Assembly (NCBI GenBank): GCA_017480745.1
Contig: JAFUSA010000008.1
Location: 86,090-150,089, forward strand
DNA length: 64,000 nucleotides
Direction of reading: 5' to 3'
Origin: Alphaproteobacteria bacterium
GTDB taxonomy: Bacteria > Pseudomonadota > Alphaproteobacteria > RF32 > CAG-239
A program made the translations under genes and the position numbers. A model generated the notes under the pieces. That model saw only the letters and a list, made by a program, of their open reading frames with translations, was not told the origin of the DNA and made no database searches. Positions 1 through 64,000 of the stretch are shown one piece after another (positions within the stretch are counted from its first letter, which is position 1; each line of letters opens with the position of its first letter).

Positions 1-1043
1 TCAGCGCTTAAATTAAATCCACACACTTGTCCGTTTTCGTAAATCATTTGCAGAGCCACTTGCGATGATCTTTTAATCTGTTTATAAAGGTCTTCTAATT
101 CGGCACGACTTTTTATGATATGTTGTTGCACTTGCGGTTGAATATTTTGTTGTTCGGGAATGTTATTTTCAGTGTTACACCCGCGCTCTTGAGCCCATTT
201 TTCTAATTTTGGGCGAATACTTTTAAAGCCAAGCTCATCGGCAAAAGCCAAAAGTTTTGGAGCGTCCGGTGCACAACATTTGAACAAACTTATATCATGT
301 TCAAGCGGAACATCGTCTTTCAGAGTAACCAATTTTAAAGATATTTGTGCCGCTTCTTTATTTTGTTCGATCAATTCGCGACGTTTATTTTGTTTTATTT
401 TATCGGCATTATCCAAAACCCTCTGCAATGAACCATATTCGTTAACCAATTCAGCAGCCGTTTTAGGGCCTATGCCGGGAACTCCCGGAACATTATCTAT
501 TTTATCGCCGGAAAGCGCCTGAACATCTACTATTTTTTCAGGATAAACACCAAATTTTTCTTTTACGTCTTCACGGGTAAAAAATTTATCTTTCATTGCA
601 TCATAAAACTGCACTTGCGGCCTCATGAGCTGCATTAAATCCTTATCTGCCGAAACCACAACAACTTCATGCCCTTGTTCCAATGCTTGTTTGGTATATG
701 AGGCAATCAAGTCATCGGCTTCATAACCTTCTTGCAAAACATAGGGAAAACCCATAACTTCAATGGCTTGATGAATTAAATCAAATTGAGGAATAAGCAT
801 TTCAGGTGTTTCTGCGCGATTTGTTTTATAAGCCGGAAAAATATTATTGCGAAAATTTTGCCGTTTGGCATCTAATAAAACCACGCAATAATCACACGGA
901 ATATTTTTCATAAGGCGCATAAACATAGTAACAAACCCGTAAACAGCATTAACCGGAGTTCCGTTTGGCGCCGTCATAATCGGCAATGCATAAAAAGCGC
1001 GAAAAATATATCCAGAACCGTCTATTAAACAAACCTTAGCCAT
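1..1043 (-). CDS. polA: DNA polymerase I, N-terminal 5'-3' exonuclease domain (partial; continues past the left edge)
   Basis: My translation of the minus strand from ATG at 1043 gives MAKVCLIDGSGYIFRAFYALP...EADDLIASY...GVPGIGPKTAAELV. This matches 5'-nuclease/FEN motifs. The ORF is absent from the track because it has no stop in the window. Confidence 0.85.
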   Translation of the reverse strand, partial: MAKVCLIDGSGYIFRAFYALPIMTAPNGTPVNAVYGFVTMFMRLMKNIPCDYCVVLLDAKRQNFRNNIFPAYKTNRAETPEMLIPQFDLIHQAIEVMGFPYVLQEGYEADDLIASYTKQALEQGHEVVVVSADKDLMQLMRPQVQFYDAMKDKFFTREDVKEKFGVYPEKIVDVQALSGDKIDNVPGVPGIGPKTAAELVNEYGSLQRVLDNADKIKQNKRRELIEQNKEAAQISLKLVTLKDDVPLEHDISLFKCCAPDAPKLLAFADELGFKSIRPKLEKWAQERGCNTENNIPEQQNIQPQVQQHIIKSRAELEDLYKQIKRSSQVALQMIYENGQVCGFNLSA

Positions 1044-1144
1044 CTTATTTTCTCCCAAGATGTAATATAAACTCTTTTTTTGTTTGCGCAAAGTATTTTA
1101 AAATTTACTCCCAAGCTTTATAATTTCTTTAACTTCTGTGCGTT

Positions 1145-3211
1145 ATGATAGCTCAATTTTTAATGGGGAATGATATGCCGCAAACGCAACGTAAAAAAAC
1201 AAGCAAATCAGTAGATAAATCAGAAAATAAAAAAACAAGACGGCGCACTCCCGTCAAAAATAAAGTCGCTAAAAAGAAAACAAGCACTGGAAATAAAATT
1301 TCGTGGAAGCGGAGGTTATTTAAATGGTGTTTATATACTTGTTTGACACTGTTTATTGCTCTTTGCGGCTATATTTTTTATTGCTATGTAACCTTGCCTG
1401 ATATTCAAAAAGCAATAACTCGTTCGCGAGAACCTTCAACTGTTGTGTTGGCGGAAAACGGTAACGAAGTTGCCAAGTTCGGAAATGTTTACGCCGAAGT
1501 TATTTATCCGGATAAACTGCCGAAAAATTTAACCGACGCAGTTATTGCCACCGAGGATAGACATTTTTATAGCCATTTCGGGTTTGATATTTTTGGTTTT
1601 GCGCGCGCAATGATTACTAATATTTTTAGAAAACGCTATTCGCAAGGTGCATCTACCATAACTCAACAGGTAGCAAAAAATGTGTTTTTAACTCCGAGTA
1701 AAAACATAAAACGCAAAGTGCAGGAACTCTTACTCTCTTTTTGGTTAGAATACAAATTGAGCAAAAATCAAATTATGGCTCTGTATCTGAATCGCGTTTA
1801 TTTCGGCTCTGGATCATACGGTGCACAGGCGGCGGCAAATTGGTATTTTAACAAAAGTGTTTATGATTTGAATTTGCGCGAAGCAGCCATTTTAGCCGGA
1901 ATGCTGAAAGCGCCGAGTCGCTACAATCCGATTTTTAAGCGTAGCGCCTCACTCAAAAGAGCCGATATTGTTTTGGATAATATGCGTAAAAACGGTTATA
2001 TCAGCGAAAAACAATATAAACAAGCCCTCTCCTTACCTATCAGCGACGGGCGTAAATATCGTGTTAGTGGCGGCAAGCATTTTGCACAATATGTTTATGA
2101 TGAGGTTAACTCCTTTGTTGGCGAACGCTCTGACGATATTGTTATTATTACTACGCTTGATCAAAAGTTACAGGAAACTGCCGAAAAAATTTTGCGAGCA
2201 AAAATATTTAATGCCAAGGAGCAAAAAGTCAGCGAAGGAGCAGTTGTAATCATGGATAAAAACGGAGCTATCAAAGCTATGGTTGGTGGTGTTGATTATA
2301 ACCGCAGTCAATTCAACCGCGCAGTGCAAGCCAAGCGTCAAGCTGGTTCATCATTTAAGCCTTTTGTTTATTTAACGGCTTTGCAATACGGATTTACACC
2401 GGAAAGCAAAATAAATGATGCACCTATTACTATCGGTAAATGGAAACCGGAAAACTACACCAAAAAATATTATGGCGAAGTAAGCCTGAATTATGCTCTA
2501 ACTCACTCGTTGAATGTGGCTACGGTTAATCTTTCACAAGAGTTATACATTAAAGATATTGCCGCCAATGCACATAAAATGGGAATTTCAACCGATATTT
2601 CATTGGCTCCGGCAATGGTTTTGGGCACCAGCGGCGTAAAAGTTTTGGATATGGCAACTGCTTACGCTACTATTGCCAACGGCGGGATAAAAGTATTTCC
2701 GCATGCCATTAACGAAGTTGCCACTAAGGATGGAAGACAGATTTATGTGCGTCAGGAAAATCCCAAAGAGCGTATTTTGGACCAAAGTGTTGTGCGTGGC
2801 ATAACTTCAATGTTAGAAAAAGTTATCACTCAGGGCACCGGACAACGAGCCAAGTTGCCGTTTTTTGCCGCCGGAAAAACCGGTACAACTCAAAATTATC
2901 GAGATGCGTGGTTTATAGGTTGGACCAATAAATATGTGGCAGCCGTTTGGGTTGGTAATGATAATGAAAAACCGATGAATAAAGTAGGTGGCGGTAATTT
3001 GCCGGCAGAAATTTGGCATGATATTATGCTGAGCACGGTAAAAGATATTGACGTTGAAGATGTGGATTTCAGCAACTTCGATATGGAGAAAGAAGAAAAC
3101 GACGATATCGGTGATTTAATAGAAAAGGAAGCCACAGATATTGGTGCATCAGCCGCATCTCCGGCAAAATCTGCTCCGCAATCTATGGAAGAATTGTTAG
3201 AAGAACTGTGA
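1145..3211 (+). CDS. mrcA: Class A penicillin-binding protein (transglycosylase/transpeptidase, PBP1A family)
   Basis: Motifs ATEDRHFYSHFGFD, QGASTITQQ, SSFKPF and KTGTT, with an N-terminal TM helix. Alternative starts at 1163 and 1175. Confidence 0.85.
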   Translation: MIAQFLMGNDMPQTQRKKTSKSVDKSENKKTRRRTPVKNKVAKKKTSTGNKISWKRRLFKWCLYTCLTLFIALCGYIFYCYVTLPDIQKAITRSREPSTVVLAENGNEVAKFGNVYAEVIYPDKLPKNLTDAVIATEDRHFYSHFGFDIFGFARAMITNIFRKRYSQGASTITQQVAKNVFLTPSKNIKRKVQELLLSFWLEYKLSKNQIMALYLNRVYFGSGSYGAQAAANWYFNKSVYDLNLREAAILAGMLKAPSRYNPIFKRSASLKRADIVLDNMRKNGYISEKQYKQALSLPISDGRKYRVSGGKHFAQYVYDEVNSFVGERSDDIVIITTLDQKLQETAEKILRAKIFNAKEQKVSEGAVVIMDKNGAIKAMVGGVDYNRSQFNRAVQAKRQAGSSFKPFVYLTALQYGFTPESKINDAPITIGKWKPENYTKKYYGEVSLNYALTHSLNVATVNLSQELYIKDIAANAHKMGISTDISLAPAMVLGTSGVKVLDMATAYATIANGGIKVFPHAINEVATKDGRQIYVRQENPKERILDQSVVRGITSMLEKVITQGTGQRAKLPFFAAGKTGTTQNYRDAWFIGWTNKYVAAVWVGNDNEKPMNKVGGGNLPAEIWHDIMLSTVKDIDVEDVDFSNFDMEKEENDDIGDLIEKEATDIGASAASPAKSAPQSMEELLEEL

Positions 3212-3275
3212 AAAAGTTTTTGTCTTTCATTTCAGAGCATTATCTATTTTTCTCAGATATTCTGATAGAAACCGT

Positions 3276-3487
3276 TTGACTTTGAATTTTTTTGTGATAT
3301 AGTGAGCATAAGATGAGGTAACTTGTCTGAGGTATCCTAACCTCTCTAACAGCGTCTTTTAGGGCGTAAATTTTTCCGGCCACGGTCGGAAGGTCGCAAA
3401 ATGAAGCAGTGTGCGAATATGCGACACTATTCTGTTAGATAGTTAGGAACTTCCGGCCGTCTTGTCTGAGGCGGTTGTTTTTTTAAC
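3276..3487 (+). promoter_or_regulatory. Class A structured leader (promoter + ~190-nt RNA + terminator hairpin) upstream of a non-pilin ORF
   Basis: TTGACT 3276-3281, 16-nt spacer, TGaTATAGT ending at 3303. Conserved blocks gatgaggtaacttgtctgaggt..acctc, ttccggcc/ggtcggaagg, gtcgca..tgcgac, actat..atagt, then acttccggccgtc..gaggcgg + T-run 3478-3485. Confidence 0.75.
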
Positions 3488-3515
3488 AACAAAAGAGCAA
3501 AAAAGGAAAATAACG

Positions 3516-3791
3516 ATGACTTTTGATGTTGAACACACTTATGACGGAACAGTTAAAGTTCGTCGTCATTATGATTTTTACACAACAGTGGAAATTAAGG
3601 AACGAGATTATCAATTTGTTTTATGCTGGCATTTTTTGGATGAAAAACAAAAAGAACAAGTTTTGCAATATATTCGCCAAATAAGCGATAACAAATTTCC
3701 GTTTCGCGATACATCTCAATACCCGCCATTTAAGCCGAAAAAATACCTTAAAACTCTGTTGAGTATGGCTGATTTATTCCATTGGATGTGA
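3516..3791 (+). CDS. Hypothetical small protein (91 aa)
   Basis: ATG at 3516 is preceded by aaaagga. The track's upstream extension (3462) overlaps the leader terminator, so I trimmed it. No recognisable domain. Confidence 0.55.
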   Translation: MTFDVEHTYDGTVKVRRHYDFYTTVEIKERDYQFVLCWHFLDEKQKEQVLQYIRQISDNKFPFRDTSQYPPFKPKKYLKTLLSMADLFHWM

Positions 3792-3813
3792 AAATTTACT
3801 GTCGGCAATTATG

Positions 3814-4257
3814 TTAAAAACACATACTGACATGATTAGCCGACGGTTGACATTCGCCATTTTTTATCTCATTTACCTTAATCTCAGCCATACCCCACTC
3901 CGGACTTTTGGCAATTTCACATTGAGCTTTATTCAACCCCTTAATGTCCAAACAATAAGAATTAATACTGACCGGTAAAACATCCCATTCTAAGCCTTTC
4001 AGACCGCGAAAATAAAGCAATGATTTTTTGGCTTCACCATAGTTGCCGATGAACATCACTTGAATTTCTGAGTGCACTTGCGCCAAATCCTGCTTAAACT
4101 TAACCAAATTCATAGCATTATTCATCTTGTTTATACCTTCCATGGCTGCCGCATCGGTCGTGCCATCTACCGCCAATGTGCCCAATAAATCACCCATTTG
4201 TGCATTTGCGCTGAAAGCATACAAACAACAAACAAAACTCCACAGTAACTTTTTCAT
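3814..4257 (-). CDS. Secreted hypothetical protein (Sec signal peptide, Cys-containing)
   Basis: N-terminus MKKLLWSFVCCLYAFSANA|Q. Abuts the stop of the upstream ROK gene. Confidence 0.6.
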   Translation of the reverse strand: MKKLLWSFVCCLYAFSANAQMGDLLGTLAVDGTTDAAAMEGINKMNNAMNLVKFKQDLAQVHSEIQVMFIGNYGEAKKSLLYFRGLKGLEWDVLPVSINSYCLDIKGLNKAQCEIAKSPEWGMAEIKVNEIKNGECQPSANHVSMCF

Positions 4258-5061
4258 CTATACCCCTTTCATTTTATTTATACACAGCAAAGCTGCTCCA
4301 ACCATTCCGGCGTTATTCAAACATTTTGCCGCAACAATTTTCGGCGGATTACGCCATTCTTTTTCTGTTATAGCGGCATTAACAAATTCATAATCAACAA
4401 TTTGCGCCAAACTGCCGGATAAGGCAATGACCTCAATATCTAACAAGCGATTAAGCATCTGCAAACCGTCAATCAACCTGTTTTCCCATTGTTTATAAAT
4501 CATTGCGGCTTGATTGTTTTTTTGCTTATATAAATCATAAATAGCAAAGCAATCTTTTTTAGCCAAGGAATAATTCTGCGCCAATTTTTGCAAATCGCGT
4601 CCGGAAAATTTAAAATCATATTCTCCTGCCGCACCGATTTTTCCTCGCATAAGCATTCCATTACAAATCAAACCGCAGCCTACCGCAGTGCCTATGGTTA
4701 GCAATACACCTTGTTGCACATTTTTAAGCTCTCCGATTCGATATTCCGCCCAAGTAGCGGCATTGGCGTCATTTTCTATAATATAAGGAGTTTTACAAAT
4801 ATCGGCTATATCAATTTTTTCGTATCCTGCCGGCAAATTATTCGGTTTTCCCAAAACTCTGTTATTATTTACAACTCCGGCAGTAGCTAATGCGAATCCG
4901 TCAAAATCATATTGCACTGCGGCTGTTTGAAAAATTTGTTCTATCTCGGCAGCGGTTGACGGAGTCGCAACTTTATTTATGTCCGACACAAAATCGCCGC
5001 GTTCGTTTAGCAAAGCCCACACAATTTTAGTTCCGCCAACATCAAAAGACAATATATTCAT
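4258..5061 (-). CDS. ROK-family sugar kinase
   Basis: FDVGGTKI N-terminal ATP motif, ENDANAA, and a Gly-rich GTAVGCG segment. Confidence 0.75.
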   Translation of the reverse strand: MNILSFDVGGTKIVWALLNERGDFVSDINKVATPSTAAEIEQIFQTAAVQYDFDGFALATAGVVNNNRVLGKPNNLPAGYEKIDIADICKTPYIIENDANAATWAEYRIGELKNVQQGVLLTIGTAVGCGLICNGMLMRGKIGAAGEYDFKFSGRDLQKLAQNYSLAKKDCFAIYDLYKQKNNQAAMIYKQWENRLIDGLQMLNRLLDIEVIALSGSLAQIVDYEFVNAAITEKEWRNPPKIVAAKCLNNAGMVGAALLCINKMKGV

Positions 5062-5188
5062 CTTCGCTCTCCTTTATTGTATATCGCTATCACAATAATG
5101 TAAAAACTTTGTTAGCGAAAGAAAAAATCTTTACAATCTCAATAATATTGTGTAGAATATGACATTGTTGTTTTAAGGAACTTTAAAT

Positions 5189-6334
5189 ATGGCACCGCAA
5201 AAATTATCATTGGCAGAAACACAGGCGAAATTTAAGCAATTCTATCAAAAAAATTTGCAAAAAGACTATGAAAATCTGGAAATAAAACGCATAAAATATT
5301 TGAAAAAGTTTTGGCTTTATCTTTTTGCTTATACTGCTTTGCTTTTTATTGTTTTTGCAATTCATAACAGAGGATATATCGGCCAAGATTGGTTTTCGAA
5401 TATAGCTGCCGTAGTAATAATTGCCGGATGTATCGCCGTATATATGCAAATCAGAAATTATCGCGATGACACTAAAAATATGTCTATGAAAAAAGTTCTC
5501 TCTTTTTGGGGTAATTTTTCCTATCATAACAGTTGCAGTTCGTCGCACCCGAAAAATATTAAGTCCTCGGAACTTTTTGCTTATTATAATTGTGAGGAAA
5601 CCGACGAATCTTTTTCCGGTTCATATAGCGGCACCTCAATCAACGTGGCAGAGCAAGAATTACGCATTAAAGGCAACAAACATGATATATACATTTTTCG
5701 TGGAGTGTTAATTTTACTCGATTTTCAAAAAAAATATAATCGCAAAACAGTGGTTATAAGCAAAGGTCGTTGGTGGGGATTTATTAAAAATAATCCATTA
5801 TTCATTATCACATTATCACTTTTAAGCGTACCGTTATTTTTTGCCGGATATATTTTTTTAGAATCCGGTTTACCCAGTGATTGGGGATATTTATATCCGC
5901 TTTTAATACCTTTTGGGGCTTTTTTATTTGTGGCAATTACTTATTTTATTTATCAGCACTATAATCCTAAAAAAGCCACTCAAAAAGTTGTTTTGGAAGA
6001 TTTATCGTTTTTACGCAAATGGAATGTTTATACTAACAACCAAATTGATGCTCGCTATATTTTAACCCCGCATTTTATGGAAAAAATAGTGGAAATCAAA
6101 CGACTTTTTCACGGCCATGCAGTAGATTTTAGCTTTTTCGGCGGTAAATTATTAATTGCAGTGCATACTAACAAAGATATGTTTGAAACAACATCTTTAT
6201 TCAGGCGCGCTACTGATTATCGTCCAATGGCGGAAGTTGTGGAACAGCTACACAGCATTTTTTCGGTAATAGATGTTATTAAAGCACAAAAAAACATATC
6301 AAGCGAAAATATTAACGCAAAAACAAATGGATAA
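5189..6334 (+). CDS. Hypothetical membrane protein (possibly DUF3137-like)
   Basis: Two clusters of TM helices with a coiled N-terminus. Domain assignment is from memory only. Confidence 0.45.
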   Translation: MAPQKLSLAETQAKFKQFYQKNLQKDYENLEIKRIKYLKKFWLYLFAYTALLFIVFAIHNRGYIGQDWFSNIAAVVIIAGCIAVYMQIRNYRDDTKNMSMKKVLSFWGNFSYHNSCSSSHPKNIKSSELFAYYNCEETDESFSGSYSGTSINVAEQELRIKGNKHDIYIFRGVLILLDFQKKYNRKTVVISKGRWWGFIKNNPLFIITLSLLSVPLFFAGYIFLESGLPSDWGYLYPLLIPFGAFLFVAITYFIYQHYNPKKATQKVVLEDLSFLRKWNVYTNNQIDARYILTPHFMEKIVEIKRLFHGHAVDFSFFGGKLLIAVHTNKDMFETTSLFRRATDYRPMAEVVEQLHSIFSVIDVIKAQKNISSENINAKTNG

Positions 6335-6463
6335 TATTGTGGTAATATAATACCGCAATAATAAAATATTGAAAAATTTGCATTTTTTTGTTGACAAGTG
6401 CAAAAATTTGTGTATATTGACCACGAATTTAACAATTTTTTTAATTTTAGAAAGAGATGTAAA

Positions 6464-6934
6464 ATGATTTCTACACACACAACAAAGCCGTCAGACATTG
6501 AAAGAAAATGGTATGTCGTTGATGCCGATGGCGTAGTTTTAGGTCGTCTTTCCGCAGAAATTGCTAAAATTTTGCGCGGCAAGAATAAACCTTATTTTGC
6601 TCCAAATTTGGATTGCGGCGATTATGTCATTGTTATCAATGCGGAAAAAGTTAAATTAACCGGTAAAAAATTAGCTGATAAACACTATTATAAGCACACC
6701 GGTTATATCGGTAGTGTTAAAGACACTACTGCCGGTAAGATTTTGAACAGCAGATTCCCTGAAAGAGTTATTCAAAAAGCAGTTGAAAGAATGATTTCTC
6801 GCAACCCGCTTGGTCGTCAGATGATGACAAAGTTAAAAGTTTACGCCGGTTCGGAGCATCCACACACGGCACAAAATCCGGTTGTTTTGGATATTGCTTC
6901 TCAGAACCCTAAAAATAAAAGGAGTGCTTTATAA
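6464..6934 (+). CDS. rplM: 50S ribosomal protein L13
   Basis: [21 protein letters not shown]...; start trimmed to ATG 6464. Confidence 0.95.
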
Positions 6935-7422
6935 TGGCTAAAAAAATCGAATCTTTGCAAGATATTAAATCTGCTGCAGTTGTTGCTGAAACCGAAGTTA
7001 AAGCCGCTTCTGTCCGCAAACCGGTAAAAGATAAATTCGGTCGTTCTTATGCTACCGGCAAAAGAAAAGATGCTGTTGCCCGCGTATGGATTAAACCGGG
7101 ACATGGTAATATTACCGTTAATGATAAAACTATTGACGAATATTTTGCTCGTCCGGTTTTGAAAATGGTTATCAATCAGCCATTTGTTATTACTAACCGT
7201 GAAAACGAATTTGATGTTGTTTGCACAGTTAAAGGCGGTGGATTATCCGGTCAGGCCGGAGCCATCAAACATGGTATTTCTAAGGCTTTGAATGATTATG
7301 AGCCTGAATTGAGATCTGTTTTGAAACAAGCCGGATTCTTAACACGTGATGATCGTGTTGTTGAACGTAAGAAATACGGTAAAGCTAAAGCTCGCCGTTC
7401 TTACCAATTCAGCAAACGTTAA
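6934..7422 (+). CDS. rpsI: 30S ribosomal protein S9
   Basis: C-terminal [22 protein letters not shown] overlap with rplM. Confidence 0.95.
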
Positions 7423-7447
7423 TATTATACGGTTTTGCAAATTACTT

Positions 7448-7482
7448 CTGCCGATTCTGTTATGGAATCGGCAGAAAATTTT
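7448..7482 (+). terminator. Intrinsic terminator after rpsI
   Basis: Stem ctgccgattc / gaatcggcag followed by aaaatttt. Confidence 0.6.
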
Positions 7483-7577
7483 GTGAACTTATTTATTACT
7501 CCGTTAAAACTTGATATTTTAACAAATTTAAAGAGCTCGTATAATAAATTACGAGCTTTTTAATAGGAAAAATTATT

Positions 7578-8108
7578 TTACTCAGGCATTGACAAGCCGA
7601 ACGGATCTTGTTTAGGCTTATCATTTGCCTTTTCTTCCGAGGCAATCGGTTCAACCTCAGAAGTATTTTGCGCTTTTTCTACCGCATTTTGAATTTCATC
7701 AAAACTAAACAGAGGGCTTCCAAAGCGATCAAACACGGTATCTTCATTTAAAACCTGCTGCCATTGCAATTTATGAGCTTCTTCTGACAAAGGCTCAACC
7801 GCATGTTGCAGACTTAAAGCATACACATCATCCCAAGTATAAATTTTTCCCGAATCCAAATTAACATGCGATATTTGATGTGTGTTGGCATCAATATACG
7901 CAAAATGTCCTTTCTCATCTGTGTAATTTTTGCACGGAATATCTATCGGATCCGGATATTCTACTTTTGGAGCGGTATTACTTTTTGTGATTTCAACTGT
8001 TTCAGTTGCAACACCCTGCGCAGAAGATACTTGCGTTTTTCTATCAGTAGAGGTAGCCGAATCTGACTTAATTCCCCTCAAAGCATTAAGCTGTTCAAGC
8101 GTTAGCAT
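7578..8108 (-). CDS. Hypothetical protein (176 aa)
   Basis: Start overlaps the stop of the upstream ORF (TAATG), suggesting translational coupling. No domain recognised. Confidence 0.55.
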   Translation of the reverse strand: MLTLEQLNALRGIKSDSATSTDRKTQVSSAQGVATETVEITKSNTAPKVEYPDPIDIPCKNYTDEKGHFAYIDANTHQISHVNLDSGKIYTWDDVYALSLQHAVEPLSEEAHKLQWQQVLNEDTVFDRFGSPLFSFDEIQNAVEKAQNTSEVEPIASEEKANDKPKQDPFGLSMPE

Positions 8109-8938
8109 TATCTTCCCCCGTAGTCAATCCACTTATCAGATAACATCTTACTTGTGGCAGCGCCATCTAATTTTTGGCCACGACTGATACTGGCTTGTGT
8201 ATCAGCACCATATTGTAATTGTTCTTGCAATATATGGCTAGCCTGATATCTGTCTATTGACTTGAGATGTCCGTCTTTAGTTTTTTCGTAGTGGCGTACA
8301 TTTTTATATACACCATCAGAACCTTTATCATTCGGATCGTAAGTGGTGATAATGTCACCGCGCTGAACAGCGGCTGTGCGCAACTCCTGACCTTCACGAT
8401 CCGCCTTGCGGGCACAACAGAATTTCATATTATCATATTCACGGCGCTTTTCATAATCAATGATTATACCGCCATTAGACATAGGCACACCCATTCCGTC
8501 CGCAAAATGTAATTGATCGCGTAAAGCATAAATGATTTCCGGATCCTTAGTAATTATCATTTCTTTGCCGTGGTATACCTTTGCCGCATAAACACCATTA
8601 TTGGAACCTACCATGCCGACAGCCGTTTTACCGCCGATATCTTGACCGGCCATTTCATCATCATATACTTGAAAATCATTGCGCGCAAAAGCTCCCTTCT
8701 CCTTTTCGTACGGGTGAACATGCTGTCCCCCAAAGGAGGCATAAGGATTTTCAACCAGATTATAATGTCCATCCGTCTGCCCATCACTAACCTTAATGTT
8801 CTCATAATCTTTGACAACCATGAATGTATTTTCAGCAAAGCCCATTTCCTTCAATTTGGTGCTTAATGGTTTCACTTCGTAACTTTCAGGATTATGCACC
8901 ATTTCCTTCCAAGTAGTATCTCTTGACTGCCATGACAT
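8108..8938 (-). CDS. Hypothetical protein (276 aa)
   Basis: Start trimmed to ATG 8938 (MSWQSRDTTWKE) behind a strong RBS, aaggag. The track extension to 9052 runs through the leader hairpin. Confidence 0.6.
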   Translation of the reverse strand: MSWQSRDTTWKEMVHNPESYEVKPLSTKLKEMGFAENTFMVVKDYENIKVSDGQTDGHYNLVENPYASFGGQHVHPYEKEKGAFARNDFQVYDDEMAGQDIGGKTAVGMVGSNNGVYAAKVYHGKEMIITKDPEIIYALRDQLHFADGMGVPMSNGGIIIDYEKRREYDNMKFCCARKADREGQELRTAAVQRGDIITTYDPNDKGSDGVYKNVRHYEKTKDGHLKSIDRYQASHILQEQLQYGADTQASISRGQKLDGAATSKMLSDKWIDYGGR

Positions 8939-8959
8939 CTCTTTTCTCCTTAATTTGTT

Positions 8960-9128
8960 AAAACGACAAAGCCGCCCGAACCGGCGGCAGAGGAGTGCAA
9001 AATCATATTTGTACAAAGGAACAACGGTTTCAGCATTGCATACAAACAACACCGGTACAAATAGGAGCTTTGCAGGCCCCGAACCAAAGTTCTATATTCA
9101 TTATACCCTAAAAAAAAATAAAAGTCAA
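8960..9128 (-). promoter_or_regulatory. Short class-B-like leader (promoter + 5' hairpins + terminator hairpin) upstream of a non-pilin operon
   Basis: On the minus strand: TTGACT (9128-9123), 17-nt spacer, TATAAT (9105-9100). Then agaactttggttcggggcctgcaaagctcc as in class B, ending ctgccgccggttcgggcggctttgtcgtttt. Confidence 0.65.
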
Positions 9129-9244
9129 ACAGTTTTACAGCATCTGTTACAAATTTCAGCGGATAAAATAATTCATTGTTTGCCTTTTGCAAAAAAATAA
9201 GAGATAAATAGTAACAGATATTTTAACAAGGTAAGGATTTGATT

Positions 9245-10276
9245 ATGGAAAAAGATAAAGCATTAGAAGCCGCATTAAGCCAAATTGAACGCGCTTTCGG
9301 CAAAGGCTCCGTTATGCGTCTCGGGCAAAATACCAATATTGATATCGAGGCAATTTCTACCGGTTCGTTAGGTATAGATATAGCGCTTGGTATTGGTGGT
9401 ATGCCTAAGGGGCGTATTGTTGAAATTTACGGTCCGGAGAGTTCCGGCAAAACCACTTTGGCATTAAGCGTTATTGCGCAAGCGCAGAAAAAAGGCGGAA
9501 CTTGTGCTTTTGTAGATGCTGAACATGCCTTAGACCCATCTTATGCCAAAAAAATCGGTGTAGATGTAGAAAATTTGTTAGTTTCGCAACCGGATTCCGG
9601 TGAACAAGCTTTGGAAATCGCCGACACGTTGGTGCGCTCCGGAGCCATTGATGTTATGGTAGTAGATTCGGTAGCTGCTTTGGTTCCAAAGGCAGAACTT
9701 GAAGGTGAAATGGGCGATTCGCATATGGGGTTACAGGCGCGCCTTATGAGTCAGGCCTTGCGTAAACTAACGGCAACGGTGGCTCGTTCCAATACCTTAA
9801 TTATATTCATTAACCAAATTCGCATGAAAATCGGCGTAATGTTTGGTAATCCGGAAACCACAACCGGAGGTAATGCTCTTAAATTTTATGCCTCAGTGCG
9901 CATAGATATTCGTCGTGTTGGCGCTATTAAAGACAAAGACGACGTTATCGGTTCGCAAACACGCGTTAAAATTGTTAAAAACAAGGTTGCTCCTCCTTTT
10001 AAGACTGTTGACTTTGACATTATGTATGGAGAAGGTATATCCAAAACCGGTGAATTAATTGACTTGGGTGTTAAATCCGGTATTGTAGATAAGGCCGGTG
10101 CATGGTTCTCGTATAACGGCGATAAAATCGGACAAGGAAGAGAAAATGCTAAAATTTTCTTGAAAGAGCATCCGGAAATTGCCGCTGAAATTGAAACAAA
10201 AATTCGTGCTGACGCCGGTCATTTAACCACCGAAATGATTGGGGATGATAATGAACCGATGGATGATGAAGATTAA
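9245..10276 (+). CDS. recA: Recombinase A
   Basis: [10 protein letters not shown] Walker A and overall RecA sequence. ATG 9245 preferred over the TTG at 9239. Confidence 0.97.
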
Positions 10277-10302
10277 TTAAGCGGATTCTTGTTATAAAAT
10301 AT

Positions 10303-10343
10303 ACCGCCGATTTCATTAATGTGGATTCGGCGGTGTTTTTTTT
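10303..10343 (+). terminator. Intrinsic terminator after recA
   Basis: accgccga...tcggcggt stem followed by an 8-nt T-run. Confidence 0.8.
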
Positions 10344-10383
10344 GATATCCATATTTTTTTATTTAACAGATAAACTTATGTGA

Positions 10384-11475
10384 TCAGCGGTTACTTTCAA
10401 AATTAATCCGCGGATCTACAAGTGAGTAGGTTATGTCGCTGACAAGTTTCAGCACCAAGCCCAAGAGGCCGAAGATGTATAGTGTGCCGAAAACTACCGG
10501 ATAATCGCGCGTCATAATTGCCTCGTAACCGAGCAATCCTAAGCCGTTGAGCGAAAAAATAACCTCAATTAACAGCGAACCGGTGAACAGCATTTTAATC
10601 AGCAGTGATGGAAATCCGGCAATAATTATCAGCATGGCGTTGCGGAAAATATGCCCGTATAAAATACGCTTTTCCGGAACGCCTTTGGCACGTGCAGTCA
10701 TAACATATTGCTTGTTTATTTCGTCTAAAAACGAGTTTTTGGTTAGCATGGTCAAACCGGCAAAACCGCCGATTACCATTGTTAATACCGGCAAGGTAAT
10801 ATGCCAAAAATAATCGCCTATTTTATGCAAAAGTGTAAAACTATCCCAATTATCCGACACTAATCCGCGCAATGGAAACCACTGCAAATAAACTCCTCCG
10901 GCAAAAAATACAATGAAAAATACTGCTAATAAAAACACGGGCATTGCTGAACCGACGACAATTAAAAACGATGTAATCGTATCAAACATTGAGCCGTCTT
11001 TTTGTGCTTTTTTAATTCCCAGCGGTATGGCAATCAAATAAATTATCAAAGTTGACCACAAACCGAGCGAAACCGAAACCGGTAACCGCTCTTTAATCAA
11101 ATCAACAATAGTTTTGTCGCGATAATAACTTTTACCAAAATCAAACAATAGATAATCTTTAAGCATCTTGCCGTAGCGATAATACCAAGGTTTATCAAAA
11201 CCGAATTGTTCTTCTAAAGCTTTAATTAAATCCTCCGGTACTCCCTGCGCACCAACGTATTTTGATGATGATGAAGAACCGGATGAAGCATTGCTGTTAA
11301 CCTCGCTCATTGCCGTAATCTGTGATTTAGCATCAGTATTCATTCCGCGATATTGCGCAAGAATATAATCCACCGGACCACCTGGAGCTAATTGAATTAT
11401 AGCAAAATTAACCGTTATAATCCCCCACAAAGTAAACGGAATTAATAAGAGTCTTTTTAAAATATATTGCCGCAT
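10384..11475 (-). CDS. ABC transporter permease, oligopeptide/microcin C (YejB-like) family
   Basis: [34 protein letters not shown], a typical DppB/YejB N-terminus. Start trimmed to 11475. Confidence 0.8.
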
Positions 11476-11479
11476 TATT

Positions 11480-13279
11480 TTATTGCTCCTTAATCCACCA
11501 AGTGAACGGTTGAAACCCAACTTTCAAATTTGTATCCGGACGTCCGAATTTATCCCAATAAGCAATGCGCGAAAAGGGCGAATACCACTGAAAAATCATG
11601 TAATTTTCACTGAGTAAAACTCTATCCAGCGCTTTAACATAAGCCACATAATCTTCTTTTTCCTGCGCCGATACTAAACCTTTTATCAATTCATCTACCA
11701 CCGGATTTTTTATACCTATAATATTATTGCTTCCCTTAATATCGGCAGATTCACTACCCCAATAATCGCGTTGTTCATTGCCCGGAAGTTGTGAAACACG
11801 ATAAGAAACAATCGCCATATCAAAATCAAAATTATCCAAACGATTTTTGAATATGTTGACTTCCAAATTTCGAAACACCGCTTTAATACCTATTTTGCGC
11901 AAATTTTCAATAAACGGCAACATAACCTTTGTAAAAGTAGCACCGTTTGCCGAATTGCTTAAAATCTCAATTTCCAAAGGTTCTCCTGTTTGCAAATTAA
12001 CCATTTTATCACCTGAAAAATCGAAACCTGCTTCTTTGAGCAAGGCTACTGCTTTTTTCAAATTTTTGCGAGAATTGTAAATATCTTCATTTACGGTTAA
12101 TTTATACGGCTTATTAAAAATATCAGGCGATAATTTATCGGCATATTGTTGCAAAATAGCTAATTCTTTACCTTGTGGCAAACCCGTTGCTTCCATACCG
12201 GTATTGGTAAAATAGCTGAACAATCGGCGATATTGCCCGTAAAACAGTTTTTCATTTGCCCACTCAAAGTTAAATGCTAAATCAATAGCCTTACGCACAC
12301 GCCGATCTTTAAACTTATCGCGACGCACGTTATAAGCAAAATTTTGCAAAGTTGCCGGATTATTATGTTCAATATTTTCTTTTTTTATTTTAGCAGATTT
12401 AATTAAATCATTGTCATAACCTGTCATCCAAATTTTGGCAATATATTCCTCCCGTGCGTCAATACTTCCGGAAAATAGGGCTTGTAAAGTAACAGTCGTA
12501 TCCTGATAATAATCATATCGAACAGTATCAAAGTTGTAAAATCCTTTGCGCACAGGCAAATCTTTGCCCCAATAATGCGGATTTTTTTGCAGTTCCACAA
12601 ATTTATTAACCTGAAAATCCTTAACCGTATAAGGACCGCTTCCCAACGGAACTTGTAATGTTGGTTTATCAAACTCACGTCCTTGCCAGTCTTTTTGCGA
12701 AAAAATATGAATTTGAGCCAAAATCATCGGCAATTCTTTATTATTTGTGCCTTCTTTGAAGTAAAAGCGCACTTCGCGATCATTTATTTTTTCCACTCTG
12801 TCCACATCGCCGTAATACATTCGATAAACTGGTGCGCCTTTTTCCATAATAGCATTGAAGCTAAACACCACATCGTCGGCCGTTACCTCCGAACCGTCAG
12901 AAAAACGCGCTTTGTTGTTAAGAATAAACCCGATATATGACTTATCTGCCGGAATATCGAATTTTTCTGCTAACAAAGGATATACCGTAAACGGATCATC
13001 TGCCGGAGAATATCCCAAAGTTTCTGCCCCCAACTCGGTAACAAAACTCGCTGCCACACCTTTGAAAATATATGGATTAAAATTATCAAAAGTTCCATAC
13101 GCCGGCAATACAATTTTTCCACCTTGTGGTGCTTGCGGATTAACATAATCAAAATGTTTAAAATCGGCTGAATATTTTGCTGCACCATATAAAGCGATAT
13201 AGTCATAAATTTTTGCCGAAGCCGACACGCTCCATAAACAAAGGGCAACAAACAAACTACTTACGATAATTTTCTTCAT
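11480..13279 (-). CDS. ABC transporter substrate-binding protein, family 5 (YejA-like)
   Basis: Signal peptide [22 protein letters not shown], about 600 aa, adjacent to the permease. Confidence 0.75.
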
Positions 13280-14654
13280 CGGTCCAACCACCAAAAGGAT
13301 AAACCAAATCTTCATCATCTTCGTTTTTTGCCGTAACAGTTCTCTCGCCAGCCGTAAAAGATGCTTCTTCCACCGTATTCAATTTTGGCTCCGGATTTAA
13401 CTCAGGAGCAATATTTGTTGTTTCAGGTTGCAAATTCGCAGAGTTTTCAGCGGCTGAATTATTGCGCAAGCTTTCAAGAGTGCTCTGTAAATTACCGAAA
13501 GCGGGGCGCAAATTAACACTTGGAGCCTCCGCCGATAAACTCGGTTCTGCTTCCGAAGTGTTTTCGATTTCTGTTGATGATGAAAAAGCTGTAAACGATG
13601 GAGCTTCGCGTTCATCTTCATCTCCGCGAAAACTATTATGCAGGGCCTGAAAAAACGGATCAGGCTCACTACCTAAATCATAATCAATATCTTGTTCTTT
13701 TTTGCGAAACGGATTTAATTTACCCAAAAAAGAAAGAGGAGAAGTCGGCTCTGAATCTTCTTCATAATCCTCTTCTGTTTGATTACCCTCATCGTCATTT
13801 TTATCTATATTCATTATATTTTTACTTATCTGAGGTTCTTCCAAAGTGGCTATTTTCAGCACGGAAGAATAATCTTTTTGTGTTTGCGGCTCTGCTTGGT
13901 CCTGCGGTGTAAGCGATATTTTTTCCAGCCCCTCGCTAAGCGGAGCAATAATAGAATATACTTTGCCGAATACTCCGCTTTCTATCATCCCGATGAAAAC
14001 GCGATCACGATCATGTTTTTCAAGCAACAACATCAGATTTTGGTAGCGCGAACAAAACTCCAACAGCGATCCGCGAAACACTTTATCGCGATTAACTTTT
14101 TCTTTTACCCATGCGTCAAAAGTGCTTTGATTTTTACTTGCCTCCACAATGGCTTTTCCCAAAGTCCAACGTTCGCCACGGCGTACGCGTTGCCACAAAT
14201 TATCTAATTGCGCCATAGAGGCAATATTGCAACGCTGGATAATTTCCCCCAACGCCTCATTCATATCGTTGATAAACAAATCAAATTTATTGAGCACAAA
14301 GCCGTCTTTAATCTCGTGTTCGGCATCTAACATAACTCGCACCACCAAATCAGTATAATCCTGATTTTTTTGCAGTTGAGTTAAAAGTTCATTTTGTTTA
14401 ATATTCATATTGCGGTTACTCAAAAATTGATTAACATAGCCGAAAACCGCCCAAATTACCAATATTGGCAAAAAAATTACCAATAGCAATGTCAGCATAA
14501 TTTCCGGACTTTGTTCCCACAAACCCTCAACTTCTATTTTAGCACGCACAAATAAGAGCGCATAAATAAACCAACTAAACGAGGAAAAAACAGCGGTAAA
14601 AAAAGCAAACATCAGCATTTTATCAACCTTTGCGCAAGCAATTACAATTATCAA
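13257..14654 (-). CDS. Hypothetical membrane protein with acidic low-complexity C-terminus
   Basis: Two N-terminal TM helices and a D/E-rich tail. Start uncertain (alternative 14618). Confidence 0.5.
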   Translation of the reverse strand: MIIVIACAKVDKMLMFAFFTAVFSSFSWFIYALLFVRAKIEVEGLWEQSPEIMLTLLLVIFLPILVIWAVFGYVNQFLSNRNMNIKQNELLTQLQKNQDYTDLVVRVMLDAEHEIKDGFVLNKFDLFINDMNEALGEIIQRCNIASMAQLDNLWQRVRRGERWTLGKAIVEASKNQSTFDAWVKEKVNRDKVFRGSLLEFCSRYQNLMLLLEKHDRDRVFIGMIESGVFGKVYSIIAPLSEGLEKISLTPQDQAEPQTQKDYSSVLKIATLEEPQISKNIMNIDKNDDEGNQTEEDYEEDSEPTSPLSFLGKLNPFRKKEQDIDYDLGSEPDPFFQALHNSFRGDEDEREAPSFTAFSSSTEIENTSEAEPSLSAEAPSVNLRPAFGNLQSTLESLRNNSAAENSANLQPETTNIAPELNPEPKLNTVEEASFTAGERTVTAKNEDDEDLVYPFGGWTDEENYRK

Positions 14655-14775
14655 TATGATGCATTATATCGATTTTATGCAAATAAGCAAAGTTTTTTAT
14701 CAAAAAGTTCACAATGATTAGTAAAAAACTCCGATATGAAATCAGAGTTTTTCTCAAAGCACTAGTACAAAAATG

Positions 14776-15516
14776 TCAGTCAACCCAATCCATATCCCAC
14801 TCTTCTGAATTAGGATCAATATCGAAATGAAAGGATATAGCTGTATCATCAGGATCTGATTCTATAACTTCTGAACATTTTTCCGTAATTTTATCTACAG
14901 GAATCGGAAAAGATTTGAAGTAATAACCAATATCACTATACAAAAGAACTGCACTAACATTTGCTGATGTCCAATCTTGACTCAACAGTTCAATACATGC
15001 TTCTTCATTATCTCCAATGTAGTAATCAAGACTAAACGCCTGATTATCACCGCTTTTGGATTTAATTGTCGGACCTAACACAACCCCGTAACCAAAAGGA
15101 TTGGTAATAGACATAATCTTACCATCAGTTACAGTAATCATTTCATCAGGGAATATTTTGGCTTTTTTAACTATCGGACAGCCATTGTAAGCAGATTTGC
15201 CTGCATTATAGTCATAACATTGACAACCGGAAGCGGGGCAAGTGCCATCCTTACTACTACAATCCGCCCCTTCATAATTTCCCTGTGGTCCCCAAAAGGC
15301 ACGCACATTGCCGGCAATGAGAGTTATCTGTTCAATAGTTTTGTTAATACGATATTTCATCATCGCTTTTGAATATCCGGCGATTCCGCCAACACTCAAA
15401 ACACCAATTATAGCCAGCACGCCCAACATCTCAATCATTGAGCGACCGCTCTGTGCATTTTTCGTCATTGCGAGCGCAGCGTGGCAATCTATATTTTTTA
15501 TCTCTAAGTTTCTCAT
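14776..15516 (-). CDS. Prepilin-like protein, paralog 1 (class III signal peptide, G|RSMIEML)
   Basis: MRNLEIKNIDCHAALAMTKNAQSG|RSMIEMLGVLAIIGVLSVGGIAGYSKAMMKYRINKTIEQITLIAGNVRAFW. Glu at +5, hydrophobic helix, conserved EACIEL..DW, and a C-terminal Cys. Confidence 0.8.
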   Translation of the reverse strand: MRNLEIKNIDCHAALAMTKNAQSGRSMIEMLGVLAIIGVLSVGGIAGYSKAMMKYRINKTIEQITLIAGNVRAFWGPQGNYEGADCSSKDGTCPASGCQCYDYNAGKSAYNGCPIVKKAKIFPDEMITVTDGKIMSITNPFGYGVVLGPTIKSKSGDNQAFSLDYYIGDNEEACIELLSQDWTSANVSAVLLYSDIGYYFKSFPIPVDKITEKCSEVIESDPDDTAISFHFDIDPNSEEWDMDWVD

Positions 15517-15552
15517 AGTAAACTTCCTTTCGTATGAATTGTTGATATTACA

Positions 15553-15763
15553 TTAAAACAATACCGCCCCAACGAGGCGGCCGGAAGCTGCAAACTATTT
15601 TACACGAAATAGCGCCGCATATTAATACAAGATTCTATTCTGCGACCTTCCGGCCACTGCCGGAAATTTTTACGTCCATACGACGCGTGTAAAAGAGGCT
15701 TGCAGGCCCCAGACAAGTTATCTCATCTTATGTTTACTATACCATAAAAAAATCCAAAGTCAA
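15553..15763 (-). promoter_or_regulatory. Class A structured leader of pilin paralog 1
   Basis: Minus strand: TTGACT (15763-15758), 16-nt spacer, TGgTATAGT (-10 at 15741-15736). All class A blocks present. Terminator gccgcctcgttggggcggtattgtttt. Confidence 0.75.
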
Positions 15764-15811
15764 ATATTTTTTGCTAAGAAACCATCAAAAATTGCTATAC
15801 TATTTAAATAT

Positions 15812-15852
15812 AAAAATACCGCCGATCTGTTACAGAGTTGGCGGTATTTTTT
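15812..15852. terminator. Bidirectional terminator hairpin downstream of pssA
   Basis: ataccgcc...ggcggtat flanked by an A-run and a T-run. Confidence 0.7.
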
Positions 15853-15863
15853 GGTAAAATAGA

Positions 15864-16718
15864 TTATTCCGCGGTTTCGGAACGTGATTCTTCATACGCC
15901 TTTTTCTCGCGCATAAAACGCACAACCGTAAACGGAACGGAAAGCATATAACACAAAGTAAACAAACCCAGTGTCAACCACGGTTTAGTAATAAGACAGC
16001 TAACAAACATCGCTAACAAAATCATAATCGGTAAAAACCAATCGCTGCTGATTTTTGTTTTTTTCAACGATATAGTCGGAATGCGGCTAACCATTAAATA
16101 AGCCACCAAAACCATCACCACGCTACAAAAATACGGACTGCGTAATATAAAGGAAATTTCCGGAAAGTCAAATGACATTAACATTGGCATAACTCCGATT
16201 GCTGCCGCCATAGGCGCCGGAACTCCCACAAAATAATGCGACCAATATTCTGGAACAGCCGAATCTTCAAGCATAGTATTAAAGCGAGCCAAACGCATTG
16301 CCATTGCTGCTGAAAACATTAGAGTAAAAATCCATCCCCAATGCGGTAAATTACACAAACTCCATTGATACATTAAAATAGCCGGAGCCACTCCGAAACT
16401 AACAAAATCTGAAAGCGAATCCAGCTCGGCACCAAATTTTGAGGAAGCTTTCAATTTGCGTGCCACACGACCATCCAGTCCATCAAAAACACTGGCAAAA
16501 AAGATAAAAATCAATGCCATTGTCCATTTGCCCAAAATAGCATAACGAATTGTGGTTATACCCGAGCATAACGCCATCAAAGTCACAATATTCGGCGCCA
16601 TTTTACGGAACGGAATTTCCTTAAACTTGCCGATAGCCTTTTTTTTGATTACCGCTTGACCTTTAACCAAGGCTTTTACTTTTGCGGAAGTATTTTTTTT
16701 CATTATTTTCTCCATCAA
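15864..16718 (-). CDS. pssA: CDP-diacylglycerol--serine O-phosphatidyltransferase
   Basis: CDP-alcohol phosphatidyltransferase motif DGLDGRVARKLKASSKFGAELDSLSD. Multi-TM protein. Confidence 0.85.
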   Translation of the reverse strand: MMEKIMKKNTSAKVKALVKGQAVIKKKAIGKFKEIPFRKMAPNIVTLMALCSGITTIRYAILGKWTMALIFIFFASVFDGLDGRVARKLKASSKFGAELDSLSDFVSFGVAPAILMYQWSLCNLPHWGWIFTLMFSAAMAMRLARFNTMLEDSAVPEYWSHYFVGVPAPMAAAIGVMPMLMSFDFPEISFILRSPYFCSVVMVLVAYLMVSRIPTISLKKTKISSDWFLPIMILLAMFVSCLITKPWLTLGLFTLCYMLSVPFTVVRFMREKKAYEESRSETAE

Positions 16719-16940
16719 TAAGGGAGTTGTTAACAGAAATCGCGAATCAGATATAAGATATCAACAGACTTTGCTTACACCCCCATAAAGAATGCCGAAA
16801 CGCTGTTTCAGCCACATTCTCACAAATTAATCAGAGGAGAGTTTATCCTCTTTCCGCAGATAAATAAACACATTTTGAAAAAAAATTCAAGTTTTATCTT
16901 GCATTTTAATTTTTTCTATGTATAACATCATTTAGCAGAT

Positions 16941-17027
16941 GCGCTTGTGGCGGAATCGGTAGACGCTGCAGACTTAAAATCTGTTGGGATTTATCCCGTG
17001 CCAGTTCAAGTCTGGCCTAGCGCACCA
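16941..17027 (+). tRNA. tRNA-Leu (anticodon UAA), CCA encoded
   Basis: 87 nt. Acceptor gcgcttg/ctagcgc, anticodon loop cuUAAaa, long variable arm, T arm gccag-ttcaagt-ctggc. Confidence 0.9.
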
Positions 17028-17032
17028 AAACA

Positions 17033-17066
17033 AAAGCTTTCACTCTCAGTGTGGAAGCTTTTTTTG
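17033..17066 (+). terminator. Terminator after tRNA-Leu(UAA)
   Basis: aaagctttcac...gtggaagcttt followed by a T-run. Confidence 0.75.
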
Positions 17067-17133
17067 CCTCAAAAATACTGGGAGTAAATAACAAAGCGGT
17101 ATTTTCCTTAATTAGAAAATACCGCCTTTCTAT

Positions 17134-17220
17134 TGGTGCCCTGAAGAAGACTCGAACTTCCACTGCCTGAGGCAACATGCACCTGAAGCATGCGCGTCTA
17201 CCAATTCCGCCATCAGGGCA
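17134..17220 (-). tRNA. tRNA-Leu (anticodon CAG), CCA encoded
   Basis: Reverse complement tgccctgatggcggaattggtagacgcg-catgc-ttCAGgt-gcatg..., long variable arm, ends in ...gggcacca. Confidence 0.9.
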
Positions 17221-17314
17221 ACTTACCGCTTGAATATAGAAGTCTTTTATTTATCTGTCAACATATTTTTTATAATTTGTTGAATTATTACACTCAAAGC
17301 CTGAACTCGTTGCC

Positions 17315-17353
17315 GAAAGAAAAAATCCGCGATCTTTAATCTGGTCGCGGATT
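17315..17353 (-). terminator. Terminator after pilin paralog 2
   Basis: aatccgcga...tcgcggatt with a T-run on the minus strand. Confidence 0.7.
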
Positions 17354-17369
17354 TACTGTTGTAGAAATA

Positions 17370-17993
17370 TTACTTAACTTCTCCGCTGAGGGAGCTATCT
17401 GCGAAAAACATGATGACGGTATCATATCTATTAGTGCACATATTTACCGCTCCCTCCACACTAACCGGAACTTTTAAATCGTGCAAAGCTCCATCATCAT
17501 CACTGATAGTGATTATATTTATATTTGCTACTGTCCAGTCATAAGTTAATAGTTCAATACAAACTTCATCAGGAATATCATAATAGGCTATACTGAATGC
17601 TTTATTATCTTCCTCTTCTGCTAAACTAACCCCACCACCGAAAGGATTGGTAATAGAGGTGATTTTACCAGCCGCATTAATGGTAATCATTTCATCAGGG
17701 AATATTTTGGCTTTTTTAACTATCGGACAGCCATCACCGGAAGATTGCCCATAGCAACCGGCACTATTGCAATAACAACGCACCCCGATATAATTCTTCT
17801 GTGGTCCCCAAAAGGCATGCACATTTCCGGCAATGAGGGTTATTTGCTCAATGGTTTTATTGATTCTGTGTTTCATCATTGCTTTGCTATATCCGGCAAT
17901 TCCACCAACAGATAATACGCCGATTATGGCGAGCACTCCTAACATTTCTATCATTGAACGACCATTTTGATATTTAATTTCAAAGTTTCTCAT
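17370..17993 (-). CDS. Prepilin-like protein, paralog 2
   Basis: MRNFEIKYQNG|RSMIEMLGVLAIIGVLSVGGIAGYSKAMMKHRINKTIEQITLIAGNVHAFW...VCIELLTYDW. Confidence 0.8.
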   Translation of the reverse strand: MRNFEIKYQNGRSMIEMLGVLAIIGVLSVGGIAGYSKAMMKHRINKTIEQITLIAGNVHAFWGPQKNYIGVRCYCNSAGCYGQSSGDGCPIVKKAKIFPDEMITINAAGKITSITNPFGGGVSLAEEEDNKAFSIAYYDIPDEVCIELLTYDWTVANINIITISDDDGALHDLKVPVSVEGAVNMCTNRYDTVIMFFADSSLSGEVK

Positions 17994-18028
17994 AATCTTA
18001 TCTCCTAAATCATAGAGGTTAATACATT

Positions 18029-18260
18029 AAAAAAACTAACCGCCAAACGGCGGTCGGGAGAGGTAGAAAATCATATTAGTTGAAATGATTTCTGTGATCT
18101 TTAGACAATAGCCCTGTACATCCACCACAGACTCCCCAACCCACGTCGGAGATATTTCACATTCAATAACGATGTCAAAAACACCGCAACTAATAAGAGC
18201 TTTCTACAGCTCCGAACCGAAGTTCTAAGTTTATATTATCACAAAAAATCTAAAAGTCAA
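18029..18260 (-). promoter_or_regulatory. Class B structured leader of pilin paralog 2
   Basis: Minus strand: TTGACT (18260-18255), 16-nt spacer, TGaTAATAT. gaac-ttcg-gttc hairpin, atatctccgacgtgggttggggag, ctgtg..cacag, ctctcccgaccgccgtttggcggt + T-run. Confidence 0.75.
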
Positions 18261-18347
18261 AATATTTTTATCAGTATTTTTAACATTTTATTGAGTATTT
18301 TATTTTATAATGTCAGCCATTGCAAAACAGTATTTTTGAGGGAATTG

Positions 18348-21083
18348 ATGGCTAAGAAAAAAATAATAGAAGAAAAAAAAACACCGTGGTGGAAAACCGC
18401 TTTATGCAATATTTTCGGTATATTTTTTATTGTTTTTCCGTTGCTTGTTTATGCCGGATTGTCAGATTATCATGCGTCCGATCCCTCGTTTAATAAAGTT
18501 ACATCCGAAGAGGTGCAAAATTTTCTTGGGAAATTCGGTGCGTATAGCGCAGATTTTGTGTTAAGCTCATTTGGATTATCTTTGATTATCTTTTTGTTGG
18601 TGCCGATTTTTTGGGGTATCGGACTATTGAAATTTAAAAGCTTCAGCGAATATAAAAGCCGTATTTTTGCGTGGATTGTTGGTGTTTTATGTCTTGCCTG
18701 CTTTATTGATGTTGCTTGCAGTTCTTACATTGCAAGTCTGAACTTGCCGCATAATCTGACCGGAGATTGGAGTCATATAATCAGCCGATGGCTCAATAAT
18801 TATATCAATCAGGTTTCATTCCCTTATAATTCATTGATTATAAAATCTATAATTTTGTTTGTCAGTTTTTTGGCTTTCAATTTTTCTTCCGGCATAACAT
18901 TTAGTGTATGGGTAAAAATGTTTGGCAAAATAGGCGGTTTTTGCAAATCCGTTTACGCCGTATGTGTAAAAATATTCAAAAAAGCTGCCAATATTCGCAA
19001 CTTCAACGAGTTTCAAGAGCTAAATCCGCGCTATTTGCAAGAGAAGATAAAAAATAATTCTGCGCAAAAACATCAGAATGAACCAAAATTTGAAGAACAT
19101 GAAATCAATTTTGCTCCCAGTCTCAATGCTTCATCTTCACACAACATCAGTGTCACTCCGTTAACCGATGCGCTATTAGCACCAAGCATGAGTCTTAATT
19201 CTCAACCGACAAAATCCGCTTCTGTTTCCGGTTTAACCATAGAAATTCCGCAGTTCAATAATTCCGTTAATGATGTTTCTTCTCTAAACATAAACAAAAA
19301 TTCGTTAAATACCGAGCAAAACATTTTGACTCCTACTTTTGATTTTATGATTGATAGTGTAGAGGAAAATCCGTTGCCTAAAAAAGCAGAGAGCAAAGCC
19401 ACCACAAATAATATTTATCAAATTGACGGAGTTAAGAAATTTGTCAGCAAAATGCGCTCAAAAAATAAATCTGCCGATACAGCACAACAAGATGATTTAT
19501 TAACCGTTCCGACCTCGGCAACTGCTCCGCAGAAACCGTTGCAGGCACAGGTTGCTTTTAATGATTCGACAGCGATAGAAAAAAGCAAAGATGAATATGT
19601 TTTTCCGGATATTAATTTGCTTTCTGTTCCGCAAAATAAGGAAATTGAAATTGACGAAGAAGTATTAAAGAAAAATGCCGCACAGTTAGAACAGGTTTTG
19701 CAAGACTTTGGCATTCGCGGACAAATAGTTAAAGTTCGTCCCGGTCCGGTGGTTACACTTTATGAACTTGAACCGGCTCCGGGAATCCGCACAGCCAGAG
19801 TTATCGGTCTTTCAGATGATATAGCGCGTTCTATGGCGGTTGCTTCGGTGCGTATGGCGGTTGTTAGCGGACAAAAGACAATAGGTATTGAATTGCCTAA
19901 CTCGATTCGCCAAACTGTCGGCTTGCGAGAGCTTTTAGAAAGTAAAGATTTCAGAAACAGTAAAAATATTTTAAATGTTGCATTAGGTAAAGATATCGGT
20001 GGGCAGTATGTTTATGCAGATTTAGCCGGAATGCCGCATTTGTTGGTTGCCGGAACAACCGGTTCAGGTAAGTCGGTTGGTGTTAACTCAATGATTTTAT
20101 CTCTTCTTTACCGAATGACACCGGAGCAATGCAAATTTATTATGATTGACCCGAAATGCGTTGAGTTTTCTATGTATAATGGTATACCACATCTGCTTAC
20201 GCCGGTAATTACCGATCCGGCAAAGGCGGTGGTTGGCTTAAAATGGGCAGTGCAGGAAATGGAAAGCCGCAACCGTTCGTTGGCGCTGTTAAATGTGCGC
20301 AATATAAGCGGATATAACCGAAAAATTGAAGAAATCGCAAAATCTTCCAAAGAATTTAAAAAGACTATTCAAACCGGCTTTGACAAGGAAACAGGTAATC
20401 CTATTTATGAAGAACAGGTTATTGATACAACCCCAATGCCATACATAGTGATTGTGGTTGATGAAATGGCAGATTTAATGTTAGTTGCCGGAAAAGAGGT
20501 TGAAGCGGCAATTCAACGTTTGGCTCAAATGGGACGTGCGGTGGGTATTCACTTGATTATGGCCACACAACGTCCGTCGGTTGACGTTATTACCGGTGTG
20601 ATTAAAGCCAACTTCCCAAGCCGCATAAGCTTTCATGTGACTAACAAATTTGACAGCACAACCATTATCGGTGAAAAAGGAGCAGAACAATTGCTTGGAC
20701 GTGGTGATATGTTGTTTGTAGCCTCGGGAGATAAGCCACGGCGTGTTCACGGTTGTTTTGTGCCGGATGATGAAGTGGAAAAAATTGTTGAATTCATCAA
20801 AAAACAGGGTGAGCCTAAATATGTGGCAGAAGTTACTGCCGGTGAACTCAACAGTAAAGATTCCGGTCCGGTATTTGACAAAGGAGAAATGGGAGATGCC
20901 GGAGAAGATCTATATAGGCAAGCGGTGGACATTGTGCGCACAGATAAAAAAGCTTCCACCAGTTATGTTCAACGTAAACTGCGTATAGGATATAATCGTG
21001 CCGCAAACCTGATCGAACGTATGGAAGATGAAGGAATTGTCAGTCATCCGGATCATGTCGGTCGCCGTGAAGTCATCGGATAA
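18348..21083 (+). CDS. ftsK: DNA translocase FtsK
   Basis: N-terminal TM domain, low-complexity linker, motor domain with GTTGSGKSVGVN Walker A, and a C-terminal gamma (winged-helix) domain YVQRKLRIGYNRAANLIE. Confidence 0.95.
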   Translation: MAKKKIIEEKKTPWWKTALCNIFGIFFIVFPLLVYAGLSDYHASDPSFNKVTSEEVQNFLGKFGAYSADFVLSSFGLSLIIFLLVPIFWGIGLLKFKSFSEYKSRIFAWIVGVLCLACFIDVACSSYIASLNLPHNLTGDWSHIISRWLNNYINQVSFPYNSLIIKSIILFVSFLAFNFSSGITFSVWVKMFGKIGGFCKSVYAVCVKIFKKAANIRNFNEFQELNPRYLQEKIKNNSAQKHQNEPKFEEHEINFAPSLNASSSHNISVTPLTDALLAPSMSLNSQPTKSASVSGLTIEIPQFNNSVNDVSSLNINKNSLNTEQNILTPTFDFMIDSVEENPLPKKAESKATTNNIYQIDGVKKFVSKMRSKNKSADTAQQDDLLTVPTSATAPQKPLQAQVAFNDSTAIEKSKDEYVFPDINLLSVPQNKEIEIDEEVLKKNAAQLEQVLQDFGIRGQIVKVRPGPVVTLYELEPAPGIRTARVIGLSDDIARSMAVASVRMAVVSGQKTIGIELPNSIRQTVGLRELLESKDFRNSKNILNVALGKDIGGQYVYADLAGMPHLLVAGTTGSGKSVGVNSMILSLLYRMTPEQCKFIMIDPKCVEFSMYNGIPHLLTPVITDPAKAVVGLKWAVQEMESRNRSLALLNVRNISGYNRKIEEIAKSSKEFKKTIQTGFDKETGNPIYEEQVIDTTPMPYIVIVVDEMADLMLVAGKEVEAAIQRLAQMGRAVGIHLIMATQRPSVDVITGVIKANFPSRISFHVTNKFDSTTIIGEKGAEQLLGRGDMLFVASGDKPRRVHGCFVPDDEVEKIVEFIKKQGEPKYVAEVTAGELNSKDSGPVFDKGEMGDAGEDLYRQAVDIVRTDKKASTSYVQRKLRIGYNRAANLIERMEDEGIVSHPDHVGRREVIG

Positions 21084-21121
21084 GCCGAACAATCCTTTTT
21101 TTATAAAAACTGTTTGAATAA

Positions 21122-21186
21122 GTTACACTATTTAACCTAAAATAGCTATGAACTTCCGGCCGCCTCAGTGGGCGGTTGTTTTTATA
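21122..21186 (+). terminator. Terminator after ftsK, made from a 3' fragment of a class A leader
   Basis: cactatttaacctaaaatag + gaacttccggccgcctcagtgggcggttgttttt matches the last hairpin, third segment and terminator of class A leaders. Confidence 0.7.
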
Positions 21187-21195
21187 CATAATTTC

Positions 21196-21903
21196 TTATT
21201 TTCTAACATCAAAAACAGCAAATTTTTCACGCAGATAATTTAGCAATTTTTCATCGCGGAAAAACTTTTCACAATCGGCATCTTGCGTTATTTTATCGCT
21301 CGGAATCGGCCGATATTTCTGCAAATAATACTCCTTAACTCCAAGTGCCGAAAGGTCGTCAGCAATTTTATAAATATCCTCAACAGACAAAATACGCGGA
21401 TCACAAGTGGTTCGGCATTCAAAATGCACACCGCTTGCCAATAAAATACCTAAACTTTCTTTAACTTTTTCCACTTGCGCAATACCACCGGTTGCCCTTT
21501 TATAATGCGCCTCTTCAAACGGCGCTTTTATATCAAAACCGATCCACATAACCTTATCTATAACATTACGCAGCGCTTCCGGATTATAGCCGCCGGTATG
21601 CATACCAACCTCGAATCCCATTGCTTTAACCGTATCCATTGCTTGCGCTAATCCTTTCTGCATAAGCGGTTCGCCACCGGAAAATACGACAGCATCCAAA
21701 ATTCCTTTACGATGTTCTAACAAATGAATTAAATGTTCCCATTCAACTTCGGTCGTTGCATTTGCATTTTGCAAAGATGTGTTATAGCAAAACGGACAAC
21801 GCCACGGACAGCCTTGCATAAAAACAACTGCAGCTATCTTAGAAGGCAAATCGACGATACTGAATTTTTCAATATCGCCGATTTTGATTAGATTTTCTGC
21901 CAT
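21196..21903 (-). CDS. nrdG: Anaerobic ribonucleoside-triphosphate reductase activating protein (radical SAM)
   Basis: CPWRCPFCYN cluster motif. Adjacent to nrdD. Confidence 0.9.
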   Translation of the reverse strand: MAENLIKIGDIEKFSIVDLPSKIAAVVFMQGCPWRCPFCYNTSLQNANATTEVEWEHLIHLLEHRKGILDAVVFSGGEPLMQKGLAQAMDTVKAMGFEVGMHTGGYNPEALRNVIDKVMWIGFDIKAPFEEAHYKRATGGIAQVEKVKESLGILLASGVHFECRTTCDPRILSVEDIYKIADDLSALGVKEYYLQKYRPIPSDKITQDADCEKFFRDEKLLNYLREKFAVFDVRK

Positions 21904-21910
21904 TAGAGAA

Positions 21911-22135
21911 CTATTCAGCAGCAGCCATCGTGCAACAATCGCAAGGTTCTTCCAAGCTCATATGCATAACCGCCTTTTCTTCCTCAAAGCATTTGCGTGA
22001 ATAATATTCACTCTTTTTGCCTTTATTAAATTCGGAAACCGGACGGTGATACCCCATAACACGAGTCCAAACTTCGCAAGGTTGACGTTCTGCATCGCTC
22101 AAAGCAATATCTTCAAAATTTATGGTGTTAGACAT
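21911..22135 (-). CDS. Stand-alone glycyl-radical domain protein of class III RNR (NrdD C-terminal module as a separate ORF)
   Basis: EVWTRVMGYHRPVSEFNKGKKSEYYSRK resembles the RV.GY...NKGK..E...R glycyl-radical segment normally at the NrdD C-terminus. Has its own RBS (ggaga) and is separated from nrdD by 49 nt. Confidence 0.7.
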   Translation of the reverse strand: MSNTINFEDIALSDAERQPCEVWTRVMGYHRPVSEFNKGKKSEYYSRKCFEEEKAVMHMSLEEPCDCCTMAAAE

Positions 22136-22184
22136 TTATATTCTCCAAAGTTAGGTTAATTTTAATTGTTCTTTTTTTTGCTTT

Positions 22185-24284
22185 TTAAGCAACATTACTT
22201 GCCTTCAAAGCTTTAATTTTTGCATTTTTCTTTTCTTCATCACAAAGCGGGCAGAACTTGTGTTCTCCGGCTAAATAGCCATGTTTCGGACAAATAGAGA
22301 AAGTAGGTGTAATAGTAATATAAGGCAGGCGGTAGTTGGTCAAAACCTTCTTGATCAATTCTCCGCAAACCTTGGCCGAAGATATTCTTTGGCTCATATA
22401 CAAGTGTAATACAGTTCCGCCGGTATATTTGGATTGCAACGTCGCCTGCAAATCCAAAGCCTCAAACGGATCATCGGTGTAGCCCACCGGAAGTTGTGAA
22501 GAGTTCGTGTAATACGGATCTTCTTTGGTGCCGGCTTGAATAATGCCAGGAAAACGCTTTTTATCTTCGCGTGCAAAACGATATGTTGCGCTTTCTGCCG
22601 GAGTAGCTTCCAAATTATACATGTGACCGGTTTCTTCCTGAATTTTTATCAATTTAGCGCGAATATAATCCAAGAATTTTTCGGCAAAAGCCTTACCCCA
22701 CGGATCTGCAATTTCATGTTCTCCGTTAGTAAAGTTCAAAATCATCTCGTTAATACCATTCACTCCAATAGTCGAGAAGTGATTACGTAAAGTACCTAAA
22801 TAACGCTTAGTATAAGGATACAAGCCATTATCTATCAAGCGTTGAATAACCTTACGTTTAATTTCCAAAGAAGTACGCGCAATGTTCAGCAACTCATCAA
22901 CACGGCCGAACAAACCTTCTTCATTGCCTTTATATACATACCCCAAACGTGCACAGTTAAAAGTTACTACACCAATGGAGCCGGTTTGTTCTGCCGAGCC
23001 GAACAATCCGTTACCTTTGGCCAATAACTCACGCAAATCCAACTGCAAGCGGCAGCACATAGAGCGAATTTGCCCCGGTTTCAAAACAGAATTAATAAAG
23101 TTTTGGAAATAAGGCATACCGTATTTTGCCGTCATTTCAAACAACAACTGTGATTTTTCATCTTCCCATGGAAAATCAGGTGTCATATTATAGGTAGGAA
23201 TCGGGAAAGTAAACGGACGATCCATCACATCACCTTCCATCATAACTTCAATGTAGGCGCGGTTAATCATATCCATTTCTTTTTGTAAATCACCATAAGT
23301 GAATGGCATTTCTTCCTGCCCTTCAATAATTGGCATAAAGTTTTCATCATGACCGGCAATATGACCACCGATATAAGGATGTTGATTGCGTAAATCCTCC
23401 GGACATACCCAATCAAACGTAAAGTTTGTAAACGGAGTCTGTGAGCCCCAACGCGAAGGTACATTCAAATTATAAACCAATTCTTGAATACATTGTTTAA
23501 CTTCTTCGTATGAAAGATTATCTTTGCGAACATACGGCGCTAAATAAGTATCAACCGAAGAAAATGCCTGCGCTCCTGCCCACTCGTTTTGCAGAGTTCC
23601 CATAAAGTTAACCATCTGACCGGTAGCCGCGGATAAATGCTTTGGCGGATTCGCTTCTGCTTTGCCACGCACACCGTTAAAACCCTCTTTGAGTAAATTT
23701 TTCAGAGACCAACCGGCACAATAAGCAGCCAACATATCCAAATCATGAATGTGAATATCGCCATTGCGATGTGCTTCACCAACTTCCGCCGGATACACAT
23801 GGCTTAACCAATAGTTGGCCGTAACTTTACCGGAAACATTCAAAATCAAACCGCCGTTAGAATATCCTTGGTTAGCATTAGCATTAACACGCCAATCCAA
23901 TTTTTCCAAATATTCATTAATTGAGCTTTCAACATCTACCATAACTTTATGGTCTTTGCGGGCACGCGTGCGTTGATCTCTATACAAAATATAGGCTTTT
24001 GCAGTTGCTGTATAGTTGGATGAAATTAACGCTTGTTCAACAATATCTTGAATTTGTTCAATCGTCGGCACGGATTCGGCAAACTTATAGTTTATCACTT
24101 TCATAACCTGTGCGGTCAATAACCATGCATCCGCTTCCCCAAATTCACCGGTAGAAGTACCGGCTTTTAACAAAGCGTTGTATATTTTGCTACCATCAAA
24201 CGGCGCCAAAGTCCCGTCGCGTTTTGTAACATTTTCGACATTAGAATGAATGCTCGTCGGCTGATTTTCTTGCTCTGCGGCCAT
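22185..24284 (-). CDS. nrdD: Anaerobic ribonucleoside-triphosphate reductase large protein (ATP-cone + catalytic barrel + Cys/His Zn site), lacking the glycyl-radical tail
   Basis: N-terminal ATP-cone (VTKRDGTLAPFDGSKIYNAL), about 700 aa, C-terminal CPKHGYLAGEHKFCPLCD. Followed by nrdG. Confidence 0.9.
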   Translation of the reverse strand: MAAEQENQPTSIHSNVENVTKRDGTLAPFDGSKIYNALLKAGTSTGEFGEADAWLLTAQVMKVINYKFAESVPTIEQIQDIVEQALISSNYTATAKAYILYRDQRTRARKDHKVMVDVESSINEYLEKLDWRVNANANQGYSNGGLILNVSGKVTANYWLSHVYPAEVGEAHRNGDIHIHDLDMLAAYCAGWSLKNLLKEGFNGVRGKAEANPPKHLSAATGQMVNFMGTLQNEWAGAQAFSSVDTYLAPYVRKDNLSYEEVKQCIQELVYNLNVPSRWGSQTPFTNFTFDWVCPEDLRNQHPYIGGHIAGHDENFMPIIEGQEEMPFTYGDLQKEMDMINRAYIEVMMEGDVMDRPFTFPIPTYNMTPDFPWEDEKSQLLFEMTAKYGMPYFQNFINSVLKPGQIRSMCCRLQLDLRELLAKGNGLFGSAEQTGSIGVVTFNCARLGYVYKGNEEGLFGRVDELLNIARTSLEIKRKVIQRLIDNGLYPYTKRYLGTLRNHFSTIGVNGINEMILNFTNGEHEIADPWGKAFAEKFLDYIRAKLIKIQEETGHMYNLEATPAESATYRFAREDKKRFPGIIQAGTKEDPYYTNSSQLPVGYTDDPFEALDLQATLQSKYTGGTVLHLYMSQRISSAKVCGELIKKVLTNYRLPYITITPTFSICPKHGYLAGEHKFCPLCDEEKKNAKIKALKASNVA

Positions 24285-24324
24285 CTTTTAATTTTCTCCT
24301 CTGCTGTGTGTTAAATTTAATGAA

Positions 24325-24372
24325 ACATACTATATATAGTTTAATAAAAAATTAAAACACAAAATATAGTGT
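24325..24372 (-). promoter_or_regulatory. Tandem NrdR boxes upstream of nrdD
   Basis: acatactatatatagt (24325-24340) and acacaaaatatagtgt (24357-24372), centres 32 bp apart, 40-90 nt upstream of the nrdD start. Confidence 0.7.
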
Positions 24373-24921
24373 ATTAACAATTTTTATTACCGCAATAATT
24401 TTTATTTTTCGTTTAGATTTATTAAAGCCAAAAAGTTGTCTATATAACAAGAATTTTTTTTGCAAATTTTGCATATTTTAAATCTTTTTTTGCCTAACAT
24501 TTTATATTTGCGCTATAATTTTTTTTATCTATCGGTTAATAAACTCATTAACCTTTATTAACGGTATTTTTTATATTTCTTAGACGCAAAAACATTACGT
24601 TACACATAATATTTTGATTTTGCATAATTAAAAAATCCACAATTAGCTGTAAAATAAAAGTTAATTCTTATTTTCAAAGAAAAAGATATTATTTTTCTTA
24701 AATTTGCGATTCTGTGAAATCTAATAACTGCGAATCGGAAAAGCATTTATCGAACGCTTAATAGATTTACGCTGAAACGGAGATCAACCGTTTCAGCGTA
24801 CGGCTCGCGAGCCTTGTATTTATGACAATGGTTTTTAGAGAAGTTTAGAATAAGTTATTTTAAACCATTACCATAAAAGGAATATCGCCGGACTAAGTTG
24901 CCTCATCTGGCGCTTATATGA

Positions 24922-25671
24922 CTAATAAAATTTCAGAAGTAAAGCATTTTGATCGGCTTTTCCGTCAGCCGTTCCACAAACAGCGGCAGCATTGGCAGCA
25001 GTCATCGGACCTTTACCTCCGCAAGCAACACCCTCACCAACCGTACATGTTGTCACGGCAGTTTTAGCAAAATCGGTAACCGTTCCAGATGTTGCAGCTT
25101 TAGGTGTACAACCATTTTTCGGATTACCTTGAGCGTCTTTACAATCGTCTCCAGCATCTGCACCTGCCAATTCACCAGCAATTATTTTAGCCTGAATTAA
25201 ACCTGAACCGGAAGCTGAGCCCCAATCCTGAGTTGCCAAATCCATACATGCTTCTTCCGGAATATTATCAAAAACCAATACAAAAGATTTAGCATCACCG
25301 CAACCGGTGCAAGTACCGGTTTCTGTGGTGCTGCTGCGTGCACCCGCTTGCAGATAAATGTTTCCACCAAATGGATTGCCATTAGCTATTATTCCATCAC
25401 TTGTAATCAACTCATCCGGAAATAACTTTGCTTTGGCAATCAAACTTCCGTTTGTTGCGGCACCCAAAGCCTTGTAATTCTTTTGGCTACCGAACAGGGT
25501 GCGCACGTTGGTTACAATCATTGAAATTTGTTCAATAGTTTTATTAGTGCGATATTTCATCATCGCTTTGGAATAACCGGCAATACCACCAACGCTCAAC
25601 ACGCCGATAATTGCCAATACGCCGAGCATTTCAATCATGGAACGACCGGATTCGATATTGTGTGTTTTCAT
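24922..25671 (-). CDS. Prepilin-like protein, paralog 3 (divergent Cys/Gly/Ala-rich C-terminal half)
   Basis: Start trimmed to ATG 25671 behind gaaggag: MKTHNIESG|RSMIEMLGVLAIIGVLSVGGIAGYSKAMMKYRTNKTIEQISMIVTNVRTLF...EACMDLATQDW. Confidence 0.8.
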   Translation of the reverse strand: MKTHNIESGRSMIEMLGVLAIIGVLSVGGIAGYSKAMMKYRTNKTIEQISMIVTNVRTLFGSQKNYKALGAATNGSLIAKAKLFPDELITSDGIIANGNPFGGNIYLQAGARSSTTETGTCTGCGDAKSFVLVFDNIPEEACMDLATQDWGSASGSGLIQAKIIAGELAGADAGDDCKDAQGNPKNGCTPKAATSGTVTDFAKTAVTTCTVGEGVACGGKGPMTAANAAAVCGTADGKADQNALLLKFY

Positions 25672-25714
25672 TTTTAAATCTCCTTCTCGAAAAAAAATAT
25701 ATGTTATTAATACT

Positions 25715-25940
25715 AATTTTGACCGCCACTGGCGGTCGGAGAGTTTACAAATCATACCACATCAATGATCCTGCTAATCTTTAGGTAAACTACCCTGAAC
25801 ATCCACTAACAGCTCCCCGACCAAATCGGAGATATATCATCTGTCAACGACGTTTTTTCCACGTCGAATGCGGTATGAGCTTGTAAAGGCTCTGAACCGA
25901 AGTTCTGAATTTATGATAACATAAAAAATGAAAAAGTCAA
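25715..25940 (-). promoter_or_regulatory. Class B structured leader of pilin paralog 3
   Basis: Minus strand: TTGACT (25940-25935), 16-nt spacer, TGtTATCAT. gaac-ttcg-gttc, cgacgt..acgtcg, tctccgatttggtcggggag, ctgttag..ttagcag, ctctccgaccgccagtggcggtc. The U-tract after the last hairpin is poor in this copy. Confidence 0.7.
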
Positions 25941-26006
25941 ATACTTTTTTGTTGCAATTTGCAAAATTTTCTGCAAATGCAAACGAAGTTGCGGATTTTT
26001 TAACAT

Positions 26007-26696
26007 TTAAATGCGTTTGTTGATTATCTCAGCAATGGAAATAATCTCTTCTTCGCATACCTTGTGTGCAAGTCGCTGATATGTTTTAACGCAAGCCGGC
26101 ACATTATTTTCTTTCAACCATAACACACTATGCTGCAAAGTTTTATATTGTACTTTCAAATCATCCTCACCATGGAATAAATACAAAGGCGGACGCGAGC
26201 ATATTTGCTTTTGCAAGCTCTTTTCGGCAGCTACCAAACCGGAAAGGACAAATCCGCCGGCCAAACATGTGCTGCGCGTTAAGGCTGCATAAATCGTCAG
26301 CATTGCGCCTTGCGAAAATCCCATCAAATAAGTATGCGCATCATCTGTTTGATATCGCTGTTGCATTTGCGATATAAAAAGGTTAATATTCGCGGCTTGT
26401 TTTTGAATATCGTCCGCTGCTTTTTCATATATGGCAAAAATTTCTTTCGTTGATGTTTGCGGCTGCCGCCTTTTATTATCCGGATCATATTTAAGCATAC
26501 CAAACCACTGCAAGTGTGCCGAATTTCTGTCACATGGCTGAGCAGATTCCGGAAAAATAAGATAGGCAGATTTCAATTTATCGCAAAACAAAGCAATTTT
26601 ATCAGAATAACTGGCAACAGAATCGTTATATCCGTGAAGAAATATCAGCAAATTTTGCGGTTTTTCACCAACTTTATGCAATGTATACGGCAGCAT
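26007..26696 (-). CDS. Alpha/beta hydrolase (phospholipase/carboxylesterase family)
   Basis: LIFLHGYNDS and the GFSQGAM nucleophile elbow. Start trimmed to 26696. Confidence 0.75.
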   Translation of the reverse strand: MLPYTLHKVGEKPQNLLIFLHGYNDSVASYSDKIALFCDKLKSAYLIFPESAQPCDRNSAHLQWFGMLKYDPDNKRRQPQTSTKEIFAIYEKAADDIQKQAANINLFISQMQQRYQTDDAHTYLMGFSQGAMLTIYAALTRSTCLAGGFVLSGLVAAEKSLQKQICSRPPLYLFHGEDDLKVQYKTLQHSVLWLKENNVPACVKTYQRLAHKVCEEEIISIAEIINKRI

Positions 26697-26799
26697 AATC
26701 TTTTCCTTATCTAAACGATATATAATATATAACCGGTTTAGGGTAAACAAAAATCCCCGGTTTGTTCACAAACGGGGGATTTAAGAAAGTTTGTAATCA

Positions 26800-26955
26800 T
26801 TACAAGCTATCGCCACAATCTTTCAGGCGCTTGCGTTTAATCTCAACACAGGCATCATCGGAATGGGGAACAGCGCTTCTGCGGCGGCAGGAATTTTTGC
26901 CCAGCAGATCATCACGAAGATAGGCCTCTTGTTCAGGCGAATAGTTTTTTTTCAT
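26800..26955 (-). CDS. Small hypothetical protein (51 aa; below the ORF-track cutoff)
   Basis: My translation: MKKNYSPEQEAYLRDDLLGKNSCRRRSAVPHSDDACVEIKRKRLKDCGDSL. Followed by hairpin aatccccg..cgggggatt with a T-run on the minus strand. Confidence 0.4.
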   Translation of the reverse strand: MKKNYSPEQEAYLRDDLLGKNSCRRRSAVPHSDDACVEIKRKRLKDCGDSL

Positions 26956-27082
26956 ATCCATATCTGCATAATTTAAGTATCAGATCAACCTTTAACAAAA
27001 AAAATTTTGCCAGTCAATAAGCAAATGTGCGGATGGTTATAACAATTTTTCTATGACTTTCGCTCTGTTTGATAATATGAAA

Positions 27083-27772
27083 TTAACATCCATCAGGTAA
27101 TGAACAGCGATTTAGTTCTTTTTGCCAATAGGTGGAACTTTGCTGGATATCAAATAAAAAACTTATAGTTACCTGATCAAGATCAGAACAAACATTTATG
27201 GCATCATCAATGGCTATCGGAGGCAATAGATAATACTCCGGTTCTTCTCCATTTGTCTTTATGTTATAAGCATATATAATAGAAGCAAGACTAAGTGATG
27301 TCCAATCTTGTGTCAGCAATTCAATACAAACTTCTTCATTATGTGTAAACAATCCTATTCTAAAAGCCTTCTCATCTCCCTCGCTTATCTTATCCGCAGC
27401 TGCCAGAGCAACACCATCTCCCCAAACATCTTTAATGTAATTATAATCACCATCCCACATTTCATCGGGCACAAGTTTGGCTTTTTTAATAACCTTTTTA
27501 TCATCCAATCCAGCATAGTTTCCTTGCGGAGCAAAAAACGAGCGTATGTTTCCGGCAATGAGAGTTATTTGTTCAATGGTTTTGTTGATCCTATACTTAG
27601 TCATCGCCTTTGAATATCCGGCGATTCCGCCAACAGAAAGCACGCCGATGATGGCAAGAACGCCTAACATCTCTATCATAGAGCGACCGCATTGCGTGGC
27701 AAAGCGACACTTATAGTCATGCCTGTGCATGTTAATAATTTCTTTGATACTTTTTATATCTAAGTTTTTCAT
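27083..27772 (-). CDS. Prepilin-like protein, paralog 4 (29-aa presequence)
   Basis: MKNLDIKSIKEIINMHRHDYKCRFATQCG|RSMIEMLGVLAIIGVLSVGGIAGYSKAMTKYRINKTIEQITLIAGNIRSFF...VCIELLTQDW. Confidence 0.8.
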   Translation of the reverse strand: MKNLDIKSIKEIINMHRHDYKCRFATQCGRSMIEMLGVLAIIGVLSVGGIAGYSKAMTKYRINKTIEQITLIAGNIRSFFAPQGNYAGLDDKKVIKKAKLVPDEMWDGDYNYIKDVWGDGVALAAADKISEGDEKAFRIGLFTHNEEVCIELLTQDWTSLSLASIIYAYNIKTNGEEPEYYLLPPIAIDDAINVCSDLDQVTISFLFDIQQSSTYWQKELNRCSLPDGC

Positions 27773-27810
27773 AGTATACTTCCTTTCATTTTTGTTGTTG
27801 ATATTACACT

Positions 27811-28017
27811 AAAACAACCGCCCGATAAGGCGGCCGGAAGTTCGAAACTACTTCTACATAAATAGTGTCATGTATTAAAAAAACTATCTATTCCATGACC
27901 TTCCAGCCAATGCCGGAAATATTAACGCCATTTACAGCGATGTAGAAAGAGGTTTCGACACCTCAGACAAGTTACCTCATCTTGTTTTTATGATAGCATA
28001 AAAAAACTAAAAGTCAA
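27811..28017 (-). promoter_or_regulatory. Class A structured leader of pilin paralog 4
   Basis: Minus strand: TTGACT (28017-28012), 16-nt spacer, TGcTATCAT. All class A blocks present. The gtcatg/catgac stem carries a double compensatory change. Confidence 0.75.
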
Positions 28018-28018
28018 A

Positions 28019-28900
28019 TTATTTTTGCAAAAAATTTTTTATTCGCCAATATCCGCATAATATCATCAGCAAACATAATCTCTTACGCCAACCCCGACGT
28101 TTTTTATCAGGATTACGCAAGCGACGCAATAACAAATTAACATAAAACATTTGCACCCCGTAAAGCCACTCTGATTCAGAATAAGAATGGTGCGCATTAA
28201 ATAAGCCATATAAGCGGATAAATTCTCTTAAATTTCCATAAAGCGAACGAAAACCGCTGAGTTGTAATAACAAACCGGCAACATCTTCCGTTGGCGCACC
28301 GTAACGAACGGCTTCATAGTCCAACAAAAAAATATTGCCATTTTTCAGCAAAATATTGTTAATTGTCAAATCACCGTGCAACACTGATTTTTGCGCAGGC
28401 TCATCCATCAGTTGCGCTTTAAATCTCTGCCAAAACAATTTACGGATAACCGCTAAACAAAAATCGTTGTTTGCGGCAAATAGTTTATCTGTTTCATTTA
28501 CCAAATCGACCAATTTTTGCGCCTCTAAAACATCATCAGAATATTGCAACGCATTCTGCAATTTTTCATACTCAGCATAAAAATTCTCGATCATTTTCGC
28601 ATCTATATCATGACTGTTTATTTTTCGACCATCATAATAAGGAAGCGCTAACATAAAAAAATTATTATAATTCTGTTGCGACAAGGGATATAAAATACCT
28701 AAATTTTGCAAAATATTTTTTAAATGCGTAAAGCGCTTTTCATCATTTATAAGTTTTAACAAATATTTCTTGTTTGTCGTTTCAACACAAAAATTATACG
28801 AACTTCCGCCGGAATAAATTTCATTCATATCTGTAAAACCGGCAAATAAATTATGTTGTTTAATAAAACTTTTTAGCTCTGTTGCACACTCAAACTTCAT
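28019..28900 (-). CDS. Phosphotransferase-family kinase (APH/choline kinase-like)
   Basis: VLHGDLTINNILL...FLLDYE catalytic loop and metal-binding pattern. Confidence 0.7.
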   Translation of the reverse strand: MKFECATELKSFIKQHNLFAGFTDMNEIYSGGSSYNFCVETTNKKYLLKLINDEKRFTHLKNILQNLGILYPLSQQNYNNFFMLALPYYDGRKINSHDIDAKMIENFYAEYEKLQNALQYSDDVLEAQKLVDLVNETDKLFAANNDFCLAVIRKLFWQRFKAQLMDEPAQKSVLHGDLTINNILLKNGNIFLLDYEAVRYGAPTEDVAGLLLQLSGFRSLYGNLREFIRLYGLFNAHHSYSESEWLYGVQMFYVNLLLRRLRNPDKKRRGWRKRLCLLMILCGYWRIKNFLQK

Positions 28901-28901
28901 A

Positions 28902-29744
28902 TTAATTCATTCTTTCATAGCGATAGTTATGCGCCTTATAACAACCTAAAATTTGGTAGCTCTCGGAAAAGAATTTTAACTCAGCCAACGCATATTGCAA
29001 GGCTTTTGAATTAACATGTTGTTCAACTTCAATATAAAACTGTGCCGAAAAAAATCTTCCGTTAAGCAGATAACTTTCCAATTTTGAAATATTAATTCCG
29101 TTAGTGGCAAATCCACCCAAAACTTTATACAATGCTGCCGGAATATGTTTAGTAACAAACACAATGGAAGTTATATATTTATCTCCCTCATACGATGGAA
29201 TCTCCTCCTCTTTTTGCATAACCAAAAAGCGCGTGGTGTTGTTACTGGCATTTTCAATATTAGATGCCAAAATATCAAGACCATAAATTTCAGCTGCCAA
29301 TTTAGACGCAATAGCCGCTTTGGTAAGGTCTTGTTCAAGCGCTATTTTTTCACATGATTTGGCGGTATCAATACGCGATAAGGCGTGTATGTTATGTGCT
29401 TTCAAAAATTCTGAACATTGCGCCAAAGCTTGCGGGTGGGAAGCAGCAGTTTGAATATTTGCTAACTTTGCCCCTTTAACCGCTAAAAGCTGATGTTCAA
29501 TACGCATAAAAAATTCATCAACAATATGCAAACCGGATTCCGGCAACAAAAAATGCACATCCGAAACACGGCCTGCATTGGAATTTTCCACCGGAATAAC
29601 AGCTTTATCCGCATTGCCATTTTTTACCAATTCCATAGCAATTTCAAATGTATCGCAAGCAATATATTCCTGTCCGGGAAACAATCTGGTGCAAGCAATG
29701 TGCGAATATGCTCCCGCAACTCCCTGATATGCTATTTTTAACAT
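28902..29744 (-). CDS. pheA: Prephenate dehydratase
   Basis: MLKIAYQGVAGAYSH, TRFLVM, and a C-terminal ACT-like region. Confidence 0.85.
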   Translation of the reverse strand: MLKIAYQGVAGAYSHIACTRLFPGQEYIACDTFEIAMELVKNGNADKAVIPVENSNAGRVSDVHFLLPESGLHIVDEFFMRIEHQLLAVKGAKLANIQTAASHPQALAQCSEFLKAHNIHALSRIDTAKSCEKIALEQDLTKAAIASKLAAEIYGLDILASNIENASNNTTRFLVMQKEEEIPSYEGDKYITSIVFVTKHIPAALYKVLGGFATNGINISKLESYLLNGRFFSAQFYIEVEQHVNSKALQYALAELKFFSESYQILGCYKAHNYRYERMN

Positions 29745-29775
29745 TTAATTCCTTTCTTTACTTAAAAAAAATGCT

Positions 29776-30444
29776 CTACATAAAATCTGATTTCTGTGCA
29801 ATTTGTGCTTCGTTATCTGCAACGATATCTTCTAAATCGTCTAAAAACCAATCTATATCATCATCAGAATCTTCGTGCAACATTTTATAAAAACGTTCAC
29901 GATACGAAATTAAAAAGCTGCTTTCGCTTATCTTTAAGTCGCGCACTTGTATAACATTTTGATTTTGCACCACTTCAAAAATAACTTTTATTCCGCCCTT
30001 AGAAGCCTTATCACTCACATTTTCCAATTTTTTAATAAATACGGTGCAATAAATATTTATCTTACTTTTGTCGGCAACAGCTCTGTCAACCGAAAAAGTA
30101 ACCTCTCCCTGTTCCATATCCAAAGGATAAAGTTTATAAATACTGTTTGTATAGCGCCGAAAAAGTGTTGTATAGCGCTCTTTTTGTGAATCGCTCATAA
30201 GGCGCCAATATTTACCCATAACAAATTTGGCTGCATGATCTAAGTCGATATCTCGATTAAATATTTCATCAAGTTGCTGAAACTTCAAAGCGCTGTTCGG
30301 TGAAGTTAAAATACCAATAATTTCCTTGCCCTTATTTTGTGCCCACAGCTTTGCCTCATCTGCGGAAAGCGTTTGTGCAACGGCACTACATGCAAATCCA
30401 CAGATAAAAAACAAAGCCAACAACCTATAAAATATTTTATTCAT
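29776..30444 (-). CDS. MlaC/Ttg2D-family periplasmic lipid-binding protein
   Basis: Signal peptide, then AAKFVMGKYWRLMSDSQKERYTTLFRRY, typical of MlaC. Start trimmed to 30444. Confidence 0.65.
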   Translation of the reverse strand: MNKIFYRLLALFFICGFACSAVAQTLSADEAKLWAQNKGKEIIGILTSPNSALKFQQLDEIFNRDIDLDHAAKFVMGKYWRLMSDSQKERYTTLFRRYTNSIYKLYPLDMEQGEVTFSVDRAVADKSKINIYCTVFIKKLENVSDKASKGGIKVIFEVVQNQNVIQVRDLKISESSFLISYRERFYKMLHEDSDDDIDWFLDDLEDIVADNEAQIAQKSDFM

Positions 30445-30559
30445 TTTTCCAAATCCGATCAACACTTTTTTGCATTATAACACGTTTACGGAAAAATGGA
30501 AGATATTTTTTTGCATAAAGAAACGTAAAAATATATTTACGCATTTTTGCAAAAACAAA

Positions 30560-30764
30560 TTGACATAAGGGATTTTTTGGTTTAATATGATCCTCATGAT
30601 GAGGTAAAAATCATCTGGGGTCTCTAAGCCTCTTTAAACCCGTCTTTGTAGACGTAATTTTTCCAGCTTGGCTGGAAGGTCGTGGAATAGTTAATGAATG
30701 AATACGCGACACTGTTTGGTTTAAATAGTTTAGAGCTTCCAGCCACCTCTCGGAGGTGGTTTTA
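30560..30764 (+). promoter_or_regulatory. Class A structured leader of pilin paralog 5
   Basis: TTGACA 30560-30565, 17-nt spacer, TAATAT 30583-30588. The three repeated segments all carry ccagc/gctgg instead of ccggc/gccgg. Terminator ccacctc-tcg-gaggtgg + tttt. Confidence 0.75.
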
Positions 30765-30797
30765 ATGTAATTTTAATTAAGTGAAAGGAAGTTTACT

Positions 30798-31430
30798 ATG
30801 AGAAACTTAGAAATTAAAAATCAAAATGGCCGTAGTATGATAGAGATGCTTGGCGTGCTTGCCATAATCGGCGTGCTTTCTGTGGGCGGAATTGCCGGAT
30901 ACAGCAAAGCAATGCAAAAGTATAAAATCAATAAAACCATTGAACAAATAACTCTCATTGCCGGTAATATACGTGCTTTCTTTGCTAATCAACCCGAAGG
31001 AACTAAATACACGGATTTATATTCCGAAGGCGAAAAAGCACAAATACTAAAAAAAGCGAGGTTAATTCCTGATGAAATGTGGAATGGATCTAAAATAGAA
31101 AATATTTTTGGAGGTGCGACATACATTAGTTATTTGGGTACATCTGGTAATATTGATTATAGAAGTTTTCTCATTAATTTAGGAAACATACCACAAGAAG
31201 CTTGTATTGAACTTTTAACACATGATTGGAGCGCATCAGGAGTATATGTTATGGGTAATGTGAGTGCATTAGCTTATGGTGCTAAGGCAAGTCATGATAA
31301 TTGCGAAACAAAGGAAATTATGAGTGGACCTTATTCGTTTGGCTATACATATTGTGGTACATCAATGCCCATGGAAACAGCAATAGAATTTTGTAAGGAG
31401 GTAACAGATTTTTATTTAGGATTCCATTAA
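30798..31430 (+). CDS. Prepilin-like protein, paralog 5
   Basis: MRNLEIKNQNG|RSMIEMLGVLAIIGVLSVGGIAGYSKAMQKYKINKTIEQITLIAGNIRAFF...EACIELLTHDW. Confidence 0.8.
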   Translation: MRNLEIKNQNGRSMIEMLGVLAIIGVLSVGGIAGYSKAMQKYKINKTIEQITLIAGNIRAFFANQPEGTKYTDLYSEGEKAQILKKARLIPDEMWNGSKIENIFGGATYISYLGTSGNIDYRSFLINLGNIPQEACIELLTHDWSASGVYVMGNVSALAYGAKASHDNCETKEIMSGPYSFGYTYCGTSMPMETAIEFCKEVTDFYLGFH

Positions 31431-31449
31431 TGTGAAAAAATACACCAAC

Positions 31450-31482
31450 AAAAAACCGCTGATTTATAAAGAATCAGCGGTT
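31450..31482. terminator. Hairpin between convergent pilin 5 and rplS
   Basis: aaccgctgatt..gaatcagcggtt. The T-run is better on the minus strand (rplS). Confidence 0.65.
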
Positions 31483-31506
31483 CTACTCTACAAATTTTCT
31501 TAAAGC

Positions 31507-31896
31507 CTATTTTCCGGCGTTAACGTCTTTAACCGATACCGACAAATCATCGGCAATACGAGCCGAACGACCACGCAGAGCACGCAAGAAGTATAATTTA
31601 GCGCGGCGAACTTTACCTACGCGGGATACTTCAATTTTTGCTACATTCGGAGAATATAACGGGAACACACGTTCAACACCTTCACCGAAAGAAATTTTTC
31701 TAACCGTGAAAGACGAGTTTAATCCGTCATTTTTACGAGCAATGCAAACGCCTTCATAAACTTGAATACGTTCTCTGTCGCCTTCTTTTACTTTGGTATG
31801 AACGCGCAAAGTATCTCCGGCTTTGAACTTCGGAAGATTTTTGCCTTCCATCAGTTTTTCAATTTGTTCTTTTTCAATATTTTCGATAATGTTCAT
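31507..31896 (-). CDS. rplS: 50S ribosomal protein L19
   Basis: Sequence and the conserved rimM-trmD-rplS context. Confidence 0.95.
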
Positions 31897-31909
31897 TTTT
31901 TTATTACCT

Positions 31910-32632
31910 TTACTTTATTTTTTTATTCCCATACACCAAAATTTGTGCAAAATCAAGAGTTTTTTCCAACAAATCCGGGCGTCGTTGTTTAGTTATTTGA
32001 AGAGCCTGTTCTTTTTGCCATTTGGCAACATTTTCATGATGACCGCTCATAAGAATTTCCGGCACTTTGCGCCCTTTCCATTCTATCGGACGTGTATATT
32101 GCGGATATTCTAAAAGATTATCTTCAAAACTTTCATTTTGAGTGGAAGCCGAGTTACCCAATACATTAGGCAACAAACGAACTACCGCATCAAGCATAAT
32201 CATTGCCGCTTGCTCACCGCCGGTTAATATATAATCACCGATACTTATTTCCTCAACTTGATAGTGTTCAATCACTCTCTCGTCAATTCCTTCAAAGCGT
32301 CCGCAGATAATCGTCAACTCCGTCTCTTGGCTAAGCTCACGAACTTTTGCCTGAGTTAACGGTCTGCCTTTCGGACTCATATATATAATTTTACCGCCGT
32401 TATGATTGTGCTCAATCGCATTTCCCAAAACATCCGGCCGCATAATCATTCCGGCACCTCCGCCACAAGGAGTATCATCAACAGATCCGTGTTTATCAAA
32501 AGCATAATCACGAATATTGATCGCTTCAAGCTGCCAAATACCTTCTTTTAAGGCTTTTCCGGTTAGCGAATATCCCAAAAAACCTGGGAATATGTCCGGA
32601 AAAATCGTCAGTATTTTAACCTTAAAGCTCAT
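31910..32632 (-). CDS. trmD: tRNA (guanine37-N1)-methyltransferase
   Basis: [23 protein letters not shown]... Start trimmed to 32632, overlapping the rimM stop. Confidence 0.92.
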
Positions 32633-33158
32633 CTGCTTCCTCATCATCTTCCGCAAAATTCATAGTTGCCGATGAAACAATTATATAGCCGCCATCAATA
32701 TTTATTTCCGGAACATATTCCTTGGTAAACGGCAACATCTCCGTCTCCCTCTGCCCGTTGAGTTTAAGCTCTATAATTTCTCCGGCGCCGAAATTGCTGA
32801 ATCCGGATACTGTGCCGATAACCTTATTTTTTGTTTGCAAACAAACTTTTAACCCGACAAGATCAAAGTGATAATATTCATCCTCGCCCAATTCCGGCAA
32901 TTTAGTGCGGTCAATATAAAATTCGGTGCCAATAAGCGCTTCCGCTGTATTTCGATCATCCACGCCTTTTATTTTAACTCGCACATTGGAAGAAGTTACC
33001 CCCATAACTTTTAAGCAAAAAACTTTGTCAGCATCCTTATTTTCCACCGCACCCAACTTATCCAAATCTGACGGAGAAGCGGTAAAGCTCTGCACCTTAA
33101 CCTCTCCTCTAATACCGTGAGCGGCAACAATTTTACCTATGCAAACGCGTTTTTTCAT
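32622..33158 (-). CDS. rimM: 16S rRNA processing protein RimM
   Basis: IGKIVAAHGIRGEVKV N-terminus and PRC barrel. Operon context. Confidence 0.9.
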   Translation of the reverse strand: MKKRVCIGKIVAAHGIRGEVKVQSFTASPSDLDKLGAVENKDADKVFCLKVMGVTSSNVRVKIKGVDDRNTAEALIGTEFYIDRTKLPELGEDEYYHFDLVGLKVCLQTKNKVIGTVSGFSNFGAGEIIELKLNGQRETEMLPFTKEYVPEINIDGGYIIVSSATMNFAEDDEEADEL

Positions 33159-33259
33159 TCAAAAGTCCTTATCTCATTTTTTACCGGCATTTCATCGCTG
33201 ATTTGCCGAAGGTCATCACAGACTCAAAATAACTACTTAATTTGTAAGCATTCCGAAAA

Positions 33260-33634
33260 TTATTCGGCAGAAGCTTCAGCAGCGGCTGCAGCTGCGGCAG
33301 CGGCTTCTTCTTTAGCTTTCAATCTTTCCATAGCTTTGGCCTTTGGAGCAGATTTTTTCGGTTGGTCATGCATCTTCGGAGCTGCACAAATACCTAAGTT
33401 AGCAAACAATTTTTGCAATCTTTCGGTCGGTTGAGCACCCTTAGACAACCAAGCGGCAACCTTTTCCTTATCCAAAACCAATCTATTTTCGTTATCCTGA
33501 GGCAACAACGGATTGTATGCACCCAATTTTTCAATATATCTACCGTCACGAGGAGCTCTTTGATCGGCCGCTACAATGTGATAATACGGACGTTTTTTTG
33601 AACCACCGCGAGATAGTCTTATACGTACTGCCAT
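33260..33634 (-). CDS. rpsP: 30S ribosomal protein S16 with Ala-rich C-terminal extension
   Basis: [24 protein letters not shown].. core. Tail ...[15 protein letters not shown]. Confidence 0.93.
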
Positions 33635-33661
33635 TTTTATTTTTTCCTTTCTTGACTATTC

Positions 33662-35044
33662 CTAAAACGGAAATTTTTTACTAAACCCGCCGGACATAGG
33701 CATACGCCCGAACGGATTACCCATTAACTTAGACACTGCCGACATAGCGCCGAACTTGCCCATTTTTTTCATCATTGTTGACATCTGCTCGTATGATTTG
33801 AGCAAAACGTTAACATCATGAACATCTACTCCGGAACCGAGTGCAATTCTTCTCTTGCGAGAAGCTTTTATTATATCGGGATGCGAACGTTCTTCTTTGG
33901 TCATAGAAAGAATAATCGCTTCCTGTTTTTTCATCAGACTGTCGGCGATTCCGGATTCCTCAATCTGAGATTTAAATTTTGACAATCCGGGAATCATACC
34001 TATTATGCTTCCCATACTGCCAATTTTTTGCATTTGTCGCATTTGTTCCAACATATCGTTTAAATCAAATGCTCCTTTTAGCATTTTACCGGCCATTTTT
34101 TCGGCCTCGGCACGATCAACATTTTCCATGGCTTTTTCAACCAAAGAAACAACGTCACCTTGCCCTAAAATACGTCCGGCAACACGGTCGGCGTGAAACT
34201 CTTCAATATCATCTAATTTTTCACCCGTTCCCAAAAATTTAATGGCAACACCGGACACCATTTTCATAGATAAAGCGGCACCGGCACGCGAAGTTCCGTC
34301 AATTCTGGTCAACACCAAACCGGTTACACCTGTTTTATCCTTAAACTCTTTTGCCACATTGCAAGCTTCCTGACCGATTAAGGCATCTGCCACCAACAAC
34401 ACTTCTGTCGGATTCGCTATTTTTTTAACTTCAACTGCCTCATTCATCAGATTCTCATCAATCTGCAAACGGCCGGCCGTATCCAAAATCAGCAAATCAT
34501 AAACACCTTTTTTGGCTTCTTGCAAAGCGCGTTTAGTAATCTCCAACGGATTCTGCCCCTTAATAATCGGCAAAACATCAACCTCGATTTGTTTTCCTAA
34601 TTGTGCTAATTGCTCTTGCGCTGCCGGACGATATACATCAAGTGAAGCCAATAAAATGCGTTTATTTTTCTTTAATTTCTTGGCAATTTTGGCGGCCGTT
34701 GTTGTTTTACCTGAACCTTGCAAACCAACTAACATCATACAAACAGGCGCCGGAGCATTAAAATTAAGTTCGGTATCATTTGCACCCAATAATTTGACTA
34801 ACTCGTCATGCACAATTTTAATAACCATTTGCCCCGGTTGCACTGATTTTACTACTTTTTCGCCCAAAGCTTGTTCTTTAACTTTGGCAATAAAATCTTT
34901 AACCACCGGCAGAGAAACATCGGCTTCCAACAAAGCAACGCGAATTTCGCGCATGGCATCGTCAATATCTTTTTCCGACAACACTCCGCGTGAGGTTATC
35001 TTAGAAAAAGCTTGGCTCAGCTTGTCGGTTAAACTATCAAACAT
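33662..35044 (-). CDS. ffh: Signal recognition particle protein Ffh
   Basis: MFDSLTDKLSQAF, GLQGSGKTTT, DTAGR, and a Met-rich M domain. Start trimmed to 35044. Confidence 0.95.
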   Translation of the reverse strand: MFDSLTDKLSQAFSKITSRGVLSEKDIDDAMREIRVALLEADVSLPVVKDFIAKVKEQALGEKVVKSVQPGQMVIKIVHDELVKLLGANDTELNFNAPAPVCMMLVGLQGSGKTTTAAKIAKKLKKNKRILLASLDVYRPAAQEQLAQLGKQIEVDVLPIIKGQNPLEITKRALQEAKKGVYDLLILDTAGRLQIDENLMNEAVEVKKIANPTEVLLVADALIGQEACNVAKEFKDKTGVTGLVLTRIDGTSRAGAALSMKMVSGVAIKFLGTGEKLDDIEEFHADRVAGRILGQGDVVSLVEKAMENVDRAEAEKMAGKMLKGAFDLNDMLEQMRQMQKIGSMGSIIGMIPGLSKFKSQIEESGIADSLMKKQEAIILSMTKEERSHPDIIKASRKRRIALGSGVDVHDVNVLLKSYEQMSTMMKKMGKFGAMSAVSKLMGNPFGRMPMSGGFSKKFPF

Positions 35045-35236
35045 AAATGTTTTTCCTTCAACGGTTATCATAAACAAACAATCGTCAGTGTGCGAATCCT
35101 CGCTGGCTGACGTACTCCGTAGAGCTTGATTTTAACAGACTTTTAAGGGTAAAATTCTCTAAAATCAAGATTTCTTTACCCTCAAAAAATCCGTTTGTCA
35201 AGAGTGTTTTTAAGAAAAGTGCGGAAAATTTTCATA

Positions 35237-35980
35237 TTATCTGAAATAAAAGTGTAATTCAGCGTCATCAGAACAAGTGCTTGCGGCTTTATCAACGCTT
35301 ATCGGTAATGTTTTGTTGTAAATACAGCCAACATTATCATCATCCCAATAATCTCCCGTTACACAATCAAACATTACAGCACTGTCATCTTCATTTATTG
35401 CCAGAGCTATTAAATCGCTGACAGACCAATCATGTGTGGATAGTTCAATACAGGCTTCTTGCGGTAAACCATAAAGGGTTATCTTATAGCCCGTCACTGT
35501 TTTACTTCCGTTGCTGCCCCAATAATCGTAAATATAAACCGCACCACCAAAAGCATTGGTTATATTCGTGATATTACCGTCGGAATCTAATGTCAGCATT
35601 TCATCGGGTACAAGTTTGGCTTTTTTGATAATTGCTTTTCCTGTATCAGAATACGAAGATAATCCGTCATAATTTCCTTGCGGGCCGAAGAATGCCCGAA
35701 CATTACCGGCGATTAAAGTTATTTGCTCAATAGTTTTATTGATGCGATACTTTTGCATTGCCTTTGAATATCCGGCGATTCCGCCAACAGATAACACGCC
35801 GATGATGGCAAGAACACCAAGCATTTCTATCATTGAGCGACCATTCTGTCCGCCCTCAACATTTTGCACTTCTTTTGAGTTAAACAAAGCATTGCAATAA
35901 ATATTCTGCGGAGCGAACGAATGTTCGCGACCTGATGCGTTAGCATCACAAATAGTTTGTTTGAAATTACAATTTCCCAT
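35237..35980 (-). CDS. Prepilin-like protein, paralog 6 (46-aa presequence)
   Basis: MGNCNFKQTICDANASGREHSFAPQNIYCNALFNSKEVQNVEGGQNG|RSMIEMLGVLAIIGVLSVGGIAGYSKAMQKYRINKTIEQITLIAGNVRAFF...EACIELSTHDW. Confidence 0.78.
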   Translation of the reverse strand: MGNCNFKQTICDANASGREHSFAPQNIYCNALFNSKEVQNVEGGQNGRSMIEMLGVLAIIGVLSVGGIAGYSKAMQKYRINKTIEQITLIAGNVRAFFGPQGNYDGLSSYSDTGKAIIKKAKLVPDEMLTLDSDGNITNITNAFGGAVYIYDYWGSNGSKTVTGYKITLYGLPQEACIELSTHDWSVSDLIALAINEDDSAVMFDCVTGDYWDDDNVGCIYNKTLPISVDKAASTCSDDAELHFYFR

Positions 35981-36015
35981 AGTAAACTTTCTTTCATTTT
36001 TGTTGATATTACACT

Positions 36016-36222
36016 AAAACAACCGCCCGATAAGGCGGCCGGAAGTTCGTAACTACTGCAATTAATAGTGTCGCATATTCAACCCATAGTCTTATTCTGC
36101 GACCTTCCGGCCACAAAGCCGGAAATTTTTACGTCTTTAAGACGAATTGCAAGAGGTTACGACACCTCAGACAAGTTACCTCATCTTGATTTTATGATAG
36201 CATAACAAAAACTGAAAGTCAA
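36016..36222 (-). promoter_or_regulatory. Class A structured leader of pilin paralog 6
   Basis: Minus strand: TTGACT (36222-36217), 17-nt spacer, TATCAT (36199-36194). Canonical class A blocks. Terminator ggccgccttatcgggcggttgtttt. Confidence 0.75.
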
Positions 36223-36301
36223 ACAAAAAATTTAAATCAGCCATTTTTTATTAGTCACGGATTATTTTTTGAGCAGATTTTGATTTCTCAGAAAAAATAA
36301 T

Positions 36302-36531
36302 TTGACATTTTAAAATTTTGTGATATAGTAATCACAGAACTACGGTTCGGGGCTTTCATCGGCTCTCATTACGCTTGGTGTGTAAAAAACACTATCATAA
36401 GGTATGTAATATCTCCGATTGGGTCGGGGAGACTGCAATGGATGTTCAGAGCTTTTGCTTAAAGATTGTAGTGATTATTAGCGTAATGTAATTGATGAAC
36501 TCCCCTGCCGCCGTTTGGCGGTTAAATTTTT
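36302..36531 (+). promoter_or_regulatory. Class B structured leader of pilin paralog 7
   Basis: TTGACA 36302-36307, 16-nt spacer, TGaTATAGT (-10 at 36324-36329). gaac-tacg-gttc, atatctccgattgggtcggggag, ctgcaa..ttgtag, actcccctgccgccgtttggcggt + T-run. Confidence 0.75.
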
Positions 36532-36565
36532 AATGTGTTAACCTTTAATTTTAGGAGATAAAATT

Positions 36566-37213
36566 ATGATAAACTATAATAATGAAAACGGTCGTTCGAT
36601 GATAGAGATGCTGGGCGTATTAGCTATCATTGGTGTTTTAAGTGTTGGTGGTATCGCTGGATATACCAAGGCGATGATGAAATACAGAATCAATAAAACC
36701 ATCGAGCAAATTACTCTTATTGCCGGCAATGTGAGAACGTTTTTCGCAAATCAAAAAACAATTTCATTAAGATTTAATAAAGATGGTCCACAGGATGAAG
36801 CAAGTGAAAAAATTGTCAGAAAGGCAAGGTTAGTGCCGGAAGAAATGATGTATTTGAATGGTGATGGCGAAATAGTGTATCTTGTAAGTACGTTTGGTGA
36901 ACGTTTTTTTGTAATAGGAAGTCCATCAAGCAAGTTCTTTTCCTTATATTTTTATAATCTTCCACAGGAGGCTTGTATTGAATTGTTATCGCATGATTGG
37001 AATAACGCTAATGCTTCTGCAATTAGTGTTAATGGCGGTGAATATCTTACTTTTTTTCTTCCAGTAAACGTGGATGATGCCGTGAAAGCCTGTGATTACA
37101 TCAACCGTAGCCTCGATAGTAATGGTGATTATAATGTATCGATATTATTTGACTACACCGGAGATATGACGGATGCTGTAAATGAAACAAAAGAAATATT
37201 GAGCAAATTATAA
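36566..37213 (+). CDS. Prepilin-like protein, paralog 7
   Basis: MINYNNENG|RSMIEMLGVLAIIGVLSVGGIAGYTKAMMKYRINKTIEQITLIAGNVRTFF...EACIELLSHDW. Confidence 0.8.
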   Translation: MINYNNENGRSMIEMLGVLAIIGVLSVGGIAGYTKAMMKYRINKTIEQITLIAGNVRTFFANQKTISLRFNKDGPQDEASEKIVRKARLVPEEMMYLNGDGEIVYLVSTFGERFFVIGSPSSKFFSLYFYNLPQEACIELLSHDWNNANASAISVNGGEYLTFFLPVNVDDAVKACDYINRSLDSNGDYNVSILFDYTGDMTDAVNETKEILSKL

Positions 37214-37216
37214 CCC

Positions 37217-37672
37217 CTATCCCTTTTGTTGCCAAGCACCGCGATCAGATTGTTGCCAGTAATAAACTTCATTTCCGGCATCTTTATAAGTTTTCCATAA
37301 GCGGCGTGCTTGGCTCAAAGCTTCTTCTGAACGACCGTCAAAAATATTGAATACGCGTTCAAATTTGGTGATTATTTCTATGCTGACTTCCGCGCCATCT
37401 GCCAAAAATAAAAATTCTGCCTGATTGGGATTATCGTCATCGGATGTCAACCATATCGGCTGTTGATCGGCAAAACCGTCTTTTTTGCTTCCGTGTGGCA
37501 AAAAACTTTCATCACTGTATGTCCATAGCCATGAATTTATGCGCTCCATATCTTCCGGTTTACCTATTTTCAGCAAAATACGTTTTCCGGTAGCGTAAGC
37601 TTTGTTCAAAAGCACCGGCAGCACCTCATCAAGACTTTGTTTTTGCAAATGATAAAAATCAATTCTGCTCAT
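37217..37672 (-). CDS. holC: DNA polymerase III chi subunit
   Basis: MSRIDFYHL...LWTYSDESFLPHG...QPIWLT...FDGRSEEALSQARRLWKTYK..YWQQ, typical of chi. Confidence 0.85.
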   Translation of the reverse strand: MSRIDFYHLQKQSLDEVLPVLLNKAYATGKRILLKIGKPEDMERINSWLWTYSDESFLPHGSKKDGFADQQPIWLTSDDDNPNQAEFLFLADGAEVSIEIITKFERVFNIFDGRSEEALSQARRLWKTYKDAGNEVYYWQQSDRGAWQQKG

Positions 37673-38957
37673 CTGATTTCCGCAAATTAAGTGTTATGGT
37701 ATCAACCGTATCCGGTGAAATAAACTGCAAAGTTGCTTTTCCGTTATCAGTCGCTTGCTTTATTTTTGTTTGCAAATCGGCTATTCCGAAAATCTGCTTA
37801 CCATCAATAGTTTTAAATCTATCTCCGGCACGTATCCCTTTACGATAGGCTTCTGAATCCGGCTTAACATCAACCACTGCAAAATATTTTTGCTCCTCAT
37901 CATAATAGGCTTTAAACCCTAAATCAACAAAATCAACTGCCGATTTTACTTGTTCCTCATCTAAATGTAGTGCATCATAATCCGGCTTTTCATTCGAAGT
38001 TTTACCCGTTTTATCAATGCTGTTTGTTTTGTCGCTCGGCATTTCAGCAACCTTCACCACAAATTCCAATGGTTCACCATCGCGAGTTATAGTTATTGAA
38101 AGTTCGCTGTCCGGCTTACTTTGAGCCACTTTCAGTGAAAACAAACGTGGATTATTCAGTGGAAAATCACTTACTTTTTCCAAAACATCTCCTACTTTGA
38201 GTCCGGCTGTTTCTGCCGGCGATCCTTCTATTAACGAAGCTATCGCTAACTTGTTTTCGGGGTTAACTTTTTGCACTCCTATTCCCAGCCAACCGCGCAC
38301 AACTTTGCCGTTTTGTTTCAATTCTTCCGCAACCCAACGTACGATATTGGCAGGAGTGGCAAAACCAACCCCCATATTTTTACCATCCGTAGAAAATATT
38401 GCCGTATTCATTCCAACAATTTCGCCCTCCGTATTAAACAAAGGACCGCCCGAATTTCCCTGATTAATCGCCGTATCGGTTTGAATAAAATTATCATACG
38501 GACCTTTTTCAATATCGCGTTCCTTAGCCGATATAATCCCCAAAGATACACTATTACCGAGCCCGAACGGATTACCTATGGCAAAAACTTGATTTCCGAC
38601 CCTTGTTTTATCGGAATCCGTAAATTTTGCCGGTTCAAATCCCTGCGGATGCTGAACTTTGAGCAAGGCAATATCCGTTTTAACATCTGCTCCGATTAAA
38701 TCTGCCGCATATTCCGTATCATCACTGGTAATTACGGTTATTTTTTCTGCGTTTTCGCACACATGCGCGTTGGTTACCACATAACCATCAGCACCGATAA
38801 TGATTCCGGCTCCCAAAGACTGAACATCATCAGCAGCATCGGCTGCCACGCTCACAACCGCTGTATTGACTTCGGCAATAACATCTTCCAGCGCATATTC
38901 TTTGGCATTTACCGGCGAAATTAAAAACAAAGCAATAACAAAACAAAGTAGTCGCAT
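37659..38957 (-). CDS. Periplasmic serine endoprotease, DegP/HtrA family (S1C) with PDZ domains
   Basis: Signal peptide, TNAHV, D..LLKV, and the GNSGGPL catalytic Ser motif. Confidence 0.9.
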   Translation of the reverse strand: MRLLCFVIALFLISPVNAKEYALEDVIAEVNTAVVSVAADAADDVQSLGAGIIIGADGYVVTNAHVCENAEKITVITSDDTEYAADLIGADVKTDIALLKVQHPQGFEPAKFTDSDKTRVGNQVFAIGNPFGLGNSVSLGIISAKERDIEKGPYDNFIQTDTAINQGNSGGPLFNTEGEIVGMNTAIFSTDGKNMGVGFATPANIVRWVAEELKQNGKVVRGWLGIGVQKVNPENKLAIASLIEGSPAETAGLKVGDVLEKVSDFPLNNPRLFSLKVAQSKPDSELSITITRDGEPLEFVVKVAEMPSDKTNSIDKTGKTSNEKPDYDALHLDEEQVKSAVDFVDLGFKAYYDEEQKYFAVVDVKPDSEAYRKGIRAGDRFKTIDGKQIFGIADLQTKIKQATDNGKATLQFISPDTVDTITLNLRKSDEQN

Positions 38958-38964
38958 GATTTTT

Positions 38965-39837
38965 TTACTTCTTCATATTACGATTAAAATATTTGAAAAA
39001 ATCGGAATCCGGCGACAATACCAAAGATGTTTCTTTATCTGCCAACGATTTACGATATGCGTCTAATGAGCGATAAAACTCATAAAACTCTATATCTTGC
39101 CCAACTGTTTTATTCCACAACTCAACTGCTGTTTTATCTCCCTCACCACGGGTTATTTGTGCGTTTTTCTCCGCTTCGGCCACAATAATCGTCGCTTCTT
39201 TATCAGCGGTTGCTCGAATATTTTGAGCCTGTTGCTGTCCTTTGGCACGAAATTCCTTTGCATCGCGCTGACGTTCAGTTTTCATGCGGTCATTAATGGC
39301 TTGCATAACCTCAATCGGCAAATCGGCTCGGCGGATTCGCACATCGGCAACACTAACTCCGATAGCTTCGGCATCTTTTTTTACGGTAGCGCTGATATCA
39401 TTCATAATTTGTGTGCGTTGTTCCGATAAAAGCTCAGTTAAAGTAACACGACCCAAAACTTTACGCAGAGAAGAGTTAACAATTTCAGCCAACTTGCTTT
39501 GAGCCTGCTCTTCATTACGCACTGTTTTATAAAATTTGAGCGGATCAACAATTTTATACCGCGTAAAACTATCCACATCCAAGCGTTTTTTATCATTCAG
39601 CACAACTTCTTGCGCCGGCGGATCCAAATTCAACAACCGCATATCATAAAAAGTAACATCTTGCACAAAAGGCACCTTAAAATTAAGTCCAGGTTCGCGC
39701 ACTTCACGAATCGGTTGTCCAAACTGAAAAACTATTGCTTGTTCAGCCTGATTAACAATATAAGCCGAACTGAGCAAGACAATCAGCAGTGCTCCGCCGA
39801 CAACGGCAAAAATATGCATAAATCCTATTTTATTCAT
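38965..39837 (-). CDS. hflC: Protease modulator HflC
   Basis: SPFH/band 7 domain with an N-terminal TM helix, directly downstream of hflK. Confidence 0.88.
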   Translation of the reverse strand: MNKIGFMHIFAVVGGALLIVLLSSAYIVNQAEQAIVFQFGQPIREVREPGLNFKVPFVQDVTFYDMRLLNLDPPAQEVVLNDKKRLDVDSFTRYKIVDPLKFYKTVRNEEQAQSKLAEIVNSSLRKVLGRVTLTELLSEQRTQIMNDISATVKKDAEAIGVSVADVRIRRADLPIEVMQAINDRMKTERQRDAKEFRAKGQQQAQNIRATADKEATIIVAEAEKNAQITRGEGDKTAVELWNKTVGQDIEFYEFYRSLDAYRKSLADKETSLVLSPDSDFFKYFNRNMKK

Positions 39838-39841
39838 TTCC

Positions 39842-40882
39842 TTACTCCTTTTTGCCTTGCGTATTCAATGGTAAAACCGGCAGTACATTACTGTTTTTGG
39901 CCGGATCAATAATTACCTTATTTGCTTTGGCTAAAACATTTTCCAACGTATCTAAATACATTTTTTTGATGGTAACTTCCTGCCCGTTTTTATAAGCGGC
40001 ATAAACCGAAGCAAAACGTTTTGCCTCACCTTCTGCTTTGTTAATGGTTGCGGCTTTATAAGCTTCGGCATCTTGCGTTATTTGTGCGGCATGACCACGT
40101 GCTTTTGGCAAAACCTCATTGCGATAGGCTTCGGCTTCATTTTTGAAACGTTCCATATCGGCTTTGGCACGTTGCACCTCATTAAAGGCGTCTACAACTT
40201 CGCGTGGAGGATCAGCTTTTTGCAACTTCACACGCACAATTTCAATTCCGGCATTAAACTCATCCAAAACCCTTTGCAACTCAGCTTTGGTTTCATCTTC
40301 CACTTTGCCGCGATCTCCCGTAATAATCGGCTGCATTTCAGATTGTCCGACAATTTCGCGTAACACAGATTGCGCGGCAACACTAACAGTTTCCGCCGGA
40401 GAACGCATACTAAACAAAAAGTCCTTAGCATCTTTAATTTTCCATACCACGGTTAAGTTAATATCCACGATATTTTCATCACCGGTCAGCATATGACTTT
40501 CCGTAAACGCATTATTACGGTAATCACGATTATCTCCCGAACCTAAGTTGATACTGCGCTCCTGAGTTACCACCACTTTAACAACTTTTTCAATTGGTGC
40601 CGGCAAGTGATAATGCAAACCTGCATCAGTGGTATATACATATTTACCAAAGCGCATAACCACTCCTTGTTCACTTGGTTGCACCTGATAAAAGCCACTG
40701 CATACCCACAATATCAAAAACAAAATGATTCCATATTTTATATACGAACCATAATTATCATCCGGTGTTTTGCCGGAAATTTGTTTCAAACGGCGAGCGA
40801 TACGCTTACCGGCAGATGAATTAGTCAATTCTTCCAAATTGATAATGTCATCACCATCCCACGGATTATTATTTTTTACCAT
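39842..40882 (-). CDS. hflK: Protease modulator HflK
   Basis: SPFH domain. hflK-hflC-degP-like gene order. Confidence 0.88.
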   Translation of the reverse strand: MVKNNNPWDGDDIINLEELTNSSAGKRIARRLKQISGKTPDDNYGSYIKYGIILFLILWVCSGFYQVQPSEQGVVMRFGKYVYTTDAGLHYHLPAPIEKVVKVVVTQERSINLGSGDNRDYRNNAFTESHMLTGDENIVDINLTVVWKIKDAKDFLFSMRSPAETVSVAAQSVLREIVGQSEMQPIITGDRGKVEDETKAELQRVLDEFNAGIEIVRVKLQKADPPREVVDAFNEVQRAKADMERFKNEAEAYRNEVLPKARGHAAQITQDAEAYKAATINKAEGEAKRFASVYAAYKNGQEVTIKKMYLDTLENVLAKANKVIIDPAKNSNVLPVLPLNTQGKKE

Positions 40883-40982
40883 ATTGCACCTTAATTTTAT
40901 ATAATTTCACTTGCAATAAGATAATCTATATATTAAATAAAAACAATTAACTATGAGAGAATATCCACATCGGAGTAAACTT

Positions 40983-41981
40983 ATGACGGAAAACGAAATT
41001 TTGGAATTAGCGGCAAAATACTACCCGCAAGCAAATATAAAAAGTGCAAAAAAATTGGGCAATCGCGTGATTATTGAAATACATAATTTAGCGGAAAATC
41101 AAAGCATTACAGCAAAATTAAAACAAGAACTAAGCGCTTTGTTGCCACAAAGCAAAATTTCCGTTTTGTTTGTAGAAGAAAAACAGGTTAATATCGGAGT
41201 GCAGGAAATAGCAAAATGGCAAATAAGCGGAGTTAAAAAAATAATCGGAGTGGCTTCGGGCAAAGGTGGAGTCGGTAAGTCTACCACGGCGGTTAATTTG
41301 GCGCTGGCGCTTGCAAATTGCGGCAAAAAAGTGGCACTTGTTGATGCTGATATTTACGGGCCATCGATACCTACCATGCTTGGTTATGAAGGGCAACCGC
41401 TAAGTTCGGAAGATGGTGTTAATTTTGTGCCGTTTAGAGAATATGGTATTCAATCCGTTTCCATCGGTTCGCTGATTGACCGCAACACACCGCTGATTTG
41501 GCGCGGAGCCAAAGCTTGCGGGGCCATTGAACAGTTATTAACGCAAACAGCATGGAATAATGTGGATATTATGGTAATAGATATGCCTCCGGGAACGGGC
41601 GATATTTTAATTACACTCTCCCAGCGAGTTGATTTTGCCGGCATTGTAATTGTTTCCACTCCGCAAGATATTGCGCTGATTGATGCCATTAAGGGAGTAA
41701 ATATGTTCAAAAAAACCGGCACTCCCGTTTTGGGTATCGTTGAAAATATGAGCTATTTTATCTGCCCGCATTGCGGTAAACAAAGCGATATTTTCGGACA
41801 CGAAGGAGCTAAACAGACGGCTGAAAAAATGGGAGAAACATTTTTGGGAGCGATTCCACTGACTATGGATATTCGCCAAAATTCCGACAACGGCACACCG
41901 ATAGTGGCGGCCGCACCGGATAGCCCACATACCAAAGCTTACGAAGAAATCGCCCGCAAAATTGTGGCAAGGATAGGGTAA
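40983..41981 (+). CDS. apbC: Fe-S cluster carrier ATPase (Mrp/ApbC/NBP35 family)
   Basis: ASGKGGVGKST deviant Walker A and the CPHCG motif. Start trimmed to 40983 (RBS ggag). Confidence 0.85.
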   Translation: MTENEILELAAKYYPQANIKSAKKLGNRVIIEIHNLAENQSITAKLKQELSALLPQSKISVLFVEEKQVNIGVQEIAKWQISGVKKIIGVASGKGGVGKSTTAVNLALALANCGKKVALVDADIYGPSIPTMLGYEGQPLSSEDGVNFVPFREYGIQSVSIGSLIDRNTPLIWRGAKACGAIEQLLTQTAWNNVDIMVIDMPPGTGDILITLSQRVDFAGIVIVSTPQDIALIDAIKGVNMFKKTGTPVLGIVENMSYFICPHCGKQSDIFGHEGAKQTAEKMGETFLGAIPLTMDIRQNSDNGTPIVAAAPDSPHTKAYEEIARKIVARIG

Positions 41982-42050
41982 ATTGCTAAAATAACACAAA
42001 AATTTTTCTTGTTTTGTTTGTTATATTTTTGCGGATTTTGCAAAAAGTGG

Positions 42051-42257
42051 TTGACTTTTGAGCTTTTTATGATATAGTAAAAGCAAGATGAGGTAACTTG
42101 TCTGAGGTGTCAGAACCTCTTGCAATTCGTCTTAAAGACGTAAAAATTTCCGGCTTTGTGGCCGGAAGGTCGTGGAATAAAACTATAGGTTGAATATGCG
42201 GCACTATTAATTGCAGTAGTTCTGAACTTCCGGCCGCCCTTATCGGGTGGTTGTTTT
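42051..42257 (+). promoter_or_regulatory. Class A structured leader of pilin paralog 8 (reference copy)
   Basis: TTGACT 42051-42056, 16-nt spacer, TGaTATAGT (-10 at 42073-42078). Segment 1 ttccggc 42148-42154, segment 2 gccggaagg 42161-42169, segment 3 cttccggcc 42227-42235. Terminator cggccgccc/gggtggttg + tttt to 42257. Confidence 0.78.
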
Positions 42258-42292
42258 AGTGTAATATCAACAAAAATGAAAGGAAGTTTACT

Positions 42293-42970
42293 ATGAAAAA
42301 CTTAGAAATAAAAAATCAAAACGGTCGTTCAATGATAGAGATGTTAGGTGTTCTTGCCATCATCGGTGTTTTGAGTGTCGGTGGAATCGCCGGATATTCC
42401 AAAGCTATGCAAAAATATAGAATTAACAAAACCATTGAGCAAATAACACTTATTACCGGAAACGTTCGCTCATTTTTTGCCAGTCAAGGAAATTATAGGG
42501 GATTAAGTTCAACTAATACAGGAAAAGCGATTATCAAAAAAGCTAAACTTGTACCTGATGAAATGTTAGAGCTCAATGCCGATGGTACCATAAAGCAAAT
42601 TAACAACTCTTTCGGCGGAACGGTTTTGATTGAAGCTGCTAATAAATCAAGTTCAGCTAATGGAAGTGAGCCTATATACATTTATGGTGATGAAAAAGCT
42701 TTTGCTTTATCTTTCAGCGATATTCCGCAGGAGGCCTGTATTGAATTGGTAACACAAGATTGGAGCGAGGCCAACATCGGAGCCCTCCAAAAAGGAGGTT
42801 TTATTCCTACTAAGAATAATGTAATTTTTACACCGGCAAGCATCGATATCGCCACGAATATGTGTGGTTCTACAAATGAAATATCTTTTTTTGCTGATGT
42901 TGATACTAATTCCACTTATTGGAAAGGTCTTTTGGGTGATGAAAAGTTGGTGGGTACTATCGGTAATTAG
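42293..42970 (+). CDS. Prepilin-like protein, paralog 8
   Basis: MKNLEIKNQNG|RSMIEMLGVLAIIGVLSVGGIAGYSKAMQKYRINKTIEQITLITGNVRSFF...EACIELVTQDW...NMCG. Confidence 0.8.
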   Translation: MKNLEIKNQNGRSMIEMLGVLAIIGVLSVGGIAGYSKAMQKYRINKTIEQITLITGNVRSFFASQGNYRGLSSTNTGKAIIKKAKLVPDEMLELNADGTIKQINNSFGGTVLIEAANKSSSANGSEPIYIYGDEKAFALSFSDIPQEACIELVTQDWSEANIGALQKGGFIPTKNNVIFTPASIDIATNMCGSTNEISFFADVDTNSTYWKGLLGDEKLVGTIGN

Positions 42971-43055
42971 GAGTAAAAACATAATCAAATCGACACGAAA
43001 ATAACTCACTTCCGAGTAGTATTGCGAGTTAGTGTCGTTAAAAAATTATACTGCT

Positions 43056-43349
43056 TTATCCCACAATTGTGGCTTCATAAGCATAAACAATCTCGGTTTC
43101 ATCCGGATTATCGGTCGGTGCAATTTCGCACACCAAAAGTTTTTCTTTATCGTGCAAATTATTGAAAATTTCCGCGCCCACTTCTTGCAAAGTCAACGCA
43201 TCTGCGCCGTTGCGATAAAGCTCCACAACCTGCTCCTTGGCAATTAAACGCACAGCAGGTCCCACCGGTTCAGTTTCGCGCGCATAAATAACCAGCATAA
43301 CCTCATTGTCTTCGCTAATCATAAAATCAAAGGTATTCATATCAGCCAT
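43056..43349 (-). CDS. Hypothetical small acidic protein (97 aa)
   Basis: Clean ORF with no domain recognised. Confidence 0.5.
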   Translation of the reverse strand: MADMNTFDFMISEDNEVMLVIYARETEPVGPAVRLIAKEQVVELYRNGADALTLQEVGAEIFNNLHDKEKLLVCEIAPTDNPDETEIVYAYEATIVG

Positions 43350-43427
43350 GGTTAATCATCCTTTTTTATTCGTCTTAAACGAATTTTAGGATATTTAGGT
43401 TAATATTTGTATAACAAAGGAACAAAA

Positions 43428-44105
43428 ATGAATAAATATTTTGATTTTTTTCTTAATCTTTTTCGCTGGCCGGTCGCTATTTTTTTGTTGTTTTCCATTC
43501 CGGCTTTGATTGATTCCTTTAACTACTTTGATTTCAAAACAGAGCGATTTTATGCTTTTGCCGGTGGAGCTATTTTATATTTTGCCATGATGATTATCGT
43601 CGGTTCAAATGTATATCGCACTATGCAAATCATTTCTCATGAATTAACACATACTGTTTTTGCGTTGCTTACTTTTCATGATGCCGGAAAAATACGTATA
43701 AATCCGGACGGCAGTGGTGGATCTATGCAAGTTAAAGGCGGAGGTAACTGGCTTATAACTCTTTCGCCTTACTTTTTTCCGTTGTTTGCTTTTTTGTATA
43801 TGCTTATAATGCCGGGACTGTTGCAAATAGGTCAAAATCATTGGCTTGTGCACCTTTTTTACGGGTATCTGATCGCTTATTATTGGGCAACGATAATTGA
43901 TCAGGTTCACCCTAAACAAACAGATATTATTCGTGAAGGATATCTGTTTTCAACCATAATCATAGTCGGAAGCAATTTATATATCAGTGGTTTAGCGCTT
44001 GCCTTCAACAGCCAACAATGGGACGGCATAGTAAAATATCTGCGTATGGTGCATAAGTTTAATCTGCAATATTGGCCAAAAATCATGGCTTTTATCGGCG
44101 TATAA
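43428..44105 (+). CDS. Integral membrane HExxH metalloprotease-like protein
   Basis: IISHELTHTVF motif within a multi-TM protein. Start trimmed to 43428. Confidence 0.55.
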   Translation: MNKYFDFFLNLFRWPVAIFLLFSIPALIDSFNYFDFKTERFYAFAGGAILYFAMMIIVGSNVYRTMQIISHELTHTVFALLTFHDAGKIRINPDGSGGSMQVKGGGNWLITLSPYFFPLFAFLYMLIMPGLLQIGQNHWLVHLFYGYLIAYYWATIIDQVHPKQTDIIREGYLFSTIIIVGSNLYISGLALAFNSQQWDGIVKYLRMVHKFNLQYWPKIMAFIGV

Positions 44106-44982
44106 TTTCCAAAGTTGCCGTATCGGCACACAAACAAACATCAGCTCCTAAGGGCAAAACATAGCGCGACTTGGTGTGCCCGAAGTTAAAATTATTAACC
44201 GTCGGCAAATCAACGCCTTGCAAAAAGTCATTGATACAGTCTTTCACGGTTCCGTCTTCCGTATCTCCGGTGCAATCGGTAAATTGTCCGAAAATAATTC
44301 CTTTAAGATTCTTAAAATCAGGCTGTTGTTTTAATTGCTGCAACATTAAGTCTATTTTGTGTATGCGCTCGTGCACATCTTCAATCAACAAAATTTTTCC
44401 ACTCAAATCGGGAAAATATTCCGTTCCAGCCAACCTTAACAACACACTCAAATTACTAACTATAAGCTGTCCCTCGGCTGTTCCTCCATGAATTGTATCG
44501 CCGGAATGTATTGTCATTTTTTCTTCTTTAAGATTTTTTTGCAAAGTTTCAGAAATTAAGGGATCCAATACACCATCTCTAAAATCATAGGTCAAATTAA
44601 AGCCGTTAATGGAGTGAATACCGCTTTTTTGATAAAGCGCCAACTGCACAGCAACGTTATCACAAAAACCAATTACCGGTTTGGGATTTTTTTGCGCAGT
44701 TTCATAGTCAATATAAGGCAAAATACGGCTTCCACCAGCCGCCGCACGCACACAAAATAAAGCTTTTATTTGCGGATCGCAAAATGCAATGTTTATATCT
44801 TCCGCTCTTTGTTCGTCAGTTCCGGCCATATAACGATTAACCGCAAAAATATGTTTTCCCAACACCGGTTGAAAACCGAGTTGGCGCAAGTAATTTAAGC
44901 CTTGCTCTATTTTGCTGATTTCACCTATTTGCCCACAAGGAGCCACAATCGCAACTTTATCTCCGGCAACAAGTTTATTCAT
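44092..44982 (-). CDS. LD-carboxypeptidase (peptidase S66, LdcA-like)
   Basis: GDKVAIVAPCG N-terminus, IGFCDN at the nucleophile-elbow position, LIEDVHE, and FGHT near the C-terminus. Confidence 0.7.
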   Translation of the reverse strand: MNKLVAGDKVAIVAPCGQIGEISKIEQGLNYLRQLGFQPVLGKHIFAVNRYMAGTDEQRAEDINIAFCDPQIKALFCVRAAAGGSRILPYIDYETAQKNPKPVIGFCDNVAVQLALYQKSGIHSINGFNLTYDFRDGVLDPLISETLQKNLKEEKMTIHSGDTIHGGTAEGQLIVSNLSVLLRLAGTEYFPDLSGKILLIEDVHERIHKIDLMLQQLKQQPDFKNLKGIIFGQFTDCTGDTEDGTVKDCINDFLQGVDLPTVNNFNFGHTKSRYVLPLGADVCLCADTATLEIIRR

Positions 44983-46347
44983 TTATAATTTCTCCAAAAT
45001 TTCGTAGCACAAATCAGTCAACGAATTATCGCGCGCTCCCATTATAACAATACGATCATTAGGTTTGACCAAAGACAATATCTTTTCTTTTGCCTCATCT
45101 TTATTTGCCGCAAAATAAGCTTCCTTTTTGCCGAGTGTATGCACATAATTTATAAAATCTGCCGAAGATATATCTTTGGTAACCGTTCCGCCGACAAAGA
45201 ATATTTCAGGCATAATTAAAATATCATCAGAGCCCATATTAGCGGCAAATTCTGCCATAATTTCCTTACCAAGCGAGCGCATCGGTCCGAAACCATGCGG
45301 TTGAAACATTATAATCAAACGCCCGTCATATTGCCGTAACGCACTGACTGAAGCTTTTACTTTATCGGGATTATGCGCGAAATCATCAATCACTGTTATA
45401 TTATTTTTTTGCCCAATAACTTCTAAACGACGTTTAGTACCGTGAAAATCCTGCAAAATTTCCGCCGCACGCAACTTATCCACCCCAAAAACCGAGCAAG
45501 TTGCAATTGCAGACAGTGCATTTGCCACATTAAAAGCACCAATTAAATTAAGACTGAAATGTTTACCGCAAAAATTATAACATACTCCGCCGGCAATAGG
45601 AGTTATTTGTGATGCATAAAAATCAGCTTGCGGATTTTGCAACGAAAAAGTCAACGGTCTGTTTTTATGAGTTATTGTGCGGCACAAATCATAATCATCG
45701 TTAATAATCACCCGTTCGGCCGTACGATCAGATAAATGTTGAAACAATTCCCGCAATTCACTCAACGATTTATGGTCTGCCGATATATTGTTTATTACCG
45801 CAACATAAGGATTATACAAATCTATACTGCCATTGCTTTCATCTGCTTCTGCCACACAAATATCCCCGTTATTATAGATAATATTAGGAATGGCATATTG
45901 CCCTTCATAATCGCGCAATAACCCTCCGTTTATCATACAAGGCTTGTAACCGGCCTTATCCAAAATAAATCCAATCATAGCCGTTGTGGTTGTCTTTCCG
46001 CTTGTTCCGCCCACGGCAATACCGTATTTATAACCATGAAAAGTTTTTGCCAAAAGCTCGGGCCTTGTAATTATTCGCACACCTTTTTCTTTTGCGACTT
46101 TAATATCGGCAATACTATCTTCCACCGCCGTAGAAGCACAAACAAAATCTATACTTTCATCAATTCCCGATCCGTCTTGCGGAAAAATGGAAATTCCGGC
46201 TTTTTCAAGCGCTAAACGATTTTTAGTATCACGCCCCAAATCAAAATTGCGATCAGATCCTTGCACTATATTACCGGAAAGTTTCAAAATTTGTGCCAGT
46301 GAGCTCATACCGCTACCTGATATACCGCAAAAACTTATCTTAGCCAT
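44983..46347 (-). CDS. Mur ligase family protein (MurC/Mpl-like)
   Basis: GISGSGMSSLA Rossmann N-terminus, GGTSGKTTTT, EADESNGS, NISADH. Confidence 0.75.
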   Translation of the reverse strand: MAKISFCGISGSGMSSLAQILKLSGNIVQGSDRNFDLGRDTKNRLALEKAGISIFPQDGSGIDESIDFVCASTAVEDSIADIKVAKEKGVRIITRPELLAKTFHGYKYGIAVGGTSGKTTTTAMIGFILDKAGYKPCMINGGLLRDYEGQYAIPNIIYNNGDICVAEADESNGSIDLYNPYVAVINNISADHKSLSELRELFQHLSDRTAERVIINDDYDLCRTITHKNRPLTFSLQNPQADFYASQITPIAGGVCYNFCGKHFSLNLIGAFNVANALSAIATCSVFGVDKLRAAEILQDFHGTKRRLEVIGQKNNITVIDDFAHNPDKVKASVSALRQYDGRLIIMFQPHGFGPMRSLGKEIMAEFAANMGSDDILIMPEIFFVGGTVTKDISSADFINYVHTLGKKEAYFAANKDEAKEKILSLVKPNDRIVIMGARDNSLTDLCYEILEKL

Positions 46348-46356
46348 TATCTCACC

Positions 46357-47655
46357 TTAAATATCACTGATTAACTCATTCAACAAACCCTCTTTTTCCT
46401 TTTGCAAAAGAGGTAAATTTTTGTAATCTATTGTAATATAGCTTTGTTGCTTGTCATTTGCTAACAAATCTATTACAGCTCCTATGCTTTCACTTTCAAA
46501 CGTTGCATAAAGAGTGGCTTTATTTTGCGCTAATTCCTGCAAAAAGTCATCATTACCGATAGGATTAGACTTCTCTACCACACCAACAGATTTTTCTTTA
46601 TCATCTGCTTCAAGCGCAATAACATTCGGAGAAAAAAATTCTTTGGCATTACCATATTTTTGCTCCAAAGCTTTATAATATTGATGATATAATCGTAGCC
46701 CCTCTCCGGCTTTATTATCATCATTTTGCAACGCACTTTGCGCATATATGCAGTAAAGGTGATTTTGAGAACCGAAAACTGCTAATATCCGCGCAAAAGT
46801 TTTTTTATTTTGCTTAGGATTTTTTACTTCATAGACATTTTGATATTCTTCCCGTTCGGCTTGCTCTAACTTAAAACCCAGAGCTTCCGTTTCTTCTTTG
46901 GAAGCATCCCAATATAAGCCAAACGGAGCCCCCTCAAACCTGTCGGCTAAAGCTTGTTTTTCATTATCTTCCGCTTGACTTTTTTGAGGCGAGACTATCT
47001 TCTTCGGTTCTGTCGGAAGAGATTTTATTATCGGAACTTGCACATTATTTGCCGGAATCTGATTATTTAAACCGCCCGAACTATCCTTTTTTTGCGGCGC
47101 TTCCGACAATACTTCCCGTTCAAAAATTTCCTGAGCCTTTTTTTGCTCATATTCCTTGCGTTTTCTATCCCCTTCTTCAATCATTTTTATTTGATTTTGC
47201 CGTAACGAAAGAATATTCGGTTTTTTAGAAAGAATATCGCGAGCATCTTTTTGAGCCTTATCTGCGGTTTCTAACCCCTGCAAATATTCATTCATAACAT
47301 TTTTGCGTTCATCAAATTCAATATCGTCAACATTATTTTCTTGCATAAAATCATCGAAATCATTTTCTTTTTGCCGAATATCTTCCGCTTGATCTGCTTT
47401 CGTTTCCGATTTTACAACGGTTAACGAACCGTTCAAAATAGCCGGATTTTTCTCCTCAATCGTAGCAACTGTTTCAGCAACACTATCTGCTGTTTTTTCC
47501 TTATCAGGCTCAACCGTTACTTCTTCTTTCTGTGTTTCAACAACCTGTTCATCAACCGCTTCGTCCAATCCCAAAAAATCCATTTGAGCTATCGCCGATT
47601 GCGGATTTACAACCATCAATAACCATGCCGAAAGTAAAAATAGACTGTTTCTCAT
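46357..47655 (-). CDS. Hypothetical secreted K/E-rich protein (432 aa)
   Basis: Signal peptide MRNSLFLLSAWLLMVVNPQSAIA and a charged low-complexity middle region. Confidence 0.55.
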   Translation of the reverse strand: MRNSLFLLSAWLLMVVNPQSAIAQMDFLGLDEAVDEQVVETQKEEVTVEPDKEKTADSVAETVATIEEKNPAILNGSLTVVKSETKADQAEDIRQKENDFDDFMQENNVDDIEFDERKNVMNEYLQGLETADKAQKDARDILSKKPNILSLRQNQIKMIEEGDRKRKEYEQKKAQEIFEREVLSEAPQKKDSSGGLNNQIPANNVQVPIIKSLPTEPKKIVSPQKSQAEDNEKQALADRFEGAPFGLYWDASKEETEALGFKLEQAEREEYQNVYEVKNPKQNKKTFARILAVFGSQNHLYCIYAQSALQNDDNKAGEGLRLYHQYYKALEQKYGNAKEFFSPNVIALEADDKEKSVGVVEKSNPIGNDDFLQELAQNKATLYATFESESIGAVIDLLANDKQQSYITIDYKNLPLLQKEKEGLLNELISDI

Positions 47656-47754
47656 AAATAATCCCTTGATAACCGCAAAAAAAAATTGAATAACTTTTTT
47701 CTTTGATTATAATATCGTTTAAATGCAAATATTTTATTAATTATATGGCATAAA

Positions 47755-48348
47755 ATGGAAAAAGACGAATTACAGAATTTTTTAATTAACATAGGGCGCT
47801 CTATGGTGCAGGAAAACGGCACAGATGCGCTGACAGTGCGCAAATTGTCCGAAGCTTCCAAATGCTCGGTCGGCGCCATATATAACCAGTTTTCCAATAT
47901 GGATAACTATATCGTGATCCAAAATTGCATAACTCTTGATGAGTTACACGCTGCTTTAAGCAAAGTGCAACGTTCCAACAACGTGTTCATCGATATGAAT
48001 AATTATTTGCAGACTTTTGTTGACTATGTTTTGGATAATAAAAATTTATGGTATATGCTTTATACCTTTCACTTGAAACATAATAAATATCGCTATTCAT
48101 CATTTTATTTGCGCAAAATAATAAAAATTGTGCGTATTGTTAATGAGCTGCTAAAAGATGCCACTCCGCGAGTTGAAAGACCTGAACGTCTGCTTTCGGC
48201 TCAGGTTTTATGGCTGACAATGTTTTCACTCAGCGCCTTGCTCACTAAGGATATTTTAGACTCTTTTTCCAAAATCAATCGCCGCAATTTGTGTGAAATT
48301 GTTTTGAATACTTTTGTTGCCGGTATGACTGTGCTGGAAAATAGGTAA
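47755..48348 (+). CDS. TetR-family transcriptional regulator
   Basis: N-terminal HTH: GTDALTVRKLSEASKCSVGAIYNQF. Confidence 0.8.
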   Translation: MEKDELQNFLINIGRSMVQENGTDALTVRKLSEASKCSVGAIYNQFSNMDNYIVIQNCITLDELHAALSKVQRSNNVFIDMNNYLQTFVDYVLDNKNLWYMLYTFHLKHNKYRYSSFYLRKIIKIVRIVNELLKDATPRVERPERLLSAQVLWLTMFSLSALLTKDILDSFSKINRRNLCEIVLNTFVAGMTVLENR

Positions 48349-48360
48349 TTTTTAAACAAA

Positions 48361-48546
48361 GCGCTCGCCGACGTGTTGAAAGCTACCTAATAGAATAGTG
48401 TCGCATATTATACAATTTATTCTGCGACCTTCCGACCATTGTCGGAAACATTTTACGTCCTGTCTGACGCTATTAGAGAGGCTTTCAAACCTCAGACAAG
48501 TTACCTCATCTTACTTAGATACTATCACAAAAAATGTAAAAGTCAA
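48361..48546 (-). ncRNA. Orphan class A leader-like RNA with promoter but no downstream gene
   Basis: Minus strand: TTGACT (48546-48541), 16-nt spacer, TGaTAGTAT. Then gatgaggtaacttgtctgaggtttgaaagcctc, cgtc..gacg, tttccgacaatggtcggaagg, gtcgca..tgcgac, cactatt. The 3' part diverges and runs into the convergent tetR stop. Confidence 0.6.
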
Positions 48547-48618
48547 ACTTTTTTTCGTAGTCAAACACAAAATTATGGCGCGCTATAATTTGTGCTTATA
48601 CACCAAATCATAAAAGTC

Positions 48619-49761
48619 TTATTTATCTCCGCAGAAAAAATAAGCCAAAAAATCTTTATAAACATTATAGAGAGTTGCAATATTCGCCAAATCTTCACAC
48701 TCATTGTTTTTATGAATAGTTTTATTGGTCAAACCATATTCCACAACCGGACAATAATTTTTCACAAATCGCGCATCTGATGTTCCGCCGGCGGTTGAAT
48801 AGGTCGGAATCTTTCCCGTATGTAGCTGAATGATTTTTCTTAAATTTTCTATGTGATCATTAATCGGGCTTAAAAAAGATTCTCCTACATATTCGGCCTG
48901 ATATGTAAATTGTCCGCTGGTTTGCTCTATATGTTGCCGCAACCATTGCTCAATATCGGCAAACGTATGCTCTGAATTAAAGCGAATATCTATTTGTGCA
49001 AAAGCCTTATTCGGCACAACATTAGACGCCTTGTTATTAACGTCAAATGCGGTTATATGCAAACTTGATGGTGCAAAATACGCATTACCGTCATCTAATT
49101 TATCGTGTTGCAGTGAATATAAAAGATTAACCAAATTATGCACGGGGTTACTGTTTACATCGCTATACGCTGTATGCCCTGATTGACCGTATGAAGTTAT
49201 GTTCAACACCATATCTCCGCGACGGCCTATTTTTATTTCATCTCCCATTGTTAGCGGATTCGACGGTTCTCCGACAATGGCAAAATCAAAATACTCCCGT
49301 TCTTCCGATAATAATTTGAGCATTTTTTTACTACCTTCAACTATCGGTTCTTCTTCATCGCCGGAAATAATCAGCGTAATTTTGCCTGAAAAATCGTTAT
49401 TTTGAATGAAATCTTTGCAAGCCTGCAAAAAACAAGCAATACCGCCTTTCATATCAGCGATTCCGCGACCATATAAAATATCATCTTCAATTTTTGCCGC
49501 AAAAGGTGAAAATTGCCATAAGGATATATCATTTGCCGGAACAACATCAATATGCCCGACAAACAAAAGATGTGGTTTGCCGCTTCCAAAACTTGCACAC
49601 AAGTTAGAAACTTTTTTCCCTTCCGTCTCAAAATCCACAATGCGGGCAGAAAAATTATTTTGTTCCAAAAAATTTTTCAAAAACAACAATGCTTCTGTGC
49701 AATTATTACCAACACTTTGAAATTGCACCAGTTTTTGACATAATTCTATTAAATCAGACAT
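48619..49761 (-). CDS. dapE: Succinyl-diaminopimelate desuccinylase (M20 family)
   Basis: HLLFVGHIDVVP, GRGIADMKG and overall M20 layout, about 380 aa. Confidence 0.75.
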   Translation of the reverse strand: MSDLIELCQKLVQFQSVGNNCTEALLFLKNFLEQNNFSARIVDFETEGKKVSNLCASFGSGKPHLLFVGHIDVVPANDISLWQFSPFAAKIEDDILYGRGIADMKGGIACFLQACKDFIQNNDFSGKITLIISGDEEEPIVEGSKKMLKLLSEEREYFDFAIVGEPSNPLTMGDEIKIGRRGDMVLNITSYGQSGHTAYSDVNSNPVHNLVNLLYSLQHDKLDDGNAYFAPSSLHITAFDVNNKASNVVPNKAFAQIDIRFNSEHTFADIEQWLRQHIEQTSGQFTYQAEYVGESFLSPINDHIENLRKIIQLHTGKIPTYSTAGGTSDARFVKNYCPVVEYGLTNKTIHKNNECEDLANIATLYNVYKDFLAYFFCGDK

Positions 49762-49977
49762 ATTTGCACCTCAACAACAAAATTATTATACCACATAAAT
49801 TTTATTTGACAATTAAAAAAATAAATGTAATACTATGTAAAAATTTTCGAGATTAAAAGAAATGACTGATTTAAAAATTACTATTCAAAGCATATTTAAA
49901 CGTAGCGTTTTTTTGCGACGATGATTTTTTCTTTGCAAATAAATTGTGATTTTTGAAAAATTGTTTCTACGGAGAAT

Positions 49978-50766
49978 ATGATGAATAATGATGAGTTGTT
50001 GCTGAAAAAATTAGATATTAAGGATTTAAAAAGTTTAATTGATTTACAAGATAAAATTATTGCCGACCTGAAAGATGATGAACAGCATTTTATTTTGCAC
50101 CGCACAGCCAGCGATTTTTTAAATGCATTGGAAAGCGATTCTATGTATGTTTTCGGCTTATATGACGGAGACCGCCTTGTTTCGCAGTCGATTCTTTCTT
50201 TGCCGCAAGATAATGATAAACGAGAAATTTCCGAATTTTTAAGCAATGAAAAAAATTCTGATTTAGCTGTATATAAAGCCGTTTTAGTTGATCCGGAATA
50301 CCGTGGACGAGGTTTGATGAAAAGAATGCTGCAAATTCGTGAAGACGCGGCTATTTTGAACGGACGTCGTATTGCCATCACACAAATAGCGGCCGACAAT
50401 CCGGCCAGTTGGATCAATGCTTTGCGTTATGGTATGCAAATCACTAAGGTTGGTTTTGATCCAGATGACAACGCCAAGGTTATTTATTTACAAAAAAATC
50501 TTGACGGACAAAAAGAGCCTAAACTTAATATGCAACAAGAATATTCTATGTCACTGGGCAAAGATATTCATCATCAAGTACCGGTTTTATTCAATAAAAT
50601 GCAAAAGCTCTCTCAAGACGGCTGGGTGGCTACAAACATAAAGATAGATAAAAATGATGATAGTTTTCGTCTTGATTGGCATCCGATAATCAAACAGAAA
50701 AGAGAGCGCTATCAAAGCTTTGCCAAACCACTGACTATGGCAAAAGAAAAAGAATTTGCCTATTAA
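49978..50766 (+). CDS. GNAT-family N-acetyltransferase
   Basis: VLVDPEYRGRGLMKRML acetyl-CoA binding motif. RBS ggaga. Confidence 0.7.
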   Translation: MMNNDELLLKKLDIKDLKSLIDLQDKIIADLKDDEQHFILHRTASDFLNALESDSMYVFGLYDGDRLVSQSILSLPQDNDKREISEFLSNEKNSDLAVYKAVLVDPEYRGRGLMKRMLQIREDAAILNGRRIAITQIAADNPASWINALRYGMQITKVGFDPDDNAKVIYLQKNLDGQKEPKLNMQQEYSMSLGKDIHHQVPVLFNKMQKLSQDGWVATNIKIDKNDDSFRLDWHPIIKQKRERYQSFAKPLTMAKEKEFAY

Positions 50767-50859
50767 AAGAGTATTTAAACCGGCGCTTGTGAGGAACGCC
50801 GGTATTTCTTGTAGAAAAAAAGGAACCAACCGGCTTGGCAGGTCAGTCATTTTTTGTAT

Positions 50860-51651
50860 TTAATACCACGTTACTCCCAGATCAGCGGCTTCCTTCTTAT
50901 AAAAACTTTCATCTGCATCAAAAAATAAAGATACACTTGTACTAATTACATCATCTTCAGGATCGACGTACGCATATGAACATATGTTGACAGCATTATC
51001 AATAGATATTGGTAAAGAAAAACTTGCTTTATCTATAGTTTGCAAGTTATTTACCGAAATAAAACTGACATTTGCGTTAGTCCAGTCATGTGTTAAAAGT
51101 TCTATACAAGCTTCTACGTTATTTCCTATGTCATACGTAACATCAAATGCTTGATCTTCACTATTAAATGATTTATAATTTGCATTTAATACAACTTTTC
51201 CACCAAAAACATTTTCCAAAGCCGTTTTGTCACTATTCCACATTTCATCAGGGACTAATTTAGCTTTGTGTATTATTTTTCTGCCATTAGTTTCATTGCT
51301 ATTCAATCCTTTATAATTCCTCTGCGGAGCAAAAAATGTTCGCACATTGCCGGCAATTAAAGTTATTTGCTCAATAGTTTTGTTGATGCGATATTTGGTC
51401 ATTGCTTTGCTGTATCCGGCGATTCCGCCAACCGAAAGAACGCCAATAATTGCCAACACGCCAAGCATTTCAATCATTGAACGTCCGCTCTGCGTGGCAA
51501 AACCACACTTATAGTCATGCCTCGATTCCGCAGGAATCGTCAAGTCATCTTCTGCTTGATTAAAATTAATTTGAAGATCCCTTGACGCATTCGCCTTTGC
51601 AAGGCTCTGCGAGGGATGACTTTTTATATTTTTTATTTTTAAGTTATTCAT
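50860..51651 (-). CDS. Prepilin-like protein, paralog 9 (56-aa presequence)
   Basis: MNNLKIKNIKSHPSQSLAKANASRDLQINFNQAEDDLTIPAESRHDYKCGFATQSG|RSMIEMLGVLAIIGVLSVGGIAGYSKAMTKYRINKTIEQITLIAGNVRTFF...EACIELLTHDW. Confidence 0.78.
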   Translation of the reverse strand: MNNLKIKNIKSHPSQSLAKANASRDLQINFNQAEDDLTIPAESRHDYKCGFATQSGRSMIEMLGVLAIIGVLSVGGIAGYSKAMTKYRINKTIEQITLIAGNVRTFFAPQRNYKGLNSNETNGRKIIHKAKLVPDEMWNSDKTALENVFGGKVVLNANYKSFNSEDQAFDVTYDIGNNVEACIELLTHDWTNANVSFISVNNLQTIDKASFSLPISIDNAVNICSYAYVDPEDDVISTSVSLFFDADESFYKKEAADLGVTWY

Positions 51652-51689
51652 AGTAAACTTCCTTTCATCTGAATTGTTGATATTACATT

Positions 51690-51895
51690 AAAACAACCGC
51701 CCGATAAAGGCGGCCGGAAGTTGACGACTATTTAAGATTAGATAGTGTGGCTTATTTGGTTCACCCTTATTCAACCACCTTCCAGCCATACTGGAAAATT
51801 TTTACGTCTTCAAAGACGACTTCAAAGAGGTTTTCAGACCTCAGACAAGTTACCTTATCTTGTTTTCACTATATCATAAAAAACGCAAAAGTCAA
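51690..51895 (-). promoter_or_regulatory. Class A structured leader of pilin paralog 9
   Basis: Minus strand: TTGACT (51895-51890), 16-nt spacer, TGaTATAGT. The gtggtt/aagccac stem is compensatory relative to gtcgca/tgcgac. Terminator ggccgcctttatcgggcggttgtttt. Confidence 0.75.
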
Positions 51896-51971
51896 ACTAT
51901 TTTTCAAAAAAATGCAGAAAGCCACCGATTGTAAAAACCGGTGGTCTTTTGCTATAACAATATTTCAGCAG

Positions 51972-52733
51972 CTATTTTGTAGCGTTAACTTCTTTCAGTT
52001 TGAAAGTTGCAAACTCACCCTCTGTCGGAATATTCAAGTTCATTTTGGTATTAGGTGCAACATCAGCGGCTTCAACTCCGCCCTCATAAATTAACTCACC
52101 TTTATCATCAAAGAAACTTATTGAAATAACTACGCTTTTGAAAGTGTTTTCACCTGAATTTTCTACTTTACCGCAAACACCTTGTTCACATTTGCTGAGT
52201 TCGGAAATTTTTAAGCCATCTTTATCATAGGTATTTTCATCGGCCTTAGGTGTTTCTGCCTTAGGGGCAATCTGTGTAACTTCTGCCTTAGGTGCAGGTG
52301 CAGGCTTAACCGGTTCAGATGACGGCCAAATAATATAGAAGAAAAGGAAAACACCGGCAACCACAACGGCTGTAAGCGGAATTTTTTTACCTTTAACTTC
52401 AACATATTTACCCTTGAGATGTTTGTCATACAAAGCTTTACTCAAACCGGCAGCTTTGCGTGAAGCATCGCCGTAATTTTTATCTTTAATTAAACCGGCA
52501 AGCTCTTTAACTTCTTTAATAGCATTAACATCACTTGCCGAAACCGGAGTTTCAGCCACAGGCGCTTCTGCTACCGGTTCACTGATTTCTGCCGAAGTTT
52601 CCCCTGCCGGAGCTTCCTCAACAGGAGCAACCGGTTCACTTGGTATTTCCTCAACCGGAGCTACAGGAGCTGCCTCTTCAACAGGTGCTTCCGGAGCCAC
52701 ATTTTCTTCTTTTACTTCTTCATTTTCTGTCAT
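51972..52733 (-). CDS. Membrane-anchored protein with Pro/Ala/Glu repeats and a C-terminal beta-rich domain
   Basis: Repeats APVEE.., a single TM (LTAVVVAGVFLFFYIIW), and a C-terminal region with ISFFDDKGELIYEG. Confidence 0.55.
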   Translation of the reverse strand: MTENEEVKEENVAPEAPVEEAAPVAPVEEIPSEPVAPVEEAPAGETSAEISEPVAEAPVAETPVSASDVNAIKEVKELAGLIKDKNYGDASRKAAGLSKALYDKHLKGKYVEVKGKKIPLTAVVVAGVFLFFYIIWPSSEPVKPAPAPKAEVTQIAPKAETPKADENTYDKDGLKISELSKCEQGVCGKVENSGENTFKSVVISISFFDDKGELIYEGGVEAADVAPNTKMNLNIPTEGEFATFKLKEVNATK

Positions 52734-52753
52734 TAAAATTCTCCTTAATTGTT

Positions 52754-53707
52754 TTAGTCAAATAATTGAACACCGCGAGAAAGTCTGATTCTCTGCGATT
52801 CTATTGTTGTTGATAAATTTAATTTTCCGCTCTTAATTATGCCGCGCAACTGGTCTCCCTTTGTGCCATCCGGATTAGCAAACACATATTCAAGTTCCGG
52901 ATGCTTAGGAACACCTACCAAACGTTGGTGTAACACACTGAGAACACCGTTACCCACCAAATCATACGACATATCTTCCGAAATACCGCTGGCAGCCGCA
53001 TATTTTACGATTGACTGAATGGCATCCGTTACAGTACTTGCGTGAATAGTAGAAAGCACTAAGTGGCCGGAAATAGCCGCACGCAGAGCTTCTGATGCAA
53101 TTTCAGGATCACGTATCTCACCCAAATAAACATAACGTGGTTTAGAACGCAACATGGACTTCAAACCCTCAGACCACGAACCTCCCGGAGGTGTCATCTG
53201 TTTGCAAATACCAAGTTCGCCGTTTACCGTATGATACGTGCCATCCAAAGGCATTTCAACCGGATCTTCCAACGTAAACGCATATCCGCCGTCACGAATT
53301 AAATACTCGCGCAACAACGCAGATAATGTTGTTGTTTTACCGGAACCAGTTGTTCCTGCCATTAATATCAAGCCGGAAGCACCGCTGAGCGATTTAAGAT
53401 ATTTAAGCAGATGATCCTCAATTCCAAGCTTATTGATATCCGGAACTGTATGAGGCATTTTACGTGCACAATACTGCTGACCATCTAATGTAACCGTTCT
53501 TTCCACACGATAGTTAAGTCCTTTGTATTTTACCAAATACGAAGGATTATTCCCATCGTATGTATCCATCACTGTTTGATAAAATTCCTGATAATCATCC
53601 GGCTCAACCTGAATCAAGCCGCTCGGAGTTTTACGTCCCCAAATATAGGCCGTTCCATCCGGAATAATATAAATATCGGAAAAATCAACTTCATTTACTG
53701 TAGCCAT
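52754..53707 (-). CDS. Type II/IV secretion-family ATPase, PilT-like (317 aa)
   Basis: Walker A GTTGSGKTTT, Asp box FTLEDPVE, Walker B/Arg LGEIRD, His box SGHLVLSTIHAS. Confidence 0.8.
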   Translation of the reverse strand: MATVNEVDFSDIYIIPDGTAYIWGRKTPSGLIQVEPDDYQEFYQTVMDTYDGNNPSYLVKYKGLNYRVERTVTLDGQQYCARKMPHTVPDINKLGIEDHLLKYLKSLSGASGLILMAGTTGSGKTTTLSALLREYLIRDGGYAFTLEDPVEMPLDGTYHTVNGELGICKQMTPPGGSWSEGLKSMLRSKPRYVYLGEIRDPEIASEALRAAISGHLVLSTIHASTVTDAIQSIVKYAAASGISEDMSYDLVGNGVLSVLHQRLVGVPKHPELEYVFANPDGTKGDQLRGIIKSGKLNLSTTIESQRIRLSRGVQLFD

Positions 53708-53969
53708 ATTTTAATCTTTCACAAAATAATCTCATTGGTATAATAACACCGCTTTTATTAATCTTTTATTACTAAATATATTATTTCTCGTCTATATTTT
53801 AGCTGGCAAATAGTAAGTTATCCACAAATTTTAGGGCAGAAAACACATCTCAACTGTGCAAAAAAAATAATAGTATCCTCAAAGAAACTACTTGTGCACA
53901 AAATAAAATATTTACCATTGACCGCCAAAGATGTAACTTTAACTCAGGTTAATTTTTTTAGAGGTGACT

Positions 53970-55229
53970 ATGAAAAATATTTATATGATGACTGCCTTGG
54001 CATTGTTGTTAGGTATTAACAATGCAAATGCAGCCGGCTATCAGTTAAACGAATTTTCGGCAACCGGTTTGGGTCGCGCCTTTGCCGGTTCCGGTATTAT
54101 GGGCGACGATTTTTCTGCCATGGGTTATAATCCGGCCGGTATGACAGCCAACAAAAACAGTGGTGCACAATTAGGTATTGCTTTCACAGAAATTGCTTCT
54201 AAGGCAAAAAGCAAATACGGAACCGATAAAATGGATTATTTTGTGCCACTGCCAAGCTTTATGAGCCAATGGAATATTAACAATAAGTGGTTTTTAGGAT
54301 TTGGTGTGTATGTTCCTTACGGTCTGTCCACAGAATATAAGCACGACAGCCATGTAGCGACAAAATCTGCCGGCGGTGCCCGCAAATCTTATTTGGAAGT
54401 AATTGACACGAACTTGTCTGGCGCATATCGTTTTGATAACGGTATTTCACTCGGTGCCAGCGCCATCTTGCGCCACATTTCAGGTCAGTTAACCTCAAAC
54501 ATCAACGCCATGCCAGCCTATGGTCTGAGAAGTGATTTCAATGTTCACGGTTGGTCGCACTCCTTCCAATTGGGCGGAATGTATGAGTTTAGTGAAAATA
54601 CCAGAGTCGGCCTTTCTTATCGCTTTAAGAGTACTCAAAAGACCAAAGGTAAACATTATATAACTACAACTTCAACCAATCCTATGATTATCGCTGGTTT
54701 GGAAGCTATGGGTATGATCGGCAAATTCCACTCAATTTCTGATCCGGAATTGCCGGCAAGCTGGGTATTATCCGGCTTTCATAAGTGGAATGAAAAATGG
54801 GGTACTTCGGCCACGGTTAAGTATGTTCAGTGGCACCGCTTTAATGTTTTCCCTGGTGAAACAACATGGCCTGGTTTGGCTTTAAGCGGAAAGAAAAACT
54901 TAGATGTTGATTATAAATGGAAAGATGCTTGGACAGTTGCTCTTGGGCAAGAGTATTACTTGAATGATAAGTGGACACTTCGTGCCGGTGCGGCATGGGA
55001 TCAATCTCCTTCCCGCAAAAGTAGTTTCCGCACTAACCGTATTCCGGATACCGATCGTATTTGGACGTCATTGGGTGCCAGCTATGCAACCGGAAATCAT
55101 CAATTTGATTTAGGCTATGCTCATTTGTTTATGATGCACGGTAAAACAGTTGATCAGCCAACTGATTTAACTGTTAAATATCATAATCACAGCAATATGT
55201 TTGCCTTCCAGTATCAATACAAGTTCTAA
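53970..55229 (+). CDS. Outer membrane transport protein, OmpP1/FadL/TodX family
   Basis: Signal peptide then AAGYQLNEFSATGLGRAFAG. C-terminal aromatic residue (..QYQYKF). Confidence 0.85.
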   Translation: MKNIYMMTALALLLGINNANAAGYQLNEFSATGLGRAFAGSGIMGDDFSAMGYNPAGMTANKNSGAQLGIAFTEIASKAKSKYGTDKMDYFVPLPSFMSQWNINNKWFLGFGVYVPYGLSTEYKHDSHVATKSAGGARKSYLEVIDTNLSGAYRFDNGISLGASAILRHISGQLTSNINAMPAYGLRSDFNVHGWSHSFQLGGMYEFSENTRVGLSYRFKSTQKTKGKHYITTTSTNPMIIAGLEAMGMIGKFHSISDPELPASWVLSGFHKWNEKWGTSATVKYVQWHRFNVFPGETTWPGLALSGKKNLDVDYKWKDAWTVALGQEYYLNDKWTLRAGAAWDQSPSRKSSFRTNRIPDTDRIWTSLGASYATGNHQFDLGYAHLFMMHGKTVDQPTDLTVKYHNHSNMFAFQYQYKF

Positions 55230-55257
55230 ACATATTACGTAAATTATATTAGTCCCG

Positions 55258-55287
55258 AAAGTACCGTCATATGGCGGTACTTTTTTT
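55258..55287 (+). terminator. Terminator after the FadL-family gene
   Basis: gtaccgtc..ggcggtac followed by a 7-nt T-run. Confidence 0.75.
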
Positions 55288-55409
55288 GTGAGAAACAAAC
55301 GCCGAAGACCACGTAACATTGACAAAAAATAACCGAAAAAATTACTTGACACGGAAAATATTATATGTTAAAAATGGTGCAATTATTCTGTAAAATTAAA
55401 GAGGTAAAA

Positions 55410-56378
55410 ATGGTTAAATTAAACGAAAACACATCTTATAAAAGAGGGCAAGAATTATTAGATTCCGGCCACTATGAAGAGGCAATTGAAAAATTTGCCG
55501 AAGTTATAGCGGAGAATCCTCGGGCTTGGAAAGCGTTAAACAGTCAGGGTTTTGCCTTTCAAAAGATGAGTAAGTATACCGATGCGGTAAATTGTTTTGA
55601 TACGGCGTTGTCCATAAATCCAAAGTCGGTGGAAGTTTTGAATAATAAAGGTGTTACACTGAGTATGCGCGGACTATATAAAGAAGCAATAGCTTGTTTT
55701 GATGAGGCTTTTGCCAACGACCGCACTTCATTGGAAGCCTTAAACGGTAAAGCTATTGCCCTGCAACATATGTTTTCATATAAAGAAGCCTTGGATGTTT
55801 TGGAAGAAGCCATGAAAATTGACAATAAACATCCGCAAACACTACTCAGCATTGCCGTAACATTGCAAAAATTAAAACAATATGACCGTTCTATCTCTTT
55901 CTTTAAGAAAGTTTTATCCGGTGACAAGTTTAACACCAAAGCATGGAACGGAATTGGCGTTACTTATCAGTTAATGGGTGATAATGATTCTGCGTTAAAA
56001 TGCTTTACTAAAATTTTAAACATAAATAGTCAGGATTTACAAGCCTGGGTTTCTATCGGCTATGTATATCAAAAAATGTTCAAATTTAAGGATGCTTTGA
56101 AGTGCTATAAAAAAGCTCAAGCCGTTGTAAACGGACGTTACACACATAAATTATATGACGGATTAGCTTCTTGTTTGACCAAGCTTTCAGAGTTTGACCA
56201 AGCAATAGAGGTTTATAAAATAATTTATCAAAGTGAAGAAGGTAAACGTAAGTGGGATGCCCAACGTTCAATAAAGTTTGTTAATAAACTGAAACGTAAG
56301 CAGGCGATTGGCGCTTTGCCGGAAATTACTCCGCATAGCGATGATGATGGTAGCGGAAGTTCTGCTCCGGCTGAATAA
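55410..56378 (+). CDS. Tetratricopeptide (TPR) repeat protein
   Basis: Repeated 34-aa A..A/Y..A units (EEAIEKF.., YKEAIACFDEA.., YKEALDVLEEA..). Start at 55410 behind gaggt. Confidence 0.75.
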   Translation: MVKLNENTSYKRGQELLDSGHYEEAIEKFAEVIAENPRAWKALNSQGFAFQKMSKYTDAVNCFDTALSINPKSVEVLNNKGVTLSMRGLYKEAIACFDEAFANDRTSLEALNGKAIALQHMFSYKEALDVLEEAMKIDNKHPQTLLSIAVTLQKLKQYDRSISFFKKVLSGDKFNTKAWNGIGVTYQLMGDNDSALKCFTKILNINSQDLQAWVSIGYVYQKMFKFKDALKCYKKAQAVVNGRYTHKLYDGLASCLTKLSEFDQAIEVYKIIYQSEEGKRKWDAQRSIKFVNKLKRKQAIGALPEITPHSDDDGSGSSAPAE

Positions 56379-56407
56379 AGATATTTGCACTTAATACTAT
56401 ATAGAAT

Positions 56408-56438
56408 ATCCGCCGAGTCAGCTTGGCGGATTTGTTTG
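56408..56438 (+). terminator. Terminator after the TPR gene
   Basis: atccgcc..ggcggat followed by ttgtttg. Confidence 0.65.
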
Positions 56439-56550
56439 TCAACACTGCCAACTTGGATCAATATTTACGGAATTACTTTTGGGGATTGATAATTTGCTTA
56501 AAGCCCTGCACAAATGCAGGGCTTTATGTCATGTTTATTGAATATTTAAC

Positions 56551-57420
56551 CTACTTAAAACCCAATATAATCTCGCAAGTATCTTCTGTGCACGAACATG
56601 CGGCAACAGCTTTTTCCAGTGGAAGCGGCAAAGTATTTCCCGCTGGACAAAAATACCTATCATCTTCCGCGGTACAATCATTATCCGCGACATTAGCCAT
56701 ATCTCCGTCCAACGTTTCATTGATATACATACCTACAACATTTGCGGCTTGCCAATCATGACTGGCTATCTCAATACAGGCTTCTGCCGGTAAATATGCT
56801 ATGCTTATGCCAAAAGCTGTAAAACCATTAGTTACATTCTCCGATAATACAACCCCACCACCGAAGGGATTGGTAATAGCGGTAATTTTTTTACCGGTAG
56901 AATCAAGAGTAATCATTTCATCCGGTAATATCTTGGCTTTTTTTATTATCGGACAGCCATTGACAGTAGAAGTAGGATAGCCGCTGCTGCTAACACCGCC
57001 ATCACTTCCCTTACATCCGTTGGTTGCATTGCAGGTATAACCACTACAATTAACCCCGATATAGTTCTTCTGTGGTCCCCAGAAAGCACGCACATTGCCG
57101 GCAATTAATGTTATTTGCTCAATAGTTTTATTGATGCGATACTTTTGCATTGCCTTACTATATCCGGCTATTCCGCCAACGCTTAATACGCCGATTATAG
57201 CCAGTACGCCTAACATCTCGATCATTGAACGACCAGACTGCGGCGCATCTGCACCACTCTCCGCAAGAGGTGAACATCCACTCTGTTCACTTTTTGCATC
57301 AAGCACTTCTTTTGCAGTTAAAAACGTATTGCAACAAATATTCCATGGAGCGGATGAAAATCCGCGACCCGGCGCACCAGCGCCGTTAATGTTTTGTTTA
57401 GAATTTATATTTCTCATCAT
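56551..57420 (-). CDS. Prepilin-like protein, paralog 10 (63-aa presequence)
   Basis: MMRNINSKQNINGAGAPGRGFSSAPWNICCNTFLTAKEVLDAKSEQSGCSPLAESGADAPQSG|RSMIEMLGVLAIIGVLSVGGIAGYSKAMQKYRINKTIEQITLIAGNVRAFW...EACIEIASHDW. Confidence 0.78.
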   Translation of the reverse strand: MMRNINSKQNINGAGAPGRGFSSAPWNICCNTFLTAKEVLDAKSEQSGCSPLAESGADAPQSGRSMIEMLGVLAIIGVLSVGGIAGYSKAMQKYRINKTIEQITLIAGNVRAFWGPQKNYIGVNCSGYTCNATNGCKGSDGGVSSSGYPTSTVNGCPIIKKAKILPDEMITLDSTGKKITAITNPFGGGVVLSENVTNGFTAFGISIAYLPAEACIEIASHDWQAANVVGMYINETLDGDMANVADNDCTAEDDRYFCPAGNTLPLPLEKAVAACSCTEDTCEIILGFK

Positions 57421-57449
57421 TTTATCTCCTCTATTTGATAGGTTTAATT

Positions 57450-57687
57450 AAAAATCAAAGGCCACCAAACGGTGGCAGGGGAGTTTACAAATCATAGAGT
57501 TTAAAATGATCCGCGCAATTTTTAGGCACAAACCCTGAACATTTACCACGCGCTCCCCGACCAAGTCGGAGATATTCATCATATCTTTAACGATGTTAAA
57601 AAAATTAACACCGTAAACTCTAAGAGCTTGTAAAGGCCCTGAACCGAAGTTCTGTTTCTATAATATCATAGAATTTTAAAAAGTCAA
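57450..57687 (-). promoter_or_regulatory. Class B structured leader of pilin paralog 10
   Basis: Minus strand: TTGACT (57687-57682), 16-nt spacer, TGaTATTAT. gaac-ttcg-gttc, tgttaa..ttaaca, atatctccgacttggtcggggag, gcgcg..tgcgc, actcccctgccaccgtttggtggc + T-run. Confidence 0.75.
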
Positions 57688-57709
57688 ACTATTTATAATA
57701 TTACTTACA

Positions 57710-57739
57710 CCAAAAATTCAGGGGCGGAAAACCGCCCCT
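57710..57739 (-). terminator. Terminator immediately after rplO
   Basis: aggggcgg-aaaa-ccgcccct with gaattttt following on the minus strand. Confidence 0.75.
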
Positions 57740-57764
57740 ATAAAACTTTAAGCAACGTTTCAAA

Positions 57765-58217
57765 TTAAGCAATGCTTACTTTACCACCGGCTTTTTCAAC
57801 CGCTGCAACAGCTGCTTTGGATGCAGAATTTACGGTAATATTAACGCTGCTGGTAATCGCTCCGCGAGCCAACAAACGAATACCGTCTAACTGCTTAGAA
57901 ATTACATTGGCTTTTAATAAAGCTTCAACAGTAATTTCCTTGGCATCTAATTTGCCGGCATCAACAGCTTTTTGAATGGTATCCAAATTTACAACAGCAT
58001 AAGTCTTTGCAAACGGATTTTTGAAACCATGCTTCGGCAATTGACGATACAACGGCATTTGTCCGCCTTCAAAACCCAACTTTGCGCCGCCACTGCGAGC
58101 TTTTTGACCCTTATGACCAAGTCCGCAGGTCTTGCCCTTACCGGAACCAATACCGCGACCAACGCGTTTACGATTCTTTGTAGCGCCTTCGTTGTCTTTT
58201 AATTCATTAAGTTTCAT
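57765..58217 (-). CDS. rplO: 50S ribosomal protein L15
   Basis: [30 protein letters not shown]. Confidence 0.95.
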
Positions 58218-58367
58218 TTTTTATTATCCTTTTCTGTATTCACTCTAAAAGGTTTCTTTCTAAAAAACTTCGGCAAAGAGGCTTGTGATTGTTTATTTTG
58301 TAAGTGTGCATACAAATCAACACACAAGCACGCAAATTAAGCAATACAAAGCCCCTTTTGCAAAGTT

Positions 58368-58556
58368 TTATTCTTCAACCTTAACTAAGTGAGCCACCTT
58401 CTTAATCATTCCACGAACAGCAGGAGTATCCTCCAACTCAACAGTGCGGCCAGTTTTGGTCAAACCCAAACCTCTTAAATTCAGTTCCTGACTTTTCGGA
58501 CGACCAATTGTGCTGCCGATTCTGGTAACTTTTATAGTTTTATTTTTAGTTGCCAT
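58368..58556 (-). CDS. rpmD: 50S ribosomal protein L30
   Basis: [24 protein letters not shown]. Confidence 0.93.
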
Positions 58557-58559
58557 GGA

Positions 58560-59126
58560 TTAAGCCTCCTCTTTTACATCTTTGGCACCGTTTTCACGAC
58601 GGCTTACAATATCGCCGACTTTCTTACCGCGTTTTGCTGCAACCATTCTTGGAGAATTGATTGCTTTCAAAGCGGCAAAAGTTGCCTTAATCATGTTATA
58701 CGGATTGTTAGAACCCAAAGATTTAGCCACTACATCCTGCACACCTAAAACTTCAAATACGGCACGCATAGGACCACCGGCAATAACACCGGTACCGGCA
58801 GGAGCTGTTCTAAGCACAACTTTACCTGCACCGAAACGACCGGAAATATCGTGGTGCAAAGTTCTGCCCTCACGCAATGGAATACGAACCATATTTTTTC
58901 TGGCTTCGTTTGAAGCTTTAACAATAGCGTCCGGCACTTCCATAGCTTTACCTGTTCCCAAACCGATACGGCCTTTCTGATCACCGACAACAACTACTGC
59001 GGCAAAGGAAATTGTGCGGCCGCCTTTAACAGTTTTGGCAACGCGATTTACGTGAACTAATTTTTCAACTAATTCATCTTTCAATTCTTTTTTATTATGA
59101 CGATCTGTATTTTGTACCATCTTCAT
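58560..59126 (-). CDS. rpsE: 30S ribosomal protein S5
   Basis: [12 protein letters not shown]...GTGVIAGG. Confidence 0.95.
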
Positions 59127-59129
59127 CTC

Positions 59130-59492
59130 CTAAAACTTCAAACCTGCTTCACGAGCAGCTTCCGCCAAAGCTTTTACACGACCGTGATAGATATATCCAC
59201 CACGATCAAATACAACTTCGGAAATACCGGATTTTGCTGCACGTTGAGCAATTATTTTACCAATGAAGCCGGCGGCTTCTACAGTAGAAGATTTTTTAAT
59301 TTCCCCTCTTATATCCTTATCCAAGGTGGAAGCAGAGGCAACCGTTAAACCTTTTACATCGTCAATGATTTGCGCATAAATATGCTTACCACTGCGGAAA
59401 ACAGATAATCTCAACTTTCCGTTGGCAGCGGCTTTAATAGCAGATCTTACACGCGCTTGTCTTCTTTCAAACAATTTTTTTGGTGTATTCAT
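59130..59492 (-). CDS. rplR: 50S ribosomal protein L18
   Basis: Spc operon order. ..[26 protein letters not shown]. Confidence 0.95.
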
Positions 59493-59503
59493 CGACTTAT
59501 TCC

Positions 59504-60040
59504 TTATTTCTTCTTACCTTCTTTACGACGAACAGTTTCATTCGCATATTTTACACCTTTACCTTTATAAGGTTCCGGCTTTCTGTATTTGCGAATTTCG
59601 GCGGCTACTTGACCTACCAATTGTTTGTCTGCACCAAAAATGGAAATTTGGGTAGGAGCGGCACAAGTGATTTTGATTCCTTCCGGAGCTTCAAAAACAA
59701 CATCGTGAGAAAAGCCCAAAGACAAAATCAAATTTTTGCCTTCAACACGAGCTTTATAACCTACACCAACCAATTCCATATCTTTGGTAAAGCCTTCGCT
59801 CACACCCTTAACCATATCATTAATGCGAGCGCGAGTTGTTCCCCACAAAGCTCTTGACATATTGCTTTGTGATAACGGAGTCACCGTAACTTTACCGTCT
59901 TCAAATTTTGTAGCAACATGACTGTCGTCAAAAGAATAACTTAATTGACCCAACTTGCCTTTTGCTACAACTGTATTGTTATTTATGCTCAATTCTACAC
60001 CGGCAGGAATAACAACAGGATATTTACCTACTCTTGACAT
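59504..60040 (-). CDS. rplF: 50S ribosomal protein L6
   Basis: [15 protein letters not shown]... Confidence 0.95.
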
Positions 60041-60052
60041 TCCATCCTCCTC

Positions 60053-60451
60053 TTAGAATACTTGGCACAAAACTTCGCCGCCAACATTGGCCTGACGGGC
60101 TTCATTATCACTCATAACCCCCATCGGAGTAGAGATAATAGAAATACCCAAACCGTTATATACTCTCGGTAAGTCTTTAACGCTTGAATAAACGCGACGA
60201 CCCGGAGTGGATACACGGTAAATTTCTGTTATAACGGCGGTACCTTCATGGTACTTTAATTGAATACGAAGTTCATCAACACCAGGTCTTACATTGCTTT
60301 TTTCATAACCGGCAATGTAACCTTCTCTTTTCAAAACTTCTAACACATTTTCACGCAAGCGAGAAGCAGGTGATACAACATCACTCTTTTTCGCTCTTTG
60401 TGCGTTTCTGATGCGTGTGAGCATATCGCCCAAAGGATCACTCATAGACAT
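60053..60451 (-). CDS. rpsH: 30S ribosomal protein S8
   Basis: [17 protein letters not shown]... Confidence 0.95.
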
Positions 60452-60465
60452 GATATCATTCCTCC

Positions 60466-60771
60466 TTACCAGCTTGATTTTACTAAACCAGGAATTTCGC
60501 CAAAGCTTGCCAAATCTCTCAATTCAACACGGCTTAAACCGAATTTTCTGTAATAACTACGTGAACGTCCCGTAAGTTTGCAACGATTACGAATACGAAT
60601 CTTTGCGGAGTTCTTCGGGAATTTTTGCAAAGCAAATTGAGCTTGCATTCTCTCTTCCGGAGATGCATTTTTATCCATCATTATTGCTTTTTGTTTTTGA
60701 CGGCGGTTCGCATACTTAGCAGCCATCTTAACTCTTTTCAAGTTTCTGTAAACTGAACTTGTTTTAGACAT
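60466..60771 (-). CDS. rpsN: 30S ribosomal protein S14 (long, 101 aa form)
   Basis: ...[41 protein letters not shown]. Confidence 0.95.
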
Positions 60772-60785
60772 AGTAAAATCTCCGC

Positions 60786-61340
60786 TTATTTCTTGTAAGG
60801 CAAGTTAAATGAAGTCAGCAAAAATTTTGCTTCTTCATCTGTCTTGGCAGTTGTGCAAATAACAACATCAAGTCCTCTTACTTCATCAACTTTTTCATAG
60901 TTGATTTCTGGGAAGATGATTTGTTCTTTAATACCGAAGGCGAAGTTACCTTTGCCATCAAAGTTCTTACCGGTAATACCATGGAAATCACGGATTCGCG
61001 GCAATGCCATGTTTACCAATCTTTCTAAGAACTCATACATTCTGTCCGAACGTAAAGTTACTTTGCAACCAATCGGCATACCTTCTCTTAACTTGAAAGT
61101 TGCGATAGATTTACGTGCCTTTGTCATAACCGGTTGTTGACCAGCTATTAAGGCCAGTTCTTCCATTGCGGATGTTACTTTTTTCTTATCGGTAACAGCA
61201 TCGCCGATACCCATATTCAAAACGATTTTTGTCAGCTTTGGAATCTCATGTGGGTTTTTGTAACCGAATTTTTCCACAAGAGATTTCTTTATGACATCGT
61301 TATATAAAGTTTCAAAATTAGTCATAAAATTTTCTCCCAT
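60786..61340 (-). CDS. rplE: 50S ribosomal protein L5
   Basis: Spc operon order and sequence. Start is either 61340 (TAATG overlap with rplX) or 61325 (RBS gggaga). Confidence 0.93.
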
Positions 61341-61648
61341 TAATCGATTACTTCACCGGATTTACGCGCAACACGCACTTTTTTACCATCAACAACTTTG
61401 TAACCTACTTTGGTGGCTTTACCATCTTTGTATATGGCTACATTAGATGTGTGAATGGCAGCTTCCTTGGAAACAATTCCTCCCGGATTGTTTTGAGAAG
61501 GTTTTGTGTGGCGTTTAACCATATTAATACCTTCAACAATAACCTTGTTTTCCTTAGGCATTGCTTGTTTCACTACGCCGGTTTTACCTTTGTCGTCTCC
61601 CGACAAAATGATAACCGTGTCGTTTTTCTTTATTTTCATTTTCGGCAT
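61340..61648 (-). CDS. rplX: 50S ribosomal protein L24
   Basis: [23 protein letters not shown] motif. Confidence 0.95.
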
Positions 61649-62016
61649 TACAATACCTCCGGTGCTAACGAAATGATTTTCATAAATTTCTTTGCGCGCA
61701 ATTCTCTTGTAACAGGGCCAAAGATACGAGTACCAATCGGCTCACCGTCTTTATTGATTAAAACTGCGGCGTTATTATCAAAACGGATTACACTTCCGTC
61801 CTTGCGGCGAATATCACTGGCCGTTCTTACGATTACGGCTTTGTAAACATCACCTTTCTTTACATGCCCCTTTGGCAATGCTTCTTGTATAGCAACAACA
61901 ATCACATCACCAACAGAAGCAGTTTTTCTCTTGGAACCACCAAGAACCTTGATGCACTGCACCTGACGTGCGCCGGAATTATCCGCTACATCGAGGTTGG
62001 TTTGCATTTGTATCAT
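61648..62016 (-). CDS. rplN: 50S ribosomal protein L14
   Basis: [17 protein letters not shown]... Confidence 0.96.
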
Positions 62017-62034
62017 TTTTCTATTCCTTCATAT

Positions 62035-62274
62035 TTAGGCGTTATCTGACGAAATTACAGTCCAAGATTTGTTCTTGGAAATAGGGCGGCATTCTTCAAT
62101 GGACACTCTATCGCCTACCTTGTACTGATTGTTCTCATCGTGTGCAGCAAACTTTTTGCTTTTTTTCACGAACTTTTTATAAACAGGATGCATAACCTGA
62201 CGCTCTACACTGACTACGACAGTTTTATCCTGCTTATCACTTACAACAACACCTTGAAGAATTCTCTTAGGCAT
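62035..62274 (-). CDS. rpsQ: 30S ribosomal protein S17
   Basis: [20 protein letters not shown]... Confidence 0.95.
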
Positions 62275-62284
62275 ATTCTTTCTC

Positions 62285-62482
62285 CTAACTATTCTTCTTG
62301 CGCTCAGTAATGAGCGTGTTGATTTGAGCTACTTCACGGCGAACCTTTCTGATATTAGAAGTGTTCTGCAGTTGTCCGGTTGCTTGTTGAATACGCAGAT
62401 TAGCTTGCTCTTTTTTGCATTCCAACAATCTGCCTTCCAATTCATCAATCGTCATAGCACGTAAATCTTTAATTTTAACCAT
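62285..62482 (-). CDS. rpmC: 50S ribosomal protein L29
   Basis: Position between rplP and rpsQ. ..[25 protein letters not shown]. Confidence 0.93.
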
Positions 62483-62916
62483 TATGCTTCTCCTTCAGAT
62501 ATATCAGAGTTCAAGCGCTTTATAAATTTGCACTTAACCGGCAATTTAGCAGCACCCAATTCGAAAGCTCTGCGAGCGATTTCTTCAGAAACGCCGGCAA
62601 TTTCAAACATGATACGCCCCGGTTTTACTCTTGCTACCCAAAATTCAATAGCACCCTTACCTTTACCCATACGTACCTCAGCCGGTTTATCGGAAACAGG
62701 TACATCCGGAAAAATTCTGATCCACAGCTTTCCGGCTCTCTGCATCTGACGAGTAATCGCACGACGAGCAGCCTCGATTTGACGAGCGGTTACACGTTCA
62801 GGAGTCAGAGCTTTCAAGCCGAACGAACCGAAATTCAATTCTGCTCCACCCTTAGCCAAGCCGTGAATACGACCTTTATGCTGTTTGTGGAACTTTAAAC
62901 GTTTTGGACTTAACAT
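62482..62916 (-). CDS. rplP: 50S ribosomal protein L16
   Basis: [16 protein letters not shown]... Confidence 0.96.
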
Positions 62917-62935
62917 CTTACCTAAACCTCACTGA

Positions 62936-63604
62936 TTATTTTTGTTCAGCCAACTTCTTATCTTGCGCCATCGGATCATGACTCATAATTTCGCCTTTAT
63001 AGATCCATACTTTCACGCCGCAAGCACCATAAGTAGTATGAGCTGTTGAAGTTGCATAGTCTATGTCAGCACGCAGTGTGTGCAAAGGTACGCGACCTTC
63101 ACGATAATATTCCGTTCTGGCAATTTCAGCACCGCCCAAACGACCACTACAGCTAACCTTAATACCTTCTGCACCCAAACGAAGAGCCGATTGCATAACG
63201 CGTTTCATTGCTCTACGGAAAGCAACACGCTTTTCCAACTGCTGAGCAACAGAATCAGCAACCAATTTGGCATCCAATTCAGGTTTTCTTACTTCAACGA
63301 TATTTAATTGAACCTCGGAATCGGTCAACTTTTGAATTTCTTTTCTTAAAATTTCAATATCTTGACCTTTCTTACCGATTACAATACCCGGTTTAGCAGA
63401 ATGAATGGTAACTCTGGCTTTTTTAGCCGGACGCTCGATAACGATATGGCTAACACCTGCCTGAGCCAACTTTTCATTCAAAAATTTTCTGATTTTCAGA
63501 TCTTCGTGGAGATAGTCAGTAAACTTTTCATCAGCATACCAACGAGAGTCCCAAGTGCGGTTAACACCTAAACGAAGACTGGTAGGATTAACTTTCTGTC
63601 CCAT
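62936..63604 (-). CDS. rpsC: 30S ribosomal protein S3
   Basis: [24 protein letters not shown]... Confidence 0.96.
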
Positions 63605-63608
63605 TTAT

Positions 63609-63965
63609 TTACTCCCCACTCTCTGAAACAACGATAGTCATGCTGGAAAACGGCTTCAAAATACGAGCGCTTCTACCACGGCCACGTGCATTCATACGTT
63701 TCATTACTATACCCTTACCAACATAAGCTTCGCTTACAACTAACTTATCAATGTTAAGGTTGTGATTATTTTCTGCGTTTGAAATTGCCGATTGCAACAA
63801 TTCCAAAGCAACCTTTGCGATTCTCTTTTTAGAGAAGCTCAATTCGGCTACCGCTTTTTCAACACCCAATCCGCGAATGGTTTGCGCAACCAAATTCAAT
63901 TTGCGCGGACTTGTGCGAATGGAGCGACATACTGCCTTTGCTTGTTTTGCATTATTCATAGCCAT
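63609..63965 (-). CDS. rplV: 50S ribosomal protein L22
   Basis: Sequence and position upstream of rpsC. Confidence 0.94.
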
Positions 63966-63967
63966 AA

Positions 63968-64000
63968 TTAACCTCTCTTCGCTGTAGTTTTAACGTGACC
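63968..64000 (-). CDS. rpsS: 30S ribosomal protein S19, C-terminal end (partial at the right edge)
   Basis: In-frame ..[10 protein letters not shown]-stop read on the minus strand. Expected position upstream of rplV. Confidence 0.6.

Follow-up and report, generated by a model that had tools for sequence, protein, structure and literature searches.

A large, dispersed type IVb pilin family with a near-invariant N-terminal core, near-random silent codons and mosaic gene structure in an uncultured alphaproteobacterium

The window, the 64,000-nucleotide stretch of alphaproteobacterial DNA analysed here, lies at C29:86090-150089 of its own genome (G000), an assembly of 1.598 Mb in 34 contigs with 37.8% G+C. 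Ten genes of a single pilin family fall within these 64 kb. Paralog 5 is a complete gene (30798..31430, + strand) whose predicted product opens with the leader MRNLEIKNQN, followed by Gly and, after the assumed cleavage site, RSMIEML; it matches the Pfam family PilS_N with E=1e-7, above the curated cut-off. Paralog 8 (42293..42970, +) is also complete and matches both PilS_N (6.7e-10) and Bundlin (1.4e-7). Paralog 1 (14776..15516, -) belongs to a four-gene mosaic cluster and has a long pro-peptide with a DCHAALAMTK module; a 108-nt tract inside it (15078..15185, -) is 100% identical to a paralog elsewhere in the genome, G000:C15 (7118-). Paralog 2 occupies 17370..17993 (-), and paralog 3 occupies 24922..25671 (-) from its likely start MKTHNIES, within a longer open frame that extends to 25755. 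Paralog 4 (27083..27772, -) carries a pro-peptide with an ESRHDYKC module, and paralog 6 (35237..35980, -) sits immediately upstream of ffh. Paralog 7 (36566..37213, +) is the only copy in the window with a substitution in the core of the protein, Ser26 to Thr; the codon concerned, ACC at 36665..36667 (+), stands one step between AGC and TCC. Paralogs 9 (50860..51651, -) and 10 (56551..57420, -) both have long modular pro-peptides. Among non-coding RNAs, Rfam at its gathering threshold found two tRNAs only in the whole window.

The comparison from which this work started concerns two 96-nt segments on the + strand, 30828..30923 in paralog 5 and 42323..42418 in paralog 8. By translation, both encode the same 32 residues, GRSMIEMLGVLAIIGVLSVGGIAGYSKAMQKY, covering the Gly at -1, the predicted cleavage site and the predicted alpha1-N segment. 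The first-pass annotation had reported that 17 of these 32 codons differ without any amino-acid change and that, at three Ser positions, one gene has an AGY codon and the other a TCN codon. The recount agrees on both points: 17 codons and 23 nucleotides differ, the number of amino-acid changes is 0, and the switches lie at position 3 (AGT/TCA), position 18 (TCT/AGT) and position 26 (AGC/TCC). Random re-encoding of the peptide with the codon usage of the genome would be expected to change about 18 of 32 codons, a figure made up of 16.9 computed for a 29-codon core and a rough estimate for the three extra codons. The pair is thus about as different as random synonymous re-encoding. Synonymous sites make up about 25% of the core (21.6 of 87); if 23 substitutions fell at random sites, the probability that not one changed an amino acid would, by rough arithmetic, be roughly 1e-14. 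Silent divergence between paralogs 5 and 8 is uniform along the gene, with pS of 0.64 in the core, 0.81 in residues 30-55 and 0.66 in the globular domain. This is an ordinary, distantly related pair of a 176-gene family, and by itself it carries no recombination signal. The remark that the non-coding leaders are retained against this background also holds, with 70% identity between the two leaders vs 48% at fourfold sites of the core.

The 176-gene family consists of type IVb pilins, and each feature of the class that could be tested is present. A class III signal, Gly followed across the presumed cleavage site by RSMIEMLGVLAIIGVLSVGG, occurs in all copies, with Gly at -1, Glu at +5 and then about 20 hydrophobic residues. 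Profile matches point the same way: PilS_N (PF08805) scores 28-40 bits, with a cut-off of 22, in all four proteins tested, while among the same number of proteins Bundlin (PF05307) is above its cut-off in two, below it in one and without a match in paralog 5. Matches to N_methyl / TIGR02532 are weak. A family profile built from 34 members in seven genomes finds BfpA (8.8e-11) and PilS of S. Typhi (1.5e-5) in the PDB, as well as TcpA and CofA. An AlphaFold model of paralog 8 (pLDDT 87.9, pTM 0.82) has a predicted alpha1 helix at residues 4-52, and a Foldseek search with this model places only CofA, PilS and TcpA at ranks 1-15, with probability 1.0 and TM scores of 0.43-0.69. Two Cys residues, C139 and C181 in the numbering of paralog 8, are invariant in 34 sequences from seven genomes and form a putative D-region pair. 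The residue at +1 is Arg, which is non-Phe as in type IVb pilins, yet unusual even there; for these predicted prepilins, cleavage after Gly with Arg at +1 is assumed. Leaders span 8-70 residues, about half of the copies carrying long modular pro-peptides, and the mature length counted from Gly is 169-248 residues. On the structural model, the 29 invariant residues of the family correspond to Gly(-1), the predicted cleavage site and alpha1-N, and residues 30-52 to a predicted alpha1-C. Before a type IV pilus is assembled, the alpha1-N of its subunits is a membrane segment; once assembled, it forms part of the core of the filament.

When the whole genome was searched in six frames, 176 members were recovered, of which 169 are full length, spread over 31 contigs and totalling 106.9 kb, or 6.7% of the 1.598-Mb genome; a scan of the genome contigs with one protein query gave a single locus. 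The 29-residue core is exactly identical in 157 of the 176 genes, and the remaining copies mostly show one conservative change (Ile/Val, Met/Ile, Lys/Arg or Ser/Thr/Asn). Three copies are divergent, two of them adjacent at C29:153.7-155.0 kb, just past the end of the window, and these three may be minor pilins. A GC-rich hairpin directly after the stop codon is common to about 24 copies. The genome has one Peptidase_A24 gene (PF01478) and a single assembly operon at C28:15.2-26.1 kb, which encodes a secretin (PF00263), a 754-residue T2SSE ATPase (PF00437) and a T2SSF platform protein (PF00482) and is flanked by two family members. The most likely reason for the invariance of the 29 residues is that all copies would depend on a single prepilin peptidase and a single assembly locus.

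Selection on the N-terminal segment is as strong as the first-pass annotation had proposed. By direct count, the cores differ by 0.164 amino acids per pair over 65.4 non-synonymous sites, with dS of about 1.6, and the resulting omega of about 0.0015 is far from the value of 1 that relaxed constraint in the helix would give. The apparent core pN of 0.07 returned by NG86 was set aside as an artefact of two-step Ser AGY/TCN paths and a few variant genes, and the direct count was used in its place. In the globular domain, omega is 0.6-0.9 when measured on pairs with unsaturated silent sites, so the contrast within the gene, core vs globular domain, is about 400-fold or more. The companion statement that the C-terminal parts diverge freely needs qualification: their sequence and length do vary (169-248 residues from Gly), but some features persist, among them two Cys residues, one Trp and one Pro, together with motifs of which KKAKLVPDEM and EACIEL..DW are examples.

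Silent sites in the core are close to random without having fully reached that state, and the term "saturated" used earlier is therefore slightly overstated. Among the 157 identical cores, an average pair differs at 14.5 of 29 codons, where draws from genome codon usage would give 16.9 of 29, placing the cores 86% of the way to random re-encoding. Identity at fourfold third positions between paralogs is 0.477 vs 0.287 at base-composition equilibrium, still above it and 73% of the way there. Pairwise core differences are near a binomial distribution, and core positions more than about three codons apart show no statistical dependence in their codon choice. Both Ser families are common at all three Ser sites (AGY at 21-38%), likewise in other species, and one-step Thr (ACN) intermediates are present in the family at each of the three positions; the three Ser switches are thus a family-wide polymorphism rather than double hits on one lineage.

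A few silent positions in the core are constrained. GGC for G9, ATC for I14 and GCC for A23 are preferred in every species examined, ATC being a rare codon in this genome, and a short stretch, codons 22-25 (ATC GCC GGA TAT), is conserved at the nucleotide level. Selection is accordingly not purely on the protein. In this genome only, codon use is also evener than genome usage at certain positions, with GAG at 51% vs 21% for Glu6 and AAG at 41% vs 21% for Lys27. A pairing of GCCGGA (codons 23-24) with the arm TCCGGC of a leader hairpin was considered and rejected: the hairpin shows compensatory changes, but GCCGGA does not co-vary with it.

Recombination between the copies is where the earlier reading breaks down. 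The first-pass annotation held that the paralogs are not being homogenised by gene conversion, and it named long identical tracts between paralogs as the observation that would speak against this. Silent sites are indeed not homogenised, but an absence of exchange is contradicted both by long identical tracts and by PHI. Identical tracts of 100-141 nt are found, among them the 108-nt tract of paralog 1 and its relative on C15, in which the flanking blocks are about 75% identical and the leaders and downstream flanks are unrelated. In the first 165 nt of paralogs with distant globular domains, 22 in-register identical runs of at least 50 nt occur where 1.0 is expected. PHI is significant in a 15-gene clade (z=-12.3), in the ten genes of the window (p=0.008) and in the 5' 165 nt (p=0.001).

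The mosaic structure is clearest in pairs with close globular domains (pS 0.08-0.35), whose cores stand at pS 0.45-0.78. Along such pairs, the fraction of silently differing codons steps down from 0.5-0.7 to 0.06-0.15. The step falls at alignment codons 27-54 in 34 of 40 close pairs, positions overall being spread over codons 20-54 and beyond, and abrupt change-points are significant in 31 of the 40 (permutation p<0.002); these pairs represent only 27 genes in few clusters, so independent events number in the tens, not the hundreds. Some pairs, such as C31_p673 / C33_m3793, show an internal scrambled patch between similar flanks. In six clusters with close globular domains (25 genes, 88 pairs), the cores differ at 14.1 of 29 codons vs a family background of 14.5, and a 13-gene cluster of this kind contains five leader classes. 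The reverse combination is found as well: where cores differ at five codons or fewer, the globular domains are unrelated in 10 of 12 pairs. When leader modules are at least 93% identical, excess similarity is confined to codons 1-5, and when globular domains are close, it extends back only to about codon 40. Codons from about 6 to 40 are a locus-specific island of silent variation between two exchange zones.

Exchange may have run in either of two directions. Globular cassettes could have been copied into existing loci, or 5' parts could have been replaced after duplication; a search for 3' homology that might guide cassette replacement found none that is clear beyond the post-stop hairpin of about 24 copies. 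Proteins exactly identical to paralogs 1 and 8 are encoded, with the same neighbouring genes, on 5-6 contigs assembled from other samples. For paralog 1, the exact protein is present on five other contigs, and the one that was read as DNA (L062) is 100% identical over 3.7 kb. Across four contigs from other samples, covering two loci, the DNA is 99.96-100% identical over 2.3-3.7 kb, although these may represent one clone. Loci that are stable in that population and identical across samples, possibly within one clone, would fit exchange on an evolutionary timescale rather than a fast switch.

Comparison with other species places the constraint and the expansion at different depths. The identical 29-residue core is found in five other species of the genus (G002, G004, G012, G014 and G016) and in a more distant MAG from roe-deer rumen. 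The core is common to all species examined, and the constraint on it is consequently ancient and does not stem from homogenisation within a genome; concerted evolution of the core within each genome is ruled out by the same 29 residues in every one of these species. Copy number varies widely. Most species show 4-27 matches and G012 shows 106, and the six-frame count puts this genome at 176 (150 of 182 candidates were scored in that search). For residues 30-55, the consensus differs by species. The nearest relative of the globular domain lies inside the same genome for 160 of 169 copies, and the 106 copies of G012 belong to a different subfamily from those of G000. The pilin expansion is lineage-specific.

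These relationships also bear on age. Silent codon differences between species of the genus are 0.24-0.31 for rplS, 0.35-0.39 for ffh, 0.41-0.44 for trmD and 0.49-0.53 for rimM. The ceiling for rimM is about 0.54, so its silent sites are roughly 90-98% saturated between these species, which means that unconstrained silent sites saturate within the age of the genus. The earlier description of the paralogs as "old" is therefore correct by the silent clock, but only on the scale of the splits between species of the genus, as the rimM values and the 160 of 169 internal relatives indicate, and not beyond it. The idea that the paralogs predate the genus, which the comparison of ffh between species (0.38) with paralog cores (0.56) had suggested, fell with the rimM calibration and the lineage-specific expansion. 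The pilins on either side of the ffh-rplS operon in G000 and G012 were considered as positional orthologues, and this was rejected too: the pilin of G012 at the position of paralog 6 by ffh is of another subfamily, and four low-copy species have none there. These flanking pilins may be the product of either independent insertion or replacement.

Taken as a whole, the data are, in our judgement, quite probably accounted for by protein-level selection on the core together with modular recombination at its edges. On this view the 96 bases specify the site of prepilin cleavage (Gly-1, Glu+5) together with the hydrophobic helix alpha1-N, and each copy would have to be cut by one peptidase, handled by one machine and accommodated in a hydrophobic filament core common to all. 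Selection would then remove nearly every amino-acid change among the 29 N-terminal residues, while silent positions would drift to 73-86% randomisation over about as long as the species of the genus have been separate. Recombination has carried modules from locus to locus, leaders on the upstream side and globular-domain cassettes on the downstream side, with exchange boundaries at the edges of the conserved block, at codons 1-5 and at about 27-54. That shared cleavage, membrane extraction and filament-core packing cause the invariance is, by analogy with what is known of type IV pili, a probable reading. Whether the silent mismatch of about 23% in the core is what stops exchange tracts, so that modules could move without homogenising the family, is a more evenly balanced matter on which we would not lean to either side.

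The nearest competitor is that old duplicates diverged independently, with no exchange between them, with purifying selection alone acting and near-saturation reflecting age. The uniform silent divergence of paralogs 5 and 8 fits it, as do the near-binomial core differences and unlinked codon choices expected of a star phylogeny and the decoupling of codons 6-40 from both flanks, as for old locus-specific sequence. Yet it leaves globular domains that differ silently by only 8-35% attached to cores at background divergence and to different leader classes, and it is contradicted as a complete account by abrupt and significant change-points, by the rejection of recombination-free descent by PHI and by the excess of identical tracts; we regard it as unlikely. 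Markedly less probable is selection for silent divergence in the core itself, on the argument that identical 90-nt tracts among 176 dispersed copies in both orientations invite harmful ectopic recombination. The evener codon use at Glu6 and Lys27 in this genome only and the ending of exchange tracts at the block edges, as a mismatch barrier would produce, are in its favour. The cores are, however, less diverse than random re-encoding (14.5 vs 16.9), ordinary drift over the measured timescale suffices, and distant paralogs share maximal identical runs that slightly exceed, rather than fall short of, those in codon-shuffled sequences (17.0 vs 16.0 nt), a comparison by which selection against shared identical tracts is ruled out.

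Two further explanations were considered. A mutational hot spot at the 5' end of the gene, for example a transcription-associated one, with selection purging amino-acid changes, would fit the close pairs, in which silent divergence is 5-10 times higher over the first 30-50 codons than in the rest of the gene. However, the change between the two levels is a step whose position varies by pair, and not a gradient; a scrambled patch can lie internally between similar flanks (C31_p673 / C33_m3793); leader modules just upstream are 83-92% identical, so the region is not hypermutable; and the 5' divergence equals the average of the family pool, as for swapped sequence. A hot spot is thus highly improbable, and a mosaic created by mis-joining of MAG contigs across repeated pilin sequence is more improbable still. 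Repeats do disturb this assembly, as contig ends fall inside family members (C6_p32, C25_p32, C23 31444 and C24 6066). Even so, the proteins and DNA of paralogs 1 and 8 recur in other samples that, judging by contig naming, involve at least two assemblers, and this identical DNA in independent assemblies rules out chimeras; the shared parts of close pairs differ at 5-15% of silent sites, which marks them as distinct real genes, and exact matches around change-points are mostly shorter than assembly k-mers.

Type IVb major pilins are the closest known relatives of these proteins. The family shares the class III signal and long alpha1 with BfpA (bundlin, EPEC), PilS (Salmonella Typhi and plasmid R64), TcpA (Vibrio cholerae) and CofA (ETEC). 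It also shares an alpha/beta globular domain with a Cys pair, a length of about 200 residues, a non-Phe residue at +1, and a dedicated operon of ATPase, platform and secretin together with an A24 peptidase. What sets it apart is its organisation, with 176 mostly full-length, dispersed and separately promoted genes for one machine rather than one operon pilin, as well as Arg at +1, long modular pro-peptides on about half of the copies and a host that is an uncultured gut and rumen alphaproteobacterium with a 1.6-Mb genome.

Recombining pilin systems offer a second comparison. In the pilE/pilS system of Neisseria, one expressed gene draws on silent cassettes that have neither a promoter nor the N-terminal part, through a programmed exchange that takes place often. 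A constant N-terminal part and variable C-terminal parts exchanged by homologous recombination are common to both, but silent truncated cassettes are absent here: 169 of the 176 genes are full length, each with a start, a leader and an N-terminus of its own, and each copy has its own promoter. The N-terminal DNA is not conserved, and loci are identical across samples (four contigs, possibly one clone). The shufflon of R64 acts on the type IVb minor pilin PilV through a site-specific recombinase and fixed short repeats at one clustered locus. It resembles the present family in being a type IVb system that joins a constant N-terminal part to alternative C-terminal segments, but in this family change-points occur anywhere from codon 20 to codon 54 and beyond, without fixed crossover sites, and the genes are dispersed over 31 contigs without clustered segments. 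The spread of the change-points and the dispersal of the genes indicate homology-guided exchange. In the conversion-mutation theory of Ohta and Nagylaki, when copies are many relative to the rate of exchange, silent diversity stays high and variants are shuffled; this framework fits, with the difference that exchange here apparently takes place only at the two edges of the conserved block and not across it.

That type IV pilins have a constant N-terminus and that pilin copies recombine are both textbook knowledge, and the family is a clean, unusually large case of known evolutionary processes. Literature searches found no description of this pilin family or of such a pilin expansion; what is new here is the codon analysis, the copy count and the mosaic structure. 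Three aspects are unusual. The first is the scale, with 157 genes sharing an identical 29-residue start in one 1.6-Mb genome and a contrast in selection of about 400-fold or more inside a single gene. The second is that modules are exchanged on either side of one constant block, up to its edges. The third is that the family amounts to a natural experiment with about 170 replicates, which shows the alpha1-N residues that tolerate no change where many subunits depend on one machine. A further suggestion, which we consider doubtful, is that the constant block serves as a universal joint and insulator of a combinatorial surface-protein library, its silent scrambling being maintained and functional. 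If so, identity of the core proteins would leave their DNAs just similar enough to re-pair upstream leader or regulatory modules and downstream heads among about 176 loci, a mismatch of about 23% would halt tracts at the edges so that heads move and are never homogenised, and the small genome would be protected from large rearrangements.

The family indicates that bacteria are able to maintain alternative pilus heads in very large numbers without homogenising the heads or scrambling the chromosome, and it points to an undescribed surface-variation strategy in uncultured gut and rumen Alphaproteobacteria.

About half of the 176 pilin genes of this genome (G000) encode long pro-peptides built of in-frame repeat modules, inserted between the short leader peptide and Gly(-1). 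Across the family, the counted modules include DCHAALAMTK (n=23), ESRHDYKCG (n=23), STPAKNRQADVPQY (n=16) and KNNDSLSRKGRGSQ (n=13), plus others, and modules are combined in tandem within a pro-peptide. In the window, modular pro-peptides occur in paralogs 1 (15448-15516), 4 (27689-27772), 6 (35843-35980), 9 (51487-51651) and 10 (57235-57420), all on the minus strand. At the DNA level the modules are more alike (83-92% identity) than the adjoining core, the invariant-protein segment of cleavage site and alpha1-N helix (77-80%). Some modules begin with SGRSLL or GRCLL, which are similar to the cleavage site GRSMIE.

The silent positions of the core are scrambled, except for a small nucleotide-conserved island, ATC GCC GGA TAT, which lies at codons 22-25 of the window paralogs (e.g. 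30891-30902 and 42386-42397). GCCGGA is found in 126 of about 170 pilin copies, and GCC is the preferred Ala23 codon in every species. The same hexamer makes up the sequence of the 3' arm of a leader hairpin, an RNA hairpin of the leader region, but the core GCCGGA shows no covariation with that hairpin.

Two divergent family members, GRSMLEMLGVLAVIGVITIGG... and GRTMIEMLGVLAIVAVVTVGG..., lie side by side about 4 kb past the window end (C29:153663-154959), adjoining a ribosomal-protein cluster. Because they keep the cleavage motif without the invariant core, they are candidate minor pilins. Between paralogs 9 and 10, the window also carries a gene for a 317-residue T2SSE-family ATPase (52754-53707, minus strand; PF00437, 114 bits); the genome has three such short T2SSE genes in all. 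Its neighbours encode a TPR protein and an outer-membrane protein of the FadL type, and it lies apart from the main pilus operon. The product may be a retraction ATPase, or it may serve another system.

Several contigs begin or end inside a family member, within its conserved 5' part (C6:32, C25:32, C23:31444 and C24:6066), and the ends of C6 and C25 have a 141-nt identical stretch in common. Some copies therefore have 5' regions that are identical, and the true copy number may be above 176.

Pilin genes flank the conserved ffh-rpsP-rimM-trmD-rplS operon at the same two positions in both expanded genomes compared, G000 (window 35237-35980, minus strand, and 30798-31430, plus strand) and G012, another species of the genus with 106 copies (G012:C8:40000-59900). 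The flanking genes of the two genomes agree in orientation and differ in subfamily; in four low-copy species of the genus, both flanks of the operon are devoid of pilin genes. These shared positions could mean that pilin genes were inserted independently into preferred intergenic sites, or they could be the outcome of replacement. About 24 pilin copies of G000 have in common a GC-rich hairpin, CCGCCGGCGC-cctcacaa-GCGCCGGCGG, located 10-30 nt past the stop codon (e.g. C7:68034+, C31:673+ and C32:1900+). This hairpin may be a terminator, or it may provide 3' homology used for cassette exchange.

Follow-up and report, generated by a model that had tools for sequence, protein, structure and literature searches.

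Type IVb-like pilin genes are extraordinarily numerous in uncultured Alphaproteobacteria of the gut and the rumen. More than 7,800 pilin homologues are present in the protein database, the few named ones being 'MAG: Alphaproteobacteria bacterium' records, and a scan of representative genomes returned at least 549 stretches encoding pilin relatives, the best 80 of which come nearly all from rumen, livestock-gut, and human-gut alphaproteobacterial MAGs. How such genes are controlled is the question raised by the locus studied here. In the window (i.e., the whole stretch of 64,000 nucleotides that was analysed), which matches contigs of about 70 kb in ENA metagenome assemblies, ten pilin genes stand singly, scattered among housekeeping genes such as recA, ftsK, nrdD, ffh, rplS, and trmD, and all ten have a leader of class A or class B. 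In class B, this leader is a conserved RNA about 190 nt long. Four type IVb-like pilin genes have one, inserted between the gene and a strong promoter, and their products match PF08805/PF05307 and share an invariant GRSMIEMLGVLAIIGVLSVGGIAGY N-terminus; the pilin starting at 36566 gives a PF08805 PilS match and a weak Bundlin match. We consider it probable that the class B leader forms the 5' untranslated region of its pilin mRNA and attenuates transcription by adopting one of two folds that exclude each other, a terminating one (fold T) and an antiterminating one (fold AT). An RNA of this size that covaries strongly and is clearly designed for two folds, present before each gene, provides a testable handle on pilin control.

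Class B Leaders in the Window

An earlier note, made from the sequence alone, had described four full class B copies and one shortened variant in the window, and both pattern matches and covariance-model scores locate them at the same places (Table 1). The pattern that combines the 5' hairpin with the P3 motif has four matches in the window, i.e., 18132-18225(-), 25813-25905(-), 36337-36431(+), and 57553-57652(-), for an expectation of 0.00 (100 shuffles). Six class B leaders served to build a covariance model, with which the window copies score between 190 and 207 bits (E around 1e-50 to 1e-55). In all of them, as well as in the short variant, the promoter follows the same layout, TTGAC(A/T)-16/17-TGnTAnnnT, and ends 6 nt 5' of AGAAC. 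The end of the leader is separated from the pilin start codon by 27 to 38 nt in the four full copies.

Table 1. Features of the 36302 leader and positions of the other class B copies (window coordinates).
Feature	Position	Strand	Description
Promoter	36302..36329	+	TTGACA, 16-nt spacer with TG, TATAGT; 11/12 matches; ends 6 nt before leader nt 1
P0	36337..36348	+	5'-terminal hairpin GAAC-UACG-GUUC, at the predicted transcript start
P1, 5' strand	36349..36375	+	P1a GGGG, P1b UUCAUCGG, internal loop CUCU, P1c CAUUACGCU
P2	36376..36394	+	Hairpin UGGUGU-(A-rich loop)-ACACUA; 5/6 pairs compensatory
P3	36412..36430	+	Hairpin UCUCCGAU-UGG-GUCGGGGA; 5' arm mimics the Y segment
X	36422..36431	+	GGUCGGGGAG, antiterminator 5' strand (P3 3' arm + 1 nt)
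P4	36432..36472	+	Outer stem ACUGCAAU/AUUGUAGU, internal loop GGAUGUUCA ... AAAG, inner hairpin GAGC-UUUU-GCUU
b	36473..36479	+	GAUUAUU (J4/1), complementary to b'
P1, 3' strand	36480..36505	+	P1c AGCGUAAUG, b' + loop, P1b UUGAUGAA, CU, P1a CCCC
b'	36488..36493	+	GUAAUU, 3' side of the P1 internal loop
Y	36500..36509	+	CUCCCCUGCC, antiterminator 3' strand; P1a 3' strand + first 3 nt of the terminator stem
Terminator-like hairpin	36507..36532	+	GCCGCC-GUUU-GGCGGU (36507-36522), then UAAAUUUUUA
Ribosome-binding site and pilin gene	36553..37213	+	AGGAGA at 36553-36558; ATG at 36566; 215 aa
Class B copy + promoter	18025..18260	-	Leader 18025-18226; 5' of pilin 17370-17993(-); 205.7 bits
Class B copy + promoter	25708..25940	-	Leader 25708-25906; 5' of pilin 24922-25671(-); 190.3 bits; antiterminator helix 10/10 bp; hairpin GACCGCC/GGCGGUC without U-tract
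Class B copy + promoter	57447..57687	-	Leader 57447-57653; 5' of pilin 56551-57420(-), long prepeptide; 207.5 bits
Short variant + promoter	8957..9128	-	Leader 8957-9093; 67.6 bits; precedes a non-pilin gene, 8108-8938, ~275 aa

The general picture drawn in the earlier note, a conserved structured pilin leader with a promoter, covarying hairpins, and a terminator-like hairpin, is borne out, and each element that it had enumerated is present: the promoter, the GAAC-UNCG-GUUC hairpin, the covarying hairpin with an A/U-rich loop, the stretch AUAUCUCCGA..GGUYGGGGAG, the covarying stem around GGAUGUUCAG..CYUAAAGAU, the second CUC(U)CC motif, and the GC hairpin. The short variant retains the promoter, P0, the three parts of P1 (P1a/b/c) with their internal loop, and the terminator; it is devoid of P3, P4, and X, and, lacking X, it has no antiterminator. 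The gene that it precedes gave no Pfam match.

Three Sequence Classes with One Architecture

The model was used to search 83 sources (1.39 Mb) and then further loci. It recovered class B leaders from other metagenomes (L005, L006, and L096/L097, around 190 bits) and two divergent copies with large insertions, which we call B2 (L071 at 106 bits and L041 at 90 bits). It also retrieved the class A leaders, with E-values from 1e-13 to 1e-6, and a third class, C. The leaders of classes A and C align end to end with those of class B and display the same helices in the same order, i.e., P0, P1a/b/c, P2, P3, P4, b, the P1 3' strand, and the terminator, together with the X:Y pairing, 5' of a pilin of the GRSMIEML type. 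The earlier note had presented class B as a second leader class and had suggested comparing it with class A for remote homology. This comparison reveals one architecture shared by classes A, B, and C, and since the leaders of class A are recovered by the class B model with identical helices in an unchanged order, A and B are subtypes of a single family rather than separate ones.

The association with pilin genes is a regular one: in 31 of the 38 model matches, the end lies 21 to 38 nt from the start codon of a pilin gene downstream on the same strand. Not every pilin gene has such a leader: a class-agnostic scan for a terminator and complementarity suggests the attenuator layout at about 30 of the 136 pilin genes in the fetched loci, and 55 of them were without an upstream terminator. 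We had expected the orthologues of pilin 24922-25671 to carry a class B leader, and only some of them do. Class B leaders are found in L006, L096, and L097, a class C leader is found in L098, and the covariance model detected no leader before the orthologues of L092, L094, and L095. Orthologous genes can thus have a leader of class B, a leader of class C, or none, so that the phylogeny of the pilins has no predictive value for the class of the leader. The leader is an optional regulatory module, separable from the gene.

The relatives were reached through the pilin proteins. DNA-pattern scans for the class B signature returned zero matches in species-representative genomes and, in the JGI metagenome collection, only five GC-rich chance matches unrelated to the leader; class B1 is therefore rare or absent in these two collections.

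A Long-Range Closing Helix Organizes Fold T

The leader had been described as a string of local hairpins. The hairpins exist, but the fold does not correspond to such a string: RNAalifold consensus structures computed on four, six, and seven class B copies, the covariance model, and the pair counts agree on a fold dominated by P1, a long-range closing helix of about 21 bp that encloses P2, P3, and P4 and is followed by the terminator-like hairpin. P1 is composed of P1a (GRGG/CYCC), P1b (8 bp), an internal loop (AAGCUCUUA/UAUGAUUU), and P1c (9 bp). The gRgc/gcYc hairpin of the earlier note can be kept only as a predicted co-transcriptional intermediate or as a part of the alternative fold. Its nucleotides belong to P1 in the ground state; alternatively, the P1a 5' strand can pair locally with the sequence GCUC of the internal loop, and in the 36302 copy the first 18 nt of the P1 5' strand can form this local hairpin (GGGGCU/GGCUCU). 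It presents zero compensatory change within class B.

The covariation of fold T is strong. When seven distinct class B sequences are simply aligned with MAFFT, 96.3% of the fold T cells are paired, and 28 of the 62 pairs are compensatory, against 13.1 +/- 2.1 in shuffled alignments (0/500 reaching this count) and 3 to 10 when the pairing partners are slid. When 35 leaders of all classes are considered, 93.8% of the cells are paired and 57 of the 61 pairs are compensatory, slid controls being paired at 36-49%; this alignment was fitted to the model and is consequently biased towards structure, but the margin is very large. As a single sequence, the 36302 leader has a minimum free energy (MFE) of -70.9 kcal/mol (z = -4.35). 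The invariant G-U pairs indicate that the transcribed strand is the pilin-sense strand.

P1 has 15 compensatory pairs out of 23 in class B alone; its P1a part covaries weakly in the duplex test (-1.5 kcal/mol with its own partner vs -1.2, 132 of 2000 permutations being as low). P0, with the RNAalifold consensus GAAC-UNCG-GUUC, is invariant in class B, and its four pairs are all compensatory across classes. The P4 outer stem covaries (6/8 pairs compensatory) around a conserved internal loop. P3, which takes the form UCUCCGAY-loop-GUCGGGGA in class B, pairs better with its own partner (-9.7 kcal/mol) than with those of other leaders (-6.4 kcal/mol; 0/2000 permutations). The conserved unpaired nucleotides of class B are located in J2/3 (AAUAU), in the P4 loop (GGAUGUUCA/AAAGAU), and in the P1 internal loop. 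A tetraloop-receptor reading of the CCUAAAG segment was rejected, as class B is devoid of a GNRA loop and the opposite strand reads UCAGG, not UAUGG.

A Predicted Antiterminator Strand with Two Partners

The 3' arm of P3 is the key of the second fold. The earlier note had proposed two alternative partners for this middle arm (GGUYGGGGAG), one of them overlapping the terminator, and the evidence turns out to be stronger than it had claimed. The pairing of X (GGUYGGGGAG) with Y extends over 9-10 bp in nearly every full-length leader of all classes. In particular, the overlap had been considered weaker in the 36302 and 57450 copies and restricted to CUCCCC/GGGGAG; this was mistaken, GGUCGGGGAG and CUCCCCUGCC pairing at 9 of 10 positions in the 36302 copy and the helix of the 57450 copy likewise having 9 of 10 bp. 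Across the leaders, Y is made of the P1a 3' strand followed by the initial 3-4 nt of the terminator 5' arm. Because X:Y overlaps this arm, the terminator and X:Y are mutually exclusive.

X and Y change together. X pairs with its own Y at -17.6 kcal/mol and with the Y of other leaders at -12.2 kcal/mol (0/2000 permutations), and X:Y is stronger than P3 in every class (-17.6 vs -9.7 kcal/mol). Compensatory pairs are found in the divergent L041 copy (GGUCUGGGAG/CUCUCAGACC), in class A (GGCCGGAAG/CUUCCGGCC vs GGCUGGAAG/CUUCCAGCC), and in class C (GGACGGAUG/CAUCCGCCC), and the two strands have changed in step in L005 (AGGCGGGGAG/CUCCCUGCC). The terminator-like hairpin itself has compensatory changes at its six pairs across classes. 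Between the promoter and the pilin ORF, a hairpin with a U-rich tail is present in 4 of the 7 class B1 copies; almost all leaders of classes A and C have one as well.

A second alternative pairing, b:b', accompanies X:Y. It is class-dependent, AUCAU/AUGAU in class B, CUAU/AUAG in class A, and CCGU/ACGG in class C, and the 36302 copy presents a C-G to U-A change. If X:Y is the only constraint, the structure returned by ViennaRNA also contains the b:b' hairpin and, for most sequences, the local hairpin at the 5' end. As zero nucleotides link the strands, b:b' is incompatible with P1c, and the two folds are therefore global alternatives. We considered a pseudoknot that would keep P1b and P1c during X:Y pairing and rejected it as improbable on geometric grounds, since its linkers would measure 0-2 nt, or 7-8 nt across about 55 Å; the nested alternative fold, and not the pseudoknot, is the one returned by the energy model. 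Other pairings of these segments (J2/3 with b, the P1 internal loop with b') had weak or zero own-partner advantage.

In class B alone, the alternative helices are pairable in 92.8% of the cells and nearly invariant, with two compensatory events (107/500 shuffles doing equally well). Their covariation comes mainly from the comparison of the three classes and from the two divergent B2 copies, i.e., from few independent events.

The U-tract following the hairpin is weak or absent in three orthologous copies, namely the 25708-25906 copy, for which the earlier note had rightly pointed to the missing U-tract, and L006 and L096. These three copies, and the short variant with its P1 and its terminator but without X, speak against a uniform terminator mechanism.

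A Candidate Attenuation Mechanism

The proposed mechanism builds on observed features, i.e., the helices of both folds with their covariation, the overlap between antiterminator and terminator, and the position between promoter and gene. In fold T, the transcript would form P0, the closing helix P1 around P2, P3, and P4, and then the GC-rich hairpin with its U-tract about 35 nt before the ribosome-binding site. In fold AT, X would leave the P3 5' arm and pair over 9-10 bp with Y, which would block the terminator; P1 would open, its 5' end refolding as the local GRGC/GCUC hairpin, and b would pair with b', the P1c 3' strand being looped out. P3 would in this way act as the anti-antiterminator, X:Y as the antiterminator, and the GC hairpin as the terminator, with P1a locking Y a second time.

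Fold T is predicted to lie below fold AT by 9-19 kcal/mol at full length and by 4-22 kcal/mol at the decision point, just before the terminator 3' arm is made. Given the first of these differences, fold T is likely to be the ground state and termination the default. When the MFE structure is predicted for successively longer transcripts, the local 5' hairpin persists until about 150-165 nt, i.e., for most of synthesis, and then gives way to P1c, P1b, and P1a in turn; at none of these lengths is fold AT or X:Y the MFE structure. As fold AT is never the MFE and fold T is the more stable, thermodynamics alone would be insufficient for switching, and we infer that readthrough requires a trans-acting factor or a kinetic trapping that favors fold AT.

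Could the leader have no switch at all? It might be a constitutive 5' untranslated region that stabilizes an abundant mRNA, or a separate stable small RNA ending at the hairpin, X:Y being then a by-product of repeated CUCC/GGAG motifs. The location of P0 at the predicted +1, the status of fold T as the ground state everywhere, the short variant that keeps P0, P1, and the terminator without X, and the three copies deprived of a U-tract would all fit such an RNA. We nevertheless consider it quite unlikely. X:Y is 9-10 bp long, runs beyond CUCC into the stem of the terminator, and has strands that vary in concert from leader to leader; a strong terminator between the sole visible promoter and the gene is sensible only if it is conditional; and the orthologous pilins of L092, L094, and L095 do without the leader, hence its nature of optional regulatory module.

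What Could Set the Switch

Conditional attenuation, the reading that we prefer, leaves several candidates for the trigger. The leader could be a metabolite or second-messenger riboswitch in which the four-way junction closed by P1 is the aptamer, and X:Y with the terminator the expression platform, c-di-GMP being the natural candidate. This would account for the large junction, in which several helices meet and conserved nucleotides stay unpaired (J2/3, the P4 loop, and the P1 internal loop), and for a 5' untranslated location with a terminator and an antiterminator. The gating P1 helices of riboswitches are usually short, whereas the P1 of about 21 bp forms here, ligand-free, in every unconstrained prediction. 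Moreover, the 'core' loops differ among classes A, B, and C, and most of the conserved nucleotides are already explained by the alternative pairing. An Rfam 15 search in E-value mode (36250-36600 and the whole window) gave zero matches for any class B copy, c-di-GMP models included and with E-values up to 10; at the gathering threshold, the whole window gave two tRNAs only.

A precedent exists in Clostridioides difficile, where a type IV pilus operon is under the control of a c-di-GMP-II riboswitch located upstream of it (as related in PMC11477304, citing Bordeleau et al. 2015). In both systems, a type IV pilin gene has an RNA leader within its 5' untranslated region. They differ, as far as that account of the C. 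difficile system goes, by the phylum, by the sequence and structure of the RNA (dissimilar according to Rfam), and by the presence here of one leader per pilin gene, against one per operon there. Altogether, we regard a riboswitch as unlikely.

Attenuation could also be set by the ribosome. X (GGGGAG) would then be the Shine-Dalgarno sequence of a mini-ORF of six codons, MFRAxA, starting at the invariant AUG of the P4 loop, and its translation would occupy X, open P4, and set the terminator decision. This AUG is found exactly 10 nt after GGGGAG in the seven class B1 copies, six of which stop after six codons at a conserved UAA, and the divergent L071 and L041 copies are also open from the AUG to an equivalent UAA. 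The pattern of changes, however, fits an RNA constraint rather than a peptide one: the AUGU-N-CA segment varies (Phe, Ser, or Tyr), and an AGG to AGA change is compensated in the hairpin. In addition, a 1-nt insertion shifts the frame in the 25708-25906 copy, the Shine-Dalgarno sequence and the AUG are both base-paired or enclosed in both folds, and class A, which has the same architecture, is devoid of an equivalent ORF. A leader peptide is thus highly improbable in our opinion.

Another view would place the control mainly at translation: the segments resembling CUCC (Y, the P3 5' arm, and the P1 internal loop) would serve as anti-Shine-Dalgarno sequences directed at the ribosome-binding site of the pilin, and X would serve as a decoy. 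The ribosome-binding site does resemble X in each class (AGGAGA/GGGGAG in B, AAGGAAG/GGAAGG in A, and AAGGAUG/GGAUG in C), and UAUCUCC, which spans J2/3 and P3, is complementary to GGAGAUA at the class B ribosome-binding sites. This resemblance represents three classes only, each inherited with its own ribosome-binding site; the best anti-Shine-Dalgarno partner varies, being Y in class A and the P3 5' arm in class B, and the ribosome-binding site is sequestered in zero predicted folds. We judge such a control very unlikely.

Coming back to transcription attenuation, a class-specific RNA-binding protein seems somewhat more likely than a small molecule as the trigger, because P1 is far too long for ligand gating, because the loop and arm sequences differ by class while the architecture stays, and because the dual pairing already accounts for most of the conserved nucleotides. 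More speculatively, and with a low probability, the leaders may constitute the RNA half of a selector system for a very large pilin repertoire, in which strong constitutive promoters and default termination at all pilin genes would be combined with class-specific trans factors able to flip the leaders of class A, B, or C. These factors could be proteins, a new ligand, or RNAs from other loci, and the cell would by this means pick the subset of pilins that it expresses. If true, this system would represent a new mechanism of surface variation, or an orphan riboswitch class, in abundant uncultured gut bacteria.

Relation to Known Systems

The trp-type attenuators, with their 1:2, 2:3, and 3:4 pairings, and the PyrR-controlled pyr leaders of Bacillus are the classical terminator/antiterminator/anti-antiterminator systems. 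The pilin leader resembles them in that P3 (1:2) keeps the antiterminator strand hidden, the X:Y helix (2:3) shares nucleotides with the terminator, and the terminator corresponds to 3:4, the antiterminator being, as in these systems, intrinsically stronger than the anti-antiterminator. It differs from them in several respects: about 75 nt (P4, b, and the P1 3' strand) separate segments 2 and 3, the 21-bp closing helix provides a second lock on segment 3, no convincing leader peptide is present, and the leader occurs in at least three sequence classes with many copies per genome.

We classify the pilin leader as a new family of cis-acting transcription attenuator leaders, and a well-supported family is thereby added to the cis-regulatory RNAs. 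It is unusual by its double lock, its 21-bp closing helix, its sequence classes, of which there are at least three, and its distribution over a very large family of paralogous pilins, with one copy per gene. With two decoy pairings and three sequence classes built on one architecture, it offers a natural example of attenuator diversification. The 3' halves of two class A leaders match sRNA-Xcc1 (RF02221) below threshold (33-34 bits, E 0.035-0.08). We did not retain this identity, since neither leader reaches the gathering score of 53 and no class B copy matches; we attribute the likeness to chance or to a generic hairpin-plus-terminator arrangement.

In the literature consulted, no description of the pilin leader was found, the nearest trace being HMP2_12443, an uncharacterised candidate structured RNA of the human-microbiome catalogue of Fremin and Bhatt 2021 (PMC8040213). 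As it appears in the catalogue, this RNA measures 56 nt only, and its structure, switch, and function are left undescribed there. The entry has a blank taxon, comprises 29 sequences, and lists N_methyl, IV_pilin_GFxxxE, HflK/HflC, and Band_7 as neighbours (PMC8040213). Compared by this catalogue description, the two settings have a point in common, as the pilin gene at 36566 also lies near a Band_7 gene.

Class A leaders and related repeats

Six class A leaders were identified in the window, with one pilin gene behind each, and all of them are matched by the class B model, i.e., the covariance model built on six class B leaders (E-values from 1e-11 to 0.03). They have the architecture of class B in common, and the two strands of their antiterminator helix read GGCYGGAAG for X (the 3' arm of hairpin P3 plus one nucleotide) and CUUCCRGCC for Y (the last P1 strand and the start of the terminator stem). 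One intergenic region carries two leaders in divergent transcription, the class A copy 36009-36181(-) and the class B copy 36336(+). In Rfam, two class A leaders gave sub-threshold matches to sRNA-Xcc1 (RF02221) through their 3' halves (window 42160-42243(+) and 36029-36112(-)), with 33-34 bits (E 0.035-0.08; gathering score 53). Two further class A-like repeats (repeat families D3, D4, D11, D15, and D17) obtained no score with the class B model. The first is followed by a small non-pilin ORF (3462-3791) having no Pfam match; a TetR-family gene adjoins the second.

Features of the window and of one comparison locus (L005)
Feature	Location	Strand	Remarks
Class A leader	15550-15723	-	upstream of pilin gene; class B model match
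Class A leader	27804-27977	-	same
Class A leader	30607-30771	+	same
Class A leader	36009-36181	-	same
Class A leader	42091-42264	+	same
Class A leader	51682-51855	-	same
Class A-like repeat	3269-3459	+	
Class A-like repeat	about 48418-48556	-	
Long-prepeptide pilin	56551-57420	-	
Long-prepeptide pilin	35237-35980	-	
Long-prepeptide pilin	50860-51651	-	
Long-prepeptide pilin	L005 6719-7567	-	
tRNA gene	16941-17024	+	
tRNA gene	17137-17219	-	

Exchange, loss, and genomic context of the leaders

What precedes the orthologues of the pilin 24922-25671 differs between genomes: some have a class B leader, L098 has a class C leader (3750-4020), and L092 (9824-10000), L094, and L095 have only a plain promoter and a short UTR. 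Leaders appear to be swapped or lost as modules. The B2-like leader of L090 (2450-2593(-)), resembling the divergent class B copies, is degenerate at its 3' end, and the roughly 150 nt that follow it contain no gene; this copy has probably decayed. Leaders also stand ahead of other genes: the short variant of the window precedes a gene (8108-8938(-)) whose protein of about 275 aa has neither a Pfam domain nor a pilin N-terminus, and others precede a repeat-rich 224-aa non-pilin protein in L041 (12180-12854) and a 75-aa ORF in L030 (7111-7338). Therefore, the leader family is not strictly limited to pilins.

Elements within and downstream of the leaders

A mini-ORF lies in the P4 element of every class B copy (36438-36461(+) and its equivalents), starting at an invariant AUG 10 nt past an SD-like GGGGAG and encoding MFRAFA, MYRAIV, MFRVCA, MFRVLA, MFRAIA, or MFRAEA; it is frameshifted in the 25708-25906 copy. 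Class by class, the pilin ribosome-binding site resembles X. In class B its sequence GGAGAUA (e.g., 36553-36559) and UAUCUCC at the J2/3-P3 boundary are complementary, as are GGAAGUU in class A and AACUUCC within Y. This may be a coincidence, since there are only three classes.

A candidate further leader class

Seven MAG loci (L075, L039, L035, L065, L031, L033, and L080) carry, about 112-116 nt ahead of the codon of the pilin cleavage site, a recurrent element made of AUAAGCCUUGCG, replaced by AUAAACCUUGCG in L080, and then a terminator-like hairpin. A crude scan found no strong X:Y-type complement. The element may represent an additional leader class.

Pilin prepeptides and neighboring genes

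In some pilins the prepeptide is variable and very long, with 40-60 aa ahead of the GRSMIEML cleavage region, and several of these pilins have a GRGFSSAPWN-like or ANASRDLQINFNQ-like motif in common; in others it comprises only about 10 residues. The two tRNA genes are convergent and lie directly downstream of the pilin gene 17370-17993.

Follow-up and report, generated by a model that had tools for sequence, protein, structure and literature searches.

The DNA at 42051-42295 of the 64-kb window (the whole stretch of DNA that was analysed) encodes what we judge, with a probability of about 60%, to be a self-promoted, cis-acting RNA of ~175 nt that would set read-through into a surface-protein gene by transcription attenuation. 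This leader RNA is predicted to start at the hairpin P0 and to end at an intrinsic terminator. Its apparent relatives are the phage c4 and sRNA-Xcc1 antisense RNAs, of which it would be a chromosomal form that acts in cis. The elements of the 42051 copy are as follows.

42051..42078, plus strand: sigma-70-type promoter, with -35 TTGACT (42051-42056), a 16-nt spacer containing TG, and -10 TATAGT (42073-42078)
42086..42103, plus strand: P0, the 5'-terminal hairpin, AGAUGAG-GUAA-CUUGUCU; 93% of cells are paired, and each of the 7 pairs varies on both sides
42104..42119, plus strand: P1 hairpin, GAGGU / ACCUC, 92% paired and mostly invariant; its loop GUCAGA(AC) is site a1, the 5' strand of pseudoknot PK1, complementary to 42219-42225
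42121..42127, plus strand: site b1, the 5' strand of pseudoknot PK2, UGCAAUU, in the P1-P2 linker
42128..42146, plus strand: P2 hairpin, CGUC-UUAAA-GACG; the A-rich UAAAAA junction on its 3' side is conserved
42147..42168, plus strand: P3, in which seg1 UUUCCGGC (42147-42154) pairs with seg2 GCCGGAAG (42161-42168)
42169..42202, plus strand: P4, GUCGUG / UGCGGC, 99% paired, with covariation at 6 of 6 pairs
42203..42220, plus strand: P5 hairpin, ACUAU / GUAGU, in which one pair is AU in 86 and GC in 28 sequences
42209-42215, plus strand: site b', the 3' strand of PK2, AAUUGCA, in the P5 loop
42221..42225, plus strand: site a', the 3' strand of PK1, UCUGA, extendable to GUUCUGA (42219-42225), between P5 and seg3
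42227..42235, plus strand: seg3, CUUCCGGCC, the partner of seg2 (42160-42168) in helix S23
42232..42257, plus strand: predicted intrinsic terminator, GGCCGCCC-UUAUC-GGGUGGUU, followed by GUUUU
42282..42295, plus strand: RBS GGAAGU (42282-42287) and start codon (ATG, 42293) of the gene for a type IVb-like pilin, 42293-42970

We infer the start site (approximately 42084-42086), termination and read-through from the sequence. The promoter matches 10 of 12 consensus positions in addition to the TG, and the -35/-10 pattern ends 5-8 nt 5' of P0 in 86 of 104 family members. At the other end, a terminator-like hairpin with its T-run spans 42231-42257; the terminator stem is 95.2% paired, all eight of its pairs covary, and the T-run follows it in 102 of 104 members. 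A GC-rich hairpin and U-run, as looked for in an attenuator, are thus present between the promoter and the start codon. The downstream pilin gene has Pfam matches to PilS, Bundlin and N_methyl, and this pilin of the window finds matches solely on ENA metagenome contigs. Its RBS, GGAAGU(U), is complementary to the (A)ACUUCC of seg3, and GGAAGT is present upstream of 55% of leader-associated genes, compared with 7.7% of background ORFs. A leader peptide was considered and rejected, in that the AUG-AGG-UAA inside P0 of the window copies is not conserved in other genomes.

The window holds eight copies of this type (class A) and one 3' fragment, and the window alone contains two classes of the leader family. 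The copies other than the one described above are as follows, with the bit scores of the covariance model R1.

3310..3481, plus strand: class A copy with its promoter at 3276, upstream of a small non-pilin ORF (ATG 3516); 180 bits
15557..15729, minus strand: class A copy upstream of the pilin gene 14776-15516(-) (Pfam); 168.7 bits
27811..27983, minus strand: class A copy upstream of the pilin gene 27083-27772(-) (Pfam); 177.3 bits
30596..30766, plus strand: class A copy upstream of the pilin gene 30798-31430(+); 155.2 bits
36016..36187, minus strand: class A copy upstream of the pilin gene 35237-35980(-); 184.2 bits
48355..48512, minus strand: truncated class A copy that keeps the promoter and P0 to P5; 130.3 bits
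51690..51861, minus strand: class A copy upstream of the pilin gene 50860-51651(-); 160 bits
21122..21186, plus strand: 3' fragment with the P4 3' arm, P5, seg3 and the terminator; 34.7 bits

The alignment of all eight copies covers ~210 nt with a mean column identity of 72%, the core pattern GGAAGGT..RAAT..AATA..CRCTRT matches exactly these eight sites in the window (chance expectation 0), and the seven full copies score 155-184 bits with R1. All three results bear out the number and places of the copies given in the initial annotation, which had also set them before pilin genes. The latter holds for six of the eight: the 3276 copy precedes the non-pilin ORF, and the truncated copy, which has lost seg3 and the terminator, is without a downstream gene. 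The fragment lies directly 3' of the stop codon of ORF 18291-21083. Individual copies also differ in informative ways. The 36016 copy is a near-twin of the 42085 copy (42051 with its promoter), from which a compensated change in PK1 separates it; the 30596 copy carries a CCAG / CUGG / CCAG variant in seg1, seg2 and seg3 alike; and the 51690 copy is the sole one with both pseudoknots broken (self-complementarity of 3 + 3 nt), with its downstream pilin gene intact.

Further copies were collected by a pattern scan of public genomes combined with the covariance model. Approximately 110 are found in metagenome-assembled genomes (MAGs) of gut and rumen Alphaproteobacteria, with a maximum of 29 per MAG, and R1 gives 123 matches over the window and 99 loci. 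Nearly all of the related loci are in MAGs of Alphaproteobacteria, on which ground an origin in Elusimicrobium, suggested by GC content and the abundance of pilin genes, was rejected. Five other loci (L051, L060, L080, L087 and L089, e.g. Methylotuvimicrobium) have no model match and were set aside as chance pattern matches. Members of the family precede pilin, lipoprotein, outer-membrane-protein, glycosyltransferase and fimbrial-like genes, some of which we take to be DUF4402-like fimbrial genes, and a leader specific to pilins, as originally supposed, is not what the family shows.

Covariation was evaluated on 122 distinct sequences from many MAGs. Both sides change in 50 of the 55 tested pairs, 95.2% of cells are paired compared with 73.8% in shuffles, and the covariation score is 0.623, against 0.233 for shuffles and 0.05-0.09 for slid partners, which strongly supports the initial claim of a functional RNA structure in the 5' leader rather than a mere DNA repeat. 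P1 to P5 and the GC-rich terminator hairpin proposed from the window sequence are all present, and the compensatory variants gtcatg/catgac, gtggtt/agccac and cgct/ggcg had been read correctly. That list of hairpins lacked P0, the two long-range pseudoknots and the putative antiterminator helix S23, and with it the choice among P3, S23 and the terminator. P2 is 96% paired and all four of its pairs covary. P3 is 95.6% paired and contains many G-U pairs. Within P4, the internal loop GAAUAA...GAAUA is conserved, and the small hairpin at the apex is variable. An RNAalifold consensus of seven window copies fuses PK1 with a GAGG:CUUC extension and omits P1 and P5. This extension shows zero compensatory changes over the 122 sequences, compared with a few in the local P1, and P1 and P5 were therefore retained and the long-range helices taken as pseudoknots.

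The two pseudoknots, a1/a' and b1/b', differ in sequence copy by copy. PK1 is 99.3% paired, with four pair types at three central positions, and PK2 is 98.6% paired and shows 4-6 pair types at each position; the b1 site has 96 distinct sequences among 105 members. The mean perfect Watson-Crick complementarity within a copy is 6.75 nt at the a site and 7.44 nt at the b site, compared with 3.0 and 2.9 nt between copies, and both sites reach at least 6 nt in 82% of self comparisons and in 0.1% of non-self comparisons. In the MAG with 29 copies, no pair of copies cross-matches at both sites.

The leader contains a second level of organization, in which one purine-rich strand has two partners. Seg2 (GCCGGAAGG) pairs with seg1 to form P3 or with seg3 (CUUCCGGC) to form S23, which uses G42160 in addition to the seg2 residues of P3. 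In 106 of 112 members, S23 has a length of 9-11 bp. It is 98.9% paired, with covariation at 3 positions, in an alignment that was not fitted to it; together with P4 and P5, it forms a three-way junction that it closes. S23 also overlaps the 5' arm of the terminator, by 4 nt in the 42051 copy and by 4-6 nt in the family. Because seg2 is common to P3 and S23, and because S23 takes part of the 5' arm of the terminator, P3, S23 and the terminator exclude one another, and each of these helices is conserved and covaries. In an energy model without pseudoknots, S23 is more stable than P3 in a transcript ending at seg3, by a median of 4.4 kcal/mol and in 86% of members, whereas in the full leader P3 with the terminator is favoured by a median of 12.6 kcal/mol. 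As modelled, these opposite preferences of the seg3-ended and full transcripts are the signature of a kinetically decided switch.

A course of events consistent with these helices may be proposed. P3, the putative anti-antiterminator, would form first in transcription, and the emerging seg3 would then either displace seg1 or nucleate the terminator. If seg1 is displaced, S23 would form as the antiterminator, the terminator would be disabled and the RBS would be left free, so that the gene is on; if it is not, transcription would terminate, and the CUUCC of the free seg3 could also mask the GGAAGU of the RBS, leaving the gene off. The pseudoknots, which fit the P3 state and the S23 state alike, would dock the 5' module onto the junction and probably govern the rate of S23 formation. 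Candidate inputs that might tip the balance are a protein, a small molecule, an RNA acting in trans, and processing by RNase P.

The leader is absent from Rfam 15, and no Rfam family reaches its gathering score; no description of such a pilin-leader RNA was found in the literature, although the supplement of PMC8040213 may list it as a candidate without a name. The initial view of an undescribed family stands to this extent, but relatives exist: the 3' half resembles sRNA-Xcc1 and c4, and the 5' half resembles the a1/b1 module. sRNA-Xcc1 (RF02221) is the only recurrent near-hit in Rfam, at 24-36 bits and always spanning seg2 to seg3. The best scores in the window are 34.3 and 32.8 bits, and other members have 36.1, 26.3, 24.3 and 23.9 bits, relative to a gathering score of 53 and to 65-86 bits for genuine Xcc1 RNAs on the same model. 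A column-by-column alignment to the Xcc1 consensus, in addition to the covariation for S23, P4 and P5, shows that the leader has an Xcc1-type three-way junction. The closing stem of Xcc1 (GGCCGG..GG / CC..CCGGCC) corresponds to S23, its hairpin 1, with the internal loop GAAUA(A/C)AAUA ... GAAUA, to P4, and its hairpin 2 to P5; a further likeness is the junction strand of 6-7 nt, ending in GAAC, that follows hairpin 2.

The likeness extends upstream. In genuine Xcc1 loci, a GAGGC-loop-ACCUC hairpin lies ~100 nt upstream of Xcc1. The loop of this hairpin is complementary to the junction strand of Xcc1, as is its 3' flank to the loop of hairpin 2, and this module resembles the a1/b1 partner module of the leader. 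In an automated two-site search upstream of Xcc1, the best site is 99-108 nt upstream in five of six independent loci, with moderate significance per locus (3 to 45 of 300 shuffles are as good). R1 gives no significant detection on the Xcc1 loci, the best score being 9.6 bits; in one of them (L117), it nonetheless aligned the a1b1...b'a' arrangement.

Several differences from Xcc1 are also evident. The two modules of the Xcc1 loci are ~100 nt apart, with a hairpin and U-run between them, whereas they are fused in the leader, and the leader alone adds seg1 with P3 and an intrinsic terminator overlapping the closing stem. The 5' end of Xcc1 is the first base of its closing stem, whereas a conserved promoter lies ~75 nt upstream of S23, so that the primary transcript of the leader, which may be processed at S23, would be longer than the ~88 nt of Xcc1, for which mapping gave a free small RNA of 88 nt (PMC2996969). 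Xcc1 has been described on integron cassettes, upstream of symE (bioRxiv 10.1101/2025.06.18.660453), and other Xcc1 loci lie upstream of phage ant or KilA-N genes.

The C4 antisense RNA of phages P1 and P7 (RF01695) shares with the leader a closing stem around two hairpins, in addition to an exposed loop (b') and an exposed junction strand (a') complementary to the adjacent upstream sites a1 and b1 of the same transcript. The a1/b1 sites constitute the c4-a1b1 motif of Weinberg 2010 (PMC2864571), and the sequence specificity of C4 lies in its a and b sites (PMC5320573). The Rfam C4 model finds no match at E values up to 10 in 42000-42320 or up to 1 in the whole window; a true C4, at 74 bits, is present in L117, in the same ant (antirepressor gene) region as the Xcc1 locus. 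One difference is that c4 uses the target sites a2/b2 over a downstream RBS to repress icd/ant, whereas the leader is without them: within 200 nt downstream, the longest words shared with a1/b1 are no longer than those of permuted pairs. The c4 mechanism is therefore not simply transferable to the leader. Regulation by the leader would apparently proceed through an intrinsic terminator, whereas c4, as Biere is said to have found in 1992, acts by translational repression and then Rho-dependent termination. The contexts differ as well, namely phage immunity for C4 and chromosomal surface-protein genes for the leader.

The multi-copy C4-like "Group 1" sRNAs of Acinetobacter baumannii are comparable in that a phage-type c4 fold is multiplied in a bacterial chromosome. 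They are described as processed, trans-acting small RNAs, the variable a' region of which is proposed to retarget the sRNA (PMC5320573). They differ in not being terminator/antiterminator leaders before specific genes, and a sequence relationship to the leader is not detectable. In light of these comparisons, the leader has the appearance of two phage c4 / sRNA-Xcc1 modules, the a1/b1 hairpin and the c4-like three-way junction, joined together and re-used before pilin, fimbrial-like, lipoprotein and outer-membrane-protein genes.

The expression platforms of riboswitches and attenuators are similar to the leader in a different manner, as three overlapping helices decide intrinsic termination and many copies precede pilus or surface-protein genes. 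One such platform belongs to the c-di-GMP-II riboswitch upstream of C. difficile pilA1, and multi-copy placement before surface genes is typical of c-di-GMP riboswitch regulons. The leader may thus be a new riboswitch class, in which a metabolite or second messenger, for example a cyclic dinucleotide, stabilises P3 or S23 through the pseudoknotted core and controls a surface regulon. The terminator / antiterminator / anti-antiterminator platform, the dozens of copies per genome before surface-type genes, and the compact double-pseudoknot core with its conserved junction UAAAA and AAUA / AAUA loop are consistent with such a class, which we nevertheless regard as unlikely. Rfam scans at E values up to 10 find no match to riboswitch aptamer families, the core of the leader is built of antisense-RNA-type modules, and for its nearest relatives, the antisense RNAs c4 and Xcc1, no ligand is known. 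Copy-specific pseudoknot sequences would be unusual in an aptamer. Additionally, conserved nucleotides are rarely unpaired; most invariant positions lie in helices (seg2, seg3 and P5) with several alternative partners, which alone could constrain them.

The likeness to antisense RNAs also raises the question of action in trans. If the leader were primarily the precursor of a c4-like sRNA, cleavage by RNase P immediately 5' of S23 would free the junction, and its a' and b' would target RNAs that have matching sites, in the simplest case the nascent a1/b1 of the same gene, which would give a gene-specific termination feedback. The topology of C4 and Xcc1 (closing stem, two hairpins, exposed loop and junction strand, then CC) is present, and the a + b combinations are unique within the genome, with zero two-site cross-matches in the 29-copy MAG. 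C4 itself matures through RNase P, and its target specificity comes from a' and b' (PMC5320573, which draws on Citron & Schuster 1990 and Hartmann 1995). However, no second matching site is present within 200 nt downstream, and over the whole 64-kb window the copies match exactly at two sites only with themselves (a one-mismatch search gives noise). Pairing in cis already engages a' and b' in the intact leader, and the trailer after the 9-11 bp of S23 is mostly CCU, not RCCA. A precursor of this type is a little less probable than a riboswitch. We give the same low standing to a variant in which the domesticated, fused c4 / a1b1 pair provides an orthogonal RNA "address" for each surface gene: a junction processed, for example, by RNase P would bind the nascent a1/b1 of the same gene, pre-empt the cis pseudoknots and shift the balance of termination and antitermination. 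If true, the outcome would be feedback or bistable switching that is specific to each gene and needs no protein, and through it pilin paralogues could be expressed heterogeneously or variably.

A dedicated RNA-binding protein (of the RAT/BglG, PyrR or NusG-paralogue LoaP/UpxY type) that reads the P5 stem and P4 loop and decides between P3 and S23 is slightly less probable again. Sequence conservation beyond pairing in the P5 stem (CACUAU / AUAGU), S23 and the AAUA loops would fit such a site, and a single regulator could then govern dozens of surface-protein genes, but the copies in the window and in the loci examined have no linked gene for a candidate protein. Finally, a DNA-level repeat (for example, a promoter-bearing cassette boundary that serves pilin-gene recombination) or a constitutive 5' stabiliser or insulator is strongly disfavoured: the copies are scattered amid paralogous pilin genes, and the truncated or chimeric ones (48355, the 21122 fragment and the mismatched 51690 copy) point to inter-copy recombination, but compensatory changes are present in every helix, long-range ones included, b1 is distinct in nearly every member, and a passive stabiliser has no need for three mutually exclusive conserved helices.

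With a cis-acting attenuator as the preferred reading, the leader links the phage c4 immunity RNAs, the "virulence sRNA" Xcc1 and terminator-based leaders, which have so far been treated apart. It also suggests that the Rfam Xcc1 model is only half of a two-module system, of which the a1/b1 hairpin is the other half. The copy-specific and always self-complementary pseudoknots constitute a natural library of orthogonal RNA-RNA interactions, with which the role of a1/b1, a puzzle since the 1990s, can be tested directly. The family is a large one with unusually good covariation support in poorly known, uncultured Alphaproteobacteria of the gut and rumen, and it appears to control much of the surface repertoire of its hosts, including type IVb-like pilins, fimbrial-like proteins, lipoproteins and outer-membrane proteins.

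The initial annotation placed eight class A leaders ahead of pilin genes in the window. These copies align over about 210 nt with a mean column identity of 72%, and a core pattern derived from them finds the same eight sites only in the 64 kb, where none is expected by chance. A covariance model of the leader (R1), trained on the seven full window copies, gives 155-184 bits to these, 130 bits to the truncated copy at 48355-48512(-), and 34.7 bits to a 3' fragment near 21122-21186. In the focal copy (42051-42292(+)), the promoter at 42051-42078 (TTGACT, a 16-nt spacer and TG-n-TATAGT) matches 10 of 12 consensus positions in a promoter scan, a terminator-like hairpin with a T-run is found by scanning at 42231-42257, and single-sequence folding yields a z-score of -5.1 against its own shuffles. 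Every hairpin described initially is present, as are the quoted compensatory variants. The association with pilin genes holds for six copies, whose downstream proteins are type IVb-like pilins (Pfam PilS, Bundlin and N_methyl), but not for the 3276 copy, which precedes a small non-pilin ORF, or the 48361 copy, which has no gene downstream. The irregular copies are as follows.

3310-3791, + strand: class A leader with a 91-aa non-pilin ORF (MTFDVEHTYDGTVKV...); promoter at 3276
48355-48576, - strand: decayed class A copy; promoter and P0 to P5 kept, 3' part lost
21025-21186, + strand: decayed class A copy; only the P4 3' arm, P5, seg3 and the terminator left

The 91-aa ORF has no match in the Pfam scan, and no signal peptide is apparent on reading its sequence by eye. 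Beyond P5, the 48355 copy gives way to unrelated sequence, where a convergent TetR-family gene (47755-48348) ends. The 21122 fragment adjoins the stop of ORF 18291-21083 and may serve as its terminator. Among the pilin paralogues, 14776-15516, 27083-27772, 50860-51651, 56551-57420 and others carry N-terminal extensions of 20-70 residues before a conserved G/RSMIEMLGVLAIIGVL cleavage-type motif, which in other paralogues follows a stretch of just 10 or so residues; mature N-termini are near-identical across paralogues and across metagenome-assembled genomes (MAGs).

A core-pattern scan restricted to a single genome for each species returns at least 110 loci, and the listed loci are nearly all from metagenome-assembled Alphaproteobacteria of gut or rumen (Hadza and Nepali humans, roe deer, rabbit, yak and sheep). 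R1 matches number 123 in the window and 99 of the loci listed. A few loci in unrelated organisms are chance pattern matches, in which R1 finds nothing. In the listed loci, no R1 match exceeds about 113 bits, which indicates that they do not include the genome of the window itself; the window's pilin is found on ENA metagenome contigs only. MAG RGIG4937 carries at least 29 copies among the loci retrieved. A -35/-10 pattern ends 5-8 nt ahead of the first hairpin in 86 of 104 members and a T-run lies 3' of the last hairpin in 102 of 104; by these signals, the element starts where transcription is predicted to start and carries a terminator of its own. Several rabbit-gut MAG loci (L043, L015, L068, L098 and others) form a class A subgroup with an extra hairpin between P2 and P3, in which P3 is only 4-5 bp, the alternative helix S23 (described below) is still 9 bp, and several copies are without an obvious start codon nearby.

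The covariation claimed for the window copies persists when homologs are added. In a set of 122 distinct sequences, 95.2% of cells are in standard pairs, compared with 73.8% in shuffles, 50 of 55 pairs exhibit changes on both sides, and the covariation score is 0.623, compared with 0.233 for shuffles and 0.05-0.09 when the partners are slid by 1-3 columns.

Helices of the class A leader, with the share of cells paired
P0 (5' hairpin, new relative to the initial annotation): 93%; covaries at every pair
P1: 92%; mostly invariant
P2: 96%; covaries at every pair
P3: 95.6%; many G-U pairs
P4: 99%; covaries at every pair
P5: 88-96%; one pair is AU in 86 and GC in 28
Terminator: 95%; covaries at every pair

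The plain series of hairpins proposed initially is incomplete, as two pseudoknots and S23 are also present. The first pseudoknot (PK1) pairs the P1 loop (a1) with the strand immediately 3' of P5 (a'; 99.3% paired), and the second (PK2) pairs the P1-P2 linker (b1) with the P5 loop (b'; 98.6% paired), with four to six pair types at each position. Because the alignment was fitted to these helices, an independent self/non-self test was made. Perfect Watson-Crick complementarity averages 6.75 and 7.44 nt between segments of the same copy, compared with 3.0 and 2.9 nt between different copies, and at least 6 nt at both sites is reached in 82% of self and 0.1% of non-self comparisons. PK2 sequences are highly diverse (96 distinct among 105 members), and no two copies within one genome match at both sites. 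Of about 105 class A copies, only the one at 51690-51861(-) has both pseudoknots broken (a1 CUGAAAAC versus a' GUCGUCAA, with b1 mismatched too); it looks like a recombinant of one copy's 5' module and another's 3' module. Its pilin gene, 50860-51651, encodes a long N-terminal extension ahead of a GRSMIEML motif.

Four weaker R1 matches in the window (18.7-26.9 bits) define a second class, all ahead of pilin genes.

57455-57653, - strand: class B leader
18033-18226, - strand: class B leader
36342-36528, + strand: class B leader
25716-25906, - strand: class B leader

Class B keeps the class A order (promoter, P0, P1, linker, P2, seg1/seg2/seg3, terminator) with different sequences: P0 is GAAC-UUCG-GUUC, seg1 is CUCCGAC, seg2 is GUCGGGGAG (GGGGAG) and seg3 is CUCCCC. 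Its P1 loop can pair with the strand that follows P5, and its linker with the P5 loop. Two sequence classes with one topology argue that selection preserves the fold. Two divergent long-arm tRNA genes (83-84 nt; 16941-17024(+) and 17137-17219(-)) have a class A leader on one side and a class B leader on the other.

In class A, seg2 (GCCGGAAGG), which forms the 3' arm of P3, has a second complementary partner in seg3 (CUUCCGGCC) just ahead of the terminator. The resulting helix, S23, was left out of the fitted model; it is 98.9% paired and covaries at three positions, with a length of 9-11 bp in 106 of 112 members. All three helices (P3, S23 and the terminator) are conserved, and since seg2 is shared and S23 overlaps the terminator 5' arm by 4-6 nt, the three are mutually exclusive. 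Energies were computed with the pseudoknots unscored: for transcripts ending at seg3, with the pseudoknot strands blocked, S23 is favored over P3 in 86% of members (median 4.4 kcal/mol), and with the terminator 3' arm included, the P3 plus terminator state leads by a median of 12.6 kcal/mol. Such a modeled reversal would be expected of an outcome set by kinetics while transcription proceeds.

The RBS GGAAGU, at 42282-42287 in the focal copy, is the complement of seg3 (ACUUCC) and precedes 55% of leader-associated genes, compared with 7.7% of background ORFs. The leader-associated RBS is usually AAGGAAGU rather than AAGGAGGU, off the canonical Shine-Dalgarno at one position, and this deviation makes it complementary to seg3. 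In addition to pilins, the genes served include a large family with the N-terminus MNKYILMLGVAG...ATMTVTATIAHDVSL, which we take to be DUF4402-like or fimbrial, as well as lipoproteins, outer-membrane-protein-like proteins, a glycosyltransferase and an XRE-type regulator.

With its promoter, fold, two pseudoknots, three mutually exclusive conserved helices, terminator and seg3-complementary RBS, the class A leader is probably (about 0.6) a cis-acting transcription attenuator, a functional statement that, like all others here, is based on sequence. P3 would be the first helix to form, and the emerging seg3 may invade it, weak as it is through G-U pairs, to give S23. S23 would close a c4-like junction, disable the terminator and leave the RBS free; without S23, the terminator would form, and in any read-through RNA the unpaired CUUCC of seg3 would mask the RBS. 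The pseudoknots would dock the 5' module onto the junction, beside seg3, and probably thereby set the invasion rate. The rival readings that share the rest of the probability are a riboswitch with a ligand, an effector protein, a trans-acting RNA that RNase P would process and that would feed back on specific genes, and an element with a passive role.

In keeping with the initial annotation, which recognized no described riboswitch or leader family, Rfam scans give no family at threshold for the leader, and it is absent from Rfam 15. No paper describing it was found, and it may be an unnamed candidate in the supplements of large microbiome screens. The sole recurrent family at permissive thresholds is sRNA-Xcc1 (RF02221), always spanning seg2 to seg3 (34.3, 32.8, 36.1, 26.3, 24.3 and 23.9 bits; gathering score 53). 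Xcc1 was mapped in Xanthomonas as an 88-nt small RNA (PMC2996969) and lies upstream of symE in integron cassettes (bioRxiv 10.1101/2025.06.18.660453). It has a three-way junction in common with class A, with a closing stem GGCCGG..GG / CC..CCGGCC, a first hairpin with the internal loop GAAUA(A/C)AAUA ... GAAUA, a second hairpin, and a junction strand whose last bases are GAAC. Genuine Xcc1 RNAs (65-86 bits) occur in Neisseria, Aeromonas, Stx2a phages, Haemophilus phage Aaphi23 and a Pasteurella phage, upstream of antirepressor or KilA-N genes, and one phage carries a bona fide C4 antisense RNA (RF01695; 74 bits) in the same region.

About 100 nt upstream of genuine Xcc1 lies a module with a promoter-like start that resembles the 5' part of the window leader. 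It contains a hairpin with the P1 motif (for example, GAGGC-GUCAGA-ACCUC in locus L117) and with a loop that complements the Xcc1 junction strand; the segment directly after this hairpin is complementary to the hairpin-2 loop. In a crude automated search for the two sites, the best site falls 99-108 nt upstream in 5 of 6 Xcc1 loci; the reverse search of these loci with R1 is not significant, and in L117 it aligns the a1b1...b'a' arrangement. The module and Xcc1 together have the a1/b1 - c4 (a', b') layout of the P1/P7 immunity region. There, c4 RNA is excised by RNase P, and its a' and b' bind target sites, b' occluding an RBS (PMC5320573, which summarizes Citron & Schuster 1990 and Hartmann 1995). 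Weinberg 2010 (PMC2864571) lists the c4-a1b1 motif, which is without an Rfam entry.

On the Aeromonas caviae chromosome (L112; 1386-1404, 1485-1569 and 1590-1616), Xcc1 is accompanied by two pairs of complementary sites. Its junction strand UUCGAAC and hairpin-2 loop GUGUUCA are complementary to an upstream pair, and the second pair, UUCGAAC ... AUGAACAC, overlaps both the start codon and the SD region of the KilA-N gene that lies downstream. This complete a1b1 / c4 / a2b2 layout suggests that Xcc1 is a c4-type cis/trans repressor of ant-like genes. In L111, L112 and L115-L118, a conserved hairpin about 40-100 nt upstream of Xcc1 separates it from the a1/b1 hairpin; the loop carries CCCGUCAG (variants CCGUCAA and CCCGUUAG) and 6-7 U follow, so that it may be a terminator that makes the a1/b1 module a separate short RNA. 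L115 contains two Xcc1 copies, each followed by an antirepressor gene.

By its sub-threshold scores and shared architecture, the class A leader resembles Xcc1 and c4, which would be its homologs. However, its two modules are fused into about 175 nt, an additional segment, seg1, forms P3, and the closing stem overlaps a true intrinsic terminator. It also lacks a2/b2, the downstream target sites through which c4 acts: in the 200 nt downstream, words shared with a1/b1 are no longer for a leader's own gene than for permuted pairs, and the window holds no exact two-site match beyond each copy's own. The building blocks, namely the c4-like RNA, the a1/b1 sites and terminator switching, are already known; their combination and use are new, and unlike c4 and Xcc1, the class A leader serves chromosomal surface-protein genes.

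Follow-up and report, generated by a model that had tools for sequence, protein, structure and literature searches.

Complementarity between a switching strand and the Shine-Dalgarno sequence suggests that a transcription-stopping leader RNA of alphaproteobacterial surface-protein genes can probably also block translation

Structured leaders of the type IVb pilin paralogs

The window, that is the whole 64-kb stretch of DNA that was analysed, contains 11 full leaders and a short variant. Of the genes behind the full leaders, ten are paralogs coding for type IVb pilins and one is of another kind. Each full leader is about 200 nt long and runs from a promoter through a structured RNA and an intrinsic terminator to a Shine-Dalgarno (SD) sequence. 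The leaders of the window belong to two classes, A and B. Leaders of a third class, C, which was found in this analysis, were sought in the window and are absent.

The gene at 42293–42970 (forward strand) is one of the ten pilin-like paralogs. Its N-terminus, G/RSMIEMLGVLAIIGVLS, shows the prepilin pattern G/xxxxE followed by a hydrophobic helix that characterizes type IV pilins, and this N-terminus is present in 10 of 10 paralogs. PilS_N (6.7e-10) and Bundlin (1.4e-7) were both above the Pfam cut-off in the 42293 protein, while N_methyl with 17.9 bits remained under its cut-off of 21.2.

Among the other class A leaders, the one at 3326–3481 (forward strand; R1 score 152 bits) precedes a non-pilin ORF (3516–3791). 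The remaining ones precede pilin paralogs and were localized together with their ribosome binding sites (RBS) at 15514–15713 (reverse strand; leader 15557–15713, RBS 15514–15531, start 15516), 27770–27967 (reverse; leader 27811–27967, RBS 27770–27787, start 27772), 30614–30800 (forward; leader 30614–30766, RBS 30783–30800, start 30798), 35978–36171 (reverse; leader 36016–36171, degraded RBS AGAAAG at 35978–35995, start 35980) and 51649–51845 (reverse; leader 51690–51845, RBS 51649–51666, start 51651). Class B leaders with their pilin paralogs are located at 17991–18218 (reverse; leader 18029–18218, RBS UUAGGAGAUAAG, start 17993), 25669–25898 (reverse; leader 25712–25898, start 25671), 36344–36568 (forward; leader 36344–36532, RBS UUAGGAGAUAAA, start 36566) and 57418–57645 (reverse; leader 57451–57645, RBS AGAGGAGAUAAA, start 57420). 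The short variant, with aaggagaaa, is at 8940–9135 on the reverse strand.

An earlier, sequence-only reading of the window had listed the RBS strings of both classes, and all of them are found as it gave them. The class A string GAAAGGAAGTnTACTATG occurs 6 times in the window as compared to 0.18 expected. Each class A pilin has one such string, accompanied by AGAAAG in the case of the 35980 copy; for class B, ttaggagataa, gaaggagattt and agaggagataaa are present, as is aaggagaaa in the short variant.

Architecture of the leader of the 42293 pilin gene

Two alternative folds are predicted for the leader RNA. Fold 1 consists of a long-range helix and a hairpin between segments 1 and 2 (seg1:seg2), which leaves the 3′ part of segment 3 (seg3) free to complete the terminator. 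Fold 2 consists of a local 5′ hairpin and a seg2:seg3 helix closing a three-way junction. All features of the 42293 leader described here lie on the forward strand, and the pairing percentages are those of class A.

A sigma-70-type promoter is located at 42051–42078 (TTGACT, a 16-nt spacer and the extended −10 element TGnTATAGT; 10 of 12 matches, TG present), and transcription probably starts at about 42085. The same promoter can be aligned across all paralog leaders of the window. A 5′ hairpin, AGAUGAG-GUAA-CUUGUCU (42086–42103), is seen in the minimum free energy (MFE) folds; as read from the sequences of the homologs, its sequence is variable and its pairing is kept, and class B carries GAAC-UUCG-GUUC in the same place. 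The 5′ strand of the long-range helix of fold 1, GAGGU-G-UCAGAAC-CUC-UUGCAAUU (42104–42127), belongs to a helix that the sequence-only reading did not describe. GAGGU (42104–42108) changes its partner between the folds, from ACUUC of seg3 in fold 1 to ACCUC (42115–42119), with which it makes the local hairpin of fold 2. Hairpin H3, CGUCU-UAA-AGACG (42128–42140), is common to both folds (helix 5; 94% paired, compensatory changes in 4 of 4 pairs).

Seg1, UUUCCGGCU (42147–42155), is the predicted anti-antiterminator strand and pairs with seg2 in fold 1 (helix 7; 92% paired, compensatory changes in 5 of 8 pairs). Seg2, GGCCGGAAGG (42160–42169), is a purine strand, an SD mimic in the sequence-only reading, whose partner is seg1 in fold 1 and seg3 in fold 2, where it forms the predicted antiterminator (99% paired, compensatory changes at three positions). 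Hairpin H5 (42169–42202) with its conserved internal loop GAAUA/AAUA is present in both folds (helix 8; 98% paired, 6 of 6 pairs compensatory). Covariation and pairing counts define ACUAU-loop-GUAGU, which is hairpin H6 in fold 2, and the spacer GUUCUGA (together 42203–42225); in fold 1 the long-range helix takes its 3′ strand from the H6 loop and this spacer.

Seg3, the switching strand AACTTCCGGCC (AACUUCCGGCC; 42225–42235), is shared between several predicted partners: seg2 binds CUUCCGGCC in fold 2, the 5′ GAGGU binds ACUUC in fold 1, the terminator stem takes in GGCC, and AACUUCC is the putative anti-SD. AACUUCC is present in 92 of the 122 class A matches listed. The intrinsic terminator, CGGCCGCCC-UUAUC-GGGUGGUUG followed by UUUU (42231–42257; helix 11), has counterparts in 102 of 109 class A leaders listed. 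The RBS and start codon, GAAAGGAAGUUUACUAUG, occupy 42278–42295, with the SD GGAAGTTTA at 42282–42290 and the ATG at 42293. This SD (GGAAGUUUA) is complementary to UGAACUUCC at 42223–42231 with 9 bp possible (−10.4 kcal/mol), and when the tail of the leader is folded alone, AACUUCC pairs with GGAAGUU around the terminator (−19.5 kcal/mol).

The leaders form an undescribed superfamily

The leaders are a large, undescribed superfamily of at least three classes which is absent from Rfam. At least about 300 homologous leaders are present in metagenome-assembled genomes (MAGs) of gut and rumen Alphaproteobacteria, some of which carry more than 20 copies; at least about 100 instances were recovered for each of the classes A, B and C, all scans being given as the matches listed. 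A cmscan of the whole window against Rfam 15 (4227 models including riboswitches, T-box, PyrR, ANTAR and c-di-GMP-I/II) gave two tRNAs only at the gathering score, and with the leaders searched at E<=10 or E<=1 no family's gathering threshold was reached. A literature search on pilin leaders of RF32 Alphaproteobacteria found nothing.

The genes behind the leaders code for pilins, fimbrial-like proteins, outer-membrane proteins, lipoproteins, glycosyltransferases and small HTH regulators, with the start codons predicted by a simple rule. The leaders are not pilin-specific: among those listed, a pilin is downstream in only 48 of 112 in class A and in 8 of 106 in class B. These downstream functions, surface proteins and regulators, point to no metabolite. 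Seg3 reads AACUUCC in class A, CUCYCC in class B and AGCUCC in class C. The class B segments given in the sequence-only reading are correct for the window (seg1 ATCTCC, seg2 GGGGAG, seg3 CTCTCC/CTCCCC), but seg1 does not generalize, being mostly AUCCCC and not AUCUCC in the homologs.

Two alternative folds are conserved

Covariation across the aligned sequences shows that the two folds are both conserved and are mutually exclusive. In class A, 91.6% of the cells of fold 1 are paired and 43 of 51 pairs show compensatory changes, as compared to about 40% paired in slid controls; the helices of fold 2 are 96.6% paired with 13 of 18 pairs compensatory. The corresponding figures for class B are 94.5% with 50 of 54 and 94.9% with 12 of 17, and the class B polymorphism CUCUCC/CUCCCC covaries with the 5′ element. 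The long-range helix has z<−2 in 98% of 108 leaders listed, and its helices 1–3 are 97–99% paired with at least 4 pair types per column in class A, where the local 5′ hairpin of fold 2 is 93% paired. The two folds are only 3–6 kcal/mol apart in five of the window's class A copies, as long as the terminator has not been made. The leaders thus have the hallmarks by which riboswitches are generally recognized, namely a conserved, structured 5′ UTR domain with covariation and a platform of predicted exclusive structures, seg1:seg2 versus seg2:seg3 versus terminator, together with SD:seg3 pairing.

SD type follows leader class

The co-variation of leader class with SD, first noticed by eye in the window, is borne out in at least about 300 leaders of three classes, each with its matched SD. 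GGAAG is found in about 45–51% of class A SDs (44.7% of 103 leaders listed), as compared to 2.9% in class B and 2.4% of 628 background genes taken from the contigs of these leaders (p=4e-31), and GGAGA in 56.7% of the class B leaders listed versus 5.8% of class A (p=3e-16); these p-values overstate independence because homologous leaders share descent. GGAG[CU]U is present in 79.6% of class C leaders listed versus 4.7% in class A and 4.5% in class B. With one unit per protein family per class, the association of SD type with class has a Fisher p of 0.0013. About a quarter of the class A SDs, including that of the window copy at 3516, are without GGRRG, and counter-examples with a variant seg3 and an unmatched SD exist (L210, L224 and L028/L222).

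A search for duplexes between the whole leader and the SD gave a class effect of only about 1 kcal/mol because A-rich SD flanks meet U-rich loops by chance, and it was replaced by duplexes restricted to seg3. These have a mean of −6.8 (class A) and −6.6 (class B) kcal/mol with the leader's own SD versus −4.7 and −5.2 kcal/mol with the SD of the other class (p=1e-16 and 2e-9). When the own SD is compared with another SD of the same class, the difference is not or hardly significant (p=0.2 and p=0.05). For classes A and B the match thus holds at class level only, seg3 being nearly invariant; in class B the complementarity is limited to 4–5 bp, and the seg3 polymorphism CUCUCC/CUCCCC has no clear association with the SD variant.

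In classes A and B, single leaders and their SDs show no covariation over and above class membership. This is what would be expected if leader and SD, 40–60 nt apart, were duplicated or recombined as one module; each class would then have inherited its SD from its founder, and the complementarity of seg3 would be a functionless by-product of purine- and pyrimidine-rich helices. In the same direction point the region past the terminator, which is common in its full length to the paralogs of the window, the membership of most class C genes (71 of the 93 listed) in one protein family, and the low equilibrium occupancy of SD:seg3 in the class A copies of the window (see below). We nevertheless consider this explanation unlikely. 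Between terminator and SD, both the sequence and the length of the spacer have diverged (seg3 end to start codon mostly 43–90 nt), yet unrelated genes retain the SD of the class. One A-to-G change would suffice to give the commoner and stronger GGAGG, yet GGAAG is maintained at 45% against the background of 2.4%. Within single protein families the SD type tracks the leader class: among the pilins, GGRRG is present in 28 of 35 class A leaders and GGAGA in none, while behind class B leaders GGAGA is present in 4 of 8 and GGRRG in none. Shared descent also does not account for a class C base pair which covaries with no A.C in 10 cases, or for terminator-less variants which set the SD directly opposite seg3; both are described in the following section.

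Evidence for direct pairing of seg3 with the SD

Covariation in class C, terminator-less variants and the lack of complementarity of the covarying SD position to 16S rRNA together argue for a direct pairing of seg3 with the SD. Among the class C matches listed, leaders with seg3 AGCUCC have the SD GGAGC in 54 and GGAGU in 23 cases, and leaders with AACUCC have GGAGU in 10 and GGAGC in 0 (p=2.3e-5). Between seg3 position −1 and SD position +5 the combinations G-C, G.U and A-U occur and A.C never does; on distinct rows the counts are GC 37, GU 15, AU 7 and other 3. In full-length MFE folds of class C, AGCUCC is paired with GGAGCU, with a mean P of 0.62 and P >0.5 in 66% of leaders. Extension of this class C helix past 6 bp is not apparent, the outer two positions being paired in only 37% and 65% of distinct rows. 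In the leaders L124, L169 and L193, which have no terminator, seg3 CUUCCU is predicted to fold directly onto AGGGAG as a simple hairpin. The leaders therefore contain both elements of an SD-sequestering platform, an anti-SD complementary to the SD and an alternative pairing of this strand to the putative sensing domain.

In tail-only folds with seg3 free, the own SD is paired to seg3 in 70% (class A) and 65% (class B), and an SD swapped in from the other class in 36% and 42%. In full-length folds at equilibrium, the 5′ GAGGU is a competitor for seg3, and SD:seg3 pairing in class A is therefore 0.26 on average and 0.00–0.14 in 6 of the 7 copies of the window; the 51651 copy is the sole class A copy of the window with SD:seg3 paired in the full-length fold (P=0.90). 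The 35980 copy with its degraded RBS has a seg3:SD duplex of merely −3.8 kcal/mol. In class B, the 25671 copy has a terminator-like hairpin without a U-tract, and its SD pairs as AAGGAGAUUUA:UAAACUCUCC with P=1.00 in the full-length fold.

Both the repeated segments 1 and 3 had been proposed as anti-SD elements of their own gene. For seg3 this proposal is supported by the three matched classes, the class C covariation and the terminator-less variants. For seg1 it is not, as seg1 has no class-specific complementarity in class A (p=0.2); moreover, seg1 is free in the ON fold and hiding of the SD by seg1 would therefore oppose expression. That the RBS may be hidden when seg3 is not bound by seg2, in addition to termination control, has gained comparative evidence.

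The same reading had considered an involvement of the ribosome or the 16S 3′ end in sensing. In such a scheme, 30S subunits would be drawn to SD-like elements of the leader, and the choice of SD would be adapted to this contact. Seg2 (GGAAGG, GGGGAG) and the 5′ element (GAGGU, GGAG) are indeed SD-like, and seg3 ACUUCC is one base off the 16S anti-SD ACCUCC. However, the class-specific SD positions, which match seg3 (UU after GGAAG; C/U after GGAG, as in CU), are exactly those that lack complementarity to the assumed alphaproteobacterial 16S tail, where G would be needed, and the predicted affinity of the SDs for this assumed tail is equal in classes A (−8.3) and B (−8.0). Seg2 and the 5′ element are also fully accounted for as strands of covarying helices, and we regard sensing through the ribosome as very improbable.

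It is also conceivable that the seg3:SD helix is real and has another role, such as stabilizing the terminator hairpin or the 5′ region of the mRNA, or guiding processing. The helix is stacked onto the terminator hairpin, in class C onto the long-range helix as well, and a SAM-II riboswitch of an alphaproteobacterium has dual, even opposite, effects on stability and translation (PMC9373788). Against such a role, which seems to us quite improbable, the pairing spans the core of the SD itself in all three classes and persists in variants that have no terminator to stabilize. Occlusion of the SD is its simplest consequence.

A putative switch acting on transcription and translation

Based on the alignments and on nearest-neighbour folding models, we consider it likely that seg3 is a class-matched anti-SD within a dual transcription/translation expression platform of a structured 5′-leader RNA switch. 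When seg2 is locked by seg1, seg3 would be free and the terminator would form; in transcripts that escape termination, seg3 would pair with the SD around the terminator hairpin and block 30S binding. When seg2 captures seg3, the terminator would be disrupted and the SD released together. Fold 2 would withdraw GGCC from the terminator stem and transcription would therefore read through, and since the capture would act on terminator and SD at once, transcription and translation could both be set by one strand exchange. Where the terminator is missing, the seg3:SD hairpin would be left as the sole expression platform. The pyrimidine core of seg3 is complementary to the SD of the gene behind it, as AACUUCC to GGAAGUU in class A, UCUCC or CUCC to GGAGA in class B and AGCUCC to GGAGCU in class C. 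Since this complementarity of seg3 and SD holds across the classes, the switch probably has the capacity to block translation as well as to stop transcription.

An action in trans is conceivable, as seg3 is identical within a class and any leader fits any SD of the same class equally, the own SD about as well as another. Terminated leaders with a free AACUUCC-type strand could be class-specific anti-SD small RNAs; equally, one class-specific protein or small RNA could recognize a purine motif common to seg2 and the SD, which do resemble each other. The many copies per genome (11 full leaders and the short variant in 64 kb; more than 20 in some MAGs) are compatible with this, and terminated riboswitch transcripts that act in trans are known from Listeria (SreA/SreB). 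On the other hand, the flanks of the SD match seg3 and not seg2 (class A, SD GGAAGUU versus seg2 GGAAGGY; class C, SD GGAGCU versus seg2 GGGGAGU), which disfavours a factor reading the same motif, and a hairpin in cis would be kinetically favoured and is the only option that explains variants such as L169. We therefore hold trans action or a shared factor to be rather improbable, although trans action might come on top of an action in cis, and prefer pairing of seg3 with its own SD. Equally doubtful is the idea that the seg3/SD complementarity is a class code, in which each class is a separate regulatory channel for dozens of surface-protein genes and terminated leaders (seg3 with the terminator hairpin) are anti-SD small RNAs acting in trans on every mRNA of the same class. 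If true, paralogs would be coupled, for example with most pilin variants silent while one is expressed, and riboswitch-like leaders would make up a cross-talk network of RNA only.

With the preferred reading, a dual switch in cis, what was first seen by eye becomes a mechanism open to testing, by which uncultured gut and rumen Alphaproteobacteria would govern their surface proteome. Anti-SD and SD that have co-diversified in at least three classes would be a natural example of platforms evolving while matched to their own genes, and the three matched pairs might serve in engineering as switch parts that do not interfere with one another. As three related orphan RNA switches with clear ON/OFF architectures and a defined regulon, the leaders are good candidates for the discovery of a ligand or protein partner.

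Comparison with known regulatory RNAs

Dual transcription/translation platforms are of a known kind, and here one is carried by an undescribed leader superfamily. In the add adenine riboswitch, the 3′ strand of the closing helix has two partners, the aptamer or the SD region, and closing of the helix leaves the SD free. The leaders similarly have a two-partner 3′ strand in the helix that closes the putative sensing domain, and closing would free the SD. Unlike in add, the same strand also overlaps an intrinsic terminator, there is a further anti-antiterminator upstream (seg1) as well as the long-range helix, and neither sequence nor fold relates the two RNAs, the leaders having no Rfam match. 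The add riboswitch of Vibrio vulnificus is a translational ON platform (PMC5847336). The SAM-II metA leader of Sinorhizobium meliloti, also an alphaproteobacterial 5′ leader, combines premature termination and SD sequestration on one gene, and its terminated leaders accumulate as small RNAs (PMC9373788). In that leader the SD lies within the aptamer, a known pseudoknot, whereas in the present leaders it is located 40–60 nt past the terminator and would pair back across it, and the anti-SD/SD match has branched into at least three classes.

T-box leaders use a terminator or an SD-sequestering helix as platform, depending on the lineage. The leaders resemble them in having one conserved putative sensing RNA with interchangeable platforms (SD sequestration only in L124, L169 and L193) and many copies per genome, but there is no match to RF00230, no specifier or T-box sequence, and the downstream genes code for surface proteins and not aminoacyl-tRNA synthetases. 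PyrR-type attenuators contain an anti-antiterminator, an antiterminator and a terminator, and the competition of seg1:seg2, seg2:seg3 and seg3/terminator is of the same three-way type; the leaders differ in the absence of a PyrR binding motif and of an Rfam match, and in the added long-range helix and SD layer. Riboswitches for c-di-GMP precede genes for type IV pilins and surface proteins, for example pilA1 of Clostridioides difficile. They share with the leaders the association with pili, adhesins and surface proteins, the many copies per genome and the terminator-based platform, but the fold is different and there is no GEMM-I or GEMM-II match at the gathering threshold or at E<=10.

The best Rfam match is sRNA-Xcc1 (RF02221), an 88-nt RNA upstream of symE in integron cassettes of Xanthomonas which has been described as a trans-acting sRNA (PMC2996969; bioRxiv 10.1101/2025.06.18.660453). 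The likeness covers the three-way junction from seg2 to seg3, with a P1 helix of purine and pyrimidine runs, a hairpin with AAUA-type internal loops, a second hairpin and a C-rich tail. Membership in sRNA-Xcc1 was rejected, as the similarity recurs but always below the gathering score of 53 (34.3 bits at 42160–42243, 38.5 in L015, 36.1 in L105 and 21 in class C). Here the region is the 3′ part of an mRNA leader of about 200 nt before pilin and surface-protein genes, while sRNA-Xcc1 is without the upstream domain; the window leaders do not lie in an integron cassette or at symE as a free-standing RNA of about 88 nt, and BLAST of the model consensus against plasmids gave no match.

Other modes of control were considered and rejected. 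For leader-peptide attenuation of the trp type, a single recurrent mini-ORF, ATG-AGG-TAA, can be read in the 5′ hairpin, but it is absent in the 51651 copy and in homologs with another hairpin sequence; among longer frames through seg1, reading of the sequences reveals no conserved one, and the region evolves as covarying helices. The RfaH ops-like GGCGGTAG in H5 of the L009–L012 group is taken as chance because the segment covaries as a helix. GGA motifs of the kind recognized by CsrA lie inside covarying stems and not in loops.

Pilin paralogs and their leaders

The segment at 42227-42295 (+) runs from seg3 (CTTCCGGCC), the pyrimidine switching strand of the leader with anti-Shine-Dalgarno (anti-SD) character, to a start codon, with a terminator and an RBS in between. 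The terminator search placed the intrinsic terminator at 42231-42253 (stem-loop, followed by a T-run, +); the RBS is GAAAGGAAGTTTACTATG, with the ATG at 42293 (+), and the sigma-70-type promoter of this leader is located at 42051-42078 (+). The product is a type IVb pilin-like protein with the Pfam domains PilS_N and Bundlin, and its prepilin N-terminus, G|RSMIEMLGVLAIIGVLS, is common to ten paralogs in the window, each of which has its own structured leader and sigma-70-type promoter ~230-260 nt upstream. Class A leaders are present at six of the ten paralogs, with seg1 (anti-antiterminator) UUUCCGGC, seg2 (purine strand) GCCGGAAGG and seg3 CUUCCGGCC, and class B leaders at four, with seg1 AUCUCCGA, seg2 UCGGGGAG and seg3 CUCYCC. 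The class A RBS string occurs 6 times in the window against 0.18 expected, and all that the sequence-only reading had stated on RBS strings and class segments is correct. Ahead of the cleavage motif G|RSMIEML, some paralogs have a prepilin leader peptide of 8-10 aa and others one of ~23-62 aa (pilin starts examined: 35980, 27772, 51651, 57420 and 15516, all on the - strand), a length and variability that are unusual for type IV prepilins.

Two mutually exclusive folds

MFE folding identified a long-range helix that is absent from the sequence-only reading, in which GAGGU-G-UNNNNAAC-CUC-N8, located just after the 5' hairpin, pairs with N8-AUAGUU-NNNN-AACUUC and takes up the 5' half of seg3. Of 108 class A leaders, 98% have this helix, with a mean z of -4.2 versus shuffles. 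Among 122 class A hits, fold 1 (long-range helix, hairpin H3, seg1:seg2, hairpin H5 and terminator) has 91.6% of cells paired compared to ~40% when slid, with compensatory changes in 43 of 51 pairs, and the elements present in fold 2 only (local hairpin GAGGU:ACCUC, seg2:seg3 and hairpin H6) are 96.6% paired, seg2:seg3 reaching 99%, with compensatory changes in 13 of 18. The corresponding values for 115 class B hits are 94.5% and 50/54 for fold 1 and 94.9% and 12/17 for the fold 2 helices. Since fold 2 takes GGCC out of the terminator stem, it is assigned as the antiterminator. Comparison of these leaders shows conservation of the predicted two-fold switch, in which the putative seg2:seg3 antiterminator overlaps the terminator. 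Fold 1 is predicted to be more stable than fold 2 by just 3-6 kcal/mol before the terminator is made (five class A window copies), suggesting that the switch is finely balanced. The RfaH ops core sequence GGCGGTAG is present in the 5' strand of H5 in some class A homologs (L009, L011 and L012) and was judged to be there by chance, as elsewhere among the leaders this strand shows the covariation of a helical RNA stem.

SD type and leader class

Start codons were chosen by a single rule across all gene sets. GGAAG is present in the SD of 44.7% of 103 class A genes (51% of 86 in later scoring), 2.9% of class B (3.4% later) and 0% of class C (a third class, described in the next section), against a background of 2.4% of 628 non-pilin genes; GGAGA is present in 5.8%, 56.7% and 2%, respectively, against 15%; and GGAG[CU]U in 4.7%, 4.5% and 79.6% (74/93). 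The proposal that SD type co-varies with leader class is therefore borne out well outside the window (class A versus class B, GGAAG p=9e-14, GGAGA p=3e-16). Compared to background, GGAAG in class A has an OR of 33 (p=4e-31), and the enrichment persists when the gene downstream of a class A leader is not a pilin (33%). Of the class A SDs, ~73% are GGRRG, a motif that can pair with CUUCC once G.U pairs are counted, and many extend to GGRRGUU, which is complementary to the conserved AACUUCC over its whole length. With each protein family counted once per class, 12 GGRRG and 4 GGAGA remain in class A and 1 and 10 in class B (p=0.0013); within the pilin family only, class A has GGRRG in 28/35 and GGAGA in 0, and class B has GGAGA in 4/8 and GGRRG in 0.

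In duplexes restricted to seg3, class A leaders pair better with their own SD (mean -6.84 kcal/mol) than with class B SDs (-4.67, p=1e-16), and class B leaders likewise (-6.60 against -5.16 for the other class, p=2e-9), while predicted pairing to the assumed alphaproteobacterial 16S tail is equal (A -8.3, B -8.0). By this comparison, the predicted complementarity of seg3 to the SD is class-matched. Seg1, which had also been read as a class-matched anti-SD, has no class-specific complementarity in class A, and class B seg1 is mostly AUCCCC in homologs. As seg3 is almost invariant in classes A and B, the match holds at class level only: the difference between a leader's own SD and another SD of the same class is not significant or barely so. 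The class B polymorphism CUCUCC/CUCCCC tracks the 5' element (GC 65, AU 34 at columns 9/390 of the class B alignment A7) and showed no clear association with the SD. Counter-examples to the match are present, and the p-values overstate independence, because the leaders are kin by descent and 71/93 class C genes form one family.

Class C and probable direct seg3:SD pairing

Class C came to light via weak matches of the class A model to two homologous loci (L128 and L162), and has seg2 GGGGAGU, seg3 (A/G)GCUCC and SD AGGAGCU. A scan with the core pattern, the SD left out, gave >120 loci (a lower bound), with 107 unique leaders, 93 of them with a usable start codon. Class C supplies the decisive test, as comparison shows the putative seg3:SD pairing to covary: leaders with seg3 AGCUCC have SD GGAGC in 54 and GGAGU in 23 cases, and those with AACUCC have GGAGU in 10 and GGAGC in 0 (Fisher p=2.3e-5). 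Over 62 distinct rows, the covarying pair is GC in 37, GU in 15, AU in 7 and other in 3, the pair next to it is AU in 47, GU in 5 and other in 10, and four core pairs are invariant. The helix has 85% of cells paired overall versus 28-52% slid, and the per-pair counts indicate a length of 6 bp, the two outer positions being without consistent pairing. At the covarying SD position 16S complementarity would need G, which argues for seg3, rather than the ribosome, as the source of the constraint. Two complete class C leaders in tandem, each with a promoter-like region and a terminator of its own, precede a single gene at L162 (3572-3924).

Full-length MFE folding of one class C leader places the AGCUCC:GGAGCU pairing around the terminator, and the SD:seg3 probability over the 93 leaders has a mean of 0.62 (>0.5 in 66%); class C is without a 5' competitor strand for seg3. 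The equilibrium SD:seg3 occupancy of full-length class A leaders is low (mean 0.26; window copies 0.00-0.14, but 0.90 for the copy with pilin start 51651) because the SD has a rival for seg3 in the 5' GAGGU. In isolated folds of the tail, seg3 through start codon, which model seg3 free of its upstream partner, 70% of class A leaders and 65% of those of class B had their own SD paired with seg3, compared to 36% and 42% with an SD swapped from the other class (p=1e-9 and 4e-5); for the gene at 42293, AACUUCC pairs with GGAAGUU at -19.5 kcal/mol.

A good terminator is missing from 7/109 class A leaders. L124, L169 and L193 have AGGGAG and the start codon within ~10-25 nt of seg3 CUUCCU, with a predicted simple SD-sequestering hairpin. 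The same fold is predicted for several class B leaders whose U-tracts are poor, including the window copy with pilin start 25671, where the hairpin is followed by AAAAUUAG and the SD AAGGAGAUUUA pairs with UAAACUCUCC (P=1.00 in the full-length fold).

Proposed mechanism and known systems

We propose that when seg1 holds seg2, seg3 would be available and the terminator would form, while in read-through transcripts seg3 would close onto the SD around the terminator hairpin. Capture of seg3 by seg2 would prevent termination and release the SD together. The leaders recall the terminator/SD platform interchange of T-boxes and the three-hairpin topology of PyrR attenuators. The same logic, with an anti-SD expression platform, is used by translational riboswitches such as add (PMC5847336), and the SAM-II metA leader of S. 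meliloti likewise combines a terminator with SD sequestration (PMC9373788). Every Rfam test failed to place the leaders in these known families. In contrast to the known systems, the SD here lies 40-60 nt beyond the terminator and is predicted to pair back across it, classes A and B have a third competitor strand, and a single leader superfamily comprises three or more classes in which anti-SD and SD have diversified together.

Extent of the leader family

Rfam 15 returned two tRNAs and nothing else for the whole window, and no Rfam family reached threshold on the leaders, which are a real and undescribed RNA family. The top match, sRNA-Xcc1 (RF02221; 34-38 bits, under the gathering score of 53), recurs in the seg2...seg3 three-way junction (window 42160-42243; L015 1064-1146; L105 365-447). 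In the literature, sRNA-Xcc1 lies upstream of symE in integron cassettes of Xanthomonas (PMC2996969; bioRxiv 10.1101/2025.06.18.660453). The junction and sRNA-Xcc1 may be distantly related, and in that case Xcc1 might act in cis as a regulator.

Relatives of the pilin family number >560 in MAGs of gut and rumen Alphaproteobacteria, and DNA-pattern scans for the leader cores gave >110 loci each for classes A and B (lower bounds), nearly all in the same lineages. The class A and class B models each weakly detect the other class, suggesting that the classes are homologous. A pilin lies downstream of 48/112 class A and 8/106 class B leaders; the remainder precede fimbrial-like proteins, outer-membrane beta-barrels, lipoproteins, glycosyltransferases, XRE regulators and Cys-rich secreted proteins. 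Among the class C genes (L305-L410), 71/93 encode members of a single protein family (~85 aa; MLNKQIRKKALRQTF...LSIADLSALS...), which by eye was judged HTH-like. With the XRE-type regulators behind class A leaders (L087, L142 and L163), this family suggests that the leader regulon includes transcription factors. Ten rabbit-gut MAG loci (L084, L093, L097, L103, L105, L150, L156, L176, L178 and L188) have a conserved AT-rich stretch of ~170 nt (gaatatgcatcaaaaaaacgtacg...ttgcaacacttttttt...) between the class A leader/terminator and the pilin start, possibly an additional regulatory element or a promoter.

Other leaders and remnants in the window

A seventh class A leader (3326-3481, +; 152 bits with the class A model R1) lies ahead of a non-pilin ORF (3516-3791; 91 aa, no Pfam match) with SD AAGGAAAA, not GGAAG; the leader is thus not pilin-specific even inside the window. 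The short variant of the sequence-only reading corresponds to a class B-like leader at 8940-9135 (-; 50 bits with the class B model R2) of the gene 8108-8942 (-). It retains a 5' hairpin GAACUUUGGUUC, the long-range helix, seg3 CUCCUC, a terminator and SD AAGGAGAAA, and is without the seg1/seg2/H5 domain.

Two leader remnants are also present. At 48355-48520 (-; R1 95.7 bits), a class A-like promoter and the 5' two-thirds of a leader adjoin the 3' end of a convergent TetR-family gene (47755-48348), with unrelated sequence in place of seg3 and terminator; this may be what is left of a decayed leader, or else a stand-alone or antisense RNA. The remnant at 21085-21185 (+) consists of no more than the 3' half of a class A leader (H6, AACUUCC and terminator GGCCGCC...GGGCGGUUGUUUUU), directly past the stop of an FtsK-like ORF (18291-21083) and between convergent genes, and it may be reused as a terminator.
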